A stretch of DNA of 64,000 nt from Escherichia phage Baret. The notes under the pieces were generated by a model, which was not told the DNA's origin, made no database searches, and was given only the letters and a program-made list of their open reading frames with translations. The stretch lies in the sequence record OR896834.1; one strand, written 5' to 3'. Shown piece by piece: positions 1 to 64,000 of this stretch (positions within the stretch are counted from its first letter, which is position 1; every line of letters begins with the position of its first letter). Made by a program: the position numbers and the translations under genes.

Positions 1-668
1 TTTAATGTTCCAGATAGCCCAATCTTATAGCGAGCACATGATATTTCTAGGAAGTTAGTGAAAGTTGTAGCCACACAATGGTGAACTTCATCAACTATAA
101 CAGTACCGAATACTTTAGAAAGATTATTCGCATGTTTATTCACTGTTTGAATATTACTGACCACAATTGGTGGATCAATATTGTATTTCCCAGAACCTAT
201 TATACCGGGTTCAAACCCAAACCATTTACGAACTTCTGCTGCCCACATCTCACGAATAGATGTATTTGTACAGATTACCAAAGTTTTCTGGCCAAATTTA
301 TACGCAAGTGCAAGGGCTAGGATAGTTTTACCAAATCCAGGTTTACCATTAATAATACAGGTATCGTCACATTCTTCATATATTGGAAGCTGATCTTCTT
401 CACGCAGCTTGAACTTAGGTTCTGGTATAGCTACCGGAGCTAATGTGCGTTTATCTACTAATTCGTATTTTACTCCTTTAGCATCTAGTAAGTCCAGACG
501 CGTAATAGGAATCCACTTAATCTCTTTGGCAACAACACCACTATTCTTGTACATAATAGGGTATTTACTAGTCATTGTCTCTATGTGATAAGTGGTTTGC
601 TTGCTACAATAATCCCAAAGTTCATCATCGGGCTTGAAATAGGCTTTATTAGATATAACAACTTTCAT
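1..668 (-). CDS. SF2 DNA helicase, N-terminal portion (gene continues beyond window start)
   Basis: Minus-strand ORF open to position 1; ATG at 668-666; Walker A NGKPGFGKT and DEVH box (IVDEVHH) in translation; ATGA start/stop overlap with upstream ORF. Confidence 0.7.
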   Translation of the reverse strand, partial: MKVVISNKAYFKPDDELWDYCSKQTTYHIETMTSKYPIMYKNSGVVAKEIKWIPITRLDLLDAKGVKYELVDKRTLAPVAIPEPKFKLREEDQLPIYEECDDTCIINGKPGFGKTILALALAYKFGQKTLVICTNTSIREMWAAEVRKWFGFEPGIIGSGKYNIDPPIVVSNIQTVNKHANNLSKVFGTVIVDEVHHCVATTFTNFLEISCARYKIGLSGTL

Positions 669-1165
669 AATTTTATTCTAAGTCTAGGAATTTCAGGCTC
701 CTCTTGATGGACTTGATAAATAACAGGGCTATTATTTACCAGAATATAGCTTATATAAGCTGGAACATAGGATAATACAAATGGATATGGAACTTTAGCC
801 ACATAGCATTGGTATTTTCCATTATAAATTCTAGCTGAATGCAAAACTTTAGAGGTGACAACATCATAGAACGTAGTTTTCTTCCAATTAATAAGATTTC
901 CATCAGAATCTATAAATTGGTTACGCTTTGACCCCACTAATTGAGACAACATTGATATTCTACCCCTAATAGGATAGAGCTTGTATGGTAATTCTTTCCG
1001 TTTCTCAAATAGAATAAGCCTACGTTGAGAAAACGTGCCAGGCAACTTCCTGTTATCTAGCACATATTTATTATATCTTGTTGTAATTACGGAATAATCA
1101 CCTTCTTGCTCAATTGATACAAATGCCCGTAACGCATAGACGGGCAATTTGAAATTAAGCACCAA
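665..1165 (-). CDS. hypothetical protein (166 aa) between polymerase and helicase
   Basis: Track ORF; overlaps polymerase stop and helicase start (translational coupling); no recognisable motif. Confidence 0.5.
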   Translation of the reverse strand: MVLNFKLPVYALRAFVSIEQEGDYSVITTRYNKYVLDNRKLPGTFSQRRLILFEKRKELPYKLYPIRGRISMLSQLVGSKRNQFIDSDGNLINWKKTTFYDVVTSKVLHSARIYNGKYQCYVAKVPYPFVLSYVPAYISYILVNNSPVIYQVHQEEPEIPRLRIKL

Positions 1166-3722
1166 GAATCCTTTTCACGTTATCCAGATCTTTACATACA
1201 GCAATAAACTTATCATCCTTGTACTTGCTATGATCTGGATGCTCTTTATCCATTGCAGCTAGTTTCTTATACTCGAACTCTGCATCAAGTAATACACCCT
1301 TGACATAACGAGTATATTCATCATCATCAATACAAGCGATTGATGGATGCTGTTTCTTCATCTTACCACAGGAGTAGTCACGAGAACCCCCAGCCTCAGA
1401 ATCAGAATCAATACCAATCGGACAGCCAGGGATACTGATACCACGGTCTTTCTGAATATTACGAATCAGGATTTCATTGTATTGGTCGATCAAATCCTCA
1501 CGAACAATAGCAACTACGGAGTCATGAACCAGCATAACAATCTTCATCTCTTGTTCTAGGCCAAGAGAAATGATCTCATTATCTGCATCTACCGCACCTA
1601 AAAGGAGGCTATCAGAAGAAGCAGACTGAATGATTGCGTTAAATCCAGAACGGATTTCTTCACCCTGAACACCACGGTCTTCGGAGTGGATATTATGCAG
1701 ACGACGTTTACGACCAAAGTGACTATAGATAAATCCATGATTCTTGATCTGATCGTGGCACTTATCAATCCAACGCTTAAGCTGCGGGAACTGACCGAAG
1801 TAAGTTTCAATGTACTCTTTAGCATCTGCAACAGTACACTCTACAAACGGTTCGCCTGTCTTAGCAGCCTGTTCCAGAAGAGCTTCGTTAACAGAATGAG
1901 CTACTTTAGCTGGGCCAGAACCATACAGAATACCAAAGGTGATTGCTTTAGCTGCTTGACGCAGAGCTGGGAATAACTTTTTAACATCACGAGGTTCGCA
2001 TTGGAGCTTAAATACCATGTGTGCGATGTTAGAGTGGAAGTCAGGGTATTTATCAGGTTCATTTCTCATGTTGATAAATACCTGTTGCATATTTCTATCA
2101 CCAGATAGAACAGCAGCATAATAAACTTCCGCAGTTGTTAAGTCCCATGCGATTACACGGTATCCAGGTGGTGCAACCACACAACCCTTGATAATAGATT
2201 CATCACGAGGTAACTGTTGCAGGTTCAGTTTACCAGAAGAACTCAGACGACCAGAAGTAGTCATGTGTTCGTGGAAGCCAGTACGAATGCAACCATCAGC
2301 ATCAATGCTCAGAAGAATCTTCTCAACGTAAGTAGAGATCAGCTTAGTCAGCTTACGAATCTCTAGTAGAGTCTTAGCAATTGGATGCTGCGTAGCCAGT
2401 TCATTCAGAGCTTCTGCATCTGTAGAGTCTGCCCCAGTATCCGTCAATTTACCTGTTGGAGTTAAGCCAACATAATCAAACAGAAGAACACGCAGTTGCT
2501 TAACAGAGTTTGGGTTAAACGCCTCGTTCTGGTCTTTTTCTAGCTGAACGACTTCTGGATAAGTATACAGTTTCTCACGAGCCTTATTCAGATTATGGGT
2601 TAACTGGTACTGAGCTTCTTTTAAACGATCAATAGAAATAGGTACACCACGATCCTCAACACGCTGGAGAAATACACAACCAGGCATTAGGACATCATAA
2701 TACAGACTGCAAAGTTTTTCATTCTTCTCAATTTTTGGTAAGAAGAAGTTGTGCAAACGTATGGTGGCATCGGTATCTTTTGCAGCGTAAGGCCACATAA
2801 TATCAAACGGAATTAAATCATAGGTGAAATCTTCTTTCTTGATTTTATGTGCTTTGCAGTAATCCTCCTTGAACTTATCTAGTTCAAAGTCATAGTCGCC
2901 CATATCGGTATACTTCATTGCTAGAGATTTCAAGCCATGAGTACCACGACGCTCATCTAGAACATAATGCTGCAACATGGTATCATGGAGCCTGCGTTCT
3001 TTATGTGCTTTATCAAAAGTAAGTCCCAGATGGTACTTATAAAAGTGCATATCAAACTTCAAGTTGTGAAAAACAATAGTGTGGTTTTCACTATCCAGAA
3101 TTTTCTGGAGATAATATACTGCAACCTCTGTGAGACAATCAGAATCGATATATACACCCTGATACTCTTGGTGAGACATAGAAACACCAAGCAGATAACC
3201 ATCTCGACAGTATAGTGCTGAGGTTTCGGAGTCGAATGCGACAGGTCCGATAACCATATTATACACCATCTTGATATATTCTTCCGCCTCGTCAGGGTCA
3301 GTAATAGGACGGTAATCACCAGCTTTTGCAATCTTCTCACGACCATTGATAATATCGTGGATATTCTCTACTGTTGCATCGAAAACTGGTTTCATTTCAG
3401 GCTTAAAGTGTAACTGGGCTGGGCTGATACTCGCAATCCAGTTAGCATATCCATTATACTCTACACGTTTACCAGTATAGTCACCAATGCCTTTCTTACC
3501 TGCAAAGTACAGGAAAGGCTCGGCACCTACCAGTATAACAAAATCATAATCATTCGGGTCAAATGGGTTTTCCGGAGTCCCGATAGTAATATGCTTTTTG
3601 AGCAAACGACCGGATAACTTCTCGTTACACATATGGAATACATCAACTTCCTCGCCGTATAGCTGGAAATGTTTATCATAACGAGTGTTATTTAGAGCTT
3701 TATCAACTACTGCTATTTTCAA
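1155..3722 (-). CDS. DNA polymerase, family A with 3'-5' exonuclease domain (855 aa)
   Basis: Exo motifs FDSETSALY, HNLKFD, YAAKDTD; pol motifs DLTTAEV, RQAAKAITFGILYG, LVHDS; AGGAG RBS upstream of ATG at 3722; length matches T5 polymerase. Confidence 0.93.
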   Translation of the reverse strand: MKIAVVDKALNNTRYDKHFQLYGEEVDVFHMCNEKLSGRLLKKHITIGTPENPFDPNDYDFVILVGAEPFLYFAGKKGIGDYTGKRVEYNGYANWIASISPAQLHFKPEMKPVFDATVENIHDIINGREKIAKAGDYRPITDPDEAEEYIKMVYNMVIGPVAFDSETSALYCRDGYLLGVSMSHQEYQGVYIDSDCLTEVAVYYLQKILDSENHTIVFHNLKFDMHFYKYHLGLTFDKAHKERRLHDTMLQHYVLDERRGTHGLKSLAMKYTDMGDYDFELDKFKEDYCKAHKIKKEDFTYDLIPFDIMWPYAAKDTDATIRLHNFFLPKIEKNEKLCSLYYDVLMPGCVFLQRVEDRGVPISIDRLKEAQYQLTHNLNKAREKLYTYPEVVQLEKDQNEAFNPNSVKQLRVLLFDYVGLTPTGKLTDTGADSTDAEALNELATQHPIAKTLLEIRKLTKLISTYVEKILLSIDADGCIRTGFHEHMTTSGRLSSSGKLNLQQLPRDESIIKGCVVAPPGYRVIAWDLTTAEVYYAAVLSGDRNMQQVFINMRNEPDKYPDFHSNIAHMVFKLQCEPRDVKKLFPALRQAAKAITFGILYGSGPAKVAHSVNEALLEQAAKTGEPFVECTVADAKEYIETYFGQFPQLKRWIDKCHDQIKNHGFIYSHFGRKRRLHNIHSEDRGVQGEEIRSGFNAIIQSASSDSLLLGAVDADNEIISLGLEQEMKIVMLVHDSVVAIVREDLIDQYNEILIRNIQKDRGISIPGCPIGIDSDSEAGGSRDYSCGKMKKQHPSIACIDDDEYTRYVKGVLLDAEFEYKKLAAMDKEHPDHSKYKDDKFIAVCKDLDNVKRILGA

Positions 3723-3784
3723 ATTTAATCTCCTCTTGGTAAGTAAGTATAACTTCAGTGTTTCTTCTCTAACTTACCAATATA

Positions 3785-4675
3785 TTATACCAAATCTTTA
3801 AGCGATTCAGCAACTAAAATTTCAATACGTTTTGCTAACATATCAATTTCATCTTTGTTTAAATCACCCGGATCTTTGCCTTCAGGCAGGAGAAAGTTAG
3901 CAACTACAGGTGTTAGACGCGTTTTTGTACGAATTAGCTTAGCCAATGCTTGTGCAGCTTTATTACCAGAAGCATCATTATCTAGTAAGATAACAACAAC
4001 TTTTACACCAGCAATAATATAAGGACTGAACTTATCTGCAATGTTATCTGAAGTGAACTGATGTGTACCAAAGCAGCAAGAAGCATAATCTATACCATTA
4101 TCCTCTAGGTTCAGCATATCAAAGATACCTTCAACTAGAATAAGAACTGGAGTATTATATCGTACAGGGAAAATCGGTGGTGAAACTTGTTTTGGTTTTA
4201 CTAAGTATTTAGGAGGGGCAGAACTGTTTATAGAACGACCCAAAAATAGGATATTGCGTCCAACAGCATCTGTGATTGGGAATACAATTCTGCCTTCCCA
4301 GTTCTCTTGGTGTTGGAAAGCAAAATATTTCTTCAAGGTCTTAGAACTGATACCTCGGAAATCACCTTCAAAAAGAAAGGCAGATTCTGGGATTGCAAGA
4401 TTCGTAGATCCATTTCTAATCTCAGAAATTTTTTTACGTACTTGGGATAGTCTTGGAGATTGTCTATATTGAGTCTCATTAAAATAATGATAAATACTAG
4501 GTATACCTTTGCCAAAACCGCAACTCAAGCAGTGCATAATCCCGGTTTCAGGATCAATACGCAAACTTGGGTGTTTATCCTCGTGTTCAGGATTAAGACA
4601 ACAGATTAAAATATCCCCACCAGTATCTTTATACTCAATTCCTTTAAGATCAAGTAATTCTGTTATTCTACTCAT
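3785..4675 (-). CDS. DNA primase (DnaG-like: CHC2 zinc finger + TOPRIM)
   Basis: CCLNPEHEDKHPSLRIDPETGIMHCLSCG zinc finger; TOPRIM LVEGIFDM...LLDNDASG...DPGD. Confidence 0.85.
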   Translation of the reverse strand: MSRITELLDLKGIEYKDTGGDILICCLNPEHEDKHPSLRIDPETGIMHCLSCGFGKGIPSIYHYFNETQYRQSPRLSQVRKKISEIRNGSTNLAIPESAFLFEGDFRGISSKTLKKYFAFQHQENWEGRIVFPITDAVGRNILFLGRSINSSAPPKYLVKPKQVSPPIFPVRYNTPVLILVEGIFDMLNLEDNGIDYASCCFGTHQFTSDNIADKFSPYIIAGVKVVVILLDNDASGNKAAQALAKLIRTKTRLTPVVANFLLPEGKDPGDLNKDEIDMLAKRIEILVAESLKDLV

Positions 4676-5205
4676 GAATTTATCTCCTCTAATGCAGGAT
4701 AATTAGACGGGTCGAATATTTCTTGAATAGCATTTTCCCCATGAAATTGTAATCGTAGCTTATTAATCTTATCTACTGCTGATTCTAAATTCTGGTACTC
4801 AAAATATCCACCGAATACTTTCTTTTTATTGGTATCTCTTAGTTGAACTTGCCATTTTTGCCGTTGTTTATTCCAACTAACTCCTATATACCCTGATTTA
4901 CTTTTAGCTGCTTTATTCCTACTATTCTCTTGGTGAGAAGAATCTTTAAGATTAACCCAACGATTATCACTTCGTATACGGTTTATATGGTCTACTTCTT
5001 CAGGTAAATAACCTTCCATATAGAGAAAAGCTAGTTGATGCGCATAGTAAGGCTTTCCATCTACCCATATACATATATAACCGTCTTTTCTTAAAGAGCC
5101 AGCTATACTACCAGCTTTCTGATTGCCTCTAGATACTTTTCTAGTAAACTCCCCAGTTTCTGGGGAGTAATCAAATAACTCTTTTAGCCTTTTCTGTGTT
5201 ATCAT
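4672..5205 (-). CDS. HNH homing endonuclease with AP2 DNA-binding domain
   Basis: HNH core HQLAFLYMEGYLPEEVDHINRIRSDNRWVNL; AP2-like SGYIGVSWNKQRQKWQVQLRDTNKKKVFGGYFEYQNLESA; overlaps both neighbours by 4 nt. Confidence 0.8.
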   Translation of the reverse strand: MITQKRLKELFDYSPETGEFTRKVSRGNQKAGSIAGSLRKDGYICIWVDGKPYYAHQLAFLYMEGYLPEEVDHINRIRSDNRWVNLKDSSHQENSRNKAAKSKSGYIGVSWNKQRQKWQVQLRDTNKKKVFGGYFEYQNLESAVDKINKLRLQFHGENAIQEIFDPSNYPALEEINS

Positions 5206-6674
5206 ATATCGCTGGCCTGTTCACCTGTTGAATTTTCAGCTTTGTCTTTCTTAGCACGTTTAGATTGAGCCGGCTTATCCTTCTCAATAGGGATAACGAA
5301 CTCAGCTTCCATTTGAGATATATCTTCCATTGCTAGGTTGGTAGTGTTATCCATCCGCAGGGTTTCCCAGTTCATTTTAGGCATAAACTTCACGCTATCA
5401 GAAGAACGAGTCTTAACGAAGTCAAACATAATAGCACCTTGACCATTATCAGCTTTTGCAGCATTAAGATTAGCAGCCATGTCTGCGGAATCAAGAATCC
5501 CCTTTGACATACGTGTTCTACCATCTTGATCGATCTGGTAAGGAGCTACACCAGCTACGTTATGTTTCTGGCAGATAGATTTGAAAGACGAGCTAACAAC
5601 CATCTGTTCTTTCCAGTCATACATATCAATGGTTTTAGAGTCTGGGAGTCGGGTTTGGTTAATATAGTCCAGTAAAGCTACTGTAACTTTATCACCATAT
5701 CTAGCAACTAATTTATTTAATTCTACGTCAACTGTTGTAATGGACAGTTCAGGGTCATAAACGATAATCATAGGAGTATGTAGTTCATACCCTTCTATTA
5801 GTTTACTCTCCATATCGTAGAAATCACTCATCTTAGCCATTGTGTACTGTTTAACGAAGTTATCGAAAAGCTCTTCACCGCCATTAAACATCCTAGCTCT
5901 AGTTCTGGCTAATCTCAACAGAGCTGCACCTTCTAGAGTATTATTACGCATTGCTAGTGCTGATACACCAGCTAACATGGCTAGATTACGTCTAAATACT
6001 TCATGTTCTTTCATCTCAATTGAGAAGTATGGAGCAATATCTCCATTCAAATATTGCTGAACCTGTATGTTTGAACAGATAATGGATTTACCAGTACCAC
6101 GCCAACCACCAAGCAGTAACGTTTCTGTGCGAGCTAAACCAATTTGAGCGTCGAACTCATTACAAATACCAAGAGCGATTAAGTTCAGTTTGGTATCTTC
6201 TTCTCTCTGGAAAATACGCATGTTATCTGCGTTGAATACTTTTCCAGTATTCGTTACTTTCTCTTCTAATTTTAAGTGAAGGGAGGCAACTCGGTTGAGA
6301 ATTTCTCCCTGATCCAGCATTGTTAAATCTTGAAGCACGTCTGTTTCTAGAAGCTTCAGGAATAAATCCTGTGTATATTCAGCCTCTAGGACTTCAAGTG
6401 CCTGTTCCATGCTAACTTCTGGAATTTGAGTGTTAGCTAAAACGACTAGAGCTTGAGAAAGGCGGGCGTTCCTATTAGCCTCAAGCATCAGTGCGTCAAT
6501 GGACGGCATTGTGTTATATTTTTTATAATAATTCTGGACGGCTTGGTAAATTGAGGAGAAAGCGTCATTAAAATGATCTTTATGCAGTTTTGAGAATGTT
6601 TCCAATGCTATTTGCTTCTGTTCGGAAGCTAGAAGCATCTTCAACACTACAGCTTGCACGTTAAACAAGGTCAT
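5202..6674 (-). CDS. DnaB-like replicative helicase / P-loop ATPase
   Basis: Walker A GGWRGTGKS; start moved to internal ATG (MTLFNV) preceded by AAGGAG; track's longer ORF (to 6725) would overlap an upstream terminator hairpin. Confidence 0.7.
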   Translation of the reverse strand: MTLFNVQAVVLKMLLASEQKQIALETFSKLHKDHFNDAFSSIYQAVQNYYKKYNTMPSIDALMLEANRNARLSQALVVLANTQIPEVSMEQALEVLEAEYTQDLFLKLLETDVLQDLTMLDQGEILNRVASLHLKLEEKVTNTGKVFNADNMRIFQREEDTKLNLIALGICNEFDAQIGLARTETLLLGGWRGTGKSIICSNIQVQQYLNGDIAPYFSIEMKEHEVFRRNLAMLAGVSALAMRNNTLEGAALLRLARTRARMFNGGEELFDNFVKQYTMAKMSDFYDMESKLIEGYELHTPMIIVYDPELSITTVDVELNKLVARYGDKVTVALLDYINQTRLPDSKTIDMYDWKEQMVVSSSFKSICQKHNVAGVAPYQIDQDGRTRMSKGILDSADMAANLNAAKADNGQGAIMFDFVKTRSSDSVKFMPKMNWETLRMDNTTNLAMEDISQMEAEFVIPIEKDKPAQSKRAKKDKAENSTGEQASDI

Positions 6675-6707
6675 TCTCCTTTGCACGCTTTCGTGCCTTC
6701 TAAATGC

Positions 6708-6739
6708 AAAAAGGGGAAGGAGCATAGCCCCCTCCCCTT
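6708..6739 (-). terminator. Rho-independent terminator-like hairpin
   Basis: AAGGGGA/TCCCCTT stem with T-rich tract on minus strand, directly downstream of the 6757 stop. Confidence 0.45.
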
Positions 6740-6756
6740 AGGTTTAATTTACCAGA

Positions 6757-7524
6757 TTATTCAGCAGCCGCAGCTTTTGCATCCAGTTTAGCACGCTTAG
6801 CGGCACCATCATAGTCCTTAGCAACCAGACCACGACGAGACAACATAGATTTAACACCACGCTCAGACTTACCAGTTTTCTCAGCGATCTCAGCAACGGT
6901 CATGTTAACCAGATCCAGACCTTCTAGCAGATCTTCACGAGTTTTAGCACTTGAAGTTTCCTGTACCGGCATAGCAGCGATACGACCTTCACGAAGCAGG
7001 CTCAGAGCTTTACCACGGATCTGCTTGATATTACGACCGAAGTGAGCAGCGATAGCTTCAATAGTAGCTCCAGCAACAACCTGATTAACAAAATCGGTTT
7101 CTTCATCAGGAGTGAAGGAACGAACAGCAGCAGCTTTTTCAGTTGGTTTAACAGAGGCGGTCATTTCCAGACTCAGGATCTTACCCTGTACCTGCTTAGC
7201 ACCAAATTGACCACCAGCTACAGCAGCAGCGATTTCAGCATAAGTATACTGACCAGCATGAGCGTTCAGGAAATCAACCAGTTCAGCTTCCTGCTCAGGA
7301 GTCCATGGGGATTTCTGTACTTCGTTAGCTTTCTGTACTTCAAAACCTTCTTTACGCAGTTTAGAGCCAACAGAGCGAGCAGTAACATCTTTGCCAGTTT
7401 CAGCAGCCAGTTCAGCAGCAATAGCAGCTACTTGTTCTTGAGAGATTACAGAAACACCCAGAGCGGTGGCTTTTGCTTTCAGAGACTCGGTTACACCTTC
7501 TACGTTCCAGTTCAGTTTAGACAT
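6757..7524 (-). CDS. Ala-rich putative dsDNA-binding protein (possibly T5 D5-like)
   Basis: 255 aa, Ala/Gly/Lys rich, repeated helix-turn-helix-like segments; GC-rich codon usage unlike neighbours; position between ligase and helicase. Confidence 0.35.
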   Translation of the reverse strand: MSKLNWNVEGVTESLKAKATALGVSVISQEQVAAIAAELAAETGKDVTARSVGSKLRKEGFEVQKANEVQKSPWTPEQEAELVDFLNAHAGQYTYAEIAAAVAGGQFGAKQVQGKILSLEMTASVKPTEKAAAVRSFTPDEETDFVNQVVAGATIEAIAAHFGRNIKQIRGKALSLLREGRIAAMPVQETSSAKTREDLLEGLDLVNMTVAEIAEKTGKSERGVKSMLSRRGLVAKDYDGAAKRAKLDAKAAAAE

Positions 7525-8290
7525 TATTATTTTTCTCCAATAGTTCTTTAATCGACAGGATTTCTATCCCATTCGTTTCGGCTTTCTTATAAGATGAGGA
7601 AGAACGCTTCGATTCATCCTCACAGATTAGGTATTTGACGTCTTTGGTAACGGATTTCTTAACCGTGTATCCTAGACCTTCTAAATAGTTTGTTGCATCC
7701 GTTCGGTTTGCAAAGTCTTGCAAAGATCCGGTAATACATACCGCGATTCCATTTGGCTGGGCAACTAAATCATCAGTAACGACGGTTTTAGCTTTAGCAC
7801 CAGTTGAGAATTTCCACGGTAATTCGATAACATCCTTGCCTTGTGGGGAATTTAGCCAGGCTTTATAGTTTTCTCCAGCCTTGCCGTCAGCCTTCACATC
7901 GTGAAAGCCAGTGCAATTTTGGGATAATTTCTTTGCTGCAACCTCTCCAATTAGAGGGATTCCTAAAGAACCGAGAACTGAACCAAAGTCAATGTCTCCG
8001 CGAACTTTAGTATTTAATTCGCTAATTAACTTAGCGGCAACCTTGCTACCCACGGCTCTAACCAAATCTTCTTCGGTTAGGTAAAATAGTTCTGAAATCT
8101 TCGTCAGCTCCAGCTTCTCAATAGTTTTCGGGCCAAAGCCCTTTAACTTCATTTTTGTACAGAAGTTCTCAATTAACTTACTTGATTGCGCTGGACAGTT
8201 GGACTTATTCCGACAGAATAATTGTCCGTTGACAAGATCTAGCTTAGAACCACAAGAGGGACATTGTGTTGGAATTTCGATTTTCATCAA
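7517..8290 (-). CDS. NAD-dependent DNA ligase, C-terminal half (Zn finger, HhH, BRCT)
   Basis: CPSCGSKL...CRNKSNC zinc finger; BRCT-like CITGSL...YLICED; separate ORF from the adenylation half. Confidence 0.8.
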   Translation of the reverse strand: MMKIEIPTQCPSCGSKLDLVNGQLFCRNKSNCPAQSSKLIENFCTKMKLKGFGPKTIEKLELTKISELFYLTEEDLVRAVGSKVAAKLISELNTKVRGDIDFGSVLGSLGIPLIGEVAAKKLSQNCTGFHDVKADGKAGENYKAWLNSPQGKDVIELPWKFSTGAKAKTVVTDDLVAQPNGIAVCITGSLQDFANRTDATNYLEGLGYTVKKSVTKDVKYLICEDESKRSSSSYKKAETNGIEILSIKELLEKNNNV

Positions 8291-8317
8291 ATTTCTTCCT
8301 TATCAATTTATATAAAT

Positions 8318-8346
8318 ATTATAGCAAGTATTTAAGCATTTAGCAA
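8318..8346 (-). promoter_or_regulatory. sigma70 promoter (TTGCTA-17-TATAAT) for ligase C-terminal gene
   Basis: Minus strand reads ttgcta...17 nt...tataat followed by atttatataaattgataagg and ATG. Confidence 0.7.
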
Positions 8347-8489
8347 CTACAATTTTAACTAACTTTGCTTACCCTCGCCATAACTTTCTATCCCTCAACT
8401 GAATGATAATAGTATATACCTAAGCGGCGAAAATGTCAATAACCACTTTATAATTCCGATATGGTAGATGGGTAGCAAAGGGTTATGTA

Positions 8490-9461
8490 TTAATCATATA
8501 CTCGCTCTACTATGCACGGGATTACACCACCAGCACGAATCACTCGAATCTGGCAACCGATCTCTAGATCAAGAGAGTTAATATAATCAACGTTATTAAG
8601 AGTCGCTTTAACAATTGTAGCATCATCAATAATTACCGGTTCGAAATAACCAACTGGAGTTACTTTACCAGAGGCCCCTACCTGCCACTCAACTTTAGTA
8701 AGAGTAGTAATCTCACCTTCTTCATCCTCTTTAATAGCGAATGCTCCACGAGGGAATTTATTAGTCCAGCCTTCTCGGAAGAATTTGTTGTTGTCATTAA
8801 TACGAACAACTTTACCATCCGTTGGAATCCACTTAAAGAAGGAACGCACATTAACAACTGTTAAGAAATCTTCATTCTCTAGCCAAAGCATATCTTTTAA
8901 ATACGTTTCTGTAATACCTACAGATTCAGCAGAACACTGGATACCATATGCAACGAAGATTAAACCACCTTCCCCTATACGTTGTACGAAATCATCGCTA
9001 TCTTTGAGGTTAATAGCACCAGAGGCAAAGTTACGTTTATTTTCTACTTCTTTTGTAATTAGAACTTCACCAGTGATTTGAGTAGGTACTTTTTGGGAAA
9101 TCTTTTGAGGGATGTTCAGCAATCTTACGTTGCTTGTGACATCATTCCCTAGAATACCATTACCACGAGTTAGTGCTTGAACAAATTCGCCATTAATATA
9201 TAACAGAGAAATCGCACAACCATCTAACTTATCAGTTTCTACCTGACCTAATGGGTTAAACGGAGGTTTATCTCCACGATTATAATAAACTTTCTGTAAA
9301 GAATACATACGATACAGATGTGGAATATCGCCCTTAGGCCCGATCTCTTCTTCTAACGGAAATCTTTTAATCAGACGATCATATTCTTCGTCAGAGATTA
9401 AAGACATTCCCTGGTAATATGCTTCTTGGCAACGTTTAATAAAGTCTTTTACATTAGTCAT
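8490..9461 (-). CDS. NAD-dependent DNA ligase, N-terminal adenylation + OB-fold half
   Basis: KxDG adenylation motif (ETDKLDGCAIS); domain order matches LigA N-terminus. Confidence 0.8.
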   Translation of the reverse strand: MTNVKDFIKRCQEAYYQGMSLISDEEYDRLIKRFPLEEEIGPKGDIPHLYRMYSLQKVYYNRGDKPPFNPLGQVETDKLDGCAISLLYINGEFVQALTRGNGILGNDVTSNVRLLNIPQKISQKVPTQITGEVLITKEVENKRNFASGAINLKDSDDFVQRIGEGGLIFVAYGIQCSAESVGITETYLKDMLWLENEDFLTVVNVRSFFKWIPTDGKVVRINDNNKFFREGWTNKFPRGAFAIKEDEEGEITTLTKVEWQVGASGKVTPVGYFEPVIIDDATIVKATLNNVDYINSLDLEIGCQIRVIRAGGVIPCIVERVYD

Positions 9462-9492
9462 TTATTTGTATCTCTCATTAATTTATATAAAT

Positions 9493-9521
9493 ATTATATA
9501 ACAAAACTGAGTTGAAAGCAA
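9493..9521 (-). promoter_or_regulatory. sigma70 promoter (TTGCTT-17-TATAAT)
   Basis: Minus strand ttgctttcaactcagttttgttatataatatttatataaatt. Confidence 0.65.
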
Positions 9522-9548
9522 ATACATTTATAAAGAAAAAGCCAAGAA

Positions 9549-9857
9549 CTAGGCATTCTTGGCTTTGAGTTCTTCAGCTCGTTTCTGTACTTCATGTAAA
9601 ACCTCAGATTCGCTAAGAATCTGTGTAAACGCATAGAAAAGCTGCGATGTTGTTTCTAGGGTGTAAGGAAAAGAGAAGCCAGATTTCGTTGGAAACCATT
9701 CATCATTAATATCAAGAAGCCAGTAACGAATACCCATGTATAGATTCCCACGAAATTCAGATACTGTTAATCTTACTTGTTCTCCCTCCTTCTCCCAGAG
9801 TATGATGGACTGGTCATCAACGTGTCCTTCATAGTTTTGATTTACCTGTTCGCTCAT
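9549..9857 (-). CDS. PC4/Sub1-like ssDNA-binding protein
   Basis: VRLTVSEFRGNLYMGIRYWLLDINDEWFPTKSGFSF matches the PC4 fold signature (SEF-G-Y-DIR...P-KKG-S); a PC4 homologue is known in T5. Confidence 0.6.
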   Translation of the reverse strand: MSEQVNQNYEGHVDDQSIILWEKEGEQVRLTVSEFRGNLYMGIRYWLLDINDEWFPTKSGFSFPYTLETTSQLFYAFTQILSESEVLHEVQKRAEELKAKNA

Positions 9858-9873
9858 TTACATATCCCAAATA

Positions 9874-9897
9874 CACAAAAAGCCCCATATAGGGGCT
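9874..9897 (-). terminator. Rho-independent terminator
   Basis: AGCCCC-atata-GGGGCT hairpin followed by TTTTTGT on minus strand. Confidence 0.6.
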
Positions 9898-9907
9898 AAT
9901 TGGTTTC

Positions 9908-10204
9908 TTATCGGCCTACTGGAGAAGCACGATCTAACTCTGATTGGAGGCTAGTCACACGACGGACTTTCTCGACAGGAATAAAACGGAAGCTATCATT
10001 AGTACGAGAGAAGACAAGGATCTCATCATCTTTCGCTTTACGAATACGTTCACGTTTAATACGCTCAGCCAGATATTTATCTTGGGCTGGATCAAATTCC
10101 ATCGTACCCTGAAGGTACGTGGTTCCTTTCTGACGAAGTTTCTCGTAATGAAGATAAAACTCACCAAATTTTTCACATTGTGCGATAATTTCAGCTTTGG
10201 TCAT
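9908..10204 (-). CDS. hypothetical protein (98 aa)
   Basis: Track ORF, terminator immediately downstream. Confidence 0.5.
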   Translation of the reverse strand: MTKAEIIAQCEKFGEFYLHYEKLRQKGTTYLQGTMEFDPAQDKYLAERIKRERIRKAKDDEILVFSRTNDSFRFIPVEKVRRVTSLQSELDRASPVGR

Positions 10205-10240
10205 AACTGTGTTCCTTTTGTTGGTGGATTTATCTAAAAA

Positions 10241-10651
10241 TTACTTAGTGATAGCTCGGATTGCTTCTGCCAGATGAGCAGCCGCTTTACCAGTCAGTTT
10301 GTCGATAATTGCATCATCCAGAAAATCTGGTGCTAAGCCAGCATCAGAGAATGCTGAACGAAGATCGGCATGAGCTTGGGCTTTGGAAGTACGAGAACCA
10401 CCAGAAGCTTTTTCTCCAGTAGATGCGCTAGATTTAGAAGCAGAGCCAGCAGCTTTCTTGATATACACACCTGCTTTAGTTAGCTTCATACGAAAACCGT
10501 TCGGAGTTACACCATTTTCCTGGGCAATTTCGCTAACAATTTCCATGCTAACACCCGGACGTTCATCCTCTGGGAATTGCTCCATACGAGCAACGTATTC
10601 GGAAGACATTTTTTCGAACAGTTCATCAGTCCACTGAGTTGGAGTAGTCAT
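10241..10651 (-). CDS. hypothetical Ala/Gly/Ser-rich protein (136 aa)
   Basis: Track ORF; own promoter upstream. Confidence 0.5.
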   Translation of the reverse strand: MTTPTQWTDELFEKMSSEYVARMEQFPEDERPGVSMEIVSEIAQENGVTPNGFRMKLTKAGVYIKKAAGSASKSSASTGEKASGGSRTSKAQAHADLRSAFSDAGLAPDFLDDAIIDKLTGKAAAHLAEAIRAITK

Positions 10652-10708
10652 ATTTTATATTTCCTTAATTAATAATTAAACAGAATAGTTCTTTCAAACT
10701 ATGAGAAT

Positions 10709-10737
10709 ATTATACCAAGAATTATAGGATTAAGCAA
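10709..10737 (-). promoter_or_regulatory. sigma70 promoter (TTGCTT-17-TATAAT)
   Basis: Minus strand ttgcttaatcctataattcttggtataat. Confidence 0.65.
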
Positions 10738-10757
10738 CTGAAATTTTTCTGTAATTG

Positions 10758-11045
10758 CTACACATCTAGCTCAACGATCTCCCAATCATCCGCCAGAGCT
10801 TCTTCTAGGGTTAGGGAGGAGGTTTTCCATGTTGCGTCTTTTATATCGAACTTGGTATACCCATCTTCATTGGGCCACCAGGTAAACTCGACAATATCAT
10901 TATTATCAACATCTACTTTTATAATGGTAGAGTAATAAGTACGAGCGTCCCAATTACCCCAGCTATCCCGCTGGAGATATTTTACATCTCCATCTTTAAG
11001 CAAATCTGTTAGCTTACTCACGGCGTTTTCCTTTTTCTTTATCAA
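10758..11045 (-). CDS. hypothetical protein (95 aa)
   Basis: Track ORF; overlaps upstream gene end. Confidence 0.45.
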   Translation of the reverse strand: MIKKKENAVSKLTDLLKDGDVKYLQRDSWGNWDARTYYSTIIKVDVDNNDIVEFTWWPNEDGYTKFDIKDATWKTSSLTLEEALADDWEIVELDV

Positions 11046-11718
11046 GCTTCAGGGCGGCCTTAACAGCTTCGTTAATCAACGTAATAATTTCTTCACGAGT
11101 CCACTTGTACCCTAGAGATTTTACGTCAACCCCTAACTTTTCTAGATGCTTAACAGAGGCCAACTCGTAATTCATATAATGGACGTTCTGTTGTTTGCCT
11201 TCCGATAGAAGCCATACACGGTAACAACCAACAGGATTATCCATTGCTTTTTTGATTTCACCGATACACTGGTATCCAGGAACCCAAACAAGCTCACCAA
11301 CTGCAAATTCTTCTGCTACAGCATCATCAGGAATAATTGGAGGATTCAATGGATCTACAATATCGTTCAAACGAAGTAGAGCACCATATCGTTCCAGAAC
11401 AGATTTAACCATTGCTACAGAGCGGTAATTACGATCGGCAATTTCTTCAAAAGAATCACCAGATAAATACTGCTCAATAACGTTAGCTAACTCAATGCCT
11501 TCAATGAGTGTGCCACGTTTCTTTTTCTTCATTTCGGCAACTTGAATCTGGCGGTCTTGCCATTCTTCAATCATTCTTTCCATAGTTGGATTAGATGATA
11601 CGCCGAGCATTTCACACGCTGCTTTCTTAGTACCACCGTTCTCCAGATGCTCTATAACCTTTTTAAAGACTTCATCCGGGATTTCATGGATATGTTTCTT
11701 TCTACGAGAACCAGCCAT
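11014..11718 (-). CDS. HTH-containing early protein driven by PN25-like promoter
   Basis: Starts MAGSRRKK; HTH-like TKKAACEMLGVSSNPTMERMI; preceded by GAGAGGAG RBS. Confidence 0.6.
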   Translation of the reverse strand: MAGSRRKKHIHEIPDEVFKKVIEHLENGGTKKAACEMLGVSSNPTMERMIEEWQDRQIQVAEMKKKKRGTLIEGIELANVIEQYLSGDSFEEIADRNYRSVAMVKSVLERYGALLRLNDIVDPLNPPIIPDDAVAEEFAVGELVWVPGYQCIGEIKKAMDNPVGCYRVWLLSEGKQQNVHYMNYELASVKHLEKLGVDVKSLGYKWTREEIITLINEAVKAALKLDKEKGKRRE

Positions 11719-11749
11719 ATTTAAACTCCTCTCTCAAATTTATGAATCT

Positions 11750-11778
11750 ATTATACAGAAATTTTTTGCACTATGCAA
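11750..11778 (-). promoter_or_regulatory. PN25-like strong early sigma70 promoter
   Basis: Minus strand aaaaatttatttgcatagtgcaaaaaatttctgtataatagattcataaatttgagagaggagtttaaatATG; closely resembles the classical T5 PN25 promoter. Confidence 0.8.
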
Positions 11779-11786
11779 ATAAATTT

Positions 11787-12029
11787 TTACGATTCCTTGA
11801 GCAAAGAAGCAAGTTCAGCATAGACTTTATCTAATTCAAAGCCGATGCGAAGAGACACGTTTGTTTTCCGTTGTTTAAGTAACCACTCGGATATGTTAGG
11901 GATGCCAGCTAATCTAGCAGGAACCACCCTACATAGCTTTTCCGAAGTATCGTAAACAGGAACTTTACGCTCTTTTACTGGGAACTTCCTTGTTTCCCAT
12001 TTTTTATTCTTCACTGTCATTTCTAGCAC
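11787..12029 (-). CDS. hypothetical protein (80 aa)
   Basis: Track ORF. Confidence 0.45.
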   Translation of the reverse strand: MLEMTVKNKKWETRKFPVKERKVPVYDTSEKLCRVVPARLAGIPNISEWLLKQRKTNVSLRIGFELDKVYAELASLLKES

Positions 12030-14793
12030 CTAGCTCTGCCATTGCTTCATCATGCATATGTTTCTCCTCATCAGGCATAAACTTATAAGGAATTGGCATA
12101 CACTCGATTTTACAATAGGTTCTGTACCAGTCTACAATATTTTCAGTGTTCATATCCTTACCAATACCCATCATACCAAGATACATTCTAGCATATTTTG
12201 GGTTAGCACTCTGACCTGTTTTAAGGAAGAAGTCCTTCTTCTTACCTTTCAGAGCTTCTATGAATGGTTTGATAGTGACGTTTGAACACTTCTTAATATC
12301 TTCCCAAAACATCTCGTGCATTTTATGGAAGAATGCCGCTCGATCATTAGGTTTATCCTTGATATATTGTTCAACATGCTCAACTGTTACATCTTTAATA
12401 GACTCAAGATGATAATAGCGAACAAGAAGTAGTTTAGCTTCATACGCATCCGCATGACGTGGAGCACAATAATCAGGAGTTGAATGTAGAATAGCTTTGA
12501 TTCGCTCTTCCATATATTCTTTCCCTGCACCTTCAATAGTTCCCCAGCTTTCGCTGAAAATATCAATAGTTGCACCCTGATCAAGCAAGTAATAACGTAA
12601 AGTACTAGTATAATTTCTAGATTCCAGCTCTCTACGACGTGCATATAATTGCTGTGCTAACTCCAGCCAGCCCTCATCAATATTATATTGTTCAGAACCT
12701 GCAGAGAATCCACTCGTAGATTTATCAATAAAATAATAGATATTCTGAGCACCACGGTCGCGCCTGATTGCTTGAAAACGCATGTTTGGCGCTTGGTTAC
12801 TGGTTCTAGTAATAACGAATACGTTATCAAAATAGTTGAAGTCAACCCCACTCGTTACGGATGGACTACATAATAAGCAATCAATTTGTTGATCAATCAG
12901 CTCATTAGTTGTGTAATCCAGAATACGTCTAATATCCACATCAGACGTAGAATTTGAGTGGATTTCCTTAACTAACGCACCCGTATTACGACGTAATGCC
13001 ATACCCTTCTCATTCAGCTCATCAGGGGCACAATCAGATACCAGAATAGATTTCTCACCCATCTCTAGAGAAGTCTGAAGTGCAACCCAAATACTGGATT
13101 CATCAGGAAACTCATAAGCATGAGCTTTTGACAGCATTTTACGGTGATGATTATAAAATGCAACCGGTTTATCAAACTCGATCAAAGAACCATATGCTTC
13201 AATTGTTTCTGCACTAATATCACCATCTGATAATATAATGATTTTTGCAGTTGCAAGAATATCCCGAAGAACCTGAATACATTCACGACGTTGTTTAACA
13301 ACCGGGGCGAATAGTAGGTCATTCATTACTGCATCACATTCATCTATAAAGATTGCATCAATTTGACCAATAAAACTCTTGAACTTATGCAAAGAGTGAA
13401 TAGTTGTGGACATACGGTCAATAGCACCACGCTTAAAATTAAGCATATCTACAGACTTATCATATTGTCCTGCACTAAATTTCTTAGCATTGGAAGATAC
13501 CAGTGCTCGAGTATTGGTAATTGCTAAGAAATTACCTTTAATAACTCTTGAATCTAACCAACGCACAACCGCTGTAGTTTTACCTGTACCTAGACTCGCT
13601 TTTACAAAAGTCATATAACCTTCTGGTGGCACAGTATTTAATTTCAAGAAGTTATCAGTCTCTAAAGAGTTAGTTTCTAGCTTTTTGAGTGGAATACCTT
13701 TTAAAACATCCGGTATATCACGTTTAGAATTATTAACAAATGCTTTTAGAGCCTGTTTACGACCATTATTAAAGTAGTCTTGAATATTACGACTATTATC
13801 TTTAGTTGCAATATATTCTGATAAGGCTGGACGGATTTCTTTTTCTAGCCATGCAAAATCAACACCATCCTCTAAAGCCCTGTGATAGAGTTTAGGAATA
13901 ATACGTAGATACACTCCATCCTCAGCTTCTTCTAGTTCGCTGATGGTTTCTTCTACTTTATCAGAGGCAGCTTTTTTACCCTTAATTTGGTCGAGTAAAG
14001 AGTAGAACTCTTCTTTAAACTCACCTCTAGTTGTTTCATAGTCAACCAGATTATTGGGTAAATTTACTTTAGAACCCTTAACAAATACCAGACGTGAAGC
14101 ACCCTCCGCTTTAAACGGATCTACTATACCATCGGTAAATAACGGATCTGCAAAATAATGGAGCTGTACGGAAGAGTAATAAGCTAAGTCGGCAATATCA
14201 AAGCCATACTTTTGTCTACTACTTTCGTTGATAGATGTAAATAAGAATTTGATTTGACCCTGAGTTACTTTAACATTAGATTCTAGTATTAAGTGCATTC
14301 GGATACCTGGTTTTAGCCCAGCCGAAGATGATGCATGAGCGATAAACCCTGCATCAAGAGGAAACATATCCTCACTAATACTATTTAACATTCTAATAAT
14401 ATGTCGAGCCATGCCAACAAGATCAAACTTGTTACAACCACCTGTATCTACAATACCATCCACGTCCATTGCAATTATATGACTTGGGTTAGATACATTA
14501 AAGTTGCCCTTCTTACGTCGCACATTATTTTTAGGTGCAAGACATCGACCTCGTACCGCAACGATATGAGGGTCAGACGTTAAACGTCTCATAAGAGGAA
14601 GCATTTCTACTAGGGTTTGAGGATCAACTTCGTCAATTACATCAAACTTGAAGGGCATTGAAGCTGGTTTACCTTCAGGATGCTTTGAGGAAAATCTTTT
14701 AGCAAAAAGATAATCTTCTGCTTTAACTTCTCGCCAATTGCCTGTGGCTAAATCGCGATGAAATCCTGCATGACCTTGTAGGATTGAAAACAC
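12004..14793 (-). CDS. large P-loop/SF2-type ATPase, replication origin-binding-protein-like
   Basis: Walker A FVKASLGTGKTT and DEAD-like IFIDECDAV; start set at GTG preceded by AGGAG (track TTG start at 14871 lacks RBS); start uncertain. Confidence 0.55.
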   Translation of the reverse strand: MFSILQGHAGFHRDLATGNWREVKAEDYLFAKRFSSKHPEGKPASMPFKFDVIDEVDPQTLVEMLPLMRRLTSDPHIVAVRGRCLAPKNNVRRKKGNFNVSNPSHIIAMDVDGIVDTGGCNKFDLVGMARHIIRMLNSISEDMFPLDAGFIAHASSSAGLKPGIRMHLILESNVKVTQGQIKFLFTSINESSRQKYGFDIADLAYYSSVQLHYFADPLFTDGIVDPFKAEGASRLVFVKGSKVNLPNNLVDYETTRGEFKEEFYSLLDQIKGKKAASDKVEETISELEEAEDGVYLRIIPKLYHRALEDGVDFAWLEKEIRPALSEYIATKDNSRNIQDYFNNGRKQALKAFVNNSKRDIPDVLKGIPLKKLETNSLETDNFLKLNTVPPEGYMTFVKASLGTGKTTAVVRWLDSRVIKGNFLAITNTRALVSSNAKKFSAGQYDKSVDMLNFKRGAIDRMSTTIHSLHKFKSFIGQIDAIFIDECDAVMNDLLFAPVVKQRRECIQVLRDILATAKIIILSDGDISAETIEAYGSLIEFDKPVAFYNHHRKMLSKAHAYEFPDESSIWVALQTSLEMGEKSILVSDCAPDELNEKGMALRRNTGALVKEIHSNSTSDVDIRRILDYTTNELIDQQIDCLLCSPSVTSGVDFNYFDNVFVITRTSNQAPNMRFQAIRRDRGAQNIYYFIDKSTSGFSAGSEQYNIDEGWLELAQQLYARRRELESRNYTSTLRYYLLDQGATIDIFSESWGTIEGAGKEYMEERIKAILHSTPDYCAPRHADAYEAKLLLVRYYHLESIKDVTVEHVEQYIKDKPNDRAAFFHKMHEMFWEDIKKCSNVTIKPFIEALKGKKKDFFLKTGQSANPKYARMYLGMMGIGKDMNTENIVDWYRTYCKIECMPIPYKFMPDEEKHMHDEAMAELGARNDSEE

Positions 14794-14894
14794 AACAATA
14801 CTCCTGTGTTGAAAATGAAATAAGTTTTCTTTAGGACTATTCAGAAAGAATAGAACAACTGTTACTGTCAATTTCTCAACAAATTAATCGCAAA

Positions 14895-15290
14895 TACTGA
14901 AGGGGGGTGGCAACTTCCCCTTTCACGCTACACTGCCGCTTCACTATACCGCACAAATCCTTGAGGATGGCCGCTAAGCCAGATTTGCTCACCTAATGCT
15001 TCATGTACTAGCTCATACTAGATGCAGTATACCTTACGTCATCACTTCTCAGAGTTTTTCACTCTTCCCGTCTCACTTCACAACCACCTCACACTAGGTT
15101 GCTTCGAGGCCTTACCAGGGTTCCTACGGGATGTAGATCGCTAAGTATTCTATTAACTATTTGTTTAAAAACTAACACGTAACAGTTAAAACAACCCTTA
15201 ATGGGGCAGCCTAACTGTTCCGTATCGCGGATTGTAAACAAGAAAAATTAGCAAAATCAATTTTTACTAATGTCTCTCAATTCAATATAA
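14895..15290 (-). other. ORF-free promoter-to-hairpin unit (candidate ~370-nt noncoding RNA or long leader)
   Basis: Promoter at 15293-15321 fires into ~400 nt with no ORF over 10 codons; GC hairpin AAGGGG...CCCCTT at about 14893-14918. Confidence 0.3.
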
Positions 15291-15292
15291 AT

Positions 15293-15321
15293 ATTATATC
15301 AAGATTTTGGGCATCCTGCAA
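15293..15321 (-). promoter_or_regulatory. sigma70 promoter (TTGCAG-17-TATAAT)
   Basis: Minus strand acttgcaggatgcccaaaatcttgatataatatttatattgaattgagag. Confidence 0.6.
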
Positions 15322-15363
15322 GTAAAATTTTCCGGATGGTGCTATCATTGGTCTTGAGTACGG

Positions 15364-15390
15364 ATAAAACCGAGCCAAAATGACTCGGTT
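15364..15390 (-). terminator. Rho-independent terminator
   Basis: CCGAG...CTCGG hairpin followed by TTTTAT on minus strand. Confidence 0.5.
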
Positions 15391-15397
15391 ATGTGGA

Positions 15398-15595
15398 TTA
15401 GACGCTTAAAATACTTCTAATCTCTTCTATATACTTACCTACTTTTTTAGCATCTACTTTACTTAGTTTTCCTATATCAAAATCAGGATCAGTAAACATT
15501 CTAGCTATCTCTATCTCTAGAGACTTACTAATTTTCCCGGTAGTATTCCACTTAGAAATCTTACCTTTTATTTTCCAAAATTCCTTATTCATCAT
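15398..15595 (-). CDS. hypothetical protein (65 aa)
   Basis: Track ORF. Confidence 0.4.
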   Translation of the reverse strand: MMNKEFWKIKGKISKWNTTGKISKSLEIEIARMFTDPDFDIGKLSKVDAKKVGKYIEEIRSILSV

Positions 15596-15977
15596 TTAGG
15601 CCTGGAACATAAATCCCAACACGGTTTAATTGTTCTTTAGCTTCTTTGAGAATATCTGGAGTGTACTCCCAAATATCATCTTCTACCTGTAAAAGATGGG
15701 GCGAACAACCGTCATCAGGCACACGACATATGGCCAAACCACGTGGATGGAATATAGAGAAGTTTAGGGCAACAATTAAACCCATAGCAGACAATTCATT
15801 CCAATCCAATTCCCATTCCCTAGCGTAGCCTGATAGGAAAACACCAACACAGGGATCATCTATTTGCTGCTCTGGAAAAGTGAAGGAGGCTTGTCTTACC
15901 CCCAACCAACGTTGTAGCAGCTTCTCAGCACGCTTCACCAAACTAGGATCAATCTGACGCCAATATACTTGTTCCAT
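15585..15977 (-). CDS. hypothetical protein, tandem paralogue A
   Basis: Shares W-x-ELD-x-MGL-x-ALN...PGL pattern with adjacent ORF 15987-16415. Confidence 0.55.
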   Translation of the reverse strand: MEQVYWRQIDPSLVKRAEKLLQRWLGVRQASFTFPEQQIDDPCVGVFLSGYAREWELDWNELSAMGLIVALNFSIFHPRGLAICRVPDDGCSPHLLQVEDDIWEYTPDILKEAKEQLNRVGIYVPGLNDE

Positions 15978-15986
15978 TCTGCCTCC

Positions 15987-16415
15987 TTAAGCAGTTAAAC
16001 CTGGGATCATATACCCGAAATGGCGAAGTTTCTGAATCCCCTCATTCACTTCTTCCGGTGAGTAAGACCAACCATAACGTTCATTAACCTGAAAACCAGG
16101 AGATTCACTAGTTTTATAGTTAACAACTAGGCGATGCTTAGCAGGCATAAACAGCTTATAGTTTAACGCAAAAACTAAGCCCATTTCGTCTAACTCTTTC
16201 CAGCCCACAATCTCTTCAAGACCATCCTCTACCTGCACAATTAAACCAATACAGGGGGCCTCATCAATATCATCCTTAAAAGCAAAGGAGATTTCGTTAT
16301 TCTCACACCATATTTTCAAAGAGTTAATAGCCTCATTATACAGGCTAGCTGGGAGAGTACGCCAAAAGTTAACCAAAATTGGGTTAGCTTCTTTAGAGAA
16401 TACATTATTGAACAT
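15987..16415 (-). CDS. hypothetical protein, tandem paralogue B
   Basis: GWKELDEMGLVFALN...GYMIPGL aligns with the neighbour's WNELSAMGLIVALN...GIYVPGL. Confidence 0.55.
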   Translation of the reverse strand: MFNNVFSKEANPILVNFWRTLPASLYNEAINSLKIWCENNEISFAFKDDIDEAPCIGLIVQVEDGLEEIVGWKELDEMGLVFALNYKLFMPAKHRLVVNYKTSESPGFQVNERYGWSYSPEEVNEGIQKLRHFGYMIPGLTA

Positions 16416-16417
16416 AT

Positions 16418-16924
16418 TTACACCTTAAATTGTTGTAAGGATTTACACATTTCAATATCTGGGCTAAATTCTAGCATATAGCTAACAGCTTTTAAATCTT
16501 GAAGATTTATCCCAGTCCTACCGTTGACTATAACCGTTGGATACTGATACATCATAGCACCAGCATCATCAAGCACACACCAATGTTTGAGCTTATGCTT
16601 TTCAACGAAACGGAGAACAGAATTACCTCTAGATAGCCCACCCCCAGTAAAATCAGTTGTACCAAGAAAACGATCGATAAGACCTAATCCGGTCATAATC
16701 TGAACGTTCTCCATCTCATTCCTGACAGAGAACCATGAGGATACTCCAACAATCATTATCGGAGAAGGACGAATAAAATCCTGAAAAGCCTTGAGAAGCG
16801 GTTTGAAAACCCAGTCACTTCCAAAGAAAATCTTTTCATTATCAGGTGCATGATGATGGGAGATGCTCGAATTGAGCACCCCATCAATGTCTAGAAAAAT
16901 AATTGGAGTATTACTTATTTCCAT
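16418..16924 (-). CDS. HAD-superfamily phosphatase
   Basis: Motif I IIFLDIDGVLN (DxDG); later VLDDAG. Confidence 0.6.
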   Translation of the reverse strand: MEISNTPIIFLDIDGVLNSSISHHHAPDNEKIFFGSDWVFKPLLKAFQDFIRPSPIMIVGVSSWFSVRNEMENVQIMTGLGLIDRFLGTTDFTGGGLSRGNSVLRFVEKHKLKHWCVLDDAGAMMYQYPTVIVNGRTGINLQDLKAVSYMLEFSPDIEMCKSLQQFKV

Positions 16925-17093
16925 TTTTGTTCCTTTCTAAGAACGTATCATACTCAACCGTATCAACATATATAACACCATAGTCATCAGATTTATAGTC
17001 CATTTCCCACAGCTCACAACGATAGCACCAACTACCGTCCGCCCATACAAATATATCATCAGGGTGTGTATACACAGATTTAATTATGGACAT
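16911..17093 (-). CDS. hypothetical protein (60 aa)
   Basis: Track ORF, overlaps neighbours. Confidence 0.35.
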   Translation of the reverse strand: MSIIKSVYTHPDDIFVWADGSWCYRCELWEMDYKSDDYGVIYVDTVEYDTFLERNKNGNK

Positions 17094-17938
17094 ATTTGTT
17101 TCCCCGGCACATAAGGTCTACCCTCTAAATGGGCTTCTACACGAGCGATAAAATCAGGGTCATTGAAAGCATCTACCGCACCTTTACTCCAGTAAGAGAT
17201 ACCACGTTCTTCCAGCTGGTACATCTCACTACGAGTCATACCTTGATAGCCAGGTTCCGCTGCGAGGGCACTATCATAGTAGTTAACAACCATAAGTTTC
17301 GCAGCAGTCAAATTAAGAACAGGAAATAATTCCCAGTAGAAGTTAATTACTTGGTTAGAGCAACCAACCACAATGATCATATCTTGACTGGTAATACCAT
17401 CAAAAATATTGTACATTTCTGCATACGCTGGAGCATGCTCCCCAAAGAAGATTACATTAGGTTTAACCCATTTATAATCATCTGGATCAATAGAAGTGTA
17501 CCCTACATCAATAATCCGTTTATTGCTACTATTGTAGCTATCAGCTACAACAACCTCTTTTAAATATCCGTGAATGTGCAGAATGTCACTATGTGGAACG
17601 CCAGCACGCTCAATAAGGTCATCAACGTTGGTAGTCAAGTTTACTACCTGACCTGGATATTGTTTATACCATTCACCAATACGCAAATGTGCAAGATTGG
17701 GTTCAACAGTTTTTAGCTCTTCACGACGTTTGTTGTAAAACATATGGGTTTTATGGTAAAAATTACCACGAAAGGCATGAATATTACATACTTCTTCTAG
17801 ATCATAATCATCCCACAGTGCTTTACCACTAGCAGTATCAGTACGAAAAGCTCGTACACCACTTTCAACACTCAAACCCGCACCGCTAATAATAATTAAT
17901 CTACGCATTTTCCACCTGTTCTCTGAAGTTTTGCCCAA
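17084..17938 (-). CDS. Sir2-like NAD-dependent deacylase/ADP-ribosyltransferase family protein
   Basis: GAGLSVESGVRAFR, TTNVDDL and HIHG resemble sirtuin GAGIS-ESG-FR, TQNID-L and H-G motifs; no zinc-ribbon cysteines. Confidence 0.55.
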   Translation of the reverse strand: MGKTSENRWKMRRLIIISGAGLSVESGVRAFRTDTASGKALWDDYDLEEVCNIHAFRGNFYHKTHMFYNKRREELKTVEPNLAHLRIGEWYKQYPGQVVNLTTNVDDLIERAGVPHSDILHIHGYLKEVVVADSYNSSNKRIIDVGYTSIDPDDYKWVKPNVIFFGEHAPAYAEMYNIFDGITSQDMIIVVGCSNQVINFYWELFPVLNLTAAKLMVVNYYDSALAAEPGYQGMTRSEMYQLEERGISYWSKGAVDAFNDPDFIARVEAHLEGRPYVPGKQICP

Positions 17939-18122
17939 TACTGTCTAATAGCTCAGCTAATTCTTTATTGCCTTTCTCCATTAAGGTATTAGCAATAACT
18001 TCTAGCATATTAGCGCAGGATTCAACACCATCCTTATAGCCAGTTTCCCAATACTGCATTAATGCGTTTTCCAAAGCGGCATTTAAACCCTTATCTGGTA
18101 GCATCGGCTTCGAGAATGCCAT
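17901..18122 (-). CDS. hypothetical protein (73 aa)
   Basis: Track ORF. Confidence 0.4.
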   Translation of the reverse strand: MAFSKPMLPDKGLNAALENALMQYWETGYKDGVESCANMLEVIANTLMEKGNKELAELLDSIGQNFREQVENA

Positions 18123-18315
18123 AAAGTTTCTCCTCTAGTTCCATAACACGATTTTCATAAGAAGCACGCAACTTTTCAATTGCCAGCGCACGCACTGTAA
18201 CCTCATTAGAATTAATAGCTAACTGGGCTAGGTCTTCTGTTTCCATACGTCCGTTGTAAATTAAGCGATATTTAAGGTGTTTCACATTCTTAGTCATTAT
18301 TAAACTCCACTGCAA
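18091..18315 (-). CDS. hypothetical protein (74 aa)
   Basis: Track ORF. Confidence 0.4.
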   Translation of the reverse strand: MQWSLIMTKNVKHLKYRLIYNGRMETEDLAQLAINSNEVTVRALAIEKLRASYENRVMELEEKLYGILEADATR

Positions 18316-18670
18316 CTGTTTCTAGGTCTTCATCAGAAAAACTAGAGTATACATCTTTAAGATATTGTTTAATACTCCAAGTAATATCTTCGTACCCATG
18401 GGGGCTACGTTGGTACACTTTTAGCACTCTATTATACACAAATTCAAGATTACATTTTACTTCATCTCTGTCTTCATCAAACAAGCAATATGGATTATAA
18501 GGTGATACATCTAGATTTGTTCCCACCCAATCGCCAATAATTGATGAATATCCAATACCCTCTAGATGGGAATAATCTCCAGTAGATGCAAAAATAGCTT
18601 CTCTAAGATCGTCTACGCCAAGATGGAAACTACCACATGTAGACTCAACTATATAGGGCTTTAATTCCAT
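18290..18670 (-). CDS. hypothetical protein (126 aa)
   Basis: Track ORF; promoter upstream. Confidence 0.45.
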   Translation of the reverse strand: MELKPYIVESTCGSFHLGVDDLREAIFASTGDYSHLEGIGYSSIIGDWVGTNLDVSPYNPYCLFDEDRDEVKCNLEFVYNRVLKVYQRSPHGYEDITWSIKQYLKDVYSSFSDEDLETVAVEFNND

Positions 18671-18698
18671 ACCTTTCTCCTATCAAATTTATAAATCT

Positions 18699-18727
18699 AT
18701 TATATATAAATTTTTGGCTGAAAGCAA
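18699..18727 (-). promoter_or_regulatory. sigma70 promoter (TTGCTT-17-TATAAT)
   Basis: Minus strand ttgctttcagccaaaaatttatatataatagatttataaatttgatagg. Confidence 0.6.
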
Positions 18728-18769
18728 ATAAAATAAAAGCCAGGTCGACTAGCAACCCGGCTGATTAGC

Positions 18770-20644
18770 TTACTTAGCTCGAATATCCTGATGCTTCACC
18801 CTGCCCATCACCTCGTGCTGTTTGCCAGGGTTAAATGGACGAGCACCCGGATTTCCAAGATACCCACAAACCCGACGAGTTACTTCAAGAGTTTCAGGGT
18901 CATGATTACCACAGATAGGGCACTTGAATCCATCTTCGGATGCTACTGTTTCACCTAAGAATCCACATTTACCACAAGAATCCACTGGAGTATTAATACC
19001 AAAGTAATGAACCTTACTAGCAGCATAATTAATAACCCATTCCAGTGCATCTGGGAATCGTTTCATATCCGGTAGTTCTACATAGGAAATGCACCCACCA
19101 GAAGCAATCGGAGTAAAGTTAGATTCATAATCAAATTTGACGTTAGGAGCAACTTTACGTTCCACATCAAGGTGGTGAGAGTTAGTGTAGTAACCTTTGG
19201 ACAGAATATCTTCATGCTCCGGGAAATATTCACGGTCTAGACGACAAAAGCGATCACATAGGGACTCTGATGGTGTAGCATACAGACTATAGCCTAACTG
19301 AGTCTCTTCCTTCTTCTGATCGACTCTATCTCGCATGTACTGCAATACACGCTGAACAAACTTGATGCAGGTCTCGGACATTGTATCTACATCTTTGCCA
19401 AACATGAACTGTAGCATTTCATGGCAACCAATATACCCTAGAGATACAGAAGCACGGTTATAGAAATGATCGAATACATATTCATCAGGCCCCAAGCGTA
19501 ACCCAAAGGCTCCTGACATATAGAGGATGGGTGCAGCTTTAGCTTGAATGTATTTTAAGCGATCAACTCTCCACTCCAACGCTTTTAATGCTGTATCCAC
19601 ACGTAGCTCAAGCAAATCAAAGAATAGATCAATATTTCCTTCAGCTTCGATAGCAATTCTAGGCAAGTTTACAGAAACAACACCTAAGTTATTACGACCG
19701 GCAGTTTCACCATCTTCTGTAGCAGCTAGGAATGAACGGCAGCCCATAGAAACTTTGTAGTCTCCAGTAACCTCTACAACTTTGTCATAGCTGATATAAT
19801 CTGGATACATACGTTCAGCAGTACATTTCATAGATAACTTCTTGATGTCATAATTAACATCTCCTGGTTTCATATTAACGCCATCACGAAGTACAAATAC
19901 CAGTTTCGGGAAGATAGCTGTACGTTTATTGATACCTAAACCATCCATGCGTACTTTCAGTATTGCCCTCTGTACTAGACGTGCTTCCCAAGAAGTTCCT
20001 AGACCAAAACCAAAGGTAATAAATGGGCTCTGACCATTAGAGTTGAACATGGTATTGATTTCATATTCTAAACCCTGACAAGCGTCATAGACTTCTTTTT
20101 CAGTCATCTCCGTAGCCATTACGGATGCTTTGGCTTCATCCTTAGTCCAACGTTTTGCAAACGCATGATTTTTATCATAGGATTTACGAACATAAGGTGC
20201 TAATACTTCATCAAGGCGATCTACAGAAGTACCACCATACTGATGGGAGCTAACTTGAGTGATAATCTGAGCAGTGATAGCCGCCGCAGTAGTGATAGAG
20301 TTTGGAGTGCTAATTTCAGCATTACCAACCTTCATACCATTCTTCAACATATCTTCCAGAGCTACCAGGCAACAGTTAGTCATGCCTAATGCAGCATAAT
20401 CAGCATCATGGAAATGAATATCCCCAATCATATGAGCATTTCGAATCTGAATTGGCATTTCTTCTAGAATCAGATACTTACTCAATTCACCTGCAAGCAT
20501 ATCCCTTTGTGTAGGGAAACGTTCTGAGGGTTTATTGGCATTATTAAACAGCAGCTCTTCATCTGCTGACCCTTCGATAATCTCTTTGCAGTTTCTAATT
20601 AACGCCTGCATTTCTTTATACTTTAGTTCTTCATTGCGATTCAT
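18770..20644 (-). CDS. nrdD: anaerobic ribonucleoside-triphosphate reductase (class III)
   Basis: C-terminal zinc ribbon CGKCG...CPICG and glycyl-radical motif RRVCGYLG; AGGAGAG RBS. Confidence 0.85.
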   Translation of the reverse strand: MNRNEELKYKEMQALIRNCKEIIEGSADEELLFNNANKPSERFPTQRDMLAGELSKYLILEEMPIQIRNAHMIGDIHFHDADYAALGMTNCCLVALEDMLKNGMKVGNAEISTPNSITTAAAITAQIITQVSSHQYGGTSVDRLDEVLAPYVRKSYDKNHAFAKRWTKDEAKASVMATEMTEKEVYDACQGLEYEINTMFNSNGQSPFITFGFGLGTSWEARLVQRAILKVRMDGLGINKRTAIFPKLVFVLRDGVNMKPGDVNYDIKKLSMKCTAERMYPDYISYDKVVEVTGDYKVSMGCRSFLAATEDGETAGRNNLGVVSVNLPRIAIEAEGNIDLFFDLLELRVDTALKALEWRVDRLKYIQAKAAPILYMSGAFGLRLGPDEYVFDHFYNRASVSLGYIGCHEMLQFMFGKDVDTMSETCIKFVQRVLQYMRDRVDQKKEETQLGYSLYATPSESLCDRFCRLDREYFPEHEDILSKGYYTNSHHLDVERKVAPNVKFDYESNFTPIASGGCISYVELPDMKRFPDALEWVINYAASKVHYFGINTPVDSCGKCGFLGETVASEDGFKCPICGNHDPETLEVTRRVCGYLGNPGARPFNPGKQHEVMGRVKHQDIRAK

Positions 20645-20673
20645 TATACTCTCCTTCTCTAACTAAGACTACT

Positions 20674-20702
20674 ATTATAACTCATTCGAGGGCGGATGTC
20701 AA
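20674..20702 (-). promoter_or_regulatory. sigma70 promoter (TTGACA-17-TATAAT) for nrdD
   Basis: Minus strand ttgacatccgccctcgaatgagttataat. Confidence 0.65.
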
Positions 20703-20753
20703 CAATATTTTACTATAAAGTTCTGTAACATGATCTGAGTCAAAAAATTTTAT

Positions 20754-20782
20754 TTGCCAATCTCTATTAAAAATTGTATAAT
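20754..20782 (+). promoter_or_regulatory. sigma70 promoter (TTGCCA-17-TATAAT)
   Basis: ttgccaatctctattaaaaattgtataat. Confidence 0.6.
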
Positions 20783-20894
20783 CACGCACTCGTACACGCG
20801 ATATAAAATGATTATCTAGTATCACACATCTCACGTTAAAAGCAAGCAAATTTTTTATTTAAATGCAATATCATAGGCTTATTTAAAATTGTAG

Positions 20895-20923
20895 TTGCTT
20901 TTTACTGTATATATTGGTATAAT
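20895..20923 (+). promoter_or_regulatory. sigma70 promoter (TTGCTT-17-TATAAT) for phoH-like gene
   Basis: ttgctttttactgtatatattggtataat. Confidence 0.65.
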
Positions 20924-20996
20924 ATATTTGTAAGTTGATAAACAAGATCTTTTTGTTGATCCTCTGTTAGCGAAGTACACTATAGGAGTGTTATTT

Positions 20997-21749
20997 ATGG
21001 GAAAAGCACGTCAAAAAAGAGAGAACCGCAATGGTTCAAGAAAGCGTGGCAACAAATATGAGAATAACGTAATTCAGGCTGATTTTTCTAATGATTACGC
21101 TAACCCAGTTGCTAAATCCCTAGTAGGTAAAAACCGCGAGCAAAAATCATATATCAATATGATCAAGAACAACACAGTGACTGTGGGTATCGGTGAGCCA
21201 GGTACTGGTAAAACCTTTATTCCGTCCGTTCTTGCAGCTCAGGAACTCGTAGACATTCACTCAGATATTGAGCAAGTGATTCTCGTACGTCCTAATGAAC
21301 CTCTAGGTAAGTCTCTTGGTATGCTTCCTGGTGATCTGGCGGAAAAGCTAGAGCCTTGGTTAGAGCCAATAGCTGATGGTATGAAATGGGCCATCGGCGA
21401 TCATGCCTATAAGGGATATGTCGAACGTCAGAAAATTAAATTTTTGGCTGTCGAACATGCTCGTGGCAGAACTTTCAACAACTCCTATGTAATTGTCGAT
21501 GAAGCTCAGAATATTTCCGTTGAGGCAATGATTTGTCTCCTAACTCGTGTAGGGCAAGACTGCCGTTTAATTATCTGTGGAGATATAGCTCAGAAAGACA
21601 TTAAAGGTGACTCAGGTCTAGCACTCCTTATGGAAGTCTATGAGAAATATGAAAATGCCCCATTCTCAATGATCGAATTGATTGATAACGTTCGTTCTGT
21701 TGAGTCTAAAGCATTCTATGATATTTTTAAAGATATGGGAAAGGTGTAA
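20997..21749 (+). CDS. phoH: PhoH-like ATPase
   Basis: Walker A GEPGTGKTF, Walker B VIVDEAQN; TAGGAG RBS 8 nt before ATG at 20997. Confidence 0.8.
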   Translation: MGKARQKRENRNGSRKRGNKYENNVIQADFSNDYANPVAKSLVGKNREQKSYINMIKNNTVTVGIGEPGTGKTFIPSVLAAQELVDIHSDIEQVILVRPNEPLGKSLGMLPGDLAEKLEPWLEPIADGMKWAIGDHAYKGYVERQKIKFLAVEHARGRTFNNSYVIVDEAQNISVEAMICLLTRVGQDCRLIICGDIAQKDIKGDSGLALLMEVYEKYENAPFSMIELIDNVRSVESKAFYDIFKDMGKV

Positions 21750-21750
21750 T

Positions 21751-21993
21751 ATGGGAAACGTCGTTCATCTGAGCCGTAAAACTAAAATACATCGTACTTC
21801 ACTGAGTGCTGCTAATATGATTACACGTAAGGAAGGGGAAGAAAGTCCTAAGACAACCCTAGCGTGGAAAATTGTAACCTCAAATCCAAATAAACCATTC
21901 AATTATAACGAGCTGAGCACCTCTATAGATATTCTATTAAAAGAAGTAGCTAGAGCTAAAGTAATTGAACAAGCTAAAAAGCTAGACTGGTAA
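21751..21993 (+). CDS. hypothetical protein (80 aa)
   Basis: ATG overlapping phoH stop (TAATATG), AAGGTG RBS. Confidence 0.45.
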   Translation: MGNVVHLSRKTKIHRTSLSAANMITRKEGEESPKTTLAWKIVTSNPNKPFNYNELSTSIDILLKEVARAKVIEQAKKLDW

Positions 21994-21999
21994 TATACA

Positions 22000-22030
22000 G
22001 GGCCTGGGTATGAAAATACTCGGGCCTTTT
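22000..22030 (+). terminator. terminator-like hairpin
   Basis: GGGCC...GGGCC imperfect hairpin followed by TTTTC. Confidence 0.35.
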
Positions 22031-22047
22031 CTATCAGAAAATTTTAT

Positions 22048-22076
22048 TTGCCTAATGACAGATAATAAAGTAGAAT
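22048..22076 (+). promoter_or_regulatory. sigma70 promoter (TTGCCT-17-TAGAAT) for nrdA
   Basis: ttgcctaatgacagataataaagtagaat. Confidence 0.55.
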
Positions 22077-22114
22077 ATTCCTTAAATCCTGATAACTATA
22101 AAAAGGAAAGCCAA

Positions 22115-24445
22115 ATGAGCCATCGCATTGAAAAAGTAATTAAACGTGACGGTACTGTAGAAGACTTTGCTCCTGAAAAACTCAATGGTTGGGCAGAGTA
22201 TGGTTGCAAAACAGTTGATGTAAGTTGGTCAGCCATTACTATGGCTGCTCAAAAAACTCTGCCTAAGGGGGTTGTAGATTCCGACACTCTGATGGACGCA
22301 TTAATTAAAGCTGCTGAAAGTCTTATCAAAGATAACCCAGCATACGATGTGCCAGCAAAGGAATTACGTCTTGCGCAAATGCGTAAACGCCTTTACGACT
22401 CTTTCGAACCACCTTCTCTACGCTTCTTCCATGACCATATGGTTAGCGTAGGTGCATGGGAAGACATGAGTGCATGGATTACCGATGAGCAGTTCGAAGC
22501 TCTGAATCAGGTTATCGACCATGATCGTGACCGTCTTTTTACTAGTGGTGGACTGAAACAGTTCTTTGATAAGTATTCCCGTCGTAACATAGCCACTGGT
22601 GAAATTTATGAAACTCCGCAGTTTGCCTACATGGGTATGGCAATGGCGATGTTATCTCAACCTAGCTGGACAATTCTAGATGCAATCGACCTCTACAACG
22701 CAATGTCACTCCACAAAATCAACGTTCCTACGCCGCCACTGGTTGGTCTGCGCTCTAGTGACCGTGGATTTGCTAGTTGCTGCCTCGTGGATTCCACTGA
22801 CACGTTGGATTCAATCGACACCGCCGAGCACATCGTCTTCAAAATGGTCGCAGCCAGAGCGGGAATCGGGTATCATCTTGAAAGCCGATCAATTGCTGAT
22901 CCGGTGCGAAATGGGGCATTCCCGCATTCCGGAAAACTGCCATATTATCGACACATTGACCGCTCAGTAAAGGCCAATACTCAGCAAACTCGTGGTGGTT
23001 CTGCCACAGTGTCTTATCCGTACTTCGACCCTGAAATCATTCAATTGATGCAGGTTAAGCAACAACGTGCTACAGATGAGAATAAAATCGATAAGATGGA
23101 TTATTCTCTGAGCTTTAACAATCTTTTGTTAAAACGTTATCTTAAAAACGAAGATATTACGCTAATGTCATACTTCTATGCTCCAGAAGTTCATGAAGCG
23201 TTTTATAGTGATGACGAGGCTAAATTTGAAGAAATCTACGTGGCAGCGGAGAAACGTGTGGCATCTCTTACAAAGATCGACCACGAAGGAAAAACAGTTC
23301 CAGCAGCTCCTAAAGTCTCTGCAAAAGAAATCCTAGATACTTGGCTACGTATCCGAATGGAAACAGGACGTATGTATGCGCATCACATCGGGGAATCTAA
23401 TCGTCACGGTAATTTCCTTGATCCGATCCGTATGACAAACCTTTGTGTTGAGATTACTCAGCCTACACGCCCGTTCCACCATATCACGGAACTGTATAAA
23501 ACAAAAGAACAACTTGATCAAATGAAGCCGGAGGATATTGGTGAAGTATCTCTGTGTAACTTAGGTGGTGTTGTACTTGGACGCATGGAATCTCTGGCTG
23601 AGTGGGAAAAAACTTGCTACATCCTCCTGAAATTCGTTGATACAATTATTGAAATCCAGGATTATCCGTTCCCAACTATGGAATATACGGCTAAGAAACG
23701 TCGTAATGTTGGTATTGGACTGATGAACGCAGCAGGTGCAATGGCAGCAGAAGGTCTGGCTTATGAAGGTATTGAAGCCCGTAACTGGATTCACCGTGAG
23801 GCTGAAAAACTGTCTTACTTCCTGCATAAAGCCTCTGTACGCCTAGCTAAAGAACAGGGTGCATGTGAGTGGTTTGATCGTACTAAACCATCTAAAGGAA
23901 TTCTGGTAATCGACACGTACAAGAAAACTGTTGATGAGCTGGTATCCGTAGGTCTAGAAATGGATTGGGAGTCTCTACGTGCAGATATTCTGAAATATGG
24001 TATGCGTAACTCTGTTCTGACTGCTCAGATGCCGGGAGAAAGTTCTTCTGTTCTGTTAGGTGTTACTAACTCTATTGAACCACCTCGTAAGATTGTATCT
24101 ATCAAGGGTAGTGCAGTAAATAAAGTAATTGCAATTGCTCCAGGTGCAACCGATTGGGAAACGTTAATGAGCTATAAACTGGCCTATGATGTAGATCGTA
24201 TCGAGTGGATCAAGTGGGTAGCAACTATGCAGAAATTCTTCAGTCAGTCTATCAGTACTAATATGTACTATGACTACACCAAGTTTGAGAATGAAATCAT
24301 TCCTGGCCCAGTAGTAGTTCGTGATTTCATGACTGCTGTTAAGTATGGGTGGAAAACTTGGTATTATGCTAACTTCAATACCGCAAATGGTGGAGGTGCT
24401 GGAGAAGAAGCAGCCGGTTGTGCATCCGGTGGTTGTACTATTTAA
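22115..24445 (+). CDS. nrdA: ribonucleoside-diphosphate reductase large subunit (class Ia)
   Basis: 776 aa from ATG with AAGGAAAG RBS; ATP-cone N-terminus and C-terminal Cys pair CASGGC typical of NrdA. Confidence 0.88.
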   Translation: MSHRIEKVIKRDGTVEDFAPEKLNGWAEYGCKTVDVSWSAITMAAQKTLPKGVVDSDTLMDALIKAAESLIKDNPAYDVPAKELRLAQMRKRLYDSFEPPSLRFFHDHMVSVGAWEDMSAWITDEQFEALNQVIDHDRDRLFTSGGLKQFFDKYSRRNIATGEIYETPQFAYMGMAMAMLSQPSWTILDAIDLYNAMSLHKINVPTPPLVGLRSSDRGFASCCLVDSTDTLDSIDTAEHIVFKMVAARAGIGYHLESRSIADPVRNGAFPHSGKLPYYRHIDRSVKANTQQTRGGSATVSYPYFDPEIIQLMQVKQQRATDENKIDKMDYSLSFNNLLLKRYLKNEDITLMSYFYAPEVHEAFYSDDEAKFEEIYVAAEKRVASLTKIDHEGKTVPAAPKVSAKEILDTWLRIRMETGRMYAHHIGESNRHGNFLDPIRMTNLCVEITQPTRPFHHITELYKTKEQLDQMKPEDIGEVSLCNLGGVVLGRMESLAEWEKTCYILLKFVDTIIEIQDYPFPTMEYTAKKRRNVGIGLMNAAGAMAAEGLAYEGIEARNWIHREAEKLSYFLHKASVRLAKEQGACEWFDRTKPSKGILVIDTYKKTVDELVSVGLEMDWESLRADILKYGMRNSVLTAQMPGESSSVLLGVTNSIEPPRKIVSIKGSAVNKVIAIAPGATDWETLMSYKLAYDVDRIEWIKWVATMQKFFSQSISTNMYYDYTKFENEIIPGPVVVRDFMTAVKYGWKTWYYANFNTANGGGAGEEAAGCASGGCTI

Positions 24446-24454
24446 TAAAAACAA

Positions 24455-24478
24455 GGAGATCTTCGGGTCTCCTTTTTC
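24455..24478 (+). terminator. Rho-independent terminator
   Basis: GGAGATC-ttcg-GGTCTCC hairpin followed by TTTTTC. Confidence 0.65.
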
Positions 24479-24491
24479 TTTGAAATTTTAC

Positions 24492-24520
24492 TTGCTAATC
24501 GCTACCAGATTTGCTATAAT
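24492..24520 (+). promoter_or_regulatory. sigma70 promoter (TTGCTA-17-TATAAT) for nrdB
   Basis: ttgctaatcgctaccagatttgctataat. Confidence 0.65.
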
Positions 24521-24551
24521 ATTCCTGAAATAGTGAGAAAGAGGAAAATCA

Positions 24552-25697
24552 ATGACTACTTTACTAAACCTGAATTGGGATCATACTAACGCTGACCTTT
24601 TCCTGGGAGATTCTCTCGGTATCGCAGATTATGTACGTGTAGCACATCCAGAACTAGAACGTCTGGCACTTCTGCAACGCTCTCAATTTTGGACTGAAAC
24701 TGAAATTAGTCTGGAAGCAGATAAGAAACAGTGGCCTAATCTCCCGCGTGAAATTCAGGAAATTACACTCCTGAACTTAGCATGGCAGACTCAAACAGAT
24801 TCCTTTATCAGTCGTGCCCCTGAAGCAGCTATTATGCCGCTTGTAAGTCGTCCAGAGTTGGAAGGTATGCTCAAGCAGTGGAGCTACTTCGAAGATCTGC
24901 ATAGCCGTGCATATAGTAATATTATTCGTAATGTGCTGACTGATCCAGCAGAATTTATTGATTCTGTAACCAAAAACCAAGAAGCATTCGCACGCATCGC
25001 TGATTCTGTTGAACTATTCGATGAACTGTACCAGTTAGGTCAGTATTTCATCGCAGTACGCGATCATCGTGGCGACAATACATATCCAGAAACTGAGTTC
25101 CCTGAAGTTAAACGTGAAACTCAGGCTAAGCTATTAGATGCTTACTTTGCGATCTATGGTCTGGAAGCAATGCAGTTTTACGCATCCTTTGCATGTACCT
25201 TTGCATTAGCAGAGAACGATATTCTGCAAGGTATTGCTAAAAATCTGCAATTAATCGCTAAAGATGAAGCTCTGCACACTCAGATGTCCAAAGCAATCAT
25301 CCAGATTATGTTTCAACAATTTGACAAAGATCTGGTAGATGAAGCAGTGGCTAAAGCACCAGCACAGCTCCTGAAAACTCTGAAAACTGAAATTGAATGG
25401 GGTCATTTCATTTTCAAAGGTCGTAGTCTGATTGGTTTGAACGCAGAACTTCTAGAAGAGTATCTATATTTTGTGGGGCGTAATGCGTTTATGCACATTG
25501 GTGTAGAATGGCCTAGTCATTTACCAGTAATCACCAAAAACCCTATTCCGTGGATCATGAACTGGTTGGATACCACTTCTTTACAGCCTGCTCCACAAGA
25601 AATCCAGATTGGTGCAGCCTACCGTGTGGGTCAGGTAACTGAGACCTCTACTGATACTCTGAAAGATCTGGGTAATGAATTTGGAGATTTCTTATGA
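24552..25697 (+). CDS. nrdB: ribonucleoside-diphosphate reductase small subunit
   Basis: 381 aa, di-iron ligand pattern (E...EALH...E...H), follows nrdA. Confidence 0.85.
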   Translation: MTTLLNLNWDHTNADLFLGDSLGIADYVRVAHPELERLALLQRSQFWTETEISLEADKKQWPNLPREIQEITLLNLAWQTQTDSFISRAPEAAIMPLVSRPELEGMLKQWSYFEDLHSRAYSNIIRNVLTDPAEFIDSVTKNQEAFARIADSVELFDELYQLGQYFIAVRDHRGDNTYPETEFPEVKRETQAKLLDAYFAIYGLEAMQFYASFACTFALAENDILQGIAKNLQLIAKDEALHTQMSKAIIQIMFQQFDKDLVDEAVAKAPAQLLKTLKTEIEWGHFIFKGRSLIGLNAELLEEYLYFVGRNAFMHIGVEWPSHLPVITKNPIPWIMNWLDTTSLQPAPQEIQIGAAYRVGQVTETSTDTLKDLGNEFGDFL

Positions 25698-26227
25698 TAA
25701 CGGCATTATATGCAGTTGGGCCGAATGGGGAGTTCGGCCTCCGAGGTAAACTCCCTTGGGGTTCCTTCAAAGAAGAACTAGATGCTTTCTACTCTCAACT
25801 GGACGTGTTGAACCCAGATAACATCATCATTGGTGCGGGTACTTATTTAGCACTTCCAGAAGTTATTCGGCAACGTATGATTGGAGAATCTGACCTCTTT
25901 ATTCGTGCGGATCGTCCTCTGCCTGATGATATTAAACATGGTATCTATACCCCAATTTCTAAGATTGGGGATACATTACCTACGTTCTTAAAAGATCAGC
26001 AAACAGTAGTTCTAGGCGGAGCTAATCTTCTCCTAGAAATGTATCAGCATGGACATATAGAAAGTGCTTTTGTATCTACAATCTTTAGCGAGCAGAAGCT
26101 AGAGGCGGATATACACCTAGATAGTATGATACTGGATTATAACTACGAATCCACTCGATTAGTCTATGCAGTTGGCGCAAACAGTGATAACAGCCTGCGA
26201 TTTGTACAGGAATTGGTTACTTATTAA
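25694..26227 (+). CDS. dihydrofolate reductase
   Basis: N-terminal ALYAVGPNGEFGLRGKLPW matches DHFR M-PW signature; precedes thyA. Confidence 0.7.
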   Translation: MITALYAVGPNGEFGLRGKLPWGSFKEELDAFYSQLDVLNPDNIIIGAGTYLALPEVIRQRMIGESDLFIRADRPLPDDIKHGIYTPISKIGDTLPTFLKDQQTVVLGGANLLLEMYQHGHIESAFVSTIFSEQKLEADIHLDSMILDYNYESTRLVYAVGANSDNSLRFVQELVTY

Positions 26228-27066
26228 TGCAACAATACTTAAAAATTTTGACAGATGTAATTTTACTAGGTGAACCCCGTAATGACCGTACAGGAACAGG
26301 CACAGTTTCAATTTTTGATTCCTATGCTAAATTCGACCTACGTGAGGGGTTTCCGGCTGTAACTACCAAACGTCTAGCTTGGAAATCCGTAGTAGGAGAA
26401 CTCTTATGGTTCTTGTCTGGTTCCACAAATCTCCATGATCTACGTGTATTCACATTTGGTCGTGACGAAGGACAGTGGACCATCTGGACTCCAAATTATG
26501 AAGATCAAGCTATAAGTATGGGGTATGATAAGGGTAATCTAGGACCGGTATATGGTAAACAGTGGCGTAACTTTGGTGGGCGAGATCAGATTCTAGAACT
26601 TATTGAAGGACTCAAGAATAATCCTCATGGCCGCAGACATCTAGTTTCTGCGTGGAACGTAGCTGAACTTGATAAAATGGCATTACCACCTTGTCACTAC
26701 GGCTTCCAGTGCTATGTAAGTAACGATGGATACCTAGATCTTAAATGGACACAACGCTCTGTGGATTGTTTCCTCGGTTTACCTTTCAATATTGCTAGTT
26801 ATGCTTTATTAACACATATCCTGGCAAAACTGACTGGATTAAAACCTCGCTACCTTATCTTTAGTGGCGGTGATACTCATATCTATAATGACCATATGGA
26901 ACAGGTAGAAGAACAGGTAAAACGTAAACCTCGTTCTTTACCAACTCTAGTAATGCCAGAATTTGTAGATCTCTACGATTTACTGGAGAATAATACTGCA
27001 GCTTGGTCATTCCATTTAGAGGGGTACGATCCTCACCCAGCTCTTAAAGCTAAGATGTCTTCTTAA
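26227..27066 (+). CDS. thyA: thymidylate synthase
   Basis: 279 aa; RTGTGT and active-site region LPPCH, DLKWTQRSVD. Confidence 0.85.
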   Translation: MQQYLKILTDVILLGEPRNDRTGTGTVSIFDSYAKFDLREGFPAVTTKRLAWKSVVGELLWFLSGSTNLHDLRVFTFGRDEGQWTIWTPNYEDQAISMGYDKGNLGPVYGKQWRNFGGRDQILELIEGLKNNPHGRRHLVSAWNVAELDKMALPPCHYGFQCYVSNDGYLDLKWTQRSVDCFLGLPFNIASYALLTHILAKLTGLKPRYLIFSGGDTHIYNDHMEQVEEQVKRKPRSLPTLVMPEFVDLYDLLENNTAAWSFHLEGYDPHPALKAKMSS

Positions 27067-27071
27067 CTCAA

Positions 27072-27098
27072 ATAGCCCTTCGGGGCTATTATATTTAA
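27072..27098 (+). terminator. Rho-independent terminator
   Basis: ATAGCCC-ttcg-GGGCTAT hairpin followed by TATATTT. Confidence 0.7.
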
Positions 27099-27105
27099 AT
27101 TTCAT

Positions 27106-27134
27106 TTGCTTACTGAGTGAAATTTAGATATAAT
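27106..27134 (+). promoter_or_regulatory. sigma70 promoter (TTGCTT-17-TATAAT)
   Basis: ttgcttactgagtgaaatttagatataat. Confidence 0.65.
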
Positions 27135-27158
27135 ATATTTTATAAATCGGAGACAACT

Positions 27159-27413
27159 ATGGGACTATTTAAAAAGAAAGTTTATTTAACACAAAGTCAA
27201 GAACGTAGGTTCTTAGCTCTGTCTCAGTATTATCACTTACCTTTCGATCATTTTGTAGAACGGGCGTTAGAACAATTCATAGAAAAGGAATTAAAGGCAA
27301 TTAGACCTGAACCGCCAAGAGTACTAAATGATGCACAGAGAGGTCAACCATGTATTCCTCCTATGCCGCCAATTCCTCCAGCGACTAGGGTAATTATAGA
27401 AGGCGAAAACTAA
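27159..27413 (+). CDS. hypothetical protein, possible ribbon-helix-helix DNA binder
   Basis: ATG at 27159 after CGGAGA RBS (track start 27117 lies inside the promoter); C-terminal proline-rich tail. Confidence 0.45.
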   Translation: MGLFKKKVYLTQSQERRFLALSQYYHLPFDHFVERALEQFIEKELKAIRPEPPRVLNDAQRGQPCIPPMPPIPPATRVIIEGEN

Positions 27414-27682
27414 TGTCTATTCTTTTATCTGCTTTAGAAGCAAAACAAAATACTATTGCTGTTATTAAACAGGAAGTACTTAATCTAGAGTCACTTATTG
27501 CCGTAGAGATTGATAAAGCAATCAAAGAAAAAGAATTTAACTGCCATATTCAGGGATTAACTGAATATTCAGAAAACGCCAGAAACAGCGTTATGCAACG
27601 ACTCACTAAACTAGGCTACGTCGTAGAAGCTAAGTATGAGCAGCGTGAAGGTTTTTGGCTTGAAATTGACTGGAGCAAATAA
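27413..27682 (+). CDS. hypothetical protein (89 aa)
   Basis: Track ORF, start overlaps upstream stop. Confidence 0.45.
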   Translation: MSILLSALEAKQNTIAVIKQEVLNLESLIAVEIDKAIKEKEFNCHIQGLTEYSENARNSVMQRLTKLGYVVEAKYEQREGFWLEIDWSK

Positions 27683-28158
27683 TGTCGGTTTTCCACATTT
27701 ACACAGATGGTGCTTGTAAGTCTAACCCAGGTCCAGGTGCTTGGGGATTTATTGTCTATGATGATAACGATGATCGTTTAGGTTCTAAATCTGGATATAG
27801 TCCTAAAACTACAAATAATGAGATGGAACTCACGGCTATTGTAGAGGCTCTACGTTGGTCAGTTAAAAAAGATAATAGACCAATTGTTATCTATACTGAT
27901 TCTGCTTATTGCAAAAATGGTATGGAAAGTTGGATGTTTTCTTGGCAAAGGAAAGGCTGGAAGAAAGCAGATGGTGAAGTTCCTCTTAATCTAGAACTTT
28001 GGCAGGAAGCATTTAAATTAACACAGCAGTATATCAACTTTCATAATACTAACCCTACCTTTATTAAGGTTAAAGGACATTCTGGTATTAGTGGTAATGA
28101 AGCTGTAGACGCCTTATGTAACACAGTTATTACTGAAGCTGAAATGGCTGAGATGTGA
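27682..28158 (+). CDS. rnhA: ribonuclease HI
   Basis: IYTDGACKSNPGPGAWGFIV...ELTAI...IYTDS...VKGHSG; DEDD catalytic pattern of RNase H. Confidence 0.85.
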   Translation: MSVFHIYTDGACKSNPGPGAWGFIVYDDNDDRLGSKSGYSPKTTNNEMELTAIVEALRWSVKKDNRPIVIYTDSAYCKNGMESWMFSWQRKGWKKADGEVPLNLELWQEAFKLTQQYINFHNTNPTFIKVKGHSGISGNEAVDALCNTVITEAEMAEM

Positions 28159-28179
28159 TAAATAAATTAAAAAATTTTC

Positions 28180-28208
28180 TTGCTTAAAGCCCTCTAATTT
28201 AGTATAAT
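28180..28208 (+). promoter_or_regulatory. sigma70 promoter (TTGCTT-17-TATAAT)
   Basis: ttgcttaaagccctctaatttagtataat. Confidence 0.65.
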
Positions 28209-28235
28209 ATTCGTATTGAAAGTGAGGAGGGCTTT

Positions 28236-28514
28236 ATGAGAATTTATAACTCAAATTCATTAGGATTTAAACCGTTGAGAAAACGTGCACAATCACCTCG
28301 TCAAATAAGAAAGGCTAATATTGGTGAGCCAGAAACACGTCTTCCACCTCCTCCGGAACAACGTTTAGTTTATCTGGATGAAGAATTAGCTGAACGCGAA
28401 AGAAAAGCTCAAGAAGAGATTGAGCGTAAGAAAATGTGTACTGCTCCAGCATATAATAAAGGAGCGTATCAATATGTTTCCGATGCAGAACAAGCCAAGA
28501 TGGTTGGTAGATAA
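28236..28514 (+). CDS. hypothetical protein (92 aa)
   Basis: Track ORF, GAGGAGG RBS. Confidence 0.5.
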   Translation: MRIYNSNSLGFKPLRKRAQSPRQIRKANIGEPETRLPPPPEQRLVYLDEELAERERKAQEEIERKKMCTAPAYNKGAYQYVSDAEQAKMVGR

Positions 28515-28531
28515 TTTTTAAAAAATTCATT

Positions 28532-28560
28532 TGCTAAACGCTTCAAATTCTCGTATAATA
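28532..28560 (+). promoter_or_regulatory. sigma70 promoter (TTGCTA-17-TATAAT)
   Basis: aaaaaattcatttgctaaacgcttcaaattctcgtataat. Confidence 0.7.
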
Positions 28561-28597
28561 TACTTCATAAATTGATAAACAAAAAGGAAAATAAATA

Positions 28598-29113
28598 ATG
28601 GCTAAGCAGAAAAACGCAAAAACTCAAGCAGCCCCGGCAGTTAAAACTTTCCCTCAGACTGAGGCTAACCGCAAAGCTCGTCTGGAACGCCACCTGCGCA
28701 AGCACCCTACTGATGCTCAAGCTGCACAGGCACTGAATCGTCCGGCTCCGATTCGTCAAAAGCCGAAGGCTAAGAATACCACTCGTTCTGTAGCCCGCCT
28801 TGTGACCTATGTACAGGGTTATGGTCACAAATCTGTTCCAGTAGCACTGAGTTTCAATGCTGGAGCAGAATTGTTCCCTCGTAATGGCATGGCCATGAAA
28901 GATTACGAGAAAGCAGTTAACCAGAAACGCAAACCAACGGCAGATGTATTGCGTGATACTCGTGGACAGTTTGGTTCTGTTAAGCCAAATATCTTCGGTG
29001 TAGGGTATAGCAAAGATAATGTTCGTGCTCTATGTTACGGTGTAGGCATTAAGTTCACGGGTGATTCTGCTCGTAAATCTGCTAAACCAGCTCGTAAACG
29101 TAAAGCGAAGTAA
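28598..29113 (+). CDS. highly basic protein, possible nucleic-acid binder (171 aa)
   Basis: Track ORF; Lys/Arg-rich termini. Confidence 0.5.
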   Translation: MAKQKNAKTQAAPAVKTFPQTEANRKARLERHLRKHPTDAQAAQALNRPAPIRQKPKAKNTTRSVARLVTYVQGYGHKSVPVALSFNAGAELFPRNGMAMKDYEKAVNQKRKPTADVLRDTRGQFGSVKPNIFGVGYSKDNVRALCYGVGIKFTGDSARKSAKPARKRKAK

Positions 29114-29176
29114 TAGATAAATAGGGGCAGAAGCCCCTACAATCTACTAATTCTCTAACTAATCAAGGATATTTTT

Positions 29177-29392
29177 ATGTTCTCTAAGAAACCACGTTCC
29201 GTTACTGAAATCGTTGCTTCCTTTACCACTATCACTGATGAGCTTCAAGCTCGTATTGAGGCTGATCAAAAAATTGCGGCGGATATTCAGAAACAGCAGG
29301 AAGAACTCGCTTTAAAGTTGGCTGAAACCAACAAGAGTGAAAAATCTGCCCAAACTATTATGGAAAATATCCTTAAACTGCTGGGCAAGTGA
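29177..29392 (+). CDS. hypothetical protein (71 aa)
   Basis: Track ORF. Confidence 0.45.
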   Translation: MFSKKPRSVTEIVASFTTITDELQARIEADQKIAADIQKQQEELALKLAETNKSEKSAQTIMENILKLLGK

Positions 29393-29401
29393 TTTAAATC
29401 A

Positions 29402-29424
29402 GGGGGCGAAAGCCCCTCTTATTT
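29402..29424 (+). terminator. Rho-independent terminator-like hairpin
   Basis: GGGGC-gaaa-GCCCC followed by TCTTATTT. Confidence 0.5.
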
Positions 29425-29433
29425 GGAGAAACT

Positions 29434-29670
29434 ATGCGTAATTTTGTAGCAAAGAATGATTTTAACCGTGCTAGCACTCATAAGTCCGCTAGAGATTATA
29501 CACGACTTTCTAGTCATGAGGTAATGGACACCTGTTATGAAGAGCTGGAAGGTAGCTGGAATGAATGGCCCGACTTCTCTATGGAAGAGAACTGGGATGT
29601 CAGTGAGGATATGCTTCCTGGCTTTAAAGACCCCAAGAAGTGGGAGTCTATTAAAGAGACAGCTCTTTAA
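29434..29670 (+). CDS. hypothetical protein (78 aa)
   Basis: Track ORF. Confidence 0.45.
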   Translation: MRNFVAKNDFNRASTHKSARDYTRLSSHEVMDTCYEELEGSWNEWPDFSMEENWDVSEDMLPGFKDPKKWESIKETAL

Positions 29671-29698
29671 TAGTTTTCTACACAGTAAAGGATAAGTT

Positions 29699-30400
29699 AT
29701 GAAAGTAAAACCATTTGGTATGCTAGATATTGAATCTCTAGGAACTCCAGGAGATTGTGGTACTACTCATATCGTAATGCCTTCTTTCGCTTTTGTGGCT
29801 ATGCATGGGGTTGATAAAGACCCTGATCTAGTATTTGTTACTTTGGATGTGCAGGATCAGCTTAATTCTGGTGCCAAAGTTACAGCATCTACTCTAGCAT
29901 TCTGGATGGATCAAGCTAAAAATAGCCCCTCTGCTATCCACATTATGGAAGCTATGAAGGAACGTAATACAAAACTGATTGCCTTCCAAAATGGTAAACA
30001 TCATTGCACTAATAAATTAGGCTCAAACTATGCTGCCTTCTCTATGGCTCAAAATATTATGGAGTTGGCTCTAGGCGAAAATGCTTTGTATTATGGCAAT
30101 GGCCCAGAGTTTGATATGACTATCTACTCTGCAAACACGTTCCATGCTGGAACCAATGAAGAGGTAGTTCCATGGAAATTCTGGAATTTGGGTAATGTTC
30201 GATCTCTTCGTAATCTCTGGATGCAAGCTGGATACAGTTATAAGGCTCTAGAGACCGAAGGTATTAGCTGGGCAATAGCTAAAATGGAGAAGATGGACAC
30301 CATTCGTTATGGGATCTATCCGGTTAAGCACGACCCAGCATTCGATGCCCTAGTTGAGAGTTATTGTGTTGCAGCTATGATCGAAAAAATGAAAATTTGA
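29699..30400 (+). CDS. DEDDh-type 3'-5' exonuclease (DnaQ/RNase T-like)
   Basis: Exo I FGMLDIESLG; Exo III H-x4-D in YPVKHDPAFDAL. Confidence 0.55.
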   Translation: MKVKPFGMLDIESLGTPGDCGTTHIVMPSFAFVAMHGVDKDPDLVFVTLDVQDQLNSGAKVTASTLAFWMDQAKNSPSAIHIMEAMKERNTKLIAFQNGKHHCTNKLGSNYAAFSMAQNIMELALGENALYYGNGPEFDMTIYSANTFHAGTNEEVVPWKFWNLGNVRSLRNLWMQAGYSYKALETEGISWAIAKMEKMDTIRYGIYPVKHDPAFDALVESYCVAAMIEKMKI

Positions 30401-30401
30401 T

Positions 30402-30430
30402 TTGCTTCCGGCTCCAAAATTCTGTATAAT
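30402..30430 (+). promoter_or_regulatory. sigma70 promoter (TTGCTT-17-TATAAT)
   Basis: ttgcttccggctccaaaattctgtataat, within the 3' end of the upstream CDS. Confidence 0.65.
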
Positions 30431-30470
30431 ATATTCATAAATTTGAGAAAACAATAAAAGGAAAACAAAT

Positions 30471-30653
30471 ATGCCAGTATCTAAAAATGTTCGTAAAAAT
30501 GGTAAGAAAGCTACTCGTAATCTGGGTATCCGTCGTATGGCTGAACGTCAATCAGGTATCCAGAAAATCTTTGATCTGCTAAATCGTGCTAATCCTAAAA
30601 TTGATAACAGTAATGATACTGTTCTGCGCACTCTGCTGGCAATTGGTCTGTAA
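30471..30653 (+). CDS. small basic protein (60 aa)
   Basis: Track ORF. Confidence 0.45.
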   Translation: MPVSKNVRKNGKKATRNLGIRRMAERQSGIQKIFDLLNRANPKIDNSNDTVLRTLLAIGL

Positions 30654-30706
30654 TAGACCAAATTTAAACAAATTCAAATCTCAAACTTCATATAAGGAAG
30701 CAAATA

Positions 30707-31345
30707 ATGACTACTCGTATCTCTAAAACTCGCGCTCTAGCAACTATCAAATCTCTGGAAGCTAAAATCCGTAAAGCTACTGAACAACAGCTTCTGATCG
30801 CTGTTGGTGAAGGTAAGGATAAAAATAAGGTTGTAGTTGGCGCTGCAATCGAAGTAGATGATTTATCTGAGCGTATTAAGACAGATTTCCAGTCTCTGCT
30901 GGATATGATGTCTCAGCGTGATCGTATCAAAGCTGCTCTGATTAAGAGCAATGCGGAAACAGTAGTTGAGATTGGCTCTCGTAAGATGACTGTTGCGGAA
31001 GCAATTGAAGCTAAGCGTTCTATGGAGCTTAAAGCTCAACTGCTGGCTAACATGCGTAAGCAGTTCCATGCCGCTACGGTTAAATTTAATACGCAGAAAG
31101 CACAGTTTGATGCTAAATATGAGCGTTTGCAGGATAGCATGGCTACCCGCGATAAGAAAACTTCCGAAGATGAAGTTAAAATGCAGCTCAACCTGCTGGA
31201 ACTCAAGAATACTCCATTCTTGATTGATCCGCTGGAACTGGAGAAGCTGATTAAGCAGCATGACGAGGAATACCAGGACTTTGCAACAAATGTTGACTTT
31301 GTTCTGTCCGAGTCTAACGCCTCTACCTTCATTGAAGTAGAGTAA
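30707..31345 (+). CDS. hypothetical coiled-coil protein (212 aa)
   Basis: Track ORF, AAGGAAG RBS. Confidence 0.55.
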   Translation: MTTRISKTRALATIKSLEAKIRKATEQQLLIAVGEGKDKNKVVVGAAIEVDDLSERIKTDFQSLLDMMSQRDRIKAALIKSNAETVVEIGSRKMTVAEAIEAKRSMELKAQLLANMRKQFHAATVKFNTQKAQFDAKYERLQDSMATRDKKTSEDEVKMQLNLLELKNTPFLIDPLELEKLIKQHDEEYQDFATNVDFVLSESNASTFIEVE

Positions 31346-31728
31346 TAATTTAAAAGCTAGTAAATCGGTAGACGAAAGCCCAAGCATCTTACCTCGCAGC
31401 AGCGGTTGAAATACGAGGTTAAATAAGACCGCTGACCATACTATAAAGTATAATCTATTGGAGATTATGTTTATTACACCAGCCTTTTAAGCTGACACGT
31501 AAGAACAAAGCGTCGTTGATATTACCGACACAACTTCAAAGATCAACATTTAAGTATGAAAGCTGAAAAGTTTAAAGAACTCAAACTTCTAAACTTCTAA
31601 AGCTAAAAGATGCAAAGTATTCGTTGATGATTCAAACCCTAGATCAAAGGTACATGGCTCATAAGATATGGCCTGTGGCGCCTCTAGGCTGTTTATCGGT
31701 TTACTAGTTTCACAATTTAAAAATGTAT

Positions 31729-31757
31729 TTGCTAATCCACTAAATTATATGTATAAT
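31729..31757 (+). promoter_or_regulatory. sigma70 promoter (TTGCTA-17-TATAAT)
   Basis: ttgctaatccactaaattatatgtataat. Confidence 0.65.
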
Positions 31758-31787
31758 ATATTTTTAAATTGATGAAACGAGGCTATT

Positions 31788-32105
31788 ATGACTTTTCATA
31801 TTTTGATTGATGATGTGCGTAATCTTCATGGAATGGACATTATCATTCGAACCCCAGAAGCCGCTGTAGAGTTTCTGAATAAAACTGATACCACAGGCCA
31901 TTTCGTTTATATGGATAATGACTTGGCTGTAGATGGTATGGAAGGTTATCAAATTCTTCGTTTACTCTTAGAATTTGGGCAGAGACCAAAGAAAGTGGTA
32001 CTAGTAACCTCGAACCCAGTAGCTAAGCAAAATATGCGTAATGATTTGCTTGACTTAGGGTATAAAGAAAATCCCAATCGTGTTGAATATGATTGGCAGG
32101 AGTAA
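31788..32105 (+). CDS. hypothetical protein, receiver-domain-like (105 aa)
   Basis: Track ORF; HILIDD...YMDNDLAVDGMEGYQIL loosely resembles a CheY-like acidic pocket. Confidence 0.4.
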   Translation: MTFHILIDDVRNLHGMDIIIRTPEAAVEFLNKTDTTGHFVYMDNDLAVDGMEGYQILRLLLEFGQRPKKVVLVTSNPVAKQNMRNDLLDLGYKENPNRVEYDWQE

Positions 32106-32110
32106 AAAGA

Positions 32111-32560
32111 ATGAAGGCAGCTTTGCTTTTAGTAGCTGCCCTTACCTTCAGCTTTAGTAGTCAGGCATCGCACGATGCAAAAGAAATAGATTGCATTGCT
32201 AAAAATATCTATTTCGAAAGTCGTGGTGAGGGCATAAAGGGAATGACGGCGATTGCACATGTTACTAAAAACCGTGTAAACTCCGGTAAATTCCCAGATT
32301 CCTACTGTAAAGTAGTATATCAGTCTAACCAGTTCTCTTGGGTATCTAAGAGACCAAAAGTTGATAAAACTGATGAGGCTTGGCAAACCGCCAAGAATTT
32401 AGCTAGAGTGATATACTACGTTGATTTACCACAAGATCCTACACATGGAGCACTATACTTCCATAGTGGTAAAGATAAACCTTACTGGACAAAGAAGTTT
32501 AAGAAAACAACTAAGATTAAGGGACATACGTTTTATAAACCTGTTGTCACTAAAACTTAA
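32111..32560 (+). CDS. secreted cell-wall hydrolase, SleB/CwlJ (Hydrolase_2) family
   Basis: Signal peptide MKAALLLVAALTFSFSSQA; core IYFESRGEG...AIAHVTKNRV...FP...VVYQSNQFSW. Confidence 0.65.
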   Translation: MKAALLLVAALTFSFSSQASHDAKEIDCIAKNIYFESRGEGIKGMTAIAHVTKNRVNSGKFPDSYCKVVYQSNQFSWVSKRPKVDKTDEAWQTAKNLARVIYYVDLPQDPTHGALYFHSGKDKPYWTKKFKKTTKIKGHTFYKPVVTKT

Positions 32561-32568
32561 AAATTTAC

Positions 32569-32597
32569 TTGCTTAAATACTTAAATTTCCGTATAAT
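32569..32597 (+). promoter_or_regulatory. sigma70 promoter (TTGCTT-17-TATAAT)
   Basis: ttgcttaaatacttaaatttccgtataat. Confidence 0.65.
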
Positions 32598-32628
32598 ACT
32601 TCCATAAATTAATGAGAGGAAGCGAAAT

Positions 32629-32799
32629 ATGAAATCAGTTGTAATTATTGGTGTTAACACTCGCGGTATTCGTACTACGAAAACTGTTAAAACTTCTAAC
32701 GTTGCTGAGATCACTACGAACCCTAAAAAGTTTGATTTCGCCAAAGTCTCAGCAGTTATGACAGAACGATCTTTTAACCAAGCGTTAGGAATGAAATAA
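32629..32799 (+). CDS. hypothetical micro-protein (56 aa), not in ORF track
   Basis: ATG 8 nt after GAGAGGA RBS and downstream of promoter; stop overlaps next ATG (ATGAAATAATGG). Confidence 0.45.
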   Translation: MKSVVIIGVNTRGIRTTKTVKTSNVAEITTNPKKFDFAKVSAVMTERSFNQALGMK

Positions 32800-33242
32800 T
32801 GGAAGAGAATATTTTAGATGTTTTGCGTAGAGCTTTGCAGGATTCTAAGTTTAATGGTTCTGATAAAGAAGTCGCTAAAAGCTATCAGACCATAATCGGG
32901 GATCTTCAGCGTATTAATAAAGATTTCATCACTTCTGAACAATTTGTGTCTTATCTCAAAGCTCAACTAAAAAGCATTAACCAGATGAAAGCTAAACTTC
33001 ATGGTCAAGATCTTGATAGTTATAGCTTGCAGTCCGCTCAGTATGAATACATTCTAAATAAGTGGTTGCAGGAGTATCTGCCTCCTCAGTTATCTGATAC
33101 TGAGATTCGTAAATACTTTGCAGAATTAGTTAAGCTAAACCCTGGAATTACAAAAGGTATGCTAATGAAAGCGATTAAGGAAGAATTTCCTGGGCGTTAT
33201 GATGGTGGTACTGCTGCTCAGATTGCTGGCGAATTTAATTAA
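32799..33242 (+). CDS. hypothetical protein (147 aa)
   Basis: Track ORF. Confidence 0.5.
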   Translation: MEENILDVLRRALQDSKFNGSDKEVAKSYQTIIGDLQRINKDFITSEQFVSYLKAQLKSINQMKAKLHGQDLDSYSLQSAQYEYILNKWLQEYLPPQLSDTEIRKYFAELVKLNPGITKGMLMKAIKEEFPGRYDGGTAAQIAGEFN

Positions 33243-33250
33243 AAATTTAT

Positions 33251-33279
33251 TTGCTAAATGCTTATAAATTCTGTATAAT
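33251..33279 (+). promoter_or_regulatory. sigma70 promoter (TTGCTA-17-TATAAT) driving an ORF-free RNA region
   Basis: aaaaatttatttgctaaatgcttataaattctgtataat; no ORF downstream for ~800 nt. Confidence 0.65.
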
Positions 33280-33299
33280 ATATTCATAAATTAGAGAAC

Positions 33300-34090
33300 A
33301 GCGAGCCGATTACGCTGAACTTGTCTTAATGTAAGATGCGTCAAGCACTAAGATTCGTTGAATAGAGTCGGTGGGTTAGTTGTAAAACTAGTACACAGGG
33401 GGCGGCAATCCCGGTTAGTGGCTAGAACGTGTAAAATGAGGCGTCTGAAACCTCTCCCCTAAACTCTTCTCTAATTTATAAATAGTGGGGTGTGGAAATC
33501 ACTTATGTAGTAACACTGCCGTCCTAGTATAATTGGTATTATCAAGCCGTAACTGGTGGAAGATGTAGGTTCGAATCCTACGGTCGGTAAGAACTGGATA
33601 ACTGATGCTTTTAACGTAAAAGCTTCCGAGGTTAGTTGCGCACTGCCTAAACCACGCGGTAGTTGGTTCCAGACTAACCAACCAGTCTGCTGAATAGTTT
33701 TATTACGATTTAACTATGCCCAGGCTAAAGAAGAACTTTAGAAGGTATTCTAGGGTAGTGAAGTTCTTTCTCCATATCGGAGTAGTTTTTCAAGCTATCC
33801 ACAAAGTGGGAAATGCTGACATGAGAGATGTCACTAATGGTGCACAATAGCACAGGTAATTCGCGATAACTCCTGTTGAGTAGCAGCAAAAGGTGGGAAG
33901 TCATGACCCCAAGCCTAACCGAGTCCTCAATATACCGCAGGACATAACCACTAAGTCACCCTGACTTAAACTGGAAAATAATAGACGTTACCGTATTTTG
34001 TCTTGAAATACTTAATGAGTGAGACTTATGACTCTCCCGGTATCGTCTGTATTTTTAAGAGTTTTTACGAGAGTTCTTAAAAATACTTAA
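33300..34090 (+). other. ORF-free structured region (candidate noncoding RNAs) upstream of tRNA-Arg
   Basis: No ORF of 60 aa or more; stacked hairpins (GTTGGTT/AACCAAC, AAGAACTT/AAGTTCTT, TTTTTAAGA/TCTTAAAAA); DnaA-box-like CTATCCACA. Confidence 0.3.
33518..33589 (+). pseudogene. tRNA-like element (degenerate)
   Basis: Canonical T-arm GTAGG-TTCGAAT-CCTAC and 6/7 acceptor pairing, but no convincing anticodon arm. Confidence 0.25.
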
Positions 34091-34091
34091 A

Positions 34092-34166
34092 CGGGGTGTA
34101 GTCTAAGGGATAGGCAGGAGTCTTCTAAATTCCTTTATGCAGGTTCGAATCCTGTCACCTCGGCCA
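34092..34166 (+). tRNA. tRNA-Arg (anticodon UCU), CCA encoded
   Basis: Acceptor CGGGGTG/CACCTCG, D-stem GTCT/AGGC, anticodon loop CTTCTAA, T-loop TTCGAAT, 3' GCCA. Confidence 0.8.
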
Positions 34167-34200
34167 ATTTTATTAACTGTAACTAAAACAAAGGAAATAT

Positions 34201-35148
34201 ATGTTTAATACTAAAAATATGAAAGAACTAACTTCTGAGCAGAAAGTAATTCGTACTATTAAACGTTGGGGGATTGGTGCTGTAGTTGGTTTAGCAGGTT
34301 TAATCCTAGCTTTTAATTCATATACTATTGTTTCTGATGGTACGGTTAAAACCCAAACATTTCTTGGTAAAGTAGATCCTAACCCAGTATTACCTGGTTT
34401 CCATCCTGTAAACCCATTTGCATCTTTCGATACTTTTAGTACAAAAGATATTGCTGTAAAATTAGATAAACTTCAGGTTCCTAGCCAGGATAAGTTTAAA
34501 TCCACTGTTGACCTGACTGTTATGTTGCAGTTTGATGGTTCTAAGGCACCGATTAACCGTATTAATGCAGGTACTCAGGATCAAGCATTAGACAAATATG
34601 TAACTGAAAAATTACTGTCTACTATTCGTGAGTTTGGTAAGTCTGTACCTAAAGCACAAGATTTATTTGATGCTAAAATTCAGGCTCAATTGCAAACTGC
34701 AATTCAACAGGAAGTTGAAGAGTATGCACGCCCATATGGCTACACAGTTAAGCAGGTGTTTCTTCAGGATATTACTTTGCCACCAGTAATCATGGAACAG
34801 GTACAGAATACCAAAGTTCGTGAAGAGCAAGTTAATGCTGCAAAAGCTGAACTGGCTCGCGTTGAACAAGAAGCTCAGCAGAAAGTTAAACAAGCAGAAG
34901 CAGACCGTGAAGCTCGTAATAACCAAGCTATTGCTAACGAACGCGACGCAGATGCTAAACTGTATGCAGCTAAGAAAGAAGCTGAAGCTAACGCCGCGCT
35001 GCAACGTACCATTACTCCTGAGATGATTCGCTGGAAGCAACTAGAAGTTGAAATGATTCGTGCTCAGAAGTATCAAGGTGGTGTACCGCAGACTGTGGTT
35101 GGCACTGGTTACGATGGCCAGATGATTATGGATATGCGTAATAAGTAA
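34201..35148 (+). CDS. SPFH/band-7 domain membrane protein (HflC/prohibitin-like)
   Basis: N-terminal TM helix IGAVVGLAGLILAF; SPFH-like core; C-terminal Ala/Glu/Gln-rich coiled coil. Confidence 0.55.
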   Translation: MFNTKNMKELTSEQKVIRTIKRWGIGAVVGLAGLILAFNSYTIVSDGTVKTQTFLGKVDPNPVLPGFHPVNPFASFDTFSTKDIAVKLDKLQVPSQDKFKSTVDLTVMLQFDGSKAPINRINAGTQDQALDKYVTEKLLSTIREFGKSVPKAQDLFDAKIQAQLQTAIQQEVEEYARPYGYTVKQVFLQDITLPPVIMEQVQNTKVREEQVNAAKAELARVEQEAQQKVKQAEADREARNNQAIANERDADAKLYAAKKEAEANAALQRTITPEMIRWKQLEVEMIRAQKYQGGVPQTVVGTGYDGQMIMDMRNK

Positions 35149-35171
35149 TATCCACGCGTAATATTCGAAGT

Positions 35172-35206
35172 AAGCCCTGTGTTTCCTGGAGAGCGCAGGG
35201 CTTTTC
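35172..35206 (+). terminator. Rho-independent terminator
   Basis: AGCCCTG...CAGGGCT hairpin followed by TTTTCTG. Confidence 0.6.
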
Positions 35207-35245
35207 TGTATAATGTATTTATACAACTAACTAGGGGATCAAATA

Positions 35246-35764
35246 ATGACTGTTGATGAACTAACAGAACATCTCTTATCTAGAGGGTTTGATACAGATA
35301 AATATCACTGCTGGCTAAGCCCAGAAGGATGGCTAACAGTCCCATTGTATGACTTCTCTGGGATGTTGAGAGGCTATCAGACTTATAATCCTTCTGCTCC
35401 AAAAGGTCATGGTAAATGCCCCTTTGAAGCTAGATATTTTACTTATTCTACTACACAGTGTGTATGGGGACTAGAAACTCTCAATGGAGACGAAAAAGTA
35501 GTATTGATTGCTGAATCTGTATTTAAGGCAGTTGCGTTACATAACGCTGGTTATCCAGCCCTGGCAATGTTGGGTTCTTCCCCCGGAAAAGCGTTGTTAA
35601 AGCAATTGAAATTACTACCTTTTAAATTGGTAGCTGTTGGGGATAATGATCCTGCTGGTGAAAAATTTGCTAGACAATTAAATGGATTTGTTTCTCCTGT
35701 AGATGTGGATGAGATGTCTACCGAAAACTTGAAAAATTTTCTTGCTATGAAGCTAAATTTCTAA
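35246..35764 (+). CDS. TOPRIM-domain protein (172 aa)
   Basis: VVLIAESVFKAV (E) ... LVAVGDNDPAGEKFA (DxD) fits TOPRIM; promoter TTGCTA embedded in its 3' end. Confidence 0.5.
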   Translation: MTVDELTEHLLSRGFDTDKYHCWLSPEGWLTVPLYDFSGMLRGYQTYNPSAPKGHGKCPFEARYFTYSTTQCVWGLETLNGDEKVVLIAESVFKAVALHNAGYPALAMLGSSPGKALLKQLKLLPFKLVAVGDNDPAGEKFARQLNGFVSPVDVDEMSTENLKNFLAMKLNF

Positions 35765-35770
35765 TATAAT
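35742..35770 (+). promoter_or_regulatory. sigma70 promoter (TTGCTA-17-TATAAT) for tRNA transcription unit
   Basis: ttgctatgaagctaaatttctaatataat. Confidence 0.6.
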
Positions 35771-35784
35771 ATATTTATAAATTC

Positions 35785-35873
35785 GGAAGAATAGCATAAC
35801 GGTATTGCAGCAGATTGCTAATCTGTCGGTTTGAAATATAGCCTTGTGGGTTCGATTCCCACTTCTTCCGCCA
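35785..35873 (+). tRNA. tRNA-Ser (anticodon GCU), type II, CCA encoded
   Basis: Acceptor GGAAGAA/TTCTTCC, anticodon arm GCAGA-TTGCTAA-TCTGT, long variable arm, T-arm GTGGG-TTCGATT-CCCAC. Confidence 0.8.
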
Positions 35874-35879
35874 AATTCT

Positions 35880-35957
35880 GGTTCTCAAGCTCATATGGTA
35901 TGAGCACCCGGCTCATAACCGGAAGGTACGTAGGTTCGAATCCTCGGGGAGCCACCA
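35880..35957 (+). tRNA. tRNA with CAU anticodon (Met/Ile2-type), CCA encoded
   Basis: Acceptor GGTTCTC/GGGAGCC, D-arm GCTC...GAGC, anticodon loop CTCATAA; T-stem has mismatches. Confidence 0.5.
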
Positions 35958-35977
35958 ACTTAATTAGGGGATTACAA

Positions 35978-36166
35978 GTGGAATTATACATAGTTTATGT
36001 TGTGTTTATTCAAGATAGAGAATACCCTGATGAATATAAAAAAGGATATAGGTTAGCCAGAGCTACTTCTGAAGCCCAAGCTATGGATAAAGTGGCAGAT
36101 TATATGCTTACAGTAGAAAACGTACACTACATCGACTACCTTGAAGCCTCAAAAGTAATTGACTAA
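35978..36166 (+). CDS. hypothetical protein (62 aa, GTG start)
   Basis: Track ORF trimmed to exclude tRNAs; GTG after AGGGGA. Confidence 0.35.
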   Translation: MELYIVYVVFIQDREYPDEYKKGYRLARATSEAQAMDKVADYMLTVENVHYIDYLEASKVID

Positions 36167-36173
36167 ACTACAC

Positions 36174-36250
36174 GGGGGTGTAATCGAATTGGCATAGGTA
36201 CTGGACTTAAAATTCAGGTTTTGTGGGTTCGAATCCCACCACCCCTACCA
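36174..36250 (+). tRNA. tRNA with UAA anticodon (Leu by anticodon), type I length, CCA encoded
   Basis: Acceptor GGGGGTG/CACCCCT, anticodon arm CTGGA-CTTAAAA-TTCAG, T-arm GTGGG-TTCGAAT-CCCAC; D region GAATTGGCATA lacks a clear stem. Confidence 0.55.
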
Positions 36251-36265
36251 AATTAAGGAAATAAG

Positions 36266-36433
36266 ATGTATAGACACCCACCTCCGCCAACACGTCGTTC
36301 TAGAGAAGTTATCCTCATGGAATTGACTAAAAACTTCAAGGCAACTCTTGAGGATAGAGATTTAGGCACGGATGAAGACATTGATTTTATTTGTAGACTA
36401 TTAAAGATGAAACTGGAGAAACAACATGGCTAA
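36266..36433 (+). CDS. hypothetical micro-protein (55 aa), not in ORF track
   Basis: ATG after AAGGAA RBS; overlaps next ORF start. Confidence 0.35.
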   Translation: MYRHPPPPTRRSREVILMELTKNFKATLEDRDLGTDEDIDFICRLLKMKLEKQHG

Positions 36434-36632
36434 TCCTGAAATTACCATGCAACGATTCATGGCTAAAGGCATGATAGCTGAGGCAGGCATTGAACAAGAA
36501 GTAAAAAGTTATTACGAACAGATTAAGGGTATTGTAGACTCGGCTAAAAACACCGGAGAAAAAGAACATGGTGCGGCAATTATGGCTATAACTCTTATTA
36601 GTCTAGACTTGGCCGAAGAATCTGGAGTTTAG
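36426..36632 (+). CDS. hypothetical protein (68 aa)
   Basis: Track ORF, GGAG RBS. Confidence 0.45.
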   Translation: MANPEITMQRFMAKGMIAEAGIEQEVKSYYEQIKGIVDSAKNTGEKEHGAAIMAITLISLDLAEESGV

Positions 36633-36662
36633 CTCCTCCAAACAGAATTTTTAAAAATGTAC

Positions 36663-36692
36663 TTGCCTTTTGCCTTAAATTTCTGATATAAT
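36663..36692 (+). promoter_or_regulatory. sigma70 promoter (TTGCCT-18-TATAAT)
   Basis: acttgccttttgccttaaatttctgatataat. Confidence 0.6.
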
Positions 36693-36722
36693 AATTATAT
36701 AAATTGATGGAGGAGTTAACGA

Positions 36723-36998
36723 ATGCAAAATCGTGTTGTAGCAACTGGTATTGAAAGTGCAATCTGTAAATCCTGGGAAGGCTGGGAAGGTGAGATTGAA
36801 TGGCTTTATTTCTATGATGTAGAACTTCTACCGGAAGTTAAAGCTAAATGTATTGAAGCTGGCATGGCTCCAGATGCAAAAGCTGATATTGATATTTTAA
36901 TGTCTGAACTTAAAGGTCGTGTAGTTACCGTTAGTAATGAGGGCGAAGAAGTTTTCGAACTTCCATTTTCCTTAACTGTCACTCCTAAGTTCGACTAA
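36723..36998 (+). CDS. hypothetical protein (91 aa)
   Basis: Track ORF, GGAGGAG RBS. Confidence 0.5.
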   Translation: MQNRVVATGIESAICKSWEGWEGEIEWLYFYDVELLPEVKAKCIEAGMAPDAKADIDILMSELKGRVVTVSNEGEEVFELPFSLTVTPKFD

Positions 36999-37006
36999 CT
37001 AATACA

Positions 37007-37045
37007 GCACTGAGCAAGTTCTTTAAAATTTGACTTGCTCAGTGC
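37007..37045. repeat. 12-bp perfect inverted repeat enclosing the -35 of the next promoter
   Basis: GCACTGAGCAAG (37007-18) and CTTGCTCAGTGC (37034-45). Confidence 0.6.
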
Positions 37046-37063
37046 CTTAAAACTTGATATAAT
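37035..37063 (+). promoter_or_regulatory. sigma70 promoter (TTGCTC-17-TATAAT) for tRNA unit
   Basis: ttgctcagtgccttaaaacttgatataat. Confidence 0.6.
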
Positions 37064-37079
37064 AGTTATCTAATTCGGA

Positions 37080-37129
37080 AACATATTTAAAAGTGTTTAA
37101 ACTAGTATTTGAATACTTTTAAATATGTT
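37080..37129. repeat. 15-bp perfect inverted repeat (leader hairpin) abutting tRNA-Tyr 5' end
   Basis: AACATATTTAAAAGT (37080-94) and ACTTTTAAATATGTT (37115-29), 20-nt spacer containing GTTTAAAC. Confidence 0.7.
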
Positions 37130-37217
37130 GGATTAGTATCGTAGAGGTAGCGAAGCAGACTGTAAATCTGCCGACTCGGAAGGGTCTCGGGTGGTTCGAC
37201 TCCATCATCCAACACCA
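37127..37217 (+). tRNA. tRNA-Tyr (anticodon GUA), type II, CCA encoded
   Basis: Acceptor GTTGGAT/ATCCAAC, anticodon arm GCAGA-CTGTAAA-TCTGC, long variable arm, T-arm GGTGG-TTCGACT-CCATC. Confidence 0.8.
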
Positions 37218-37224
37218 AATTTAA

Positions 37225-37301
37225 GTCCTGTTAGACAAACTGGTAAAGTCACTACCCTTTCAAGGTAGGGTTTGCGGGTTCGATCCCCGCACAGGACGCC
37301 A
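37225..37301 (+). tRNA. tRNA-Glu (anticodon UUC), CCA encoded
   Basis: Acceptor GTCCTGT/ACAGGAC, anticodon arm CTACC-CTTTCAA-GGTAG, T-arm GCGGG-TTCGATC-CCCGC. Confidence 0.8.
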
Positions 37302-37310
37302 ATTAATAAT

Positions 37311-37381
37311 TGGGGTACGCATAGGTTGCAAATGGGCCTCCAAAACCCATGAAAAGGTTTCGAATACCTTTACCCCTGCCA
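37311..37381 (+). tRNA. tRNA, probable Trp (anticodon CCA), CCA encoded
   Basis: T-arm AAGGT-TTCGAAT-ACCTT, acceptor TGGGGTA/TACCCCT (1:72 mismatch), anticodon loop CTCCAAA with 4-bp stem. Confidence 0.45.
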
Positions 37382-37387
37382 AAATTT

Positions 37388-37462
37388 GCACCTTTAGCTG
37401 AGATGGATTAGCGCTTGCCTGAAGAGCTTGAGAGGTTCGTTCGATACGAACAGGGTGCACCA
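37388..37462 (+). tRNA. tRNA, possibly Phe (anticodon GAA), CCA encoded
   Basis: Acceptor GCACCTT/AGGGTGC, D-arm GCT...AGC, T-arm GTTCG-TTCGATA-CGAAC; loop CTGAAGA but anticodon stem has U-U mismatches. Confidence 0.45.
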
Positions 37463-37478
37463 AATTGAAGGAGATGCT

Positions 37479-37749
37479 GATGCATCCTGAAAACTTCTTT
37501 ATTTACTGCGCGGATAAGTTGCTGAAACGTAGAATTAACAAAGTCTATCATTATCGTGTTAGTCAACAGCCTTATGTATACGCTTTTGACGGTGATCACA
37601 TTTCATTAGAACAATTATCTTGTGATTACATGATATTGAAGAACTTTGACGAGACGAAGATCTCAAGCGTTCACAATCGACAGAATCCATTAACGTGGAA
37701 ATATAAGAAAAAGAAAGGCATCAAATTCTTAAAAAATGTAGTTGCTTAG
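37479..37749 (+). CDS. hypothetical protein (90 aa)
   Basis: ATG 6 nt after AAGGAG; track start adjusted. Confidence 0.45.
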
Positions 37750-37770
37750 TTTCCAAAAGTTCTGTATAAT
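37742..37770 (+). promoter_or_regulatory. sigma70 promoter (TTGCTT-17-TATAAT)
   Basis: ttgcttagtttccaaaagttctgtataat. Confidence 0.6.
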
Positions 37771-37799
37771 AAATACATAAATTGAACTGGAGAAGCAAC

Positions 37800-38018
37800 A
37801 TGACAGAACAAGAATTGAATGAACGTAAGCTAGTAATGCTTCGCTTACTAAATATTTTCTCTGGTATGGACGGTGGTGGTGATTTCTTAAGACTTAAGGT
37901 ATTTACAGAAACTGCCGAAGGTGATGCAATCTCTAGAGTTATTAGGAACATGGGAAGCCTGCTAGATGTGGCTGGAGTAGCTACTCAATACACCTTAGAT
38001 AATCCTACTGGAGAATAA
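37800..38018 (+). CDS. hypothetical protein (72 aa)
   Basis: ATG after GGAGAAG RBS. Confidence 0.45.
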   Translation: MTEQELNERKLVMLRLLNIFSGMDGGGDFLRLKVFTETAEGDAISRVIRNMGSLLDVAGVATQYTLDNPTGE

Positions 38019-38210
38019 ATGAGAAGATTAGTTAGATTTAAGTGTTGTAGTTCTGAACATATTTTCACACATCTTCGTGAATTTAAAATGTGTGATTGTG
38101 GTAAATCAGGCTATGACTCTGGAAATGGGTTCTACACCCGTACTCTAGGGAACTTCAATGATTTAGAATTTGAAGATCTCGAAAAACAAGATAAACCGAC
38201 CGTTGGCTGA
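38019..38210 (+). CDS. hypothetical Cys-rich micro-protein (63 aa)
   Basis: C-C...C-x-C pattern; start overlaps upstream stop. Confidence 0.4.
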   Translation: MRRLVRFKCCSSEHIFTHLREFKMCDCGKSGYDSGNGFYTRTLGNFNDLEFEDLEKQDKPTVG

Positions 38211-38272
38211 ATGGCTTAGGCGAAGGATTGCAAATCCTTTTTATGTGAGTTCAAATCTCATGCGGTCGTCCA
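38197..38272 (+). tRNA. tRNA-Cys (anticodon GCA), CCA encoded
   Basis: Acceptor CGACCGT/GCGGTCG, anticodon arm AAGGA-TTGCAAA-TCCTT, T-arm GTGAG-TTCAAAT-CTCAT. Confidence 0.75.
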
Positions 38273-38293
38273 AATTACTAAAGGAAAGAAGTA

Positions 38294-38812
38294 GTGCATA
38301 CAAAAGTTTTTGATAGTTTGGTAAAGAAAGGCGTTGTTACTAACGAGCCCTTCTATATAACCGCAGAACTAATCCAGAGATTTATGGAAGAATATATAAA
38401 TCTTTCAGGAACCAATGGTAATACCAAAAAGAATACAAATACTATGTATTCGAGAAAACTTGCTGCACTTTCCTTTATAAAGTTTAAGCAGGAAAATAAA
38501 CTTCCTATTTCTGAAGGTTTTGTATACTGTATTAGTAATCCTGCATGGAAAAATCAGTATAAAATAGGTATGAGTCAAAATCCAAAAGAGAGATTAGCTC
38601 AATATCAGACTTATTCCCCTTATAGGGATTATAAGTTAGAGCATTGGTCTTTTTGGTTTGACAAACGAAAAGGTGAAAAACTAATTCACCAGTATTTCAA
38701 AGATTTAAAAGAACATGAGTGGTTTAGTATAAATTCTAGGGATCTTAGTAAATATCTAGAACGTATTAACTCTAGTTCTGACTTATATGGTTCCTTAGCT
38801 CTAATTGGTTAG
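38294..38812 (+). CDS. T5orf172/GIY-YIG-like domain protein (172 aa, GTG start)
   Basis: GFVYCISNPAWKNQYKIGMSQNPKERLAQYQT matches the T5orf172 (MUG113) signature; 3' end overlaps tRNA-Asn by ~24 nt. Confidence 0.55.
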   Translation: MHTKVFDSLVKKGVVTNEPFYITAELIQRFMEEYINLSGTNGNTKKNTNTMYSRKLAALSFIKFKQENKLPISEGFVYCISNPAWKNQYKIGMSQNPKERLAQYQTYSPYRDYKLEHWSFWFDKRKGEKLIHQYFKDLKEHEWFSINSRDLSKYLERINSSSDLYGSLALIG

Positions 38813-38866
38813 AGCGGCATCTTGTTAAGTTGAGGGTTGCTGGTTCGAATCCAACAGGAACCGCCA
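38789..38866 (+). tRNA. tRNA-Asn (anticodon GUU), CCA encoded
   Basis: Acceptor GGTTCCT/AGGAACC, D-arm GCTC...GAGC, anticodon loop TTGTTAA (stem with mismatches), T-loop TTCGAAT. Confidence 0.6.
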
Positions 38867-38968
38867 AATTCTGTGTAGAGTTAAGTAAACCGGTAGCCAA
38901 CCAGCTATCATTGCTGACATCGAATTCAGCCATAGATACCATTTTCGTTAATAACTGAGGAAACAAGC

Positions 38969-39154
38969 ATGTCCAAGAATGTAATTGCGCAGCTAGAAGT
39001 TCATCGTGATAGCACTATCAACAATATTGAAGTTGAGAAGAAATACATAGAAGAACTTAAACATGATATACTGGTAAGTCTCAACCGTCTTAATGTACGA
39101 AAAGAGTTTCTTAAAGAACTTAATGCAGCTATTGAAAAACTCAAAGCTGAGTAA
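38969..39154 (+). CDS. hypothetical coiled-coil micro-protein (61 aa)
   Basis: Track ORF. Confidence 0.4.
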   Translation: MSKNVIAQLEVHRDSTINNIEVEKKYIEELKHDILVSLNRLNVRKEFLKELNAAIEKLKAE

Positions 39155-39163
39155 ATGAATTAT

Positions 39164-39240
39164 GCGACCGGGGCTGGCTTGGTAATGGTACTCCCCTGTC
39201 ACGGGAGAGAATGTGGGTTCAAATCCCATCGGTCGCGCCA
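39164..39240 (+). tRNA. tRNA-Asp (anticodon GUC), CCA encoded
   Basis: Acceptor GCGACCG/CGGTCGC, anticodon arm CTCCC-CTGTCAC-GGGAG, T-arm GTGGG-TTCAAAT-CCCAT. Confidence 0.8.
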
Positions 39241-39257
39241 AATAAGGTAGGTTAGCT

Positions 39258-39416
39258 ATGGAACGTAGGGAGTTTACTCCAGAAGAGATAGAGCAGATAA
39301 AAGAATCTGCTATGAAAAATGCTAGAATATCTCTGTCACTGGAAGGTATCATTATTAGTGATGTAAACTTTGAAAAAATCAAAGCCATAGCTGATGAACT
39401 GGAAAAAGTAATTTAA
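39258..39416 (+). CDS. VbhA/FicA-antitoxin-like micro-protein (52 aa), not in ORF track
   Basis: AAGGTAGG RBS; sequence NARISLSLEG contains the (S/T)xxxE(G/N) inhibitory motif of Fic antitoxins. Confidence 0.45.
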   Translation: MERREFTPEEIEQIKESAMKNARISLSLEGIIISDVNFEKIKAIADELEKVI

Positions 39417-39417
39417 T

Positions 39418-39493
39418 ACATCCATAGCTCAATGGTTAGAGCTACCGCCTCTTAAGCGGAGGGTTCTAGGTTCAAGTCCTAGTGGGTGTACCA
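39418..39493 (+). tRNA. tRNA-Lys (anticodon CUU), CCA encoded
   Basis: Acceptor ACATCCA/TGGGTGT, D-arm GCTC...GAGC, anticodon loop CTCTTAA, T-arm CTAGG-TTCAAGT-CCTAG. Confidence 0.75.
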
Positions 39494-39519
39494 AATTAAA
39501 CTAGCACGAGAAATATGCT

Positions 39520-39867
39520 ATGATTAATGCTAAAGAAGAATTGTTACTTGCCCTAAAGAATACTAATTCTGAAGTTAAGTGTATTAAGATAGAATTCGGT
39601 TATTATGGGGATAAAGAAGTTTGGGTATTACCCGTAGGTTATACAGAAAAAGATATTGAAGATTTTCTAGATAATCTAGACTTTAAATATGATTCTGGTT
39701 TCGGCGGACAATTGCTTTATGGTAACGTATGGTTTACCGATGGAACTTGGTTAGAACGTGGTGAATATGATGGTTCTGAATGGTGGGAATATAAGACTAC
39801 ACCAGCAATCCCAGAAGAATGCCGAACAATTAATGGTGAAGTAGATCGTACTTTACTATTAAATTAA
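39520..39867 (+). CDS. hypothetical protein (115 aa)
   Basis: Track ORF. Confidence 0.5.
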   Translation: MINAKEELLLALKNTNSEVKCIKIEFGYYGDKEVWVLPVGYTEKDIEDFLDNLDFKYDSGFGGQLLYGNVWFTDGTWLERGEYDGSEWWEYKTTPAIPEECRTINGEVDRTLLLN

Positions 39868-39869
39868 CA

Positions 39870-40250
39870 AAATTTCAGTGCAGAACACGGAGCTAGCAAT
39901 TCGGAAGTGCTGACTCATGATAAGCTGCCTATGTACTTGCGAAGCGGTCGTGTCCAAGACTCGGACTCTTGCACTGAAAACAATCAAACATTCTAGCGTG
40001 GTTGATGGGGAAACCAGCTTGGCGAGGGCAGAAGCTCGTTCGATTCGAGTGAAAGAATGGTTCTCGTAAGTCCGCACAAGTGATAACAGGTTCGAGTCCT
40101 GTCTAGAATGACACTATAAAGTTTACTTATTATGTAGGTTCCGATAGACCGGCGGGTCTATTCTGGCATTTAAGAGAGGTCTCGCAAACTTCTTTGTCAG
40201 CCGTGGGGTTGGTAGCCTCCAGGTGGCCTACACAATAAGTAAATTTATTA
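39870..40250 (+). other. ORF-free structured region with tRNA-like modules
   Basis: T-arm-like hairpins CTCG-TTCGATT-CGAG and ACAGG-TTCGAGT-CCTGT; 7-nt pairing ATTCTAG (39990-96) with CTAGAAT (40103-09) spanning ~120 nt. Confidence 0.3.
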
Positions 40251-40259
40251 AAAATTCAT

Positions 40260-40288
40260 TTGCTATTCTGCTTTATTATCTGTATAAT
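40260..40288 (+). promoter_or_regulatory. sigma70 promoter (TTGCTA-17-TATAAT)
   Basis: aaaaattcatttgctattctgctttattatctgtataat. Confidence 0.65.
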
Positions 40289-40320
40289 ATATTTTATAAA
40301 GTGAAGAGAAGGAAAGCAAA

Positions 40321-40479
40321 ATGAAACACAAGATAGCTCAAGTTTTTATGGCATTATGGTGTATACCAATAGCTATAACAGCATTTAATCTAGATACTTT
40401 TACTATAGAAGAAAAATGTATCGGATTAGTTAGCGGTTTTAGTATGCTGGGCTTATCTTTGCTGTGGTTAAAGAAATAA
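40321..40479 (+). CDS. small hydrophobic membrane protein (52 aa), not in ORF track
   Basis: ATG after GAGAAGGAAAG RBS; two predicted TM segments. Confidence 0.45.
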   Translation: MKHKIAQVFMALWCIPIAITAFNLDTFTIEEKCIGLVSGFSMLGLSLLWLKK

Positions 40480-40483
40480 TATT

Positions 40484-40561
40484 CTCCGTGTAGCTCAGTT
40501 TGGCCAGAGCGTTTCGTTTGGGGCGATAGGGTCGGGGGTTCAAATCCTCCCACGGAGACCA
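40484..40561 (+). tRNA. tRNA-Pro (anticodon UGG), CCA encoded
   Basis: Acceptor CTCCGTG/CACGGAG, D-arm GCTC-AGTTTGGCCA-GAGC, anticodon loop TTTGGGG, T-loop TTCAAAT. Confidence 0.7.
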
Positions 40562-40567
40562 AACAAT

Positions 40568-40645
40568 TGCGGGTTAGATCTCTGGTAGAGATCGCTAGTC
40601 TCATAAGCTAGAAAGAGGTAGGTTCGATTCCTGCACCCGCTTCCA
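40568..40645 (+). tRNA. tRNA-Met (anticodon CAU; could be initiator or Ile2), CCA encoded
   Basis: Acceptor TGCGGGT/ACCCGCT (1:72 mismatch), D-arm GATC...GATC, anticodon arm CTAGT-CTCATAA-GCTAG. Confidence 0.7.
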
Positions 40646-40665
40646 CTTTAATAGAGGATTTCGAA

Positions 40666-40833
40666 ATGAAAGTATTTCGATTAGTAGTAAGTGACAAACG
40701 TTTAGGTAAGAATACCTCAAAATCCTTACTTGCTCATTATGGAAAAGATGAGAAAGAAGTAATGGCGGAGTTTGGGATTAATCACCCTTACTTGAAAGTT
40801 CACTCTATTAAAGAAGTATATAATGGTTACTAA
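40666..40833 (+). CDS. hypothetical micro-protein (55 aa), not in ORF track
   Basis: ATG 8 nt after AGAGGA RBS. Confidence 0.4.
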   Translation: MKVFRLVVSDKRLGKNTSKSLLAHYGKDEKEVMAEFGINHPYLKVHSIKEVYNGY

Positions 40834-40834
40834 T

Positions 40835-40913
40835 AGATCGCTAGCTCAATAGGTTTAGTAGCATCCGACTTTTAATCGGAAGGTTCTGGGTTCGAGTCCC
40901 AGGCGATCTACCA
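40835..40913 (+). tRNA. tRNA-Lys (anticodon UUU), CCA encoded
   Basis: Acceptor AGATCGC/GCGATCT, anticodon arm TCCGA-CTTTTAA-TCGGA, T-arm CTGGG-TTCGAGT-CCCAG. Confidence 0.8.
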
Positions 40914-40931
40914 ATTTCAAGAAAAACGCAG

Positions 40932-40960
40932 TTGCTTGATGCTTAATTTCTTGTTATAAT
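40932..40960 (+). promoter_or_regulatory. sigma70 promoter (TTGCTT-17-TATAAT) for RNA-only unit
   Basis: ttgcttgatgcttaatttcttgttataat. Confidence 0.65.
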
Positions 40961-40972
40961 ATTTATATAAAT

Positions 40973-40994
40973 TGATGAGGATTTCTCCTCATCA
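40973..40994. repeat. perfect 9-bp hairpin at transcript 5' end
   Basis: TGATGAGGA-tttc-TCCTCATCA; the 5' arm is the conserved leader box that elsewhere provides the RBS. Confidence 0.6.
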
Positions 40995-41198
40995 TAGTTC
41001 ACTAAGGTATTAGCTCGACCTAGGACTGGCTGCCAAAAAGCACGATCCCTACGATTCGGGAGGAGTTCTAGATTAGTCCACTAGATTCAGCGGCAACTGA
41101 ATAGTGTATTGGGTTTGCGAGATGACGCGGTTCCTTCCGCTCGAAGCGAAGGTGCTGTAGTTACGCCGAGCTAATAGCCTTAGTAAACTAAAGAATTT

Positions 41199-41277
41199 GG
41201 GGGATGGGTCTGCTAGGGGTGGACACCTCGCTTGCACCGAGGACATCAGAACGATTCGAATTCGTTATCCTCCACCA
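41199..41277 (+). tRNA. tRNA-Ala (anticodon UGC), CCA encoded
   Basis: Acceptor GGGGGAT/ATCCTCC, anticodon arm CCTCG-CTTGCAC-CGAGG, T-arm AACGA-TTCGAAT-TCGTT. Confidence 0.8.
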
Positions 41278-41282
41278 AATAC

Positions 41283-41359
41283 GCGTGATTGATGGAATTG
41301 GCATACATACCGTCCTTAGAAGTCGGGTTTTGAGGGTTCGAATCCCTTGTCACGCACCA
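41283..41359 (+). tRNA. tRNA with UAG anticodon (Leu by anticodon), type I length, CCA encoded
   Basis: Acceptor GCGTGAT/GTCACGC, anticodon loop CTTAGAA, T-arm GAGGG-TTCGAAT-CCCTT; D region GAATTGGCATA shared with tRNA at 36174. Confidence 0.55.
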
Positions 41360-41484
41360 AATTTGATGGTCAGAGTAAATTAAACCTACTATCTCGGTTG
41401 AGCTGTTTTAATGGGTTCGAATCCCAGCGAGGCGTAACTGCCTGGTGTGATAGAGGCATCATTCCACTAACATTGGAAAAACTA

Positions 41485-41715
41485 ATGAAACGAAAATTAA
41501 AAAAGTCTTATATAATTAAGATAAATAAGCTACGAAGTAGGGCAAAAGGATGGCCACTTCGAATATTAATTGCGGATAACCATACTAGATACCATGCGGA
41601 ACAACGTCATTACAAACAGTGGGAGTCATACTGCCGCTCAAAAGCAGGTCGTTTAGATGGATCTTATGAGTTTCTATTTGGTAAGAAGCCTACTAGAGTA
41701 GCTTTAGGTAATTAA
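41485..41715 (+). CDS. hypothetical basic micro-protein (76 aa)
   Basis: Track ORF trimmed to ATG at 41485; upstream part of track ORF overlaps a tRNA-like T-arm. Confidence 0.35.
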   Translation: MKRKLKKSYIIKINKLRSRAKGWPLRILIADNHTRYHAEQRHYKQWESYCRSKAGRLDGSYEFLFGKKPTRVALGN

Positions 41716-41720
41716 TACTT

Positions 41721-41811
41721 GGAAGAGCAAATCGAATTGGCGACGAAAACCGCTTGGAAAGTGGCTGACTGGTAAAACGGCTTGAGAGTTCAAATCTCTC
41801 CTCTTCCGCCA
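41721..41811 (+). tRNA. tRNA-Ser (anticodon GGA), type II, CCA encoded
   Basis: Acceptor GGAAGAG/CTCTTCC, D-stem TCG/CGA, anticodon loop TTGGAAA, long variable arm, T-arm GAGAG-TTCAAAT-CTCTC. Confidence 0.65.
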
Positions 41812-41823
41812 AACAATTTATAT

Positions 41824-41918
41824 GGTAGGTCAATCCAACGGCTGGCGCTGGACTCCGACTTGAAATCGGTTGATCGTAGTGATACGGTGTAAGGGTTCGA
41901 TCCCCTTACCTACCTCCA
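41824..41918 (+). tRNA. tRNA-Ser (anticodon UGA), type II, CCA encoded
   Basis: Acceptor GGTAGGT/ACCTACC, anticodon loop CTTGAAA, long variable arm, T-arm AAGGG-TTCGATC-CCCTT. Confidence 0.7.
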
Positions 41919-41923
41919 AATCT

Positions 41924-42054
41924 TGGAATATGCCGGAATTGGTAGACGGGACTGCCGAATAGGTTTACTAGGAACATCCACTCCTAGAAATATACCTTAA
42001 AAGCGGTTGAGTTAAATGGTCTAACTCATGAAGGTTCAAGCCCTTCTATTCCTT
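41924..42054 (+). other. oversized tRNA-like element (~131 nt; alternative 85-nt fold from 41970)
   Basis: T-arm GAAGG-TTCAAGC-CCTTC; 3' TATTCCT pairs with TGGAATA (41924) or AGGAACA (41970); D-like GCCGGAATTGGTAGACGG; 7-bp internal hairpin TGAGTTA/TAACTCA; no CCA. Confidence 0.3.
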
Positions 42055-42283
42055 GATACATCAATGGCTCAAAGTGTAACGGTGCTATTTGATGCTCTTG
42101 GAAAGACTTTCCCGACATGCGTTCGGGGGTAAGCTTCTGAGGCTAGAATAGAAGAGTTTCTGAGAGCCGCCACAATTGAAAATTCGTACTCGTCTTGAGC
42201 TGCGTGCAATAGGAGATAACTTGATTAGTATTCTAGAACATGCTAATTGAGGATGGTTTCGCTAACCCTGCGAGTTTTCAATT

Positions 42284-42357
42284 GTGGCTATATCATAATT
42301 GGTTAATGATCCTGATTGTGAATCAGGCCTATGTGGATTCGAATTCCACTAGCCACC
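42284..42357 (+). tRNA. tRNA-His (anticodon GUG)
   Basis: Acceptor GTGGCTA/TAGCCAC, D-arm TCAT...ATGA, anticodon arm CCTGA-TTGTGAA-TCAGG, T-arm GTGGA-TTCGAAT-TCCAC. Confidence 0.75.
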
Positions 42358-42386
42358 CCCAAATTAACTTAAATAGGAAATAAAAT

Positions 42387-42581
42387 ATGGCTGATTTCTG
42401 CAAACAATGCTCCATTGATATGTGGGGCAGAGATACTGGTGATCTTTCTGGGCTGATTACAGAAGCCGAAGTCAAAGAAGGTTATGGTGCAGTTGTGGTT
42501 TGTGAAGGATGCGGAGTCATTCGAGTAGATCATGAGGGTAAGCGCCTTGAAGAATCTGAGCCAGTTACCCTATTTCCCTAA
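42387..42581 (+). CDS. zinc-ribbon micro-protein (64 aa)
   Basis: CKQC...CEGC pattern; AGGAAA RBS. Confidence 0.45.
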   Translation: MADFCKQCSIDMWGRDTGDLSGLITEAEVKEGYGAVVVCEGCGVIRVDHEGKRLEESEPVTLFP

Positions 42582-42594
42582 AGTAAAGAATTAT

Positions 42595-42670
42595 TGGGAT
42601 GTAGATCAATTGGCAGATCGTCGGCCTCTGACTCCGAAGGTTCCACGTTCGATCCGTGGCATCCCAGCCA
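42595..42670 (+). tRNA. tRNA-Gln (anticodon CUG), CCA encoded
   Basis: Acceptor TGGGATG/CATCCCA, D-arm GATC...GATC, anticodon loop CTCTGAC, T-arm CCACG-TTCGATC-CGTGG. Confidence 0.75.
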
Positions 42671-42676
42671 AATACT

Positions 42677-42752
42677 TGGAGAGTAGTGTAACGGTTAGCA
42701 CAACGGCCTTTGACTCCGTTAATGGTAGGTTCGATTCCTCCTTCTCCAGCCA
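42677..42752 (+). tRNA. tRNA-Gln (anticodon UUG), CCA encoded
   Basis: Acceptor TGGAGAG/TTCTCCA, anticodon loop CTTTGAC, T-loop TTCGATT. Confidence 0.7.
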
Positions 42753-42759
42753 AATTAAT

Positions 42760-42834
42760 GCGTGATTAGTTCAGTGGCTAGAATAACTGGCTTCCAACCA
42801 GTAGACACGAGTTCGACTCTCGTATCCCGCACCA
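42760..42834 (+). tRNA. tRNA-Gly (anticodon UCC), CCA encoded
   Basis: Acceptor GCGTGAT/ATCCCGC, anticodon arm ACTGG-CTTCCAA-CCAGT, T-arm ACGAG-TTCGACT-CTCGT. Confidence 0.75.
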
Positions 42835-42848
42835 AATAAGGAAACACT

Positions 42849-43100
42849 ATGCACGTTTTTGAGTTTCGTAATAAAAGTACTGATAAGCGAGTTATCATTA
42901 TTGGAGAAACATATCGAGCATATGAACAAACTGATGGCTCTGTTATCTTGAATGATGAGAAAGGAGGTTTTAGCTTTTATCCAGAAGAACCTTATGAAGA
43001 GTTTCGAAAACAATTTAACCTAGACTGGAGAAAGCATTTAAACACTGTTGCTTCATCTGTAGTATTGCCAACTACCAGTACTGTACTCTCTAATGGCTGA
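42849..43100 (+). CDS. hypothetical protein (83 aa)
   Basis: Track ORF, AAGGAAA RBS. Confidence 0.45.
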   Translation: MHVFEFRNKSTDKRVIIIGETYRAYEQTDGSVILNDEKGGFSFYPEEPYEEFRKQFNLDWRKHLNTVASSVVLPTTSTVLSNG

Positions 43101-43257
43101 CAACCTAAAAGTAAAGATTGATAAACAAAAGAAACGTGTAGAAGTAGAGATTGGTGAAGAACGTGTTGCCTTTACTTTTGAATTTCTACAGCAAATGGCA
43201 ATGGCAGTTATGACTGATAAGTCTCCTGTTATTGAAAAAGAAATCCCGTTGAAATAA
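43093..43257 (+). CDS. hypothetical micro-protein (54 aa), not in ORF track
   Basis: ATG overlapping upstream stop (ATGGCTGA). Confidence 0.35.
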   Translation: MADNLKVKIDKQKKRVEVEIGEERVAFTFEFLQQMAMAVMTDKSPVIEKEIPLK

Positions 43258-43267
43258 CGGGATCATC

Positions 43268-43342
43268 GCTCCTAAAGCATTGCTGGCGATGCAGTTGCCT
43301 TGTAAGCATCTGAACCGGGTTCGATTCCTGGTGGGAGCACCA
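43268..43342 (+). tRNA. tRNA-Thr (anticodon UGU), CCA encoded
   Basis: Acceptor GCTCCTA/TGGGAGC, D-arm GCAT...ATGC, anticodon loop CTTGTAA, T-arm CCGGG-TTCGATT-CCTGG. Confidence 0.7.
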
Positions 43343-43357
43343 AATTTAAAAATTCAT

Positions 43358-43386
43358 TTGCCTTCTCTCTTATTTATTGTTATAAT
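43358..43386 (+). promoter_or_regulatory. sigma70 promoter (TTGCCT-17-TATAAT)
   Basis: aaaaattcatttgccttctctcttatttattgttataat. Confidence 0.65.
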
Positions 43387-43416
43387 ATTCATATAAATTA
43401 ATGAGAGGGAAACCAA

Positions 43417-43707
43417 ATGAAACGTTATCTTTCTATTGTATTCCAAACTGGTGGTCAAAGATATACCTATGAATTTCCATCTTCTTGGAAAATCAAAGAA
43501 GGTGATCAAGTAGTAGTGTTAACACCGCGTGAAGGGTATAAAGTAGTAATGGTTAAACAAGTATTCCCAAAAGATCATGAACCAGCTAAAGGCATTCGCT
43601 ATAAGATGATTCATGGTGTGGTCCGTCAAGTACCACGAACTGAGGTAGAAGTAGATAAGACTGGAGAAACTAAATTCCATTATACTTCTTACTTAGATAG
43701 TGTGTGA
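43417..43707 (+). CDS. hypothetical protein (96 aa)
   Basis: Track ORF, GAGAGGG RBS. Confidence 0.5.
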   Translation: MKRYLSIVFQTGGQRYTYEFPSSWKIKEGDQVVVLTPREGYKVVMVKQVFPKDHEPAKGIRYKMIHGVVRQVPRTEVEVDKTGETKFHYTSYLDSV

Positions 43708-43722
43708 TGTAAATATTCTAAT

Positions 43723-43799
43723 ACTTCGGTAGCTTAGCGATCTAAAGCACCCGGCTGATAACCGAGAGATCGGGGGTTTAAATCCCTCCCGGAGTACCA
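43723..43799 (+). tRNA. tRNA-Ile (anticodon GAU), CCA encoded
   Basis: Acceptor ACTTCGG/CCGGAGT, D-arm GCTT...AAGC, anticodon loop CTGATAA, T-arm GGGGG-TTTAAAT-CCCTC. Confidence 0.7.
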
Positions 43800-43895
43800 A
43801 ATTTAGGAATTAAGACTATGCGTCCAGGAAAGTTTAAAAAAGCTAATTGGTCTAAAGAGTATAAAGAATACTTACTTAGTCTAGTAAAACATAAC

Positions 43896-43971
43896 AGTTA
43901 GTTGGCAGAGTGGTTATGCACCTCCTTCATACGGAGCGACTACAGTGGTTCAAATCCACTACTAACTACCA
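43896..43971 (+). tRNA. tRNA with CAU anticodon (third CAU tRNA; Met/fMet/Ile2), CCA encoded
   Basis: Acceptor AGTTAGT/ACTAACT, D-arm GCA...TGC, anticodon loop TTCATAC, T-arm AGTGG-TTCAAAT-CCACT. Confidence 0.7.
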
Positions 43972-44008
43972 TTAAAATAGCTAGAGATAGCTAAATTTAG
44001 GAGCAGCT

Positions 44009-44203
44009 ATGTTAACAATTAAAATAATGTCAGCCAAGAATGGTGAACATATCCATACAGGCAAAAGCGTAAGCTTTAATCCTAGAAATAAGAGATTGGC
44101 TATAGTTGGAGTAGATCAAGCCATCTTTTTAAAAGAAGATGAAGTAGCATACGTCATGAACCAAACTGGTAAGACAGTTTCCGTATACTATGGAAAAGTA
44201 TAA
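44009..44203 (+). CDS. hypothetical protein (64 aa)
   Basis: Track ORF, AGGAG RBS. Confidence 0.45.
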   Translation: MLTIKIMSAKNGEHIHTGKSVSFNPRNKRLAIVGVDQAIFLKEDEVAYVMNQTGKTVSVYYGKV

Positions 44204-44245
44204 AGAATAAAGAGCTGAGCCAAATTCTAGCATCGTGGAGATCTA

Positions 44246-44614
44246 ATGAAAGCATATCAAAATCTTAAGTCTGGCGTAATTAATCTTGTTCATGATAATC
44301 AGATTATTCAACTGTACTCTAAAAATGGCGAACTTAAACAAAAAGTTCTGGTTGAGGATCTAGAGGGTATTACACCCCATTTTGACCCCGAGTCCTTTCG
44401 TGAAGTCAAGGTGGAAGTCGCCCCTCAAATTGAAGGTGGTCAGCACCTAAATGTCAATGTGTTAAGTCGTGATCAGCTTTTGGATGCACAGAAACATCCT
44501 GAAAAATACCCTCAATTAACTATCCGTGTTTCAGGGTACGCTGTGCGTTTTAACGCACTGACGCGTGAACAGCAGAACGACGTTATTAGTCGTACATTTA
44601 CTCAGGCGATGTAA
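44246..44614 (+). CDS. grcA: autonomous glycyl-radical cofactor, GrcA/YfiD homologue
   Basis: C-terminus [60 protein letters not shown] is near-identical in pattern to enterobacterial GrcA, including glycyl-radical motif RVSGYAV. Confidence 0.85.
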
Positions 44615-44695
44615 TGGGGCTTGGATACGGTTTCTACGAACTACGTAAGGTAGTCGAGCAAACTCCATTTATCTCCCAAGTTTTAGGAGAAATGT

Positions 44696-45010
44696 GTGGA
44701 TCGAGCATTAAGACGTCATCACCGGCAACGTGTAAAGAACAACCGCAAGAAGTATTGGACAGTCTTCCCACATGAAGAAAGCCCTAAACGGTTAGGTATT
44801 ATCACTACTACTCCTTGTATCTGTTCTTGTTGGATGTGCGGGAATCCTCGCAAATACTTTAAGAATAGTAAAGCAGGGATGAAAACCTCGGAGATTAGGA
44901 AAATGGAAGCAATGATTACGGATATTTCAAATGATGAATTTGATGGCTTTGTAGGATTCGGAGAAGGAATTAGCTCAGGCTGTTTCGAAGATGTACGCCC
45001 CGATTTGTAA
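44696..45010 (+). CDS. hypothetical basic Cys-containing protein (104 aa, GTG start)
   Basis: GTG 6 nt after AGGAG. Confidence 0.45.
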   Translation: MDRALRRHHRQRVKNNRKKYWTVFPHEESPKRLGIITTTPCICSCWMCGNPRKYFKNSKAGMKTSEIRKMEAMITDISNDEFDGFVGFGEGISSGCFEDVRPDL

Positions 45011-45018
45011 TTAATAAC

Positions 45019-45055
45019 AAACCCCAGCTATTGAATAGGTAGTCTGGGGTTTTTC
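45019..45055 (+). terminator. Rho-independent terminator
   Basis: ACCCCAG...CTGGGGT hairpin followed by TTTTTCTG. Confidence 0.7.
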
Positions 45056-45131
45056 TGTATACAGGTAGATAATTTATGTATAATAAAATTCATCCACATT
45101 AGGTTAATTTAAAAAACTTAATGGAGGTAAT

Positions 45132-45479
45132 ATGAGCCGTACTTATCGTAAACAATCTGGTGATCAGTGGTGGAAGTCTAAAGAACAATTCTCTCAAGAA
45201 TATTCTTTCATCAAAGAAAATGGCTACTGGATTCGTGTTATTTATGCCAAATCTTGGGACGACATCAAAAAAGAAATGAAGGAAGCAACCATTCGTAATG
45301 AGAAAAAGGATGGTTATAACTGGAATTCTGTTAGTAAGAATGTTAAGTGGCATTCTAATAAAATGGTTCGTCAAGGGAATCGTCAAGAACTCCACCGCGT
45401 GATGAAAGATCCAGAAAATTACGACTATAATCGCGATCATGACATGCGTAAGCGTGGATTATGGTGGTGCTATGACTAA
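45132..45479 (+). CDS. hypothetical protein (115 aa)
   Basis: Track ORF, GGAGG RBS; extended -10 TGTATAAT at ~45076-84. Confidence 0.5.
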   Translation: MSRTYRKQSGDQWWKSKEQFSQEYSFIKENGYWIRVIYAKSWDDIKKEMKEATIRNEKKDGYNWNSVSKNVKWHSNKMVRQGNRQELHRVMKDPENYDYNRDHDMRKRGLWWCYD

Positions 45480-45496
45480 ATTCTGAAATAATTCAT

Positions 45497-45525
45497 TTGC
45501 TAAACCTCTCTTTTCTTGCTATAAT
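45497..45525 (+). promoter_or_regulatory. sigma70 promoter (TTGCTA-17-TATAAT)
   Basis: attcatttgctaaacctctcttttcttgctataat. Confidence 0.65.
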
Positions 45526-45555
45526 ATATTTATAAATTGATGAGAGAGGTTTGAA

Positions 45556-45837
45556 ATGAAAAATCGCCTAGACTGTGCCATTCATGTTCTTGAACATGAT
45601 GTTGTGGGAACCTGTATGTCTTACCACGAAGCAGGTCCTTTAATTAAAGAACGTGTGGCAGATGTGTGTGGATTGAAGATTACTGCTGAGGAAGCTGATG
45701 ATCTTTTAGGTCAAGCACTGGAAAAAACCGAAATGTTCCTATGCGATTCTTGTTCTTGGTGGTGTGAAGCTCACGAACGTTCTTTCAACGATTATGATGT
45801 ATGTCGTGATTGTAGTGGGGAGGATGAAGATGAATAA
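45556..45837 (+). CDS. hypothetical Cys-rich acidic protein (93 aa)
   Basis: Track ORF; CDSCSWWC...CRDCSG. Confidence 0.5.
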   Translation: MKNRLDCAIHVLEHDVVGTCMSYHEAGPLIKERVADVCGLKITAEEADDLLGQALEKTEMFLCDSCSWWCEAHERSFNDYDVCRDCSGEDEDE

Positions 45838-46129
45838 GTTTATTATTGCACTGATGATCTCCGCAGTTAGTTTCGGTTCTCTGGCATCTACCAAAGTTTC
45901 TATGAAAAACGGTAATGTTAAAGTCCAACAAAACGGCATCATTACTGAATATGGTAAAGTGCGTGATGTTAAGGAACGTAATGGCAAAGTAGAAATATAT
46001 ACTAATAAAAACTTCTCTACTCCGGCTGTTACTGTTAGCAAACGTGGTGAGATAACTACTCAACGTACTAATAGCTCTAGTTCTTTTACTTGTCGTTATG
46101 ATTGCGACTTTGAAGGTGAAGATGAATAA
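45830..46129 (+). CDS. secreted small protein with signal peptide (99 aa)
   Basis: ATG overlapping upstream stop; MNKFIIALMISAVSFGSLAST signal peptide. Confidence 0.5.
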   Translation: MNKFIIALMISAVSFGSLASTKVSMKNGNVKVQQNGIITEYGKVRDVKERNGKVEIYTNKNFSTPAVTVSKRGEITTQRTNSSSSFTCRYDCDFEGEDE

Positions 46130-46514
46130 TTTAGATCCTAGAATTAAATTTGCAATTACAGAAATCCAAGATCAAATTGATGAAGACTTCACTATTTGGT
46201 CAAGATCTGGTAATGGGGAATACTGCCAGCTTTACAGCATGAAAATGGGTATCTCAATTGAGCTTAATATCAACTCTGAAGGTAGGGTAGAAGCCCAACC
46301 CATGTTCAGTGTTCCAGGCTTCTCTGGGTTTGTTGCGGGTATGAAATTATGCCTACCAAATAACCATCTTCATCGAGTTATTTGTCAGCTAGAGACTATT
46401 AAGCATTTCTTGCCAGAAGATAATATTAATGACTACTACCATGAAGTTGTAGCAGCTCATATGATGAAAGAATGCAAACGTCGGAGAGAAGAACGTGAAA
46501 AGACTAAATATTAA
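46122..46514 (+). CDS. hypothetical protein (130 aa)
   Basis: ATG after AAGGTGAAG, overlapping upstream stop. Confidence 0.5.
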   Translation: MNNLDPRIKFAITEIQDQIDEDFTIWSRSGNGEYCQLYSMKMGISIELNINSEGRVEAQPMFSVPGFSGFVAGMKLCLPNNHLHRVICQLETIKHFLPEDNINDYYHEVVAAHMMKECKRRREEREKTKY

Positions 46515-46791
46515 TAGCACAGTGCAGATCCCAGCAACTAAGGATATTTTAACATTCCTACGTAGTGAGAATGCCCAGTTTTGGCATGACTATATCCAGA
46601 AAAATAAAAATAACCCAGATGTAGTTGCCTTTGCCAAAAAACGTATCGAAGAATATAAAGATCCAGAGATTAAAGATGGGATGATCACTATGCAATTGTG
46701 GGTAGCCATGAATACGTTTGGACCTACTATGAGTCTAGGATTTACTCCGCTGTTTACAAATATTCTAATTAATGAAAAGGATCTGAAATGA
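46495..46791 (+). CDS. hypothetical protein (98 aa)
   Basis: Track ORF. Confidence 0.45.
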   Translation: MKRLNINSTVQIPATKDILTFLRSENAQFWHDYIQKNKNNPDVVAFAKKRIEEYKDPEIKDGMITMQLWVAMNTFGPTMSLGFTPLFTNILINEKDLK

Positions 46792-47072
46792 TTATCTCTC
46801 CCTTTGCTCTTTGGTTCGTCATTGGATCCATAGTAGCTATTTATAGCTTGGTTGATGATCTGTATATTTCTAAGAACAAAGATGTAATATTATATGTTAT
46901 ACATAAAACCCGACCGTTAGACCTACCACCTCTTGATGATAAAACATTACTCAGATGTGCTAGATCTGTGATATTTATTATGGATATTCTTCTAGGCCCA
47001 ACATCTGTATTTTTCTATTACCGAAAAACTCGTAATATGAAAAAATTTAAAGCAGAAATGCAGAATAATTAA
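46788..47072 (+). CDS. hypothetical membrane protein (94 aa)
   Basis: Track ORF; N-terminal TM helix. Confidence 0.45.
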   Translation: MIISPFALWFVIGSIVAIYSLVDDLYISKNKDVILYVIHKTRPLDLPPLDDKTLLRCARSVIFIMDILLGPTSVFFYYRKTRNMKKFKAEMQNN

Positions 47073-47182
47073 AGAACTCGCGTAGGACCGAGTTGCGTCA
47101 CCTGCAACTGTTACGGATAAGGGAGTCGTGCCCCTTAGTGCGGTAAGTGGTGAGGTGGCTGCTAGCCCTAACTGGAGATGAT

Positions 47183-47527
47183 ATGACTATATTACTAATT
47201 CTTGTTACTACCTGGTTTTTAATCGGTGCTGGATATGCGATAGCTATTATTAGACATTTGGACGAATATTCTGCTGAATGGTTTATTAAGTATCTACGTA
47301 TTGATGATAAAGAACAGAAGTTTAAAGATGAAAAGCAGAAAAAAGCAGTAAATAATATGACAGCCAAAGAATGCTTGTTCTACATGCGTATTGTAGGGTT
47401 CTTTGGACTATTAGTTGCTGGCCCAATTGGTTCTACCATTGCTCCATATAAAGAAACAGTTGCTGACATCAAATTGTGGAGAAATGCAGGGGTACTGCGT
47501 AAAGCTAGAGAAACCAATATTACATAA
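47183..47527 (+). CDS. hypothetical membrane protein (114 aa)
   Basis: ATG after TGGAGA; two predicted TM helices. Confidence 0.45.
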   Translation: MTILLILVTTWFLIGAGYAIAIIRHLDEYSAEWFIKYLRIDDKEQKFKDEKQKKAVNNMTAKECLFYMRIVGFFGLLVAGPIGSTIAPYKETVADIKLWRNAGVLRKARETNIT

Positions 47528-47571
47528 GATTGATACTAAATCAACTTACTAGCAAAAGCAAATAATGACAA

Positions 47572-47607
47572 AGCCCAGCCTGCACTTTTGCGACTGGGCT
47601 ATTTTTA
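47572..47607 (+). terminator. Rho-independent terminator
   Basis: AGCCCAG...CTGGGCT hairpin followed by ATTTTTAT. Confidence 0.7.
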
Positions 47608-47621
47608 TAATAAAATTTTAA

Positions 47622-47650
47622 TTGCTTAGATGCCCAAACTTTTGTATAAT
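47622..47650 (+). promoter_or_regulatory. sigma70 promoter (TTGCTT-17-TATAAT)
   Basis: ttgcttagatgcccaaacttttgtataat. Confidence 0.65.
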
Positions 47651-47681
47651 ATGTTTATAGATTGAGGCAAGAGGATTAAAT

Positions 47682-48380
47682 ATGAGGATTATTTCTAAGT
47701 TCGCCGATGTGTATGATTTGCAGAACAGTTTGTTCGACCCAGATCGTGTGTGGGAACGTAAAACTGAGGAGTTACTGGTTAAAGTAACCGATGATGCAGA
47801 AAAGAACATTGTGCATACTCGCCAGGTATTTCGTGATGGTTCGCTATCTTTCCGTGGTGATTTCGAATACTTCGTAAACCCCCTATTTGTTGCAGGTGAA
47901 GTTTACTGGTTACACGAGCTGTACTGCTGGCATCCAGCATTTAGCTTCAAAACGTTTAATCTCGACACTATGTTCGATAAAATGGAAGAGATGGGATTAC
48001 ATGCTCGCTCTTACTTAAGGGATAAGAGTCGTGGAGATGTTCGTGAAACAATGCGTGATCTGCTAGCTGAAGCAAAACCTAAAGCAGAACGTATCTTATC
48101 CGAACTGCGTGTACCGATTGCATATGTGAAAGGTATTAAAAAGAACGATAACGATGATGTTCGTAACTTCGTAATTCAGACTAACATTCGTTTCCATCAG
48201 TCCGGTATTCCGTGGCAGGAAATTGAAAGTAACTTATACCGTTTACACCAAGTTCTCGAACAGTATATCTTCGGTGTACTAGGAACTGGTGAGCCTGATA
48301 TGATTAAAGTATCAGATAAAGACAGGTTAGCAGCGCATGGATTTGATACAAAAACTTCTTTCAGGAATATGGCGCGGTAA
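47682..48380 (+). CDS. hypothetical protein (232 aa)
   Basis: Track ORF, AGAGGA RBS. Confidence 0.55.
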   Translation: MRIISKFADVYDLQNSLFDPDRVWERKTEELLVKVTDDAEKNIVHTRQVFRDGSLSFRGDFEYFVNPLFVAGEVYWLHELYCWHPAFSFKTFNLDTMFDKMEEMGLHARSYLRDKSRGDVRETMRDLLAEAKPKAERILSELRVPIAYVKGIKKNDNDDVRNFVIQTNIRFHQSGIPWQEIESNLYRLHQVLEQYIFGVLGTGEPDMIKVSDKDRLAAHGFDTKTSFRNMAR

Positions 48381-48786
48381 GTGGTATATCCTGGGAGCAG
48401 GTCTAGCGATAGGCATCGGGTTCGGTGCTTATCACTTAATAAATAAAGTGGAGACTTTGTCGGGAGATCTTGCGGTAGCTACTAAAAAGATCTCTTCTCT
48501 AGAGACTTCCCTTAACAAGGTGAAAGCTGAGAGTGAACTTCGCGAGACTCGTATGAATCAGTATTTCACAATGAATAATGTTTCCCAAGCAGATCTAGAT
48601 AAGAAAATTAGTCAGCTTGATAAAGCACTTAGTCGTCAAGACATTATAGCTGCAAAGCCTGGATTGGTAACATTAATTGCTAAAAAGCAGAGTAAGGAGT
48701 TCGAGGAAAGATTAGCATGTTTAACTGGAAACTTGGAATACTGCTCGCAGCCGCAATCACAATCACAGGCTGTGCACAAGAAATAA
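48337..48786 (+). CDS. i-spanin-like protein (N-terminal TM helix + coiled coil)
   Basis: TM WYILGAGLAIGIGFGAY followed by coiled-coil region; next ORF is embedded in its 3' end in another frame. Confidence 0.45.
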   Translation: MDLIQKLLSGIWRGKWYILGAGLAIGIGFGAYHLINKVETLSGDLAVATKKISSLETSLNKVKAESELRETRMNQYFTMNNVSQADLDKKISQLDKALSRQDIIAAKPGLVTLIAKKQSKEFEERLACLTGNLEYCSQPQSQSQAVHKK

Positions 48787-49070
48787 AGACAGAATCTACA
48801 CATGAGCTACCAACAGCTCATGTAGACTGGCCCAAAGGACTTCAACCTTGTAGCTTTGACTTTAAGTTTGAAAAGAAATTAGCTACAAATGGAGAAGATG
48901 GTGTAGTAGTTGTTGTACCATATAAAGATTGGAATATGTTGGCAAAATGCCGTGAGGCAGAATATTCATATATTTCACGACTGACAAGTATGGTTTGCTT
49001 CTATCGCCAAGATTTACAAGAAAAACGTTGCTTAGTTTACTATCCACCCATTACAAATAGGAAAGATTAA
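48717..49070 (+). CDS. o-spanin-like outer-membrane lipoprotein
   Basis: Lipobox LLAAAITITGC; Cys-rich; starts 70 nt inside the upstream ORF (Rz/Rz1-like overlap). Confidence 0.45.
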   Translation: MFNWKLGILLAAAITITGCAQEIKTESTHELPTAHVDWPKGLQPCSFDFKFEKKLATNGEDGVVVVVPYKDWNMLAKCREAEYSYISRLTSMVCFYRQDLQEKRCLVYYPPITNRKD

Positions 49071-49822
49071 TGTCAGTATTAGTCGGTTTACATGGTGAAG
49101 CTGGTTCGGGAAAAGATACCGTTGCAAAATTAATTATCGATTGGTGTAATGACACGTATCCAACGTGTTTACCCCGTCGTTATAGTTTTGCTAAGCCCGT
49201 TTATGAACTTGCATCCGTAATCCTCGGTGTAACTCCAGAGTTTCTAGGAGAGCGCAGGGGAAAAGAGGTTGACCAATGGTTTACGATCACACAATCTCAA
49301 TTGGAGCGAGCCAGAGATGTGTGGGTTAAGTATGGTATCGATAAGTTTGAAGACTTCTCGTACGTTTGGCCTATTTTTGAGGAAAAATATCTTAATCCCC
49401 AACAACTTATCTCAGAGAGTAAAGAAGATGGTCTTTATAGTTTATTTATTTCTCCGAGAAAAATGTTACAGCTCGTAGGAACAGAGCTAGGAAGGCAGCT
49501 GGTGCATGAACGCATTTGGCTCATAATTCTGGAGCAATCCATCGCTAAAGACGACCCAGACGTCGCTGTAATAACAGATGTTAGATTCCCCAATGAAGGA
49601 GAGCTACTCAGAGAAACAAACCATTTAGATATGGATTCTTTGATAGTAAATGTAGTACCAGCTGAGCAGAAGTTCACTATTAAATCAGATCATCCATCTG
49701 AAAGGGGTATTCCTGCAAAATATATTACTCACGAATTAGTTAATAAATTCGATGGTATCAATAACCTTAAACTAGAAGTTTATAACTTCTGTGACTTAGA
49801 GCTAGAACCACTAGTTGGATAA
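49070..49822 (+). CDS. P-loop kinase, probable deoxynucleoside monophosphate kinase
   Basis: Walker A GLHGEAGSGKDT; 250 aa; T5 is known to encode a dNMP kinase. Confidence 0.5.
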   Translation: MSVLVGLHGEAGSGKDTVAKLIIDWCNDTYPTCLPRRYSFAKPVYELASVILGVTPEFLGERRGKEVDQWFTITQSQLERARDVWVKYGIDKFEDFSYVWPIFEEKYLNPQQLISESKEDGLYSLFISPRKMLQLVGTELGRQLVHERIWLIILEQSIAKDDPDVAVITDVRFPNEGELLRETNHLDMDSLIVNVVPAEQKFTIKSDHPSERGIPAKYITHELVNKFDGINNLKLEVYNFCDLELEPLVG

Positions 49823-49834
49823 TCAAGGATCGCT

Positions 49835-50434
49835 ATGACTAATAAAAAAGAAGAAAAGACTAACCTGTTTCACTCCATTCGCCAATCTAATGAGTATACC
49901 TTTTTCTTTGATGAAGAACTCGGTCCGCCGGATGAATACCGTGATTTATCAATGGTACTTATGCAAGCAAATGAGGACGACGAAATTAATCTGATGATTA
50001 ATGGTCCAGGTGGTTATGTTGATACTGCTGCACAGTTATCTAACTTAATTGCTAATTGCCGTGGAACAGTTATAGGACATCTGGTTGGTCCTAGTGCTTC
50101 TGCTTACTGCACAATTTTCCTATCCTGTCATGGATGGGTAGTACATCCACATGCTACGCTAATGGGACACACGTTCTCTGGCGGATTCTGTGAGAAAGGT
50201 CAAGAAATCAAGAAAGCCTATGAATCTTACAACAAGTTCGTAGAAGATATGATGCTAGATGTCTACTATCCGTTCTTCTCAATAGATGAAATAGACGAGA
50301 TGGTAAAAGACAACAAAAATATCTATCTAGATAGCAAGGAAATCCATAAGCGTATTGAAATCTTGGCGAAATATAGATCTGAGCAATATAATAAAATGCA
50401 GTTAACTCAATCTGAGGAGCACAACGAAGAGTAA
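49835..50434 (+). CDS. ClpP-like serine protease family protein
   Basis: INGPGGYV...GPSASAY...VVHPH parallels ClpP INSPGG...AAS...MIHQP. Confidence 0.55.
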   Translation: MTNKKEEKTNLFHSIRQSNEYTFFFDEELGPPDEYRDLSMVLMQANEDDEINLMINGPGGYVDTAAQLSNLIANCRGTVIGHLVGPSASAYCTIFLSCHGWVVHPHATLMGHTFSGGFCEKGQEIKKAYESYNKFVEDMMLDVYYPFFSIDEIDEMVKDNKNIYLDSKEIHKRIEILAKYRSEQYNKMQLTQSEEHNEE

Positions 50435-50444
50435 GTAATTTTAA

Positions 50445-50470
50445 GCCAGGGTTAAGTACCCTGGCTTTTC
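50445..50470 (+). terminator. Rho-independent terminator
   Basis: GCCAGGG-ttaagta-CCCTGGC followed by TTTTCTTTT. Confidence 0.75.
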
Positions 50471-50536
50471 TTTTATCTAAAATTCTTCTTGACAACGACA
50501 TAATTTTATGCTCCAAGTGTAACATTTAAAAACCCA

Positions 50537-50565
50537 TTGAAATTTTCCTCCAAAATTAGTATAAT
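50537..50565 (+). promoter_or_regulatory. sigma70 promoter (TTGAAA-17-TATAAT) for lysis cassette
   Basis: ttgaaattttcctccaaaattagtataat. Confidence 0.6.
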
Positions 50566-50590
50566 GGTACTGGTTAGAGGAGGTTACAAA

Positions 50591-51247
50591 TTGGAAAAGT
50601 TCTTACAATTATTAACAGTACTGCTCCAAGAAGCGAAAGACCCAGCATCGCTTCTTAAACGTCTGCTAACTATCTTAGTTGCTGTCATTATTTTCTTATT
50701 TGTTAGTAATACTAGTGAAGTAATGTCATTCTTAAAGACTTTTTCCACGTCTGCAGTTTTACAGGATTTACAAACCCAGAGGATAGATAACTTCCCTAAT
50801 GTGGCGAGGGAAAAGAGCATGGTTCTCTTCTCTCAGACGGGTGCAGATGCTGTTTTTGTAGTCAAGTATAAACCAGATGCTATCAATGATTATTCCAATA
50901 TTATTGCATGGGAAAGTAATGCGCAATTAGATAGGGCTGACTTGGCCGATAAAGCGGTAAATAAAACGTCTGAATTATACAGACGTCATTTAGAGGGCTT
51001 TAACTACGCATCGGATTTAAGTGTAAGAGTAAATAAATATATGGGGTTAAATATACCTGCGTTTAAAAACGTTACTTTTAATTACATATACACTTGTCCA
51101 TACTTCAATCTAAAAAATATCTATGCTGGGTACATTGGTATTGCTTGGAAAGATAATCCGGTAGATACAGCTGATTCTGAACAGTTCAAGGAATATTTAG
51201 CAAAGCTCTGTTCCCCACAACAGAGATCTTTAGGTAGGTCAATATGA
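50591..51247 (+). CDS. holin-like membrane protein (218 aa, TTG start)
   Basis: TTG 8 nt after AGAGGAGG and downstream of promoter (track ATG at 50537 lies in the -35); single TM LLTILVAVIIFLFV; immediately upstream of endolysin. Confidence 0.5.
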   Translation: MEKFLQLLTVLLQEAKDPASLLKRLLTILVAVIIFLFVSNTSEVMSFLKTFSTSAVLQDLQTQRIDNFPNVAREKSMVLFSQTGADAVFVVKYKPDAINDYSNIIAWESNAQLDRADLADKAVNKTSELYRRHLEGFNYASDLSVRVNKYMGLNIPAFKNVTFNYIYTCPYFNLKNIYAGYIGIAWKDNPVDTADSEQFKEYLAKLCSPQQRSLGRSI

Positions 51248-51657
51248 GTTTTAAATTTGGTAAAAATAGCGAAAAACAATTAGCTACCGTTAAGCCCGAG
51301 CTACAAAAAGTAGCTCGTAGGGCTTTAGAATTATCTCCGTATGATTTCACAATCGTGCAAGGTATTCGTACAGTAGCACAAAGTGCCCAGAACATTGCTA
51401 ATGGTACTTCATTTCTAAAAGATCCTAGTAAAAGCAAACATATTACTGGGGATGCTATTGATTTTGCTCCATATATTAATGGCAAAATTGATTGGAATGA
51501 CTTAGAAGCATTTTGGGCGGTTAAAAAGGCTTTTGAACAAGCTGGTAAAGAACTAGGCATTAAACTTCGTTTTGGTGCTGATTGGAATGCTTCAGGAGAC
51601 TATCACGATGAAATAAAACGTGGTACCTATGATGGCGGTCATGTCGAACTAGTTTAA
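51244..51657 (+). CDS. endolysin, L-alanyl-D-glutamate peptidase (M15-type zinc peptidase)
   Basis: 137 aa; zinc ligand pattern HITGDAIDF...GGHVE; length matches T5 endolysin. Confidence 0.8.
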   Translation: MSFKFGKNSEKQLATVKPELQKVARRALELSPYDFTIVQGIRTVAQSAQNIANGTSFLKDPSKSKHITGDAIDFAPYINGKIDWNDLEAFWAVKKAFEQAGKELGIKLRFGADWNASGDYHDEIKRGTYDGGHVELV

Positions 51658-51667
51658 TTAATAACTG

Positions 51668-51692
51668 AGGCGGGAATATTCCCGCCTTTTTA
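51668..51692 (+). terminator. Rho-independent terminator
   Basis: AGGCGGG-aatatt-CCCGCCT followed by TTTTT. Confidence 0.8.
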
Positions 51693-51735
51693 GGCAAAGG
51701 GGGCTTTAATAATTTTTTGAAGATAGGAGAAAGCC

Positions 51736-52152
51736 ATGTTTGCAGAGCTATTCACTATGATGCTGCTAGGTATCTGGAAAATAAGTCTAGTAGTATTCGT
51801 TTTAATGATAGTCTTTACTATCATTGCATTAACTACCCGAAATAGCTTATTAATAAAGGTTATTCACGGACTAGAGTATATAATTATGGGTTCATTCGGC
51901 GTTTGTAAATGCAATTGCCATAGAGATACGAAATATTGTTGGTTATGGATGGAACTAGAGAATCCCATATCCATAGCTTTGGCTGTTTCATTCGGTATGA
52001 TTCTTATGGCCCTTACTCTAGCATTAATACCTTTAATGTTAGCTGGGGGAGTTACAGCGTATTTCACCCTTTTCTCCCCGATACTTATGTACTCAATTTA
52101 CCCAATAACTATGTATCTAGTTAGGAAAAGATTTATACATGCAGTAGATTAA
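51736..52152 (+). CDS. polytopic membrane protein (138 aa)
   Basis: Track ORF; 3-4 hydrophobic helices; AGGAGAAAG RBS. Confidence 0.5.
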   Translation: MFAELFTMMLLGIWKISLVVFVLMIVFTIIALTTRNSLLIKVIHGLEYIIMGSFGVCKCNCHRDTKYCWLWMELENPISIALAVSFGMILMALTLALIPLMLAGGVTAYFTLFSPILMYSIYPITMYLVRKRFIHAVD

Positions 52153-52165
52153 TATAAAAAAGTAG

Positions 52166-52194
52166 TTGACTTTTAGCCCTAGTTATTATATAAT
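52166..52194 (+). promoter_or_regulatory. sigma70 promoter (TTGACT-17-TATAAT)
   Basis: ttgacttttagccctagttattatataat. Confidence 0.65.
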
Positions 52195-52227
52195 ATATAC
52201 ATAAATTAGTTAAGAGAGGTATATATT

Positions 52228-52659
52228 ATGTCTGATCGTTTCTACACTCAAATGGCGGAACATTTTCGTATACCACATTACGAGCTAAACATTGCACTCC
52301 GTGATCATGACTCTCCTGAGTACAAAAAGCTCGAAAAGAAAGCGGAAAAATCTATTGATACAAAGGTAGGTGCATCTATGTCTAAGGGCAAAAAGTTAAC
52401 TCGTCTTGATCTTAATAAAATTTTAACTGAACTTTTGGGTACTGATATTGAAGGTGCTAAATTACCACTTCTTGTACTAGAGACTATGATTAAAAAGGTC
52501 AAAAATAAAGAATATAAGAAGGTAGAAGTCCCAGAGGGCAGATTAAAGGCTCCTTATCAGGAAGCATTAACCGAGTGTTTGGGTGTAAATCTTGATCTGA
52601 GCACCGCAACCGTAAAAACTATGAAAAACTTCTTAGAGGCCATTAATAACTATGAGTAA
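52228..52659 (+). CDS. hypothetical protein (143 aa)
   Basis: Track ORF, AGAGAGG RBS. Confidence 0.5.
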   Translation: MSDRFYTQMAEHFRIPHYELNIALRDHDSPEYKKLEKKAEKSIDTKVGASMSKGKKLTRLDLNKILTELLGTDIEGAKLPLLVLETMIKKVKNKEYKKVEVPEGRLKAPYQEALTECLGVNLDLSTATVKTMKNFLEAINNYE

Positions 52660-52942
52660 ATTAGTATATCTATTAAAAGGTTCTACTTGCAATCCTTGCA
52701 AAATGTTTGAGCCAGTATTTGATAAAGTAGTCAATGAATATAATTTGGAAGTCCATAAAGAGACTGATAATGCAGAATTAATGCAGAAATTTGGTGTGCG
52801 CCAAGTACCTGTAGTAGTTCTGGCGGATCGCTTACCTAATGGTCGAGTAGAAGCTAATCATATTTTGATTGGACGTCAGCTTCGTAAAGAAACTATGCAC
52901 GAAGCTATTAAAAATTTCCTGGATGATAATCCAGAGGATTAA
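52652..52942 (+). CDS. thioredoxin/glutaredoxin-fold protein (possible RNR reductant)
   Basis: CxxC active site STCNPC near N-terminus, cis-Pro-like VPVVVL; 96 aa. Confidence 0.5.
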   Translation: MSKLVYLLKGSTCNPCKMFEPVFDKVVNEYNLEVHKETDNAELMQKFGVRQVPVVVLADRLPNGRVEANHILIGRQLRKETMHEAIKNFLDDNPED

Positions 52943-52948
52943 TAAACC

Positions 52949-52980
52949 AAGCCTGATCTTAGCGGATCAGGCTTTTATTT
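52949..52980 (+). terminator. Rho-independent terminator
   Basis: AGCCTGATC-ttagcg-GATCAGGCT followed by TTTTATTTT. Confidence 0.8.
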
Positions 52981-52983
52981 TAC

Positions 52984-53012
52984 TTGCTTTTTGCTAAAAA
53001 TTTTGGTATAAT
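52984..53012 (+). promoter_or_regulatory. sigma70 promoter (TTGCTT-17-TATAAT)
   Basis: ttgctttttgctaaaaattttggtataat. Confidence 0.65.
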
Positions 53013-53069
53013 ACTTATATAAATTGATGAGAAGGCTATCTACGCACTACAAGAAATAGGGGTATTCCA

Positions 53070-53447
53070 ATGAACTATGCATATCTAATTATTAATAATA
53101 ACGTAGTTTGTGGTACTCGCGCTGTTGAGATGGGTATTACAGAAGAAAAGTATAAGTCACTTCCAGAAAAGGAACAACAATATTATGTTGAAGAAGCTGC
53201 TTGGGAGTATGCTGAGGTTTATCCCGAAGAACGTGAAGATCGTCTTACTCTTGTTGTGTCTCTGGGTTTGGTTGGCTGTGATACCGAAGTTGATACAGAC
53301 TTAGAGACTTTGGAAGAGTGGGAAGAGTTAGATATCTCAGCTAAAAACTCCTTAATCCGTGAAGCCTTTTGGGAAGCTGTAGATTGCCACGTAGTATTTG
53401 AGCCTAATGATGAAGAGGCTGAAAAACATACCAACCATTGGAGATAA
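53070..53447 (+). CDS. hypothetical acidic protein (125 aa)
   Basis: Track ORF. Confidence 0.5.
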   Translation: MNYAYLIINNNVVCGTRAVEMGITEEKYKSLPEKEQQYYVEEAAWEYAEVYPEEREDRLTLVVSLGLVGCDTEVDTDLETLEEWEELDISAKNSLIREAFWEAVDCHVVFEPNDEEAEKHTNHWR

Positions 53448-53451
53448 TTAA

Positions 53452-53697
53452 ATGTTAGCGGAACAAGCAAAACGTTTAGCTAGGATAAATAGAGCCGCGT
53501 CCCTTAAGAGCCGAAAGAAAACGTATAGATGGGTTAAGCGGAGGATAGTATCTTCTGTAGAGATTGGAGGTTCTTTTGTACAGCTTAATCGTGACGAAAT
53601 TAGTTATGAAGCTATAAAAGCCCTCAATAAAGAGGGTTATACTCTAAAACTATCAAATAATTATGGTACAACTATTTTAAATGTTATTTGGGAATAA
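53452..53697 (+). CDS. hypothetical protein (81 aa)
   Basis: Track ORF. Confidence 0.45.
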   Translation: MLAEQAKRLARINRAASLKSRKKTYRWVKRRIVSSVEIGGSFVQLNRDEISYEAIKALNKEGYTLKLSNNYGTTILNVIWE

Positions 53698-53699
53698 TT

Positions 53700-54563
53700 A
53701 TGAAAAAAGAATTTAATGTGCATAAAACACTAGTAGTACCTGATGATGTTAACTTATTCTTTGTTGGTGATATTCATGGATGCAACGATTTGCTAGAAGA
53801 TGCACTACAATTAGCTGGCTATAACGGCAAGAAAGATTGCGTTGTATGCGTGGGAGATTTAATTGATCGAGGCACACAGAATCTGCAAGTTTTAGCCAAA
53901 TTCCTGTATAATCCACGCTTTATCAGTGTCCGTGGTAATCATGACCAATTTATGATTGTGGGAGATTGGGCTAACTGGATGTATAACGGTGGTATGTGGG
54001 CTATGAATGAACTAGATGCAGATACCATTAAAAATATTGCCGAAGACATGGCTGAAAAAATGCCAGTATTCCTAACTGTTAAACATCGTGGCAAGAAGTA
54101 TGGTGTTGTTCATGGTGGTGTACCTTTTACGTACAAAGAATGTGGTAACGAAGTAGAAACCCCAGTGTGGGATAACCTTATTGCACAAGTAGAAGCAGCT
54201 AAGGAAGACCCACATGACCACCCCGGATACCATGTTGAACCATACTTATGGGATCGAGATGTAATCCAAGAAATAGGTTTTCACTTAGCTAAAAATGGTG
54301 AAGAACACTCACATTTCCAGCGTTATGCAGGGTTTAAAGAGAAATACATGGTAGAAGTACCTCCGGTTAATGGAGTAGACTTTGTATTTCATGGGCATAC
54401 CGGAGTACCTTACCCGATTTTATACCAGAACCGTGTTTACCTAGATACTGGCGGTGTTTTCAACGGGCAGTTGACGGTTGCGCAGGTTAACGATGAAACT
54501 GGCAAAATCACCACATTTACCACAGACAAAAATGATAGCTGCGGTGTACAGAGGATCCTTTAA
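53700..54563 (+). CDS. Ser/Thr protein phosphatase (PPP-family metallophosphatase)
   Basis: GDIHG, GDLIDRG, GNHD motifs in order; ATG at 53700. Confidence 0.75.
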   Translation: MKKEFNVHKTLVVPDDVNLFFVGDIHGCNDLLEDALQLAGYNGKKDCVVCVGDLIDRGTQNLQVLAKFLYNPRFISVRGNHDQFMIVGDWANWMYNGGMWAMNELDADTIKNIAEDMAEKMPVFLTVKHRGKKYGVVHGGVPFTYKECGNEVETPVWDNLIAQVEAAKEDPHDHPGYHVEPYLWDRDVIQEIGFHLAKNGEEHSHFQRYAGFKEKYMVEVPPVNGVDFVFHGHTGVPYPILYQNRVYLDTGGVFNGQLTVAQVNDETGKITTFTTDKNDSCGVQRIL

Positions 54564-54850
54564 TGAATGATAGAATGAAAGAAGTACAAGAAGAATTACG
54601 AGCAATGCGTATTGATGCCCTTCGTTGGAGGGCATTAGCTAATGCTTTCGTCAAAGGAGATACCGGAGTAATATATTCTGGAATAGCAGTCAATTTTTGT
54701 TTTAATTCTCCTGCTGAAATAGAGATAGAAACAAGGCTTACTACCTACCTTAATGAGGTAGACCTTAAGGAAGGAGAGACTCCAAAGGAGTTTAAAACTA
54801 GAGTATTAACTACCTGGGTTGATAATTTAATACAAAAAAGGAGTAAGTGA
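54563..54850 (+). CDS. hypothetical protein (95 aa)
   Basis: Track ORF. Confidence 0.45.
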   Translation: MNDRMKEVQEELRAMRIDALRWRALANAFVKGDTGVIYSGIAVNFCFNSPAEIEIETRLTTYLNEVDLKEGETPKEFKTRVLTTWVDNLIQKRSK

Positions 54851-55440
54851 TGAAGGTTAAATTCTGGTCAGACTTGCACTTAGACCACCCTGGAGCACTA
54901 CGTTTCCGTCCGTGGTTTAAGAACATGAAAGAGCACGATGAGTATATTCTAGATACTTTGTCCAAGCATATTGGTAAACGAACAAAACTTATTTTGCTAG
55001 GAGATATTGCAGTAGGTCGTGAAGGTCTGGCCAAGTTAAAGTCGGTTATCCACAATGTCCCTAATCAACTCATTATGGGTAATCATGATGCGGAGCGTCA
55101 AGGACTGAGTATTAGGGACTTAGCGGAAGTTTATGACGATATTCAAGCTCTAGGCAAACAGACTGGAGGTGGCAAAAAGTTTTGGCTATCTCACTGCCCT
55201 TTGCATCCCAATGAACTTCGTGGCAAACTAAATATTCACGGACATGTACATACTACTTCTTTACGTGACCCACGTTATATTAATGTCTCATTTGAAATGA
55301 GTAGAACTCCAATTCCACTAGAGGATATTGTGTCTGGTAAGTTTACTAGTTACGATAGAGTGGTTAATTGTACTACCGGCGAGGTATTACAAATAGGAGA
55401 AGACGTAGCTGCTGTATTGCGTGGCGATATAAATGTCTAA
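54850..55440 (+). CDS. calcineurin-like metallophosphoesterase
   Basis: DLHLD, GDIAVG, GNHD, GHVH motifs; AAGGAG RBS. Confidence 0.65.
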   Translation: MKVKFWSDLHLDHPGALRFRPWFKNMKEHDEYILDTLSKHIGKRTKLILLGDIAVGREGLAKLKSVIHNVPNQLIMGNHDAERQGLSIRDLAEVYDDIQALGKQTGGGKKFWLSHCPLHPNELRGKLNIHGHVHTTSLRDPRYINVSFEMSRTPIPLEDIVSGKFTSYDRVVNCTTGEVLQIGEDVAAVLRGDINV

Positions 55441-55555
55441 GTATATAGCTGAGGTTATTATTAAACGAATCATACAGGCGATAGCAATACTTATAATCAT
55501 TTGTATTGCTGTTGGCACAGGATTAGGCATTTTAATTAAAAGTTTTATTTGCTAA
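55433..55555 (+). CDS. possible 40-aa hydrophobic micro-protein
   Basis: ATG overlapping upstream stop; strongly hydrophobic; 3' end overlaps next promoter -35. Confidence 0.25.
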   Translation: MSKYIAEVIIKRIIQAIAILIIICIAVGTGLGILIKSFIC

Positions 55556-55577
55556 AATGCTTAAGTTTCTGTATAAT
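55549..55577 (+). promoter_or_regulatory. sigma70 promoter (TTGCTA-17-TATAAT)
   Basis: ttatttgctaaaatgcttaagtttctgtataat. Confidence 0.65.
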
Positions 55578-55607
55578 TACTGTATAAATTGATGAGAAGG
55601 AATCAAA

Positions 55608-56039
55608 ATGAACAAAGTTGATAAAGCTCTAGTTTTTGCAGCAGCAGATAAGTTTGAACAAGTTAAAGCTACTTTCAGAACCCTGTTTCAGTCCTACGTT
55701 CAGGATAAGTCTAATCCTATTTCTGAACGCTTGATGGTTTGGGAGTGTCATGCTTGTAATGCCCTGCTAATTGCTGATTACCGTAGTGATATAGATAAAG
55801 ATCTTTGTGAAATCCTTATCCCCGAGGAAGCAGAACGTTATCAGTTAATCTCTTTTCAAGATTTAGCAGAACACATCATCCCAGATGATCTTTGGGACAA
55901 GTATTATGGTGATCCTGAAGACGAAGGAATGGCTCCAGAAGCATGTATTGAGTTAATCTGTAAAGATCATCCTGAAATTGCAGAAAAATTTGAAAAAGTT
56001 TTTGCTTCTGAGTTCTCAGGTTTCGTTAACGATTGGTAA
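55608..56039 (+). CDS. hypothetical protein (143 aa)
   Basis: Track ORF, GAGAAGG RBS. Confidence 0.5.
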   Translation: MNKVDKALVFAAADKFEQVKATFRTLFQSYVQDKSNPISERLMVWECHACNALLIADYRSDIDKDLCEILIPEEAERYQLISFQDLAEHIIPDDLWDKYYGDPEDEGMAPEACIELICKDHPEIAEKFEKVFASEFSGFVNDW

Positions 56040-56056
56040 GTAATTAAAAAATTCAG

Positions 56057-56085
56057 TTGCTTTAAGCCTTAAAATTCTGTATAAT
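56057..56085 (+). promoter_or_regulatory. sigma70 promoter (TTGCTT-17-TATAAT)
   Basis: ttgctttaagccttaaaattctgtataat. Confidence 0.65.
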
Positions 56086-56117
56086 AAGTTCATAAATTAA
56101 TGAGAGAGGAAATTCTA

Positions 56118-56369
56118 ATGGAAAACATGACTAAAAATGAAATGGCTAACGTTCTGGCAATTCTCCTCGACATGCAAGGATTTGAGGGGCAACTGATGAA
56201 AATGTCTATTCCGGCGATGAAGAAGATGTATGATTCCCTGAATAAGAATGCTATGGCATTCAACCTTGCAAAACAAGAAGCACGTTTTGCTAAAGAGCAT
56301 CAGGCAACTGCCGAACGTCGTGCAGCATCTTTTGAGCGTGAAGTTAAGCAACTGAAAGGTAAGAAATAA
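56118..56369 (+). CDS. hypothetical protein (83 aa)
   Basis: ATG 8 nt after AGAGAGG. Confidence 0.5.
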   Translation: MENMTKNEMANVLAILLDMQGFEGQLMKMSIPAMKKMYDSLNKNAMAFNLAKQEARFAKEHQATAERRAASFEREVKQLKGKK

Positions 56370-56533
56370 TGGAAAGAATATCCATTTTTATGCTATCACT
56401 CCTTTTAGGAGTGTTAATATATAGTATAGTTTCTCTTCACATACGTTTAGCAGAACTAGACAATTCTATCCACGAGTTAAATGTGGAGATGTGTAAACTA
56501 GTTCCAAACAATGAAAAATGTAAGGATATTTAA
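56369..56533 (+). CDS. hypothetical membrane micro-protein (54 aa), not in ORF track
   Basis: ATG overlapping upstream stop; N-terminal TM helix. Confidence 0.35.
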   Translation: MERISIFMLSLLLGVLIYSIVSLHIRLAELDNSIHELNVEMCKLVPNNEKCKDI

Positions 56534-56814
56534 TGTTGGTTGAAATTCTTATTGGGTTACTAATTCTTACTACGCTAGTAGCGATTGGTGGAGTTATTGG
56601 AGTTGTAAACGCACGAAAAAACATGGAAAGTATGCTCATTACTAATGATGGGCTACACCACCGTTTGCTAGAGCAAGAGCAAGATATTGAAATAGCCCAA
56701 AGACGCTCGGATATTCTTAAGGAAAAATTAAATAATATAGAAGCAATAGTTGGGAATAATAAATTACCTGCTAAAGTAATGCGTACACAGATAATCACGG
56801 AGATTAAAAAATGA
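56533..56814 (+). CDS. hypothetical membrane-anchored protein (93 aa)
   Basis: Track ORF. Confidence 0.45.
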   Translation: MLVEILIGLLILTTLVAIGGVIGVVNARKNMESMLITNDGLHHRLLEQEQDIEIAQRRSDILKEKLNNIEAIVGNNKLPAKVMRTQIITEIKK

Positions 56815-57056
56815 TGATGTTTATTCTAGCATTTTATCTAATCGTGGTGGGAGTTCTAGTTACTAAGTACCATACATGGGCACCAAAGAATGTAGTTAAG
56901 GTAGCACTATTTGTTATCCCAGTTCCACTTATTATACTTTCTATGTTACTGGTGATGTTAATCGGTAAAGTAACAAAAACAGATGTTAAGCGCATTGCTG
57001 ACGAATTGCAACAGTCCTGTGATATGATTGAGGATATTCTTAAAGATGAAACTTAA
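56811..57056 (+). CDS. hypothetical membrane protein (81 aa)
   Basis: Track ORF. Confidence 0.45.
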   Translation: MMMFILAFYLIVVGVLVTKYHTWAPKNVVKVALFVIPVPLIILSMLLVMLIGKVTKTDVKRIADELQQSCDMIEDILKDET

Positions 57057-57372
57057 TTTTAACGAATTAAATACTTTGCATGAGCTGTTACAGTTTGTAA
57101 ATAATAATATTAGTATTCCAGATGACACACTAGAAGTTCTCATGGTAATCGAGAAAAAGGTAGGAAATGAAATTGAGGACTCTTGGAAACCGCTCTCTGA
57201 ACTGACACCTCTCAAAATGAAGGTGGTTGTTAAAAATATTGAAACTGGAGAAGAACGTGAGATGGTTCGTACAGAACTGGCGAATAGTTACTCTCCAACG
57301 TCTGTAGTGATGCAACATGATGATGTTTCCGAAGTTCTACAGACAGCTAATTACGTATGGCGTCTCCCATGA
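57046..57372 (+). CDS. hypothetical protein (108 aa)
   Basis: ATG at 57046. Confidence 0.45.
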   Translation: MKLNFNELNTLHELLQFVNNNISIPDDTLEVLMVIEKKVGNEIEDSWKPLSELTPLKMKVVVKNIETGEEREMVRTELANSYSPTSVVMQHDDVSEVLQTANYVWRLP

Positions 57373-57471
57373 TTGATTTAGTACCAATTACTGCGTGGCT
57401 AATAGCACTATTAGTGCTCGCAGTTTTCATTATTGTGGAGCAGGCCAAAGTAATAAGGAGACTTAAAAACA

Positions 57472-57672
57472 ATGATAAAACGTCTTGTTTATCAGGCACC
57501 AAAGATTGTAACTGAGTATTTTGTATTACTGCCTAAGATTGTATTTCTAACAGCATTATTTAATATACTTTTTCGACATCTAGGAATAACGGAAAATATC
57601 TTCTACACTTCTGGACTACTTCCTTTTATGTACGAAGGCATCATCGTGGCAATTAACGGAGTTCGTAAATGA
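57472..57672 (+). CDS. hypothetical membrane protein (66 aa)
   Basis: Track ORF; an alternative overlapping small ORF from 57369 exists. Confidence 0.35.
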   Translation: MIKRLVYQAPKIVTEYFVLLPKIVFLTALFNILFRHLGITENIFYTSGLLPFMYEGIIVAINGVRK

Positions 57673-58130
57673 CAGCACTACAACAACTACAGAATTACTG
57701 GTTTGATAACCAATTTAATGATCTCTTCATCCAGTTGTTTGTCGAAACGAACGGACGCTTCAACTACCGATTCTTTAATAAGTTTCACGAAACAAAATTC
57801 TCGCATACAGAAATTAATGCAGCGATCCAAGACCTAACTGGTTCTAAAGTAGTTCAATATCGTGAAGTAGACTTTACACCAGATTGTTTTGGATTTGAAT
57901 TGTTTAAGAAAGCGTATAAATTTGGTAAGTTTGAAGACGCTCGTCAATGGGTTCACGATTTTTGGTATAACACCGATATTGTCCCTAGTCGCGTGCTGAT
58001 TCTTAACTGGATTGCTAAGCAACATCCACCTAAAACGCAATCATCCTTCTTACCGACTGACACAGGAAACCTCTACCATGACAGAAAAGAAAAATCCATT
58101 ATTGGAGCAGATGAAGGAGTGGGAGAGTAA
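57669..58130 (+). CDS. hypothetical protein (153 aa)
   Basis: Track ORF. Confidence 0.5.
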   Translation: MTALQQLQNYWFDNQFNDLFIQLFVETNGRFNYRFFNKFHETKFSHTEINAAIQDLTGSKVVQYREVDFTPDCFGFELFKKAYKFGKFEDARQWVHDFWYNTDIVPSRVLILNWIAKQHPPKTQSSFLPTDTGNLYHDRKEKSIIGADEGVGE

Positions 58131-58449
58131 TATTGAAACTGGTCTAATAGACGGTGAAGATATTGTCAACTCCATGCTAGAAGTAACAGTAGATAATATT
58201 AATCCTATTTTGGCTGGAGAAACCTCAGATCTTATAGGACTCTCTAGCACATTTGATTCTTTGGCTAAATTAGCTTTAGACGATGAAGAGATAACCAAAG
58301 AAGATCTCGCTACAGCTATGAATATGGCTATTAATGCTTACATCGGTAAACGTACTGATGAACTTGGTAAACAGATCAATAAGCGTGATGCTACGCTAGG
58401 TCTTATGGAAACGGCCACTATGTTAAGAAGTGGTAAACAACTTCATTAA
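58078..58449 (+). CDS. hypothetical protein (123 aa)
   Basis: ATG (MTEKKNPLL) after AGGAAA; overlaps upstream gene. Confidence 0.45.
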   Translation: MTEKKNPLLEQMKEWESNIETGLIDGEDIVNSMLEVTVDNINPILAGETSDLIGLSSTFDSLAKLALDDEEITKEDLATAMNMAINAYIGKRTDELGKQINKRDATLGLMETATMLRSGKQLH

Positions 58450-58457
58450 TTTTAGGA

Positions 58458-58486
58458 GGCCAGGACTTAATTGTTCTGGCCTTTTA
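58458..58486 (+). terminator. Rho-independent terminator
   Basis: GGCCAG...CTGGCC hairpin followed by TTTTATGTTTT. Confidence 0.65.
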
Positions 58487-58505
58487 TGTTTTCAAGGAAT
58501 ATAAT

Positions 58506-58703
58506 ATGAAAGCACTAGATAATTACTTAAAGGCTAAATATAGTCCTACAGAAGATCAATCTGCTGTAACTTGTGAAATAAGTCGAAATAATACAGTACG
58601 ATTGGCTCAAAAAGGCGGGGGAACATCTGCCAGTATTATTTGGCTATCCGAAGAACAAGCAAAAGACTTGTACCATAAACTAGACAAGTTATTTAACAGG
58701 TAG
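58506..58703 (+). CDS. hypothetical protein (65 aa)
   Basis: Track ORF. Confidence 0.45.
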   Translation: MKALDNYLKAKYSPTEDQSAVTCEISRNNTVRLAQKGGGTSASIIWLSEEQAKDLYHKLDKLFNR

Positions 58704-58704
58704 T

Positions 58705-59151
58705 ATGAGAGAAAAAGTAAATGAATTATTAATCGAGGAAGCTAACAACTTTCCAATAAATAGGTTCATCAAATCGGATGGATCTATTAATAGAACTAAA
58801 ATTAAACAGCTACATCCCGACTTCCAACAAGAAGCACTAAACCTTATATTTATCAAGAAAGCTGTTGCAGCTCATGGAGCTTTCTTCGGGTATGAGCGTG
58901 TAAATTATAAGACAATGCAACAGCAAGTTGAGATCTATTGTCCAGATCACGATGGTTATTACTGGCAGACTGCTAGATCTCATTTAGAAGGGCATGGTTG
59001 CCGACTGTGTGCACACAAGGTTGTGCAGCGTGTCACGGATTATGGAACTTATACCGTACCAGCATGTTACCATAAATTTGTAATTGACGATAATCATATA
59101 GTTTGGTATAATAAGTTTTCAAAGCTAAGAATGGAGATAAGTAGTGAGTAG
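58705..59151 (+). CDS. hypothetical protein with Cys/His-rich domain; paralogue of N-terminus of 61160-61888
   Basis: LHPDFQQEALNLIFI...YERVNYKT...QTARSHLEGHGC-x2-CA shared with downstream gene. Confidence 0.5.
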   Translation: MREKVNELLIEEANNFPINRFIKSDGSINRTKIKQLHPDFQQEALNLIFIKKAVAAHGAFFGYERVNYKTMQQQVEIYCPDHDGYYWQTARSHLEGHGCRLCAHKVVQRVTDYGTYTVPACYHKFVIDDNHIVWYNKFSKLRMEISSE

Positions 59152-59434
59152 CTATATTGTATGGTCAAACCCACTAGCAGCACTTAGTAACAAACTATTT
59201 AAAACAACGTGGGGATATAATGAAATAGACTTAGGTAGTCGCCCAATACCAAACAAACACCCCTTAGTTCCAGAGCTGTATAGGGTAGGGATAAATGGCA
59301 CGGAGTATTTGGTTGATAAATTTGACAGAAAACGTCTACTAGAGGGTATCTACGATAATTCTACATCGATAAATGAATTAGTAGAACATGCCCAAATATA
59401 TGATAAAAGCTGGATGTTAATATGGAGATCATAG
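59144..59434 (+). CDS. hypothetical protein (96 aa)
   Basis: Track ORF. Confidence 0.45.
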   Translation: MSSYIVWSNPLAALSNKLFKTTWGYNEIDLGSRPIPNKHPLVPELYRVGINGTEYLVDKFDRKRLLEGIYDNSTSINELVEHAQIYDKSWMLIWRS

Positions 59435-59646
59435 TAATTATTTTAGCAGTTATGTTATTTATTGTAACATTTGCTATTATGCGCAGAGCTAGAGAACTAG
59501 CGGAAGATATAACAAAATTACGTGGTGAGTTGGCTGCTCTTAAATTACAGCGAGAGGCTTTAAAGTTGTTTGTGGTTCAGGGTAGCGTAGAGCATACAGC
59601 AGAAGACTTCATCATATATCTCAAACGTTACATGGGAGTTAAATAA
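59422..59646 (+). CDS. hypothetical membrane protein (74 aa)
   Basis: Track ORF. Confidence 0.4.
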   Translation: MEIIVIILAVMLFIVTFAIMRRARELAEDITKLRGELAALKLQREALKLFVVQGSVEHTAEDFIIYLKRYMGVK

Positions 59647-59831
59647 TGGAAACTCTTTTTCTTTTAATGCTCGTAGGTTCCTTGCTAGTTATATTAGCAC
59701 TTCTACTGATCTGCAATATTCTTAATAATAAGAATCTAGAGCTAAAGTGTGAAAACCAAATCCTTAATCGTGAACTTAAACAATATAACATAGCAGCGCA
59801 CAAGCTACTAGACAAATTGGAGAATAAGTAA
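59646..59831 (+). CDS. hypothetical membrane protein (61 aa)
   Basis: Track ORF. Confidence 0.4.
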   Translation: METLFLLMLVGSLLVILALLLICNILNNKNLELKCENQILNRELKQYNIAAHKLLDKLENK

Positions 59832-60442
59832 TGACTTTATATGCACAACAACCTGTTCAAGTAGTACCAGACCATGAATTAAATACATGGGATTATGATT
59901 TTAAAGACTTAACTGCCACTGTACAGTTCAAATCTATGAAGCTAACCTTTGCGCACACTAATATTAAAGCATGTAAAGATTTTGAAGGTAGGCTCAACAA
60001 CGCTCGTAAGATTTTTGGCAAGGCTCGCATCCCAGCTGATAATCTAATTAATACACTAATCGATGCTGGTTATAAACTTGTAAAGACTGAGGTTAACCGT
60101 CCTAGTACTCCTGTGACTATTCGAGATCCGTGGCAGTCAGGGCCAATTACAATGTGGAACAGCCCTAAAATAACGTCGGATTTGCACAATGTTCCATGCG
60201 GTGGCGTTATAGAAAATAATTCCTCATATCGAGTTGGTGAAGATTATGGACCTTCTGCACAATTGAAACATACTCAAGAAGCTTTTGAATCTGATATGAA
60301 AAGCGTAGCGCCTGTGGATACTGAAGGTTTTAGAAGTCCCATCTATGTTACTCACTTTAATAATCTTAGGCCTGGGGGTATAAATGATACTATCCTTGAA
60401 GCGTTGGGAGCTGCTATTAATGAAGATAAGAGGGGTAATTAA
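59831..60442 (+). CDS. hypothetical protein (203 aa)
   Basis: Track ORF. Confidence 0.5.
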   Translation: MTLYAQQPVQVVPDHELNTWDYDFKDLTATVQFKSMKLTFAHTNIKACKDFEGRLNNARKIFGKARIPADNLINTLIDAGYKLVKTEVNRPSTPVTIRDPWQSGPITMWNSPKITSDLHNVPCGGVIENNSSYRVGEDYGPSAQLKHTQEAFESDMKSVAPVDTEGFRSPIYVTHFNNLRPGGINDTILEALGAAINEDKRGN

Positions 60443-61167
60443 TGAGTATAAAAAAGAATTTAGCAGAGATTATTAAGTTAGCTAGAGCTTGTAATGGAAA
60501 ATGTGTTTCTCAGCTTAATGAACTAGAGGCACATGCAGTAGCGTTTTGTGCAGAGTTTTACCCTGCATATATTAACGCTAGTGGACAGCCGAAATATAAT
60601 AAGGATGCCGAAGAAGTTACGTTAGCTCCTTCATATATTAGCTTGCGTCGTTTAATTCAAACCGTTGATCCTACTATTAAAGGATTCTCAGCAGATTCAT
60701 TCCACGTCTTTGCAGATAAAGAACTCCCGTATTTTAAAGAAGGAAATGCAAAGTCATGTTTAGAATGTTATCCTAATATACTGATGATTCCTCAAAAGCA
60801 ATGTAAATACGATCATCTTCCTAGACTTACAAAGAAAGTAGCACCACCTTATTCTTCTCTATCTGAATTAAAGCTAGGAATTGTATCTACACTTGCGCAG
60901 ATTCATCTAAGTATAGTTGACGACTCAACAACATCTAACCCTATTCTAGACGCTGCTCACTTTGAAATTTTACGTGATCCTGAACAAGCTAGAAAAGTTG
61001 CTAAGTCTGTTAAGTTTGATATATCAACAATTCTTGACACTAAACAAGAAACTAGACCTAGAGGAAGTGTAGATTATTCTGCGCTAAATTCCGAGTCATC
61101 TTACTTAGCAACATTCCTTTTCATGGCGTCAAAAGGGGTTATTCTAAAGGTTAATAAAGATGGATGA
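60442..61167 (+). CDS. hypothetical protein (241 aa)
   Basis: Track ORF. Confidence 0.5.
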   Translation: MSIKKNLAEIIKLARACNGKCVSQLNELEAHAVAFCAEFYPAYINASGQPKYNKDAEEVTLAPSYISLRRLIQTVDPTIKGFSADSFHVFADKELPYFKEGNAKSCLECYPNILMIPQKQCKYDHLPRLTKKVAPPYSSLSELKLGIVSTLAQIHLSIVDDSTTSNPILDAAHFEILRDPEQARKVAKSVKFDISTILDTKQETRPRGSVDYSALNSESSYLATFLFMASKGVILKVNKDG

Positions 61168-61888
61168 TTTACGTGCTGAAATTAATAAAAAGTTACGAGA
61201 GGAAGCCCGGAGGTTTCCTCTTAAAAACTTTTTGAAGTCAAATGGCTCTACTAATATAACGAAGATTAGGCAACTTCACCCTGACTTCCAACAAGAGGCC
61301 TTAAACCTTATCTTTATTAGGAAAGCTTTAAAAGTCCAGAAAGAAGAGTATGGGTATGAAAGAGTTAATTATAAGACAGCCAATCAGTTAGTAGAGATAT
61401 GGTGCTATAAACATAAAGGATACTTTATGCAAACTGCTAGATCTCACCTAGATGGGCACGGTTGTTTACAATGTGCTAGGGAAAGCAACCTAAATACACC
61501 TATCGAGAAACCGGAGGTAGAAGAAGATGTTCAGTCCCCCACATATCTCTATATCTTCTCTAATAAAGATCAGTCTAGGAAGAAATTAAAGACAAAGATT
61601 GGGGTTTCTAGAGAGCCACATCAAAGGTTTAAGAATCTAGAGTATGATAAATTGCGTGTGCCGGGTTTTGAAGATATGGAAGTATTTGGTATCTACCAGT
61701 ATAAGAAAGGATCGAAAGAACTCGCTTACAAAATAGAACACCAAGCACATAAATTTTTCGAGAATAAATTTGCTAACCATTATAAATTCGATGGAGCAAA
61801 AGAGATATTCAACATTAAAGCTGTAGAGGCAGAAGAATATCTATTAAGTCAAGGTTGCATAAAAATTTACCCAACTCCAAACTCATGA
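61160..61888 (+). CDS. two-domain protein: Cys/His-rich N-domain (paralogue of 58705) + T5orf172/GIY-YIG-like C-domain; possible homing-endonuclease-like
   Basis: N-domain shared with 58705-59151; C-domain TYLYIFSNKDQSRKKLKTKIGVSREPHQRFKNL resembles the T5orf172 signature also seen at 38294. Confidence 0.5.
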   Translation: MDDLRAEINKKLREEARRFPLKNFLKSNGSTNITKIRQLHPDFQQEALNLIFIRKALKVQKEEYGYERVNYKTANQLVEIWCYKHKGYFMQTARSHLDGHGCLQCARESNLNTPIEKPEVEEDVQSPTYLYIFSNKDQSRKKLKTKIGVSREPHQRFKNLEYDKLRVPGFEDMEVFGIYQYKKGSKELAYKIEHQAHKFFENKFANHYKFDGAKEIFNIKAVEAEEYLLSQGCIKIYPTPNS

Positions 61889-61915
61889 CAAAAATTTAAA
61901 AGTAACGAAATCTGC

Positions 61916-61945
61916 TTGACATTCGTGAGAATAATGTGTTATAAT
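61916..61945 (+). promoter_or_regulatory. consensus sigma70 promoter (TTGACA-18-TATAAT) firing into the repeat region
   Basis: ttgacattcgtgagaataatgtgttataat; no ORF with RBS downstream. Confidence 0.6.
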
Positions 61946-62353
61946 AATCTCATAGATTAAAAACATCAACTTGTTTTTACCTCTAGGCCGTAGATTTACA
62001 TCATTCCTCGTAGGAAAACACTTGATGACGGTTCTGTTCGCAGGTTCTCGTCAATTGTTCTTCCACACCGAGACTTAGGAGGATGTATCAAATCGCACGC
62101 GCCTAGAGGGACTAACTCTCATGAAATGGGGGTATATTTACTTTTAAATAACTAAAAAATATTTAAAGGCAATATCTGTGTTCAAGATGATACACCTGTT
62201 GCCGCTCATCTGCTAGGATGGCACAACACTTTCTTCTAGACTCCTAAGTTTCTAGGAATAGTTGAGCACTAACTCTAGAGTTTACATTAAACTTTAAATC
62301 TGCTTCTCTAGTTAACTCAGGCGGTTTTCATATTCCTAGAAACTCCAGCAATA

Positions 62354-62390
62354 GGCGGTTAATACAGGGCGGTTATAGGGAGGGCGGTTA
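62354..62390. repeat. three direct copies of GGCGGTTA
   Basis: taGGCGGTTAatacagGGCGGTTAtagggagGGCGGTTAttt. Confidence 0.6.
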
Positions 62391-62433
62391 TTTCTAAGAG
62401 ACATTTTTTGAAAACACATTTCCAGAAATTACT

Positions 62434-63034
62434 GTCGGATTTGCACATTGTGTTTCTAGAAATTTATGGTCGGATTTGCACAAACGCCTAAGTTTTTAGG
62501 AACTCTTACTCTCCTGAAAATACCAGCATTATTTCGGGCCGAAGGCCCGTGATTGCCTGAGTTTTTAGAGCCACAGAAATTTTCACTTGTCAAGCTATTT
62601 TGCCACCTTTAGCAAATAAAATCTTACTTTATCTCCACTAATCTCAAATTAACCCAAATCTTCTCAACTCTTCCCCAAAAACGCAGCAAATCAGGTGCTC
62701 CGCACCAAACATGCTGCTCCTCCAGTTTCTCCTCTTATTTTCTCTCGCTCTCTCATCTTCTCCTCAAACCTATACAATCACACACTCTCCAATCGAAGTC
62801 ACAAAAATCTTGTCGGTTTCGCACACCTCAACACATGTCGGATCTGCACATATTCTAGCTAATTCCACAGGATTCGAACGCAGTTCGTGATTGCTGGAGT
62901 TTCTAGAAAAATTCATTGTCGGATTTGCACACTATAAAAATTTTTCGGGTCGGATTTGCACACTACCAAAAATTGTCGGATTCGCACATACACGCCCACA
63001 CGTAACACCCGTGGAGCAATGTCGGATTTGCACA
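62434..63034. repeat. eight dispersed direct repeats, consensus GTCGGATTTGCACA
   Basis: Copies at ~62434, 62469, 62812, 62837, 62918, 62949, 62975, 63021 (variants GTCGGTTTCGCACA, GTCGGATCTGCACA, GTCGGATTCGCACA); irregular spacing. Confidence 0.8.
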
Positions 63035-63039
63035 AAAGC

Positions 63040-63057
63040 GCAGGGCAATTGCCCTGC
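63040..63057. repeat. 18-bp perfect palindrome
   Basis: GCAGGGCAATTGCCCTGC. Confidence 0.7.
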
Positions 63058-63063
63058 TCGCCT

Positions 63064-63267
63064 GAATGCGAATGATAATGAGAATCAATCTTATTTAAAA
63101 AGCGGAATGAGAATGATAATGATTCGCATTTAAGAAAGGGAATGAGAGCTATTCAAGAAGTGAAATGATTCTCATTTAAGAAAGGAAATGATTATCGGTT
63201 AGACAGTGGAATGCGAATGATAATGATTCGCATTTAAAAACGGAAGTGAGAAACACTGTTATTTAAG
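63064..63267. repeat. tandem array of ~30-35-bp imperfect repeats with internal palindrome
   Basis: About 7 units, consensus gGAATGaGAATGATAATGATTCGCATTTAAgaaag; inner inverted repeat AATGCGAAT...ATTCGCATT. Confidence 0.75.
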
Positions 63268-63360
63268 TTATCCACAGACTTATCAACAGCACGATTTGAC
63301 TTGACAGAATCCTAGCCATTTTGAGGCGTTATTAACAGACTTATCCACAGCTTATCCTAC
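63268..63360. promoter_or_regulatory. cluster of DnaA-box-like 9-mers
   Basis: TTATCCACA at 63268-76 and 63341-49 (exact consensus); TTATCAACA at 63280-88; TTATCCTAC at 63352-60. Confidence 0.6.
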
Positions 63361-63633
63361 TGTATAAATATACAGTATTCCTATGTAGTGAATAATTCTA
63401 ATATAGGCCTAAAACGTCCTGAATCGCATTCTAACGCGTTTAATTTTGATGGGGATACTAAAACAAGGGCAAAATTGGAGGAGGCTTAAAAATTAGTTAG
63501 CTTGCTAACGATCACACAAGGCGACATGTAACACCTTAATCATTAGCAGGCTAACCATCGCGGGCGCGGTTAAATGAGAATCACTCTCATTTGAGAATTG
63601 GGGGCACTCCCTGGTAGTTACGCCCCGTTATTA

Positions 63634-63828
63634 TTAGTCTGGTAGTCGATGCGTGATCTTTTCCTCCTCCCCGTAGGAATCCACCAAATGCTGATAATAA
63701 CCATCGGCATCATAAATAACGCTATCATATTCGCCACGCTCGACCGCTTGCCGATTCTCCGGCGTATCGGGCACGTAAAAAACATCAACCATTGTACTGA
63801 TTTTGGTTACAACAATTTTATTGTTCAT
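63634..63828 (-). CDS. hypothetical protein beyond the repeat region (64 aa from internal ATG)
   Basis: Minus-strand track ORF; start set at MNNKIVV preceded by AGGGG. Confidence 0.4.
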   Translation of the reverse strand: MNNKIVVTKISTMVDVFYVPDTPENRQAVERGEYDSVIYDADGYYQHLVDSYGEEEKITHRLPD

Positions 63829-64000
63829 AATAACCCCTAGTAAATATATTTTTGCCAATAGTGGCGAACGTTATCGCCACCAGCGGAATCATTTGCAGCC
63901 TCAACATTACCAGCGAAAATATATAATCTCATTGCGCCACCTTTCGAAACGCTGTTTCAATACTATCCGCAGTGGATTGAATATACGCGCCTTTCATTAT

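What the first reader, a model, noticed from the sequence alone, without database searches (positions are those of the whole stretch)
44246..44614. Phage-encoded GrcA (YfiD) glycyl-radical spare part, with class III RNR NrdD but no NrdG activase
The 122-aa product carries a C-terminus almost superimposable on enterobacterial GrcA, including RVSGYAV. The phage also encodes NrdD (18770-20644), but no radical-SAM activase ORF (CxxxCxxC) is visible, implying dependence on host activases. A phage GrcA suggests repair of oxygen-damaged glycyl-radical enzymes during infection, or cross-talk with NrdD activation.
Basis: partly seen in the sequence, partly recalled or inferred. Interest (0 to 1): 0.6.

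Follow-up and report, generated by a model that had tools for sequence, protein, structure and literature searches.

The report
T5-type phage copy of GrcA
This T5-like phage carries a small "spare part" protein that can replace the oxygen-damaged tip of the host's pyruvate formate-lyase; the gene is real and under selection, but it is already annotated in T5-like phages and its T4 counterpart was shown to work in 2001, so it is ordinary.

Summary
Window 44246-44614 (+) encodes a 122-aa protein whose last ~62 residues are 74% identical to E. coli GrcA and 80% identical to the PflB C-terminus, including RVSGYAV. The window is a T5-like phage (Tequintavirus), 99.9% identical here to vB_Eco_mar004NP2. 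NrdD at 18770-20644 (-) is intact. No NrdG or PflA homologue exists in the window or in that near-identical complete genome.

None of this is new. The gene is T5.056, flagged as a glycine-radical-domain protein in the T5 reference record. Several T5-like records annotate it as GrcA. It is ~53% identical over its full length to T4 Vs.6 (Y06I), a biochemically validated spare part for oxygen-cleaved PFL that the host PFL activase activates. NrdD without NrdG in T5-type phages was noted in 2013.

Additional results:
- The N-terminal ~50 residues are phage-type (MKAY...), not YfiD-like.
- The gene is under strong purifying selection (pN/pS 0.08).
- In jumbo and Aeromonas phages grcA sits inside nrdD-nrdG operons. 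This suggests a link through formate, which PFL produces and this type of NrdD uses as reductant.
- The only CxxxCxxC ORF, 104 aa just downstream, is not an activase.

The parts
44246..44614 (+). grcA-like gene (T5.056 orthologue), 122 aa; autonomous glycyl radical cofactor of the phage Vs.6/Y06I type
   Evidence: ORF. Pfam Gly_radical. PDB GrcA and PflB matches. PHROG 1209 over full length. 100% identical protein in Salmonella phage PMBT29 and >=90% identity in about 428 phage records. pN/pS 0.084 among 29 T5-like alleles.
44426..44611 (+). Glycyl radical domain (residues 61-122), PFL C-terminus mimic; radical glycine Gly97 is the codon at 44534-44536 within RVSGYAV
   Evidence: 80% identical to PflB 698-759 and 74% to GrcA. 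45 invariant columns with T4 Vs.6, Aeromonas phage ZPAH1 GrcA, E. coli GrcA and PflB. pN/pS 0.021.
44246..44425 (+). Phage-type N-terminal region (residues 1-60, MKAYQ...), not alignable to E. coli YfiD residues 1-50
   Evidence: The NCBIfam GrcA model and PDB 6owr align only from residue 48-50. BLASTP against the YfiD N-terminus finds only 11 residues. It is collinear with the T4 Vs.6 N-terminus from M1. It is still constrained, pN/pS 0.136.
44237..44240 (+). Shine-Dalgarno GGAG, 5 nt before the ATG
   Evidence: Read directly from the sequence.
43358..43386 (+). Candidate promoter of the transcription unit (TTGCCT-17-TATAAT with TG), at the position of T5 promoter P11
   Evidence: Consensus scan, whose total count is not above chance. 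The position between tRNA-Thr and the T5.058 homologue matches the promoter P11 annotated in NC_005859.
44696..45010 (+). Co-transcribed downstream ORF (orf104, T5.055 orthologue), basic Cys4 protein with CICSCWMC; neighbour, function unknown, not an activase
   Evidence: Only CxxxCxxC in the window. PHROG 4499, unknown function. No Pfam or PDB hit. rSAM maturase model at 14.7 bits against a cut-off of 380. Always 84 nt downstream of grcA in T5-likes and absent next to grcA in other phages.
45019..45056 (+). Rho-independent terminator hairpin plus U-run, ending the grcA-orf104 unit
   Evidence: MFE -19.6 kcal/mol, z -3.64, 0 of 200 shuffles fold as well. A terminator is annotated at the equivalent place in the T5 record.
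18770..20644 (-). nrdD, class III (anaerobic) ribonucleotide reductase, 624 aa, no ATP-cone; glycyl motif RRVCGYLG, Zn-ribbon cysteines and the M-G-C active-site motif are all present
   Evidence: Pfam NRDD 2.5e-171. NCBIfam NF006732 839.7 bits, above the 657 cut-off. 54% identical to E. coli NrdD from residue 112 onward, with the motifs conserved.

Best explanation
The ORF is the T5-group orthologue (T5.056) of the phage Vs.6/Y06I family of autonomous glycyl radical cofactors, a 'spare part' for the host's pyruvate formate-lyase.

Proposed mechanism, inferred from the homologues:
1. The phage makes the 14-kDa protein early, from a tRNA-region transcription unit.
2. The host's pre-existing PFL-activating enzyme PflA puts a radical on Gly97.
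3. The protein's C-terminal 62 residues are a near copy of PflB 698-759. They dock onto PFL whose own glycyl loop has been cut by oxygen at Gly734, and restore pyruvate -> acetyl-CoA + formate.

T5 shuts down host gene expression (established knowledge, not tested here), so the infected cell presumably cannot replace PFL or its own GrcA. The phage copy would therefore keep fermentative carbon and energy flow going in micro-oxic gut-type conditions.

A likely added benefit, which is inference: formate is the reductant of the E. coli/T4-type class III RNR, and this phage encodes such an NrdD. That NrdD, lacking a phage NrdG, would have to be activated by host NrdG.

Shown here: identity of the domain, family membership, purifying selection, absence of any phage activase, and grcA-nrdDG linkage in other phages. 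Inferred: activation by PflA, docking to cleaved PFL, the formate rationale, and use of host NrdG.
For: Domain and family:
- The domain matches Gly_radical, GrcA and PflB, with 45 positions invariant with GrcA and PflB.
- The protein belongs full-length to the phage family PHROG 1209 and is ~53% identical over residues 1-122 to T4-like Vs.6, annotated GrcA.
- T4 Y06I and E. coli YfiD are the two validated spare parts. Both are activated by E. coli PFL-AE and restore cleaved PFL (PMC8683613).

Selection and conservation:
- pN/pS is 0.084 overall and 0.021 in the radical domain across 29 alleles.
- The gene is present in T5 itself (L018) and at >=90% identity in about 428 phage records.

No phage activase.

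Link to class III RNR:
- grcA lies inside nrdD-nrdG operons in jumbo phages (nrdD-grcA-orf-nrdG).
- It does so in an Aeromonas phage-65-sized contig (nrdB-nrdD-nrdG-grcA-grx) and in Aeromonas phage ZPAH1.
- E. coli and T4 class III RNRs use formate as electron donor through a Cys-Met pair (PMC4390871). The window NrdD keeps the M-G-C motif.

Reliance on host NrdG:
- The 31 residues around the NrdD radical glycine are 81% identical to E. coli NrdD. The figure is 58-68% for three phage NrdDs that come with their own NrdG.
Against: - No biochemical or genetic data exist for the T5-group protein itself.
- It scores below the curated GrcA equivalog cut-off (121.5 against 170 bits). Its N-terminal ~50 residues do not match YfiD, although the YfiD N-terminus matters for radical installation by PFL-AE (PMC8683613).
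- In T5-likes grcA is about 24 kb from nrdD and not in one operon with it, so the formate link rests on other phage lineages.
- Both could simply be 'anaerobic' genes that travel together.
- Whether E. coli NrdG can activate a heterologous phage NrdD was not established from any source read here.
Confidence: 0.8

Rival explanations
1. The protein is a spare part or radical donor for the phage's own class III RNR (NrdD), compensating for the missing NrdG.
For: grcA is embedded in nrdD-nrdG operons in jumbo and Aeromonas phages. T5-likes have NrdD but no NrdG.
Against: - The radical domain copies PFL, not NrdD. RVSGYAV and its flanks are 80% identical to PflB 698-759, whereas NrdD has RRVCGYLG preceded by a Zn-ribbon.
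- The same PFL-type sequence is kept in phages that do have NrdG, so it does not substitute for NrdG.
- GrcA is a substrate of an activase, not an activase. It has no Fe-S or SAM motifs.
Confidence: 0.03
2. It serves host glycyl radical enzymes other than, or in addition to, PflB, for example the 2-ketobutyrate formate-lyase TdcE. Some GenBank records name it that way.
For: Several records call it 2-ketobutyrate formate-lyase. PMC8683613 speculates that GrcA-type proteins could repair other GREs.
Against: - The best full-length enzyme matches are PflB (5e-27). Other GREs such as YbiW, diol dehydratase and CutC are at 1e-12 or weaker.
- The NCBIfam PFL1 model TIGR01255 scores 85.9 bits, against 41.7 for NF007437 and 54.2 for PFL2-3.
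- TdcE itself was not compared here.
Confidence: 0.1
3. It is a decoy that soaks up host PflA or binds PFL unproductively, shutting down host fermentation rather than sustaining it.
For: The divergent N-terminus could alter how it is activated. Phages often inhibit host metabolism.
Against: - The T4 family member restores PFL activity.
- The near-perfect conservation of the whole catalytic loop and flanking strands, with pN/pS 0.021, is what productive docking requires. A decoy would not need the exact PFL active-site geometry.
Confidence: 0.05
4. It is a non-functional remnant of a captured pflB/grcA 3' end.
For: It is short and matches only the C-terminal domain of a 760-aa enzyme.
Against: - The ORF is intact and has an SD sequence.
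- It is conserved in hundreds of T5-like genomes with pN/pS 0.084.
- Homologues occur in T4-like, jumbo and Aeromonas phages.
- DNA identity to E. coli pflB and grcA is only about 74% while the protein is conserved.
Confidence: 0.02

Closest known systems
Bacteriophage T4 Vs.6 (Y06I), autonomous glycyl radical cofactor
   Same: - Both are standalone proteins of about 120 aa with the same MKAYQ N-terminus and are collinear over the full length.
- Both fall in PHROG 1209.
- T4-like Vs.6 proteins are about 53% identical to the window protein.
- Both carry the PFL-type glycyl radical domain.
- The T4 protein is activated by E. coli PFL-AE and reconstitutes oxygen-fragmented PFL.
   Different: - The last 60 residues of T4 Vs.6 are 100% identical to E. 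coli GrcA, and the DNA is 98.4% identical over 185 nt. This points to a recent exchange with the host.
- The window gene is only about 74% identical at DNA level to both E. coli grcA and pflB. Its protein mixes GrcA-like and PflB-like residues (LLDA, TFTQ-M).
- T4 also encodes its own NrdG; the T5-like phage does not.
E. coli GrcA (YfiD), PDB 6owr
   Same: Similar size (127 against 122 aa). The C-terminal domain is 74% identical, including RVSGYAV. The expected activase (PflA) and target (oxygen-cleaved PflB) are the same.
   Different: - The N-terminal ~50 residues do not align.
- The score is below the curated equivalog cut-off (121.5 against 170 bits).
- It is phage-encoded and expressed from a phage early tRNA-region unit rather than under host regulation.
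E. coli PflB C-terminal glycyl radical domain (residues 698-759)
   Same: 80% identity over 61 residues with no gaps, and the same C-terminal ending TFTQxM.
   Different: The phage protein lacks the 10-stranded barrel and the catalytic Cys418/Cys419. It cannot be an enzyme on its own.
T5.056 of the phage T5 reference genome (NC_005859)
   Same: Orthologue at 98% identity, in the same position after tRNA-Met and before T5.055.
   Different: The reference calls it 'putative acetyltransferase-related protein' (by IPR001150). The window phage has an extra 64-aa ORF between tRNA-Met and grcA.

Membership tests
GrcA/YfiD autonomous glycyl radical cofactor (NCBIfam TIGR04365) | Standalone small protein (~14 kDa) rather than the C-terminus of a full-length GRE | tested here: met
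   122-aa ORF with its own SD and stop. No PFL-like sequence lies upstream, where there is a tRNA-Met and a 64-aa ORF.
GrcA/YfiD autonomous glycyl radical cofactor (NCBIfam TIGR04365) | C-terminal glycyl radical domain that duplicates the PFL C-terminus, with RVSGYAV | tested here: met
   Pfam Gly_radical at 66.4 bits, above the 22.2 cut-off. 74% identical to GrcA and 80% to PflB. 45 invariant columns.
GrcA/YfiD autonomous glycyl radical cofactor (NCBIfam TIGR04365) | Score at or above the curated equivalog cut-off (170 bits) | tested here: not met
   121.5 bits. Only residues 50-122 align to model positions 52-126.
GrcA/YfiD autonomous glycyl radical cofactor (NCBIfam TIGR04365) | YfiD-type N-terminal region (residues 1-60, needed for efficient radical installation) | tested here: not met
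   BLASTP of the N-terminal 61 residues against YfiD 1-67 aligns only 11 residues just before the domain. The role of the YfiD N-terminus is taken from PMC8683613.
GrcA/YfiD autonomous glycyl radical cofactor (NCBIfam TIGR04365) | Glycyl radical installed by PFL-AE, and rescue of oxygen-cleaved PFL | not testable with these tools
   Biochemical property. Shown only for YfiD and T4 Y06I.
Phage Vs.6/Y06I family (PHROG 1209) | Full-length match to the family profile, including the phage-type N-terminus | tested here: met
   PHROG 1209 at E 4.7e-48, residues 1-122 on profile positions 1-121 of 121. tblastn covers residues 1-122 of T4-like vs.6 genes at about 53% identity. M1-K2-A3-Y4 are invariant with T4 and ZPAH1.
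Radical-SAM GRE activase (NrdG / PflA) anywhere in the phage | ORF with CxxxCxxC in a radical-SAM fold; homology to NrdG or PflA | tested here: not met
   - tblastn best E-values in the window are 2.5 and 2.9.
- No hit better than E = 0.13 in the whole genome of the near-identical phage.
- The only CxxxCxxC ORF is 104 aa with a ~75-aa conserved core, no Pfam or PDB match, and 14.7 bits against a cut-off of 380 on an rSAM model.
- Pattern hits in the rest of the genome are out of frame with the annotated genes.
Class III ribonucleotide reductase NrdD (formate-type) | Curated NrdD model above cut-off; radical glycine motif, C-terminal Zn-ribbon cysteines, active-site Cys and the Met-x-Cys of formate-using enzymes | tested here: met
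   NF006732 at 839.7 bits, above the 657 cut-off. The alignment to E. coli NrdD conserves NC(C/M)L, MGCRSFL, CxxC...CxxC and RRVCGYLG. Formate use by the E. coli/T4 type is taken from PMC4390871; activity was not tested.

The most novel reading that the evidence does not exclude
Phage GrcA is part of the anaerobic dNTP-supply module, not just a general metabolic helper. By keeping host PFL alive in micro-oxic conditions it would secure formate, the obligatory reductant of the phage's formate-type NrdD. This would explain two observations: grcA has been inserted into nrdD-nrdG operons in at least two phage lineages, and it is retained in T5-likes that carry NrdD but depend on host activases for both proteins.
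Probability: 0.35. Interest if true: 0.4.

Novelty: already known. Interest (0 to 1): 0.15.

Why it matters
As it stands this is a correct annotation of a known phage auxiliary metabolic gene. It shows that T5-type phages, like T4, carry a repair part for a host fermentation enzyme, and that they rely on host radical-SAM activases for it and, by inference, for their anaerobic ribonucleotide reductase. This bears on how coliphages replicate in the low-oxygen gut. The modest added value lies in three points. First, many database records misname the gene (acetyltransferase-related, pyruvate formate-lyase, 2-ketobutyrate formate-lyase, ribonucleotide reductase subunit, hypothetical). Second, the phage family has its own N-terminal region. 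Third, the operon linkage to nrdDG suggests a testable formate-supply rationale.

Tried and rejected
- Hidden NrdG or PflA. I ran a six-frame CxxxCxxC scan, tblastn with E. coli NrdG, T4 NrdG and E. coli PflA on the window and the full mar004NP2 genome, and DNA-pattern scans of the remaining genome. The hits from those pattern scans are all out of frame with the annotated genes. Rejected.\n- orf104 (44696-45010) as a miniature activase. It has no Pfam or PDB hit and only a motif-level 14.7-bit match to an rSAM maturase model. Its conserved core is about 75 aa. It is never next to grcA outside T5-likes. Rejected as an activase; its function remains unknown.\n- Recent capture from the host. The window gene is only about 74% identical at DNA level to E. 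coli grcA and pflB. Rejected for the T5-like gene, although true for the 3' half of T4 vs.6.\n- Literature searches for T5 with nrdD and nrdG, and for Tequintavirus with anaerobic RNR, returned nothing. The relevant statement was found in PMC3653736 instead.\n- No paper read here says whether host NrdG can activate a phage NrdD.\n- Two read/search calls failed on term length. One script failed because locus files are bundled.\n- I did not run structure prediction or the large protein-database searches. With 74-80% identity to solved structures they would not change the verdict.

Full report
What the window is. A 2-kb stretch around the finding is 99.9% identical to Escherichia phage vB_Eco_mar004NP2 and to several Salmonella phages. 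It matches 443 phage records, almost all T5-like (Demerecviridae, Tequintavirus). Window 18668-48371 aligns to mar004NP2 9708-39413 at 98.8%. The finding lies at the end of the T5-type tRNA gene cluster; 22 tRNA genes lie between 34092 and 43971.

The observation. The ORF 44246-44614 (+) exists as described: ATG start, 122 aa, GGAG 5 nt upstream.
- It matches Pfam Gly_radical (E 3.8e-18, residues 62-103).
- It matches the solved structure of E. coli GrcA (6owr, E 1.6e-30, residues 48-121) and PflB (E 5e-27, residues 61-122).
- BLASTP gives 74% identity to GrcA over residues 51-122 and 80% to PflB 699-759.
- RVSGYAV is present, with the radical glycine at residue 97.
- A five-way alignment with T4 Vs.6, an Aeromonas phage GrcA, E. 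coli GrcA and PflB has 45 invariant columns, all but one in the last 60 residues.
- The NCBIfam GrcA equivalog model scores 121.5 bits, below its 170-bit cut-off, because only residues 50-122 align.
- The first ~50 residues do not match YfiD.

The family. PHROG 1209 ('unknown function') matches the whole protein (E 4.7e-48). tblastn against 50,697 phage records finds relatives in 1585 of them. About 428 are at >=90% identity (T5-likes). More than 1000 are at about 52-56% identity over the full length in T4-like phages, where the gene is vs.6 and is often annotated 'autonomous glycyl radical cofactor GrcA'. The remainder are in jumbo and Aeromonas phages.

I recovered T4 Vs.6 from the T4 GT7 record (120 aa). 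It starts MKAYQ like the window protein. Its last 60 residues are identical to E. coli GrcA, and the DNA is 98.4% identical over 185 nt. The window gene is only about 74% identical at DNA level to both E. coli grcA and pflB. T4 has therefore recently exchanged this segment with its host, whereas the T5-group gene is an older, independently evolving lineage.

T4 Vs.6 is Y06I. According to PMC8683613 (citing Wagner et al. 2001), YfiD and Y06I are the only two validated spare-part proteins. Both are activated by PFL-AE and both restore activity to oxygen-cleaved PFL. [quoted passage not shown]

Is the gene functional? Among 31 T5-like copies (29 distinct DNA sequences, 18 proteins) taken from IMG/VR loci, pN/pS is 0.084 overall, 0.136 for residues 1-60 and 0.021 for residues 61-122. 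Phage T5 itself carries it at 98% identity as T5.056. There it is annotated 'putative acetyltransferase-related protein' through InterPro IPR001150.

The T5 record annotates a promoter (P11) upstream of T5.058 and a terminator after T5.055. In the window, a TTGCCT-17-TATAAT site sits at 43358-43386 and a strong hairpin plus U-run at 45019-45056 (dG -19.6, z -3.6). These bracket the unit orf96, tRNA-Ile, tRNA-Met, orf64, grcA, orf104.

NrdD and the missing activase. The ORF 18770-20644 (-) is a complete class III RNR.
- It matches Pfam NRDD at 2.5e-171 and NCBIfam NF006732 at 839.7 bits against a cut-off of 657.
- It is 54% identical to E. coli NrdD from residue 112 onward, so it has no ATP-cone.
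- The active-site Cys residues, the M-G-C motif, the Zn-ribbon cysteines and RRVCGYLG are all conserved.

No activase was found by any route.
- The only CxxxCxxC in a six-frame translation of the window is in a 104-aa ORF.
- E. coli NrdG and PflA find nothing in the window (best E 2.5 and 2.9).
- E. coli NrdG, T4 NrdG and E. coli PflA find nothing better than E = 0.13 in the entire mar004NP2 genome.
- That genome has no annotated activase.
- CxxxCxxC pattern hits outside the window region fall out of frame.

Across the phage collection, NrdD-like sequences occur in 2908 records and NrdG-like sequences in 2273. This agrees with a large NrdD-only group. It has been published: Dwivedi et al. [quoted passage not shown]

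The 31 residues around the radical glycine of the window NrdD are 81% identical to E. coli NrdD. The figure is 58-68% for three phage NrdDs that travel with their own NrdG. This is weak support for reliance on host NrdG.

The neighbouring Cys-rich ORF. orf104 (44696-45010, GTG start, AGGAG upstream) carries CICSCWMC.
- It is T5.055 (hypothetical) and falls in PHROG 4499.
- It has no Pfam or PDB match.
- It gives only a 14.7-bit motif-level match to a radical-SAM maturase model with a 380-bit cut-off.
- Its conserved core is about 75 residues, followed by a variable tail.
- It follows grcA in all T5-like loci but in none of the other phage lineages.
It is too small for a radical-SAM fold and is not an activase. 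It looks like a small basic zinc-binding protein of unknown role.

Link to ribonucleotide reduction. In T5-likes grcA and nrdD are about 24 kb apart. In other phages grcA sits inside the class III RNR operon:
- nrdD-grcA-orf115-nrdG in jumbo phage contigs of about 345-357 kb (L041-L043);
- nrdB-nrdD-nrdG-grcA-glutaredoxin in a 235,229-bp contig (L076);
- nrdA-nrdB-nrdD-nrdG-grcA-thioredoxin-glutaredoxin in Aeromonas phage ZPAH1.
In all of them the GrcA sequence remains PFL-type ([19 protein letters not shown]). It is therefore not a spare part for NrdD.

The E. coli and T4 class III RNRs use formate as electron donor (PMC4390871), and PFL is the enzyme that makes formate. A reasonable reading is that phage GrcA protects the formate supply, as well as acetyl-CoA and ATP, needed for anaerobic dNTP synthesis when oxygen intrudes. 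This is inference from gene neighbourhood and pathway knowledge. I put it at about 0.35.

Verdict. It is an annotated, conserved T5-group gene belonging to a phage family whose T4 member was characterised biochemically, and the NrdD-without-NrdG arrangement has been described. Strictly, it fails the curated bacterial GrcA equivalog threshold because of its phage-type N-terminus. It is best filed as a Vs.6/Y06I-family phage GrcA. Interest is low.

Noticed in passing
window 44696-45010 (+): A 104-aa basic ORF (T5.055 orthologue) lies 84 nt downstream of grcA and is co-transcribed with it. It carries CICSCWMC, the only CxxxCxxC in the window. It falls in PHROG 4499 (unknown function), has no Pfam or PDB hit, and has a conserved core of about 75 aa with a variable tail. 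mar004NP2 annotates only a 35-aa fragment of it.
   Followed up: partly
L009 6546-6908 (-) (T4 GT7, KJ477686.1): The 3' 185 nt of T4 vs.6 are 98.4% identical to E. coli K-12 grcA, and the last 60 aa are 100% identical. This implies a recent host-phage exchange. vs.6 is not annotated at all in this T4 GT7 record.
   Followed up: partly
L041 8114-11157; L076 7565-10237; L010 1692-4387: In jumbo phages and Aeromonas T4-like phages grcA sits inside the class III RNR operon (nrdD-grcA-orf115-nrdG, or nrdD-nrdG-grcA followed by thioredoxin/glutaredoxin genes). The jumbo-phage NrdD has RRVSGYLG instead of RRVCGYLG.
   Followed up: partly
L011 and L034 (IMGVR_UViG_2974601769_000001, both contig ends): One 110.9-kb IMG/VR contig carries two different grcA alleles (99% and 91% identical to the window protein) near its two ends. 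This may be a chimeric or concatemer assembly of two T5-like phages.
   Followed up: no
window 44009-44203 (+): A 64-aa ORF (PHROG 3909) lies between tRNA-Met and grcA. It is absent at this position in T5 itself and present in only some T5-like loci.
   Followed up: no
window 18770-20644 (-) and 20988-21749 (+): The phage NrdD lacks the N-terminal ATP-cone of E. coli NrdD; the alignment starts at host residue 112. It is separated from nrdA (22010-24445) by a PhoH-like gene, the arrangement described for T5, SPC35 and EPS7.
   Followed up: partly
public records matched: The same gene carries at least seven different product names across GenBank T5-like records: acetyltransferase-related, pyruvate formate-lyase, 2-ketobutyrate formate-lyase, ribonucleotide reductase subunit, glycyl radical cofactor, GrcA and hypothetical. 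PHROG 1209 is labelled 'unknown function' although T4 Y06I has been characterised.
   Followed up: no

What the first reader, a model, noticed from the sequence alone, without database searches (positions are those of the whole stretch)
48337..51657. Candidate two-component spanin pair located upstream of, not within, the holin-endolysin cassette
ORF 48337-48786 has an N-terminal TM helix and coiled coil; ORF 48717-49070 starts inside it in another frame and encodes a lipobox (ITGC) lipoprotein with a Cys-rich C-terminus, which is the Rz/Rz1-like embedded architecture. The holin-like (TTG start) and 137-aa endolysin genes lie ~1.5 kb downstream, separated by a dNMP kinase and a ClpP-like gene.
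Basis: inference. Interest (0 to 1): 0.45.

Follow-up and report, generated by a model that had tools for sequence, protein, structure and literature searches.

The report
Known T5-type overlapping spanin gene pair

Summary
The window is a T5-like phage (Tequintavirus; 96-98% DNA identity to many deposited genomes). ORF 48337-48786 (149 aa) and ORF 48717-49070 (117 aa) exist as described. They match the two PHROG "Rz-like spanin" families (phrog_739, 4.6e-38; phrog_812, 1.3e-29). These same families hold phage T4 PseT.3 and PseT.2, which have been shown to complement a lambda Rz/Rz1 lysis defect. They are the homologues of T5 genes T5.045/T5.044. Kongari et al. 2018 already list a "T5 family" of spanins with exactly this 70-bp overlap. 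The lipobox ITGC (Cys19), the two Cys that are essential in T4 PseT.2 (here C94/C105), the i-spanin membrane helix and a heptad repeat are all present and conserved. Codon-position variation across 28 distinct relatives shows that both frames code for protein. The order spanins, dNMP kinase, ClpP-like gene, terminator, promoter, T-type holin (TTG 50591), endolysin (PDB 2MXZ-like) is conserved across Demerecviridae. The spanins therefore lie in a separate transcription unit from holin-endolysin, which is also already annotated in T5. Function rests on homology; no direct test of a T5-family pair was found. Verdict: real, correctly interpreted, already known, low interest.

The parts
47572..47606 (+). 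Intrinsic terminator-like hairpin plus T-run that ends the preceding transcription unit
   Evidence: Folds at -15.3 kcal/mol, z = -3.7. Lies in a stretch 96% identical to the terminator and promoter annotated in T5 record AY543070.
47622..47650 (+). Putative promoter of the unit that contains the spanin genes (weak -35 TTGCTT, 17-nt spacer, -10 TATAAT)
   Evidence: Read from the sequence. It aligns with the promoter feature of the T5 record. The consensus scan did not list it because the -35 matches only 3 of 6. Inferred, not shown.
47682..48380 (+). First gene of the unit: T5.047 homologue, 232 aa, unknown function. Its last 44 nt overlap the i-spanin start. Not part of the spanin itself.
   Evidence: phrog_4243, 2.1e-114, unknown function; no Pfam match; annotated hypothetical in T5.
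48337..48786 (+). i-spanin gene (149 aa): short cytoplasmic N-terminus, membrane helix at about residues 17-35, helical periplasmic domain with a heptad repeat at 37-64, conserved AAKPGLV motif, and Cys128/Cys136 near the C-terminus
   Evidence: phrog_739 'Rz-like spanin' 4.6e-38. BLASTP to T4 PseT.3 2e-06, and PseT.3 hits the same PHROG at 1.3e-37. Hydropathy, heptad test, AlphaFold secondary structure, alignment. The published table lists the 94%-identical AKFV33 protein with the same start and a coiled coil at 33-76.
48717..49070 (+). o-spanin gene (117 aa; 98 aa after predicted lipoprotein processing). Signal peptide ends in lipobox ITGC (Cys19), Ala at +2, periplasmic Cys45, Cys78, Cys94, Cys105. 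Its first 70 nt overlap the i-spanin gene in the +2 frame.
   Evidence: phrog_812 'Rz-like spanin' 1.3e-29. BLASTP to T4 PseT.2 3e-08, and PseT.2 hits the same PHROG at 5e-42. G18-C19, W38-P39, C94, Y96, E102 and C105 are invariant from T5-likes to T4. Variation is dominated by third codon positions in its own frame (50 of 76 variable columns). GAGGA lies 9 nt upstream of the ATG.
49070..49822 (+). dnk, deoxynucleoside monophosphate kinase. Same unit, not a lysis gene. Start codon overlaps the o-spanin stop (ATGA-type junction: ...TTAATG).
   Evidence: phrog_139 2.3e-51, PF21448 2.3e-11; T5.043 dnk.
49835..50434 (+). ClpP-like protein (199 aa), last gene of the unit; role unknown
   Evidence: phrog_1827 4.5e-90, PF00574 4e-08. 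All NCBIfam ClpP models score far below their cut-offs.
50443..50475 (+). Intrinsic terminator that separates the spanin-dnk-ClpP unit from holin-endolysin
   Evidence: 10-bp stem with 6 GC pairs plus a T-run; -17.9 kcal/mol, z = -5.0; annotated at the same place in T5 and Providencia phage PR1.
50537..50565 (+). Sigma-70-type promoter of the holin-endolysin unit (TTGAAA, 17-nt spacer, TATAAT; 11 of 12)
   Evidence: Best-scoring promoter-like site in the 6-kb scan; a promoter is annotated at the same place in T5.
50591..51247 (+). Holin of the T4 T family (218 aa), TTG start behind GAGGAGG
   Evidence: PF11031 Phage_holin_T 2.8e-112, phrog_860 5.5e-78. The start follows T5.041, 657 nt; RBS context.
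51244..51657 (+). Endolysin, M15-type L-alanyl-D-glutamate peptidase (137 aa)
   Evidence: phrog_465 1.1e-54; PDB 2MXZ/8P3A 6.6e-91 over the full length.
51667..51692 (+). Intrinsic terminator after the endolysin gene
   Evidence: 9-bp GC-rich stem plus UUUUU, -16.4 kcal/mol, z = -3.7; annotated in T5.

Best explanation
This is the two-component spanin of a T5-like phage, orthologous to T5.045/T5.044 and homologous to phage T4 PseT.3/PseT.2.

Inferred mechanism, taken from the lambda and T4 work:
- The 149-aa i-spanin is anchored in the inner membrane by its N-terminal helix and projects a helical, partly coiled-coil domain into the periplasm.
- The 117-aa o-spanin is exported, lipidated on Cys19 and cleaved by signal peptidase II. 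With Ala rather than Asp at +2, it is sorted to the inner leaflet of the outer membrane.
- The two C-terminal regions bind and form a complex that spans the periplasm through the peptidoglycan mesh. Homotypic disulfide bonds stabilise it: o-spanin C94/C105, which correspond to the essential T4 PseT.2 C87/C98, and probably i-spanin C128/C136.
- When the T-type holin permeabilises the inner membrane and the M15 endolysin degrades the peptidoglycan, the complexes are freed. They disrupt the outer membrane, most likely by fusing it with the inner membrane, which completes lysis.

Shown here: the genes, their signals, their homology, their conservation, and purifying selection in both frames. Inferred: lipidation, complex formation, the lysis role, and co-transcription with dnk from an upstream promoter separate from the holin-endolysin unit.
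For: - Family matches: phrog_739 (4.6e-38) and phrog_812 (1.3e-29), both 'Rz-like spanin'.
- T4 PseT.3 and PseT.2 fall in the same two PHROGs (1.3e-37 and 5e-42). They align pairwise with the window proteins (2e-06 and 3e-08).
- T4 pseT.3/pseT.2 complement lambda RzamRz1am, and PseT.2 C87 and C98 are each essential (PMC6139136). Those two Cys align with window C94 and C105 and are invariant in alignment A1.
- The pair is orthologous to T5.045/T5.044, whose 2004 annotation already notes similarity to PseT.3/PseT.2.
- Kongari et al. 2018 define a 'T5 family' of overlapped spanins with a 70-bp overlap. Their tables list the near-identical AKFV33 pair with the same start and a coiled coil at residues 33-76.
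- In 36 further loci (37 with the window) the lipobox Cys19 and the Cys pattern are kept. The overlap is 70 bp in all Tequintavirus/Epseptimavirus-type loci except three that carry an inserted endonuclease gene.
- Variation falls at third codon positions of the i-frame upstream of the overlap (57 of 83 variable columns). It falls at third positions of the o-frame downstream (50 of 76). Diversity is reduced within the overlap (pi 0.046, against 0.077 and 0.096).
- Membrane helix, heptad repeat and helical prediction.
- The gene order is conserved in Sugarlandvirus, Priunavirus and Hongcheonvirus at 34-45% protein identity.
Against: - No experiment on a T5-family spanin pair turned up in the searchable literature, so function rests on homology to T4 at about 29% identity plus topology signals.
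- Pfam and NCBIfam have no model that matches either protein.
- The single-sequence AlphaFold model of the o-spanin is unreliable (pLDDT 49).
- Lipoprotein processing was judged from the lipobox motif only; no SignalP or LipoP run was available.
- The genes are not next to the holin and endolysin genes and appear to be transcribed with a nucleotide-metabolism gene. That is atypical for lambda-like cassettes, though it is also true of T4.
Confidence: 0.93

Rival explanations
1. The 117-aa lipoprotein is a stand-alone outer-membrane lipoprotein with another job. One example would be superinfection exclusion or receptor masking, as for the T5 Llp or phi80/N15 Cor lipoproteins. On this view the upstream membrane protein is unrelated to it.
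For: T5-like phages are known to encode a receptor-blocking lipoprotein (established knowledge, not tested here). The pair is transcribed apart from holin-endolysin. No direct lysis experiment on the T5 pair was found.
Against: The protein is homologous along its whole mature length to T4 PseT.2, including both functionally essential Cys. It is always paired with a PseT.3 homologue, even at 34% identity. Translational coupling by overlap is typical of spanin pairs.
Confidence: 0.03
2. The overlapping ORF 48717-49070 is a chance open frame that is not translated. Only the 149-aa protein and dnk would be real genes, with a 284-nt untranslated gap.
For: Several deposited genomes do not annotate it, for example PP094244, which has nothing between the i-spanin and dnk. 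Many others call it hypothetical.
Against: Variation in 48787-49070 is concentrated at third positions of this frame (50 of 76 variable columns). The frame stays open with lipobox and Cys pattern intact in all 37 sequences examined (the window and 36 loci), down to 34% identity. It matches phrog_812 at 1.3e-29. A GAGGA lies 9 nt upstream of the ATG. Missing o-spanin annotations are a documented gene-caller artefact: 196 of 528 systems.
Confidence: 0.01
3. The 149-aa protein is a generic bitopic coiled-coil membrane protein, for example FtsL-like and interfering with host division, rather than an i-spanin.
For: Weak NCBIfam hit to FtsL_COG5462 (E = 4e-04, 20 bits).
Against: That hit is far below the curated cut-off of 50 bits and covers only the membrane helix plus the start of the coiled coil. 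The match to phrog_739 is 34 orders of magnitude better. The AAKPGLV motif and the overall layout are shared with T4 PseT.3.
Confidence: 0.01

Closest known systems
Phage T5 T5.045/T5.044, the 'T5 family' of overlapped two-component spanins (Kongari et al. 2018, PMC6139136)
   Same: Orthologous: about 94% and 97% amino-acid identity. Same 70-bp overlap, same lipobox ITGC, same six periplasmic Cys, same flanking genes (dnk, ClpP-like, hol, lys) and same terminator and promoter positions.
   Different: T5 carries the HNH endonuclease gene hegF immediately upstream, and its i-spanin is 147 aa with a different cytoplasmic N-terminus. The window lacks hegF; its i-spanin is 149 aa and starts 44 nt inside the upstream gene, like phage AKFV33.
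[quoted passage not shown]
   Same: Same PHROG families (739 and 812). About 29% identity over most of the length. Same topology signals. The AAKPGLV-type motif in the i-spanin is conserved, as are the two essential C-terminal Cys of the o-spanin. In both phages the pair lies away from the holin and endolysin genes and is partnered with a T-family holin.
   Different: The T4 genes are 'separated' (a 4-bp junction overlap only), whereas these overlap by 70 bp. T4 PseT.3 has no periplasmic Cys and PseT.2 has two; here the i-spanin has two and the o-spanin four. The T4 endolysin is a lysozyme, whereas here it is an M15 peptidase.
Lambda Rz/Rz1
   Same: Same functional class and same predicted topology: a type II inner-membrane protein with a coiled coil, plus an outer-membrane lipoprotein encoded in the +1/+2 frame, with periplasmic Cys for disulfide-linked dimers.
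   Different: No detectable sequence similarity (no Pfam Rz or Rz1 match). Lambda Rz1 is fully embedded in Rz, is 40 aa when mature, and is proline-rich and unstructured. Here the o-spanin extends 284 nt past the i-spanin stop, is 98 aa when mature, and is predicted, weakly, to contain strands and a helix. Lambda Rz/Rz1 lie in the S-R-Rz cassette.
Phage P2 LysB/LysC
   Same: The prototype of the 'overlapped' architecture to which this pair belongs.
   Different: No sequence relationship was seen: only a marginal phrog_214 hit for the i-spanin at E = 0.0077. The P2 pair lies within its lysis cassette.

Membership tests
Two-component spanin (functional class; Summer 2007, Kongari 2018) | i-spanin: one N-terminal transmembrane helix (type II, N-in), with the rest periplasmic and predominantly helical with coiled-coil propensity | tested here: met
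   Single hydrophobic segment at residues 17-35. Heptad repeat at 37-64, reached by 6 of 2000 shuffles. Helices predicted over most of residues 2-129 (modest confidence). The published table gives a coiled coil at 33-76 for the 94%-identical AKFV33 protein. Orientation was not tested.
Two-component spanin (functional class; Summer 2007, Kongari 2018) | o-spanin: signal peptidase II signal with a lipobox Cys and no inner-membrane retention signal (Asp at +2) | tested here: met
   MFNWKLGILLAAAITITG|C, with lipobox ITGC, Cys19 and Ala at +2. G18-C19 are invariant in all relatives and in T4. This is motif-level evidence only; no LipoP or SignalP run and no biochemistry.
Two-component spanin (functional class; Summer 2007, Kongari 2018) | The two genes are adjacent in an embedded, overlapped or separated arrangement, i-spanin first, in a phage of a Gram-negative host | tested here: met
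   70-bp overlap with the o-spanin in the +2 frame, which is the 'overlapped' arrangement. The relatives infect Escherichia, Salmonella, Klebsiella and others.
Two-component spanin (functional class; Summer 2007, Kongari 2018) | At least one periplasmic Cys available for homotypic intermolecular disulfide bonds | tested here: met
   i-spanin C128 and C136; o-spanin C45, C78, C94 and C105, conserved. Disulfide formation itself was not tested.
Two-component spanin (functional class; Summer 2007, Kongari 2018) | Required for outer-membrane disruption, or complements a lambda Rz/Rz1 defect | not testable with these tools
   Shown only for the T4 homologues (PMC6139136). No experiment on a T5-family pair was found.
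T4 PseT.3/PseT.2 sequence families (phrog_739 / phrog_812) | Significant full-length profile match of both proteins to the same families as the T4 proteins | tested here: met
   Window proteins: 4.6e-38 and 1.3e-29. T4 proteins: 1.3e-37 and 5e-42. Pairwise BLASTP: 2e-06 and 3e-08.
T4 PseT.3/PseT.2 sequence families (phrog_739 / phrog_812) | The two C-terminal o-spanin cysteines shown to be essential in T4 (C87, C98) | tested here: met
   They align with window C94 and C105 and are invariant in A1.
T5 spanin family (Kongari 2018) | High identity to T5.045/T5.044, a 70-bp overlap, and a position upstream of dnk | tested here: met
Lambda Rz/Rz1 (embedded architecture and sequence family) | o-spanin gene wholly contained within the i-spanin gene | tested here: not met
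   The o-spanin ends at 49070, which is 284 nt beyond the i-spanin stop at 48786.
Lambda Rz/Rz1 (embedded architecture and sequence family) | Sequence similarity to Rz or Rz1 (Pfam models) | tested here: not met
   No Pfam family at E <= 0.01 for either protein.

The most novel reading that the evidence does not exclude
No T5-family spanin has been tested directly, and this family differs from its tested T4 relatives in two ways. It has six periplasmic cysteines instead of two: two in the i-spanin, plus an extra C45/C78 pair in the o-spanin. It also sits in a sigma-70-driven unit with dnk and a ClpP-like gene rather than with the holin. The T5 pair might therefore use a different disulfide topology, with covalent i-spanin dimers and an intramolecular o-spanin staple. 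It might also accumulate from early in infection, held in check only by the peptidoglycan. That would be a variant of known spanin mechanics, not a new kind of system.
Probability: 0.25. Interest if true: 0.2.

Novelty: already known. Interest (0 to 1): 0.07.

Why it matters
It matters little beyond correct annotation. The pair completes the lysis gene set of this T5-like phage: T-type holin, M15 endolysin and two-component spanin. The case also shows that the o-spanin is still missed or mislabelled in many deposited T5-like genomes. PP094244 omits it, and other records call it 'hypothetical', 'endonuclease' or 'i-spanin'. This is the gene-caller bias against overlapping genes that Kongari et al. 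documented. For phage-therapy genomes of this group, a consistent i-/o-spanin annotation would be useful.

Tried and rejected
- Pfam and NCBIfam scans of both spanin proteins gave nothing usable. There were no Pfam hits, and the only NCBIfam hit was a sub-threshold FtsL match that I reject as a membrane-helix and coiled-coil artefact.
- Single-sequence AlphaFold of the o-spanin gave pLDDT 49. That is too poor for a fold search, so none was run. The i-spanin model (pLDDT 66) was used only for secondary structure.
- Literature searches for a direct experiment on T5-family spanins found none. The 2007 Summer et al. paper is not held in the library.
- My first guess at the T4 pseT region was at the wrong coordinates; this was corrected.
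- The consensus scan missed the terminator after the endolysin gene and the promoter upstream of 47682. The terminator was confirmed by folding. The promoter rests only on alignment to the T5 annotation.
- Rejected: that the lipoprotein is an Llp/Cor-type exclusion protein, that the overlapping frame is non-coding, and that the pair is 'embedded'.

Full report
**What the window is.** The 4-kb stretch 48000-52000 matches 455 deposited phage genomes. Of these, 427 cover at least 80% of it. The best hits are Tequintavirus-type phages of Salmonella and E. coli at 96-98% identity. Phage T5 itself carries the same genes in the same order. A cluster of 22 tRNA genes at 34092-43971 fits a T5-like genome.

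**Checking the observation.** Both ORFs are at the stated coordinates.
- ORF 48337-48786 encodes 149 aa. It has one hydrophobic segment, residues 17-35.
- A heptad repeat follows at residues 37-64, in which 7 of 8 a/d positions are L/I/V/M. Only 6 of 2000 shuffles of the periplasmic part do as well.
- A single-sequence AlphaFold model is helical over most of residues 2-129 (pLDDT 66).
- ORF 48717-49070 begins 380 nt into the first ORF in the +2 frame, shares 70 bp with it, and continues 284 nt beyond its stop.
- Its product begins MFNWKLGILLAAAITITGC. That gives a lipobox ITGC with Cys19, followed by Ala. It has four further cysteines at 45, 78, 94 and 105.
- A GAGGA lies 9 nt upstream of its ATG.
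- Downstream lie a dNMP kinase, a ClpP-like protein, a T-family holin and a 137-aa M15 endolysin.
- The endolysin is almost identical to the solved T5 L-alanyl-D-glutamate peptidase (2MXZ, E = 6.6e-91).

First, in the field's vocabulary the arrangement is 'overlapped', not 'embedded' (definitions in PMC6139136). Second, the mechanical holin ORF start, TTG 50537, is actually the -35 hexamer of a strong promoter-like site (TTGAAA, 17-nt spacer, TATAAT). The real start is TTG 50591 behind GAGGAGG, giving 218 aa as in T5.041.

**What it is.** The two proteins match phrog_739 (4.6e-38) and phrog_812 (1.3e-29), both labelled 'Rz-like spanin'. I fetched the phage T4 pseT region. T4 PseT.3 and PseT.2 fall in the same two PHROGs (1.3e-37 and 5e-42). 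They also align pairwise with the window proteins (E = 2e-06 and 3e-08, about 29% identity).

The T5 record of 2004 already notes this similarity for T5.045 and T5.044. Kongari et al. 2018 (PMC6139136) define a 'T5 family' of spanins: EPS7, Stitch, SPC35, AKFV33, FFH1, DT57C and T5 are overlapped, and phiR201 and Shivani are separated. They state that the T5 genes overlap by 70 bp, which is exactly the overlap here. Their supplementary tables list the AKFV33 i-spanin, which is 94% identical to the window protein. It has the same MDLIQKLL start, a 70-bp overlap and a predicted coiled coil at residues 33-76. Many deposited genomes annotate the pair as 'Rz-like spanin' or as i-/o-spanin.

**Is the overlapping frame really coding?** I extracted both genes from 36 further loci, making 37 sequences with the window. 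These were T5-like genomes from the viral collection plus Klebsiella, Providencia and Pectobacterium relatives.
- All keep both frames open. All keep the lipobox Cys at position 19, and the i-spanin Cys pair is kept in every sequence.
- The o-spanin C94/C105 pair (window numbering) is also kept in every sequence. C45/C78 are absent in the Providencia phage.
- The T5-type loci all have the 70-bp overlap, except three with a 666-bp gap.
- That gap holds a 232-aa ORF with T5orf172/MUG113 and zinc-finger domains. This reproduces the homing-endonuclease insertion that Kongari et al. describe for the 'separated' members.
- Among 28 distinct T5-type sequences, variable columns upstream of the overlap fall mostly on third positions of the i-frame (57 of 83).
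- Downstream of the overlap they fall mostly on third positions of the o-frame (50 of 76).
- Inside the overlap, diversity drops (pi 0.046, against 0.077 and 0.096), with only a weak excess at i-frame third positions (9 of 17 variable columns).

This is the signature of two protein-coding frames that hand over at the overlap. It disposes of the 'not translated' alternative as far as sequence can.

**Conserved functional residues.** Alignment A1 covers the window, T5, a separated member, three distant Demerecviridae and T4. It has invariant G18-C19 (lipobox), W38-P39, D71, C94, Y96, E102 and C105. Kongari et al. showed that T4 pseT.3/pseT.2 complement the lambda RzamRz1am lysis defect. They also showed that PseT.2 C87S and C98S are each lysis-defective. 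Those residues align with window C94 and C105.

The i-spanin alignment A2 shows a conserved AAKPGLV-type motif shared with T4. It also shows a C-terminal Cys pair (C128/C136) that all Demerecviridae members have and T4 lacks. With 2 + 4 periplasmic cysteines, the family sits near the upper end of the published distribution.

**How it most likely works.** The following is inferred from the lambda and T4 paradigm, not shown here.
1. The i-spanin is tethered in the inner membrane and the lipidated o-spanin in the outer membrane.
2. Their periplasmic C-terminal regions associate into disulfide-stabilised complexes that are threaded through the peptidoglycan.
3. The T-family holin triggers and the M15 endolysin removes the peptidoglycan.
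4. The freed complexes then destroy the outer membrane, probably by membrane fusion.

**Genomic position.** The spanin genes are indeed not adjacent to the holin and endolysin genes.
- A strong hairpin terminator at 50443-50475 (z = -5.0) follows the ClpP-like gene.
- The best promoter-like site of the region (50537-50565) precedes the holin.
- Another terminator follows the endolysin.
- Upstream, a terminator at 47572-47606 and a stretch 96% identical to a promoter annotated in T5 precede gene 47682-48380.

So the spanins appear to be co-transcribed with a gene of unknown function, dnk and the ClpP-like gene, separately from holin-endolysin. The same features are annotated in T5. The gene order is conserved in Sugarlandvirus, Priunavirus and Hongcheonvirus, where the spanins are only 34-45% identical. 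Spanin genes unlinked from the other lysis genes are also the rule in T4. The position is therefore real, conserved and already on record.

**Membership.**
- The pair meets every sequence-testable criterion of a two-component spanin of the overlapped class.
- It meets those of the T4 PseT.3/PseT.2 sequence families, and those of the T5 family.
- It does not meet the criteria of the lambda Rz/Rz1 embedded class or sequence family (no Pfam match).
- The functional criterion, complementation or a lysis defect, cannot be tested here. As far as I could find, it has not been tested for any T5-family pair.

**Verdict.** The feature is already known, so interest is low. What remains open is modest: direct experimental confirmation for the T5 family, the roles of the four extra cysteines, and the timing of expression from the separate transcription unit.

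Noticed in passing
window 34092-43971 (+): Cluster of 22 tRNA genes covering most amino acids, including two tRNA-Met, two tRNA-Gln, two tRNA-Lys and two tRNA-Leu. This is typical of T5-like genomes.
   Followed up: no
window 49251/49252, inside dnk: The sequence GAG A|GCGC AGG matches the T5 nick-site consensus. It lies at the same offset in dnk as the 'major DNA single-chain interruption' annotated in T5 record AY543070. The surrounding 36 nt are 97% identical.
   Followed up: partly
window 48337-48380, compared with L003 2963-3460: T5 has the HNH homing endonuclease gene hegF between the T5.047 homologue and the i-spanin, and the window lacks it. Genomes fall into two i-spanin forms with different cytoplasmic N-termini: 149 aa, which in the window and its closest relatives starts 44 nt inside the upstream gene, and 147 aa, which in T5 follows hegF. 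The endonuclease insertion site therefore coincides with the i-spanin start.
   Followed up: partly
L015 2815-3513 (also L016, L017): A 232-aa ORF with T5orf172/MUG113 (GIY-YIG-type), CapR and treble-clef zinc-finger domains is inserted between the i- and o-spanin genes. It replaces the last residues of the i-spanin and the first residues of the o-spanin signal peptide. This converts the overlapped pair into a separated one.
   Followed up: yes
window 49835-50434 (+): The ClpP-like protein scores far below the curated cut-offs of every NCBIfam ClpP model. It is closest to ClpP-related head maturation proteases. Yet it sits in the early region between dnk and the holin, far from the structural genes, so its role is unexplained.
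   Followed up: no
window 51736-52152 (+): A conserved 138-aa hydrophobic protein (the T5.039 homologue, annotated there with four transmembrane domains; phrog_5944, unknown function) lies immediately after the endolysin terminator. A lysis-related role, such as holin regulation, was not examined.
   Followed up: no
window 50537-50590: The longest mechanical ORF for the holin begins at TTG 50537, which is the -35 hexamer of the promoter. Deposited genomes disagree on the holin start: 684 nt in PP094244 against 657 nt in T5 and Stokescottia.
   Followed up: yes
public records: PP094244, NC_031022, NC_041913 and others: The o-spanin is unannotated, or labelled 'hypothetical protein', 'endonuclease' or 'i-spanin', in many deposited T5-like genomes. 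In NC_041913 the i-spanin is called 'outer membrane lipoprotein i-spanin'.
   Followed up: partly
window 52652-52942 (+) and 53688-54563 (+): A thioredoxin-like protein with a CNPC motif, and a metallophosphoesterase-like protein (GDIHG, GDLIDRG and GNHD motifs), lie downstream of the lysis genes.
   Followed up: no
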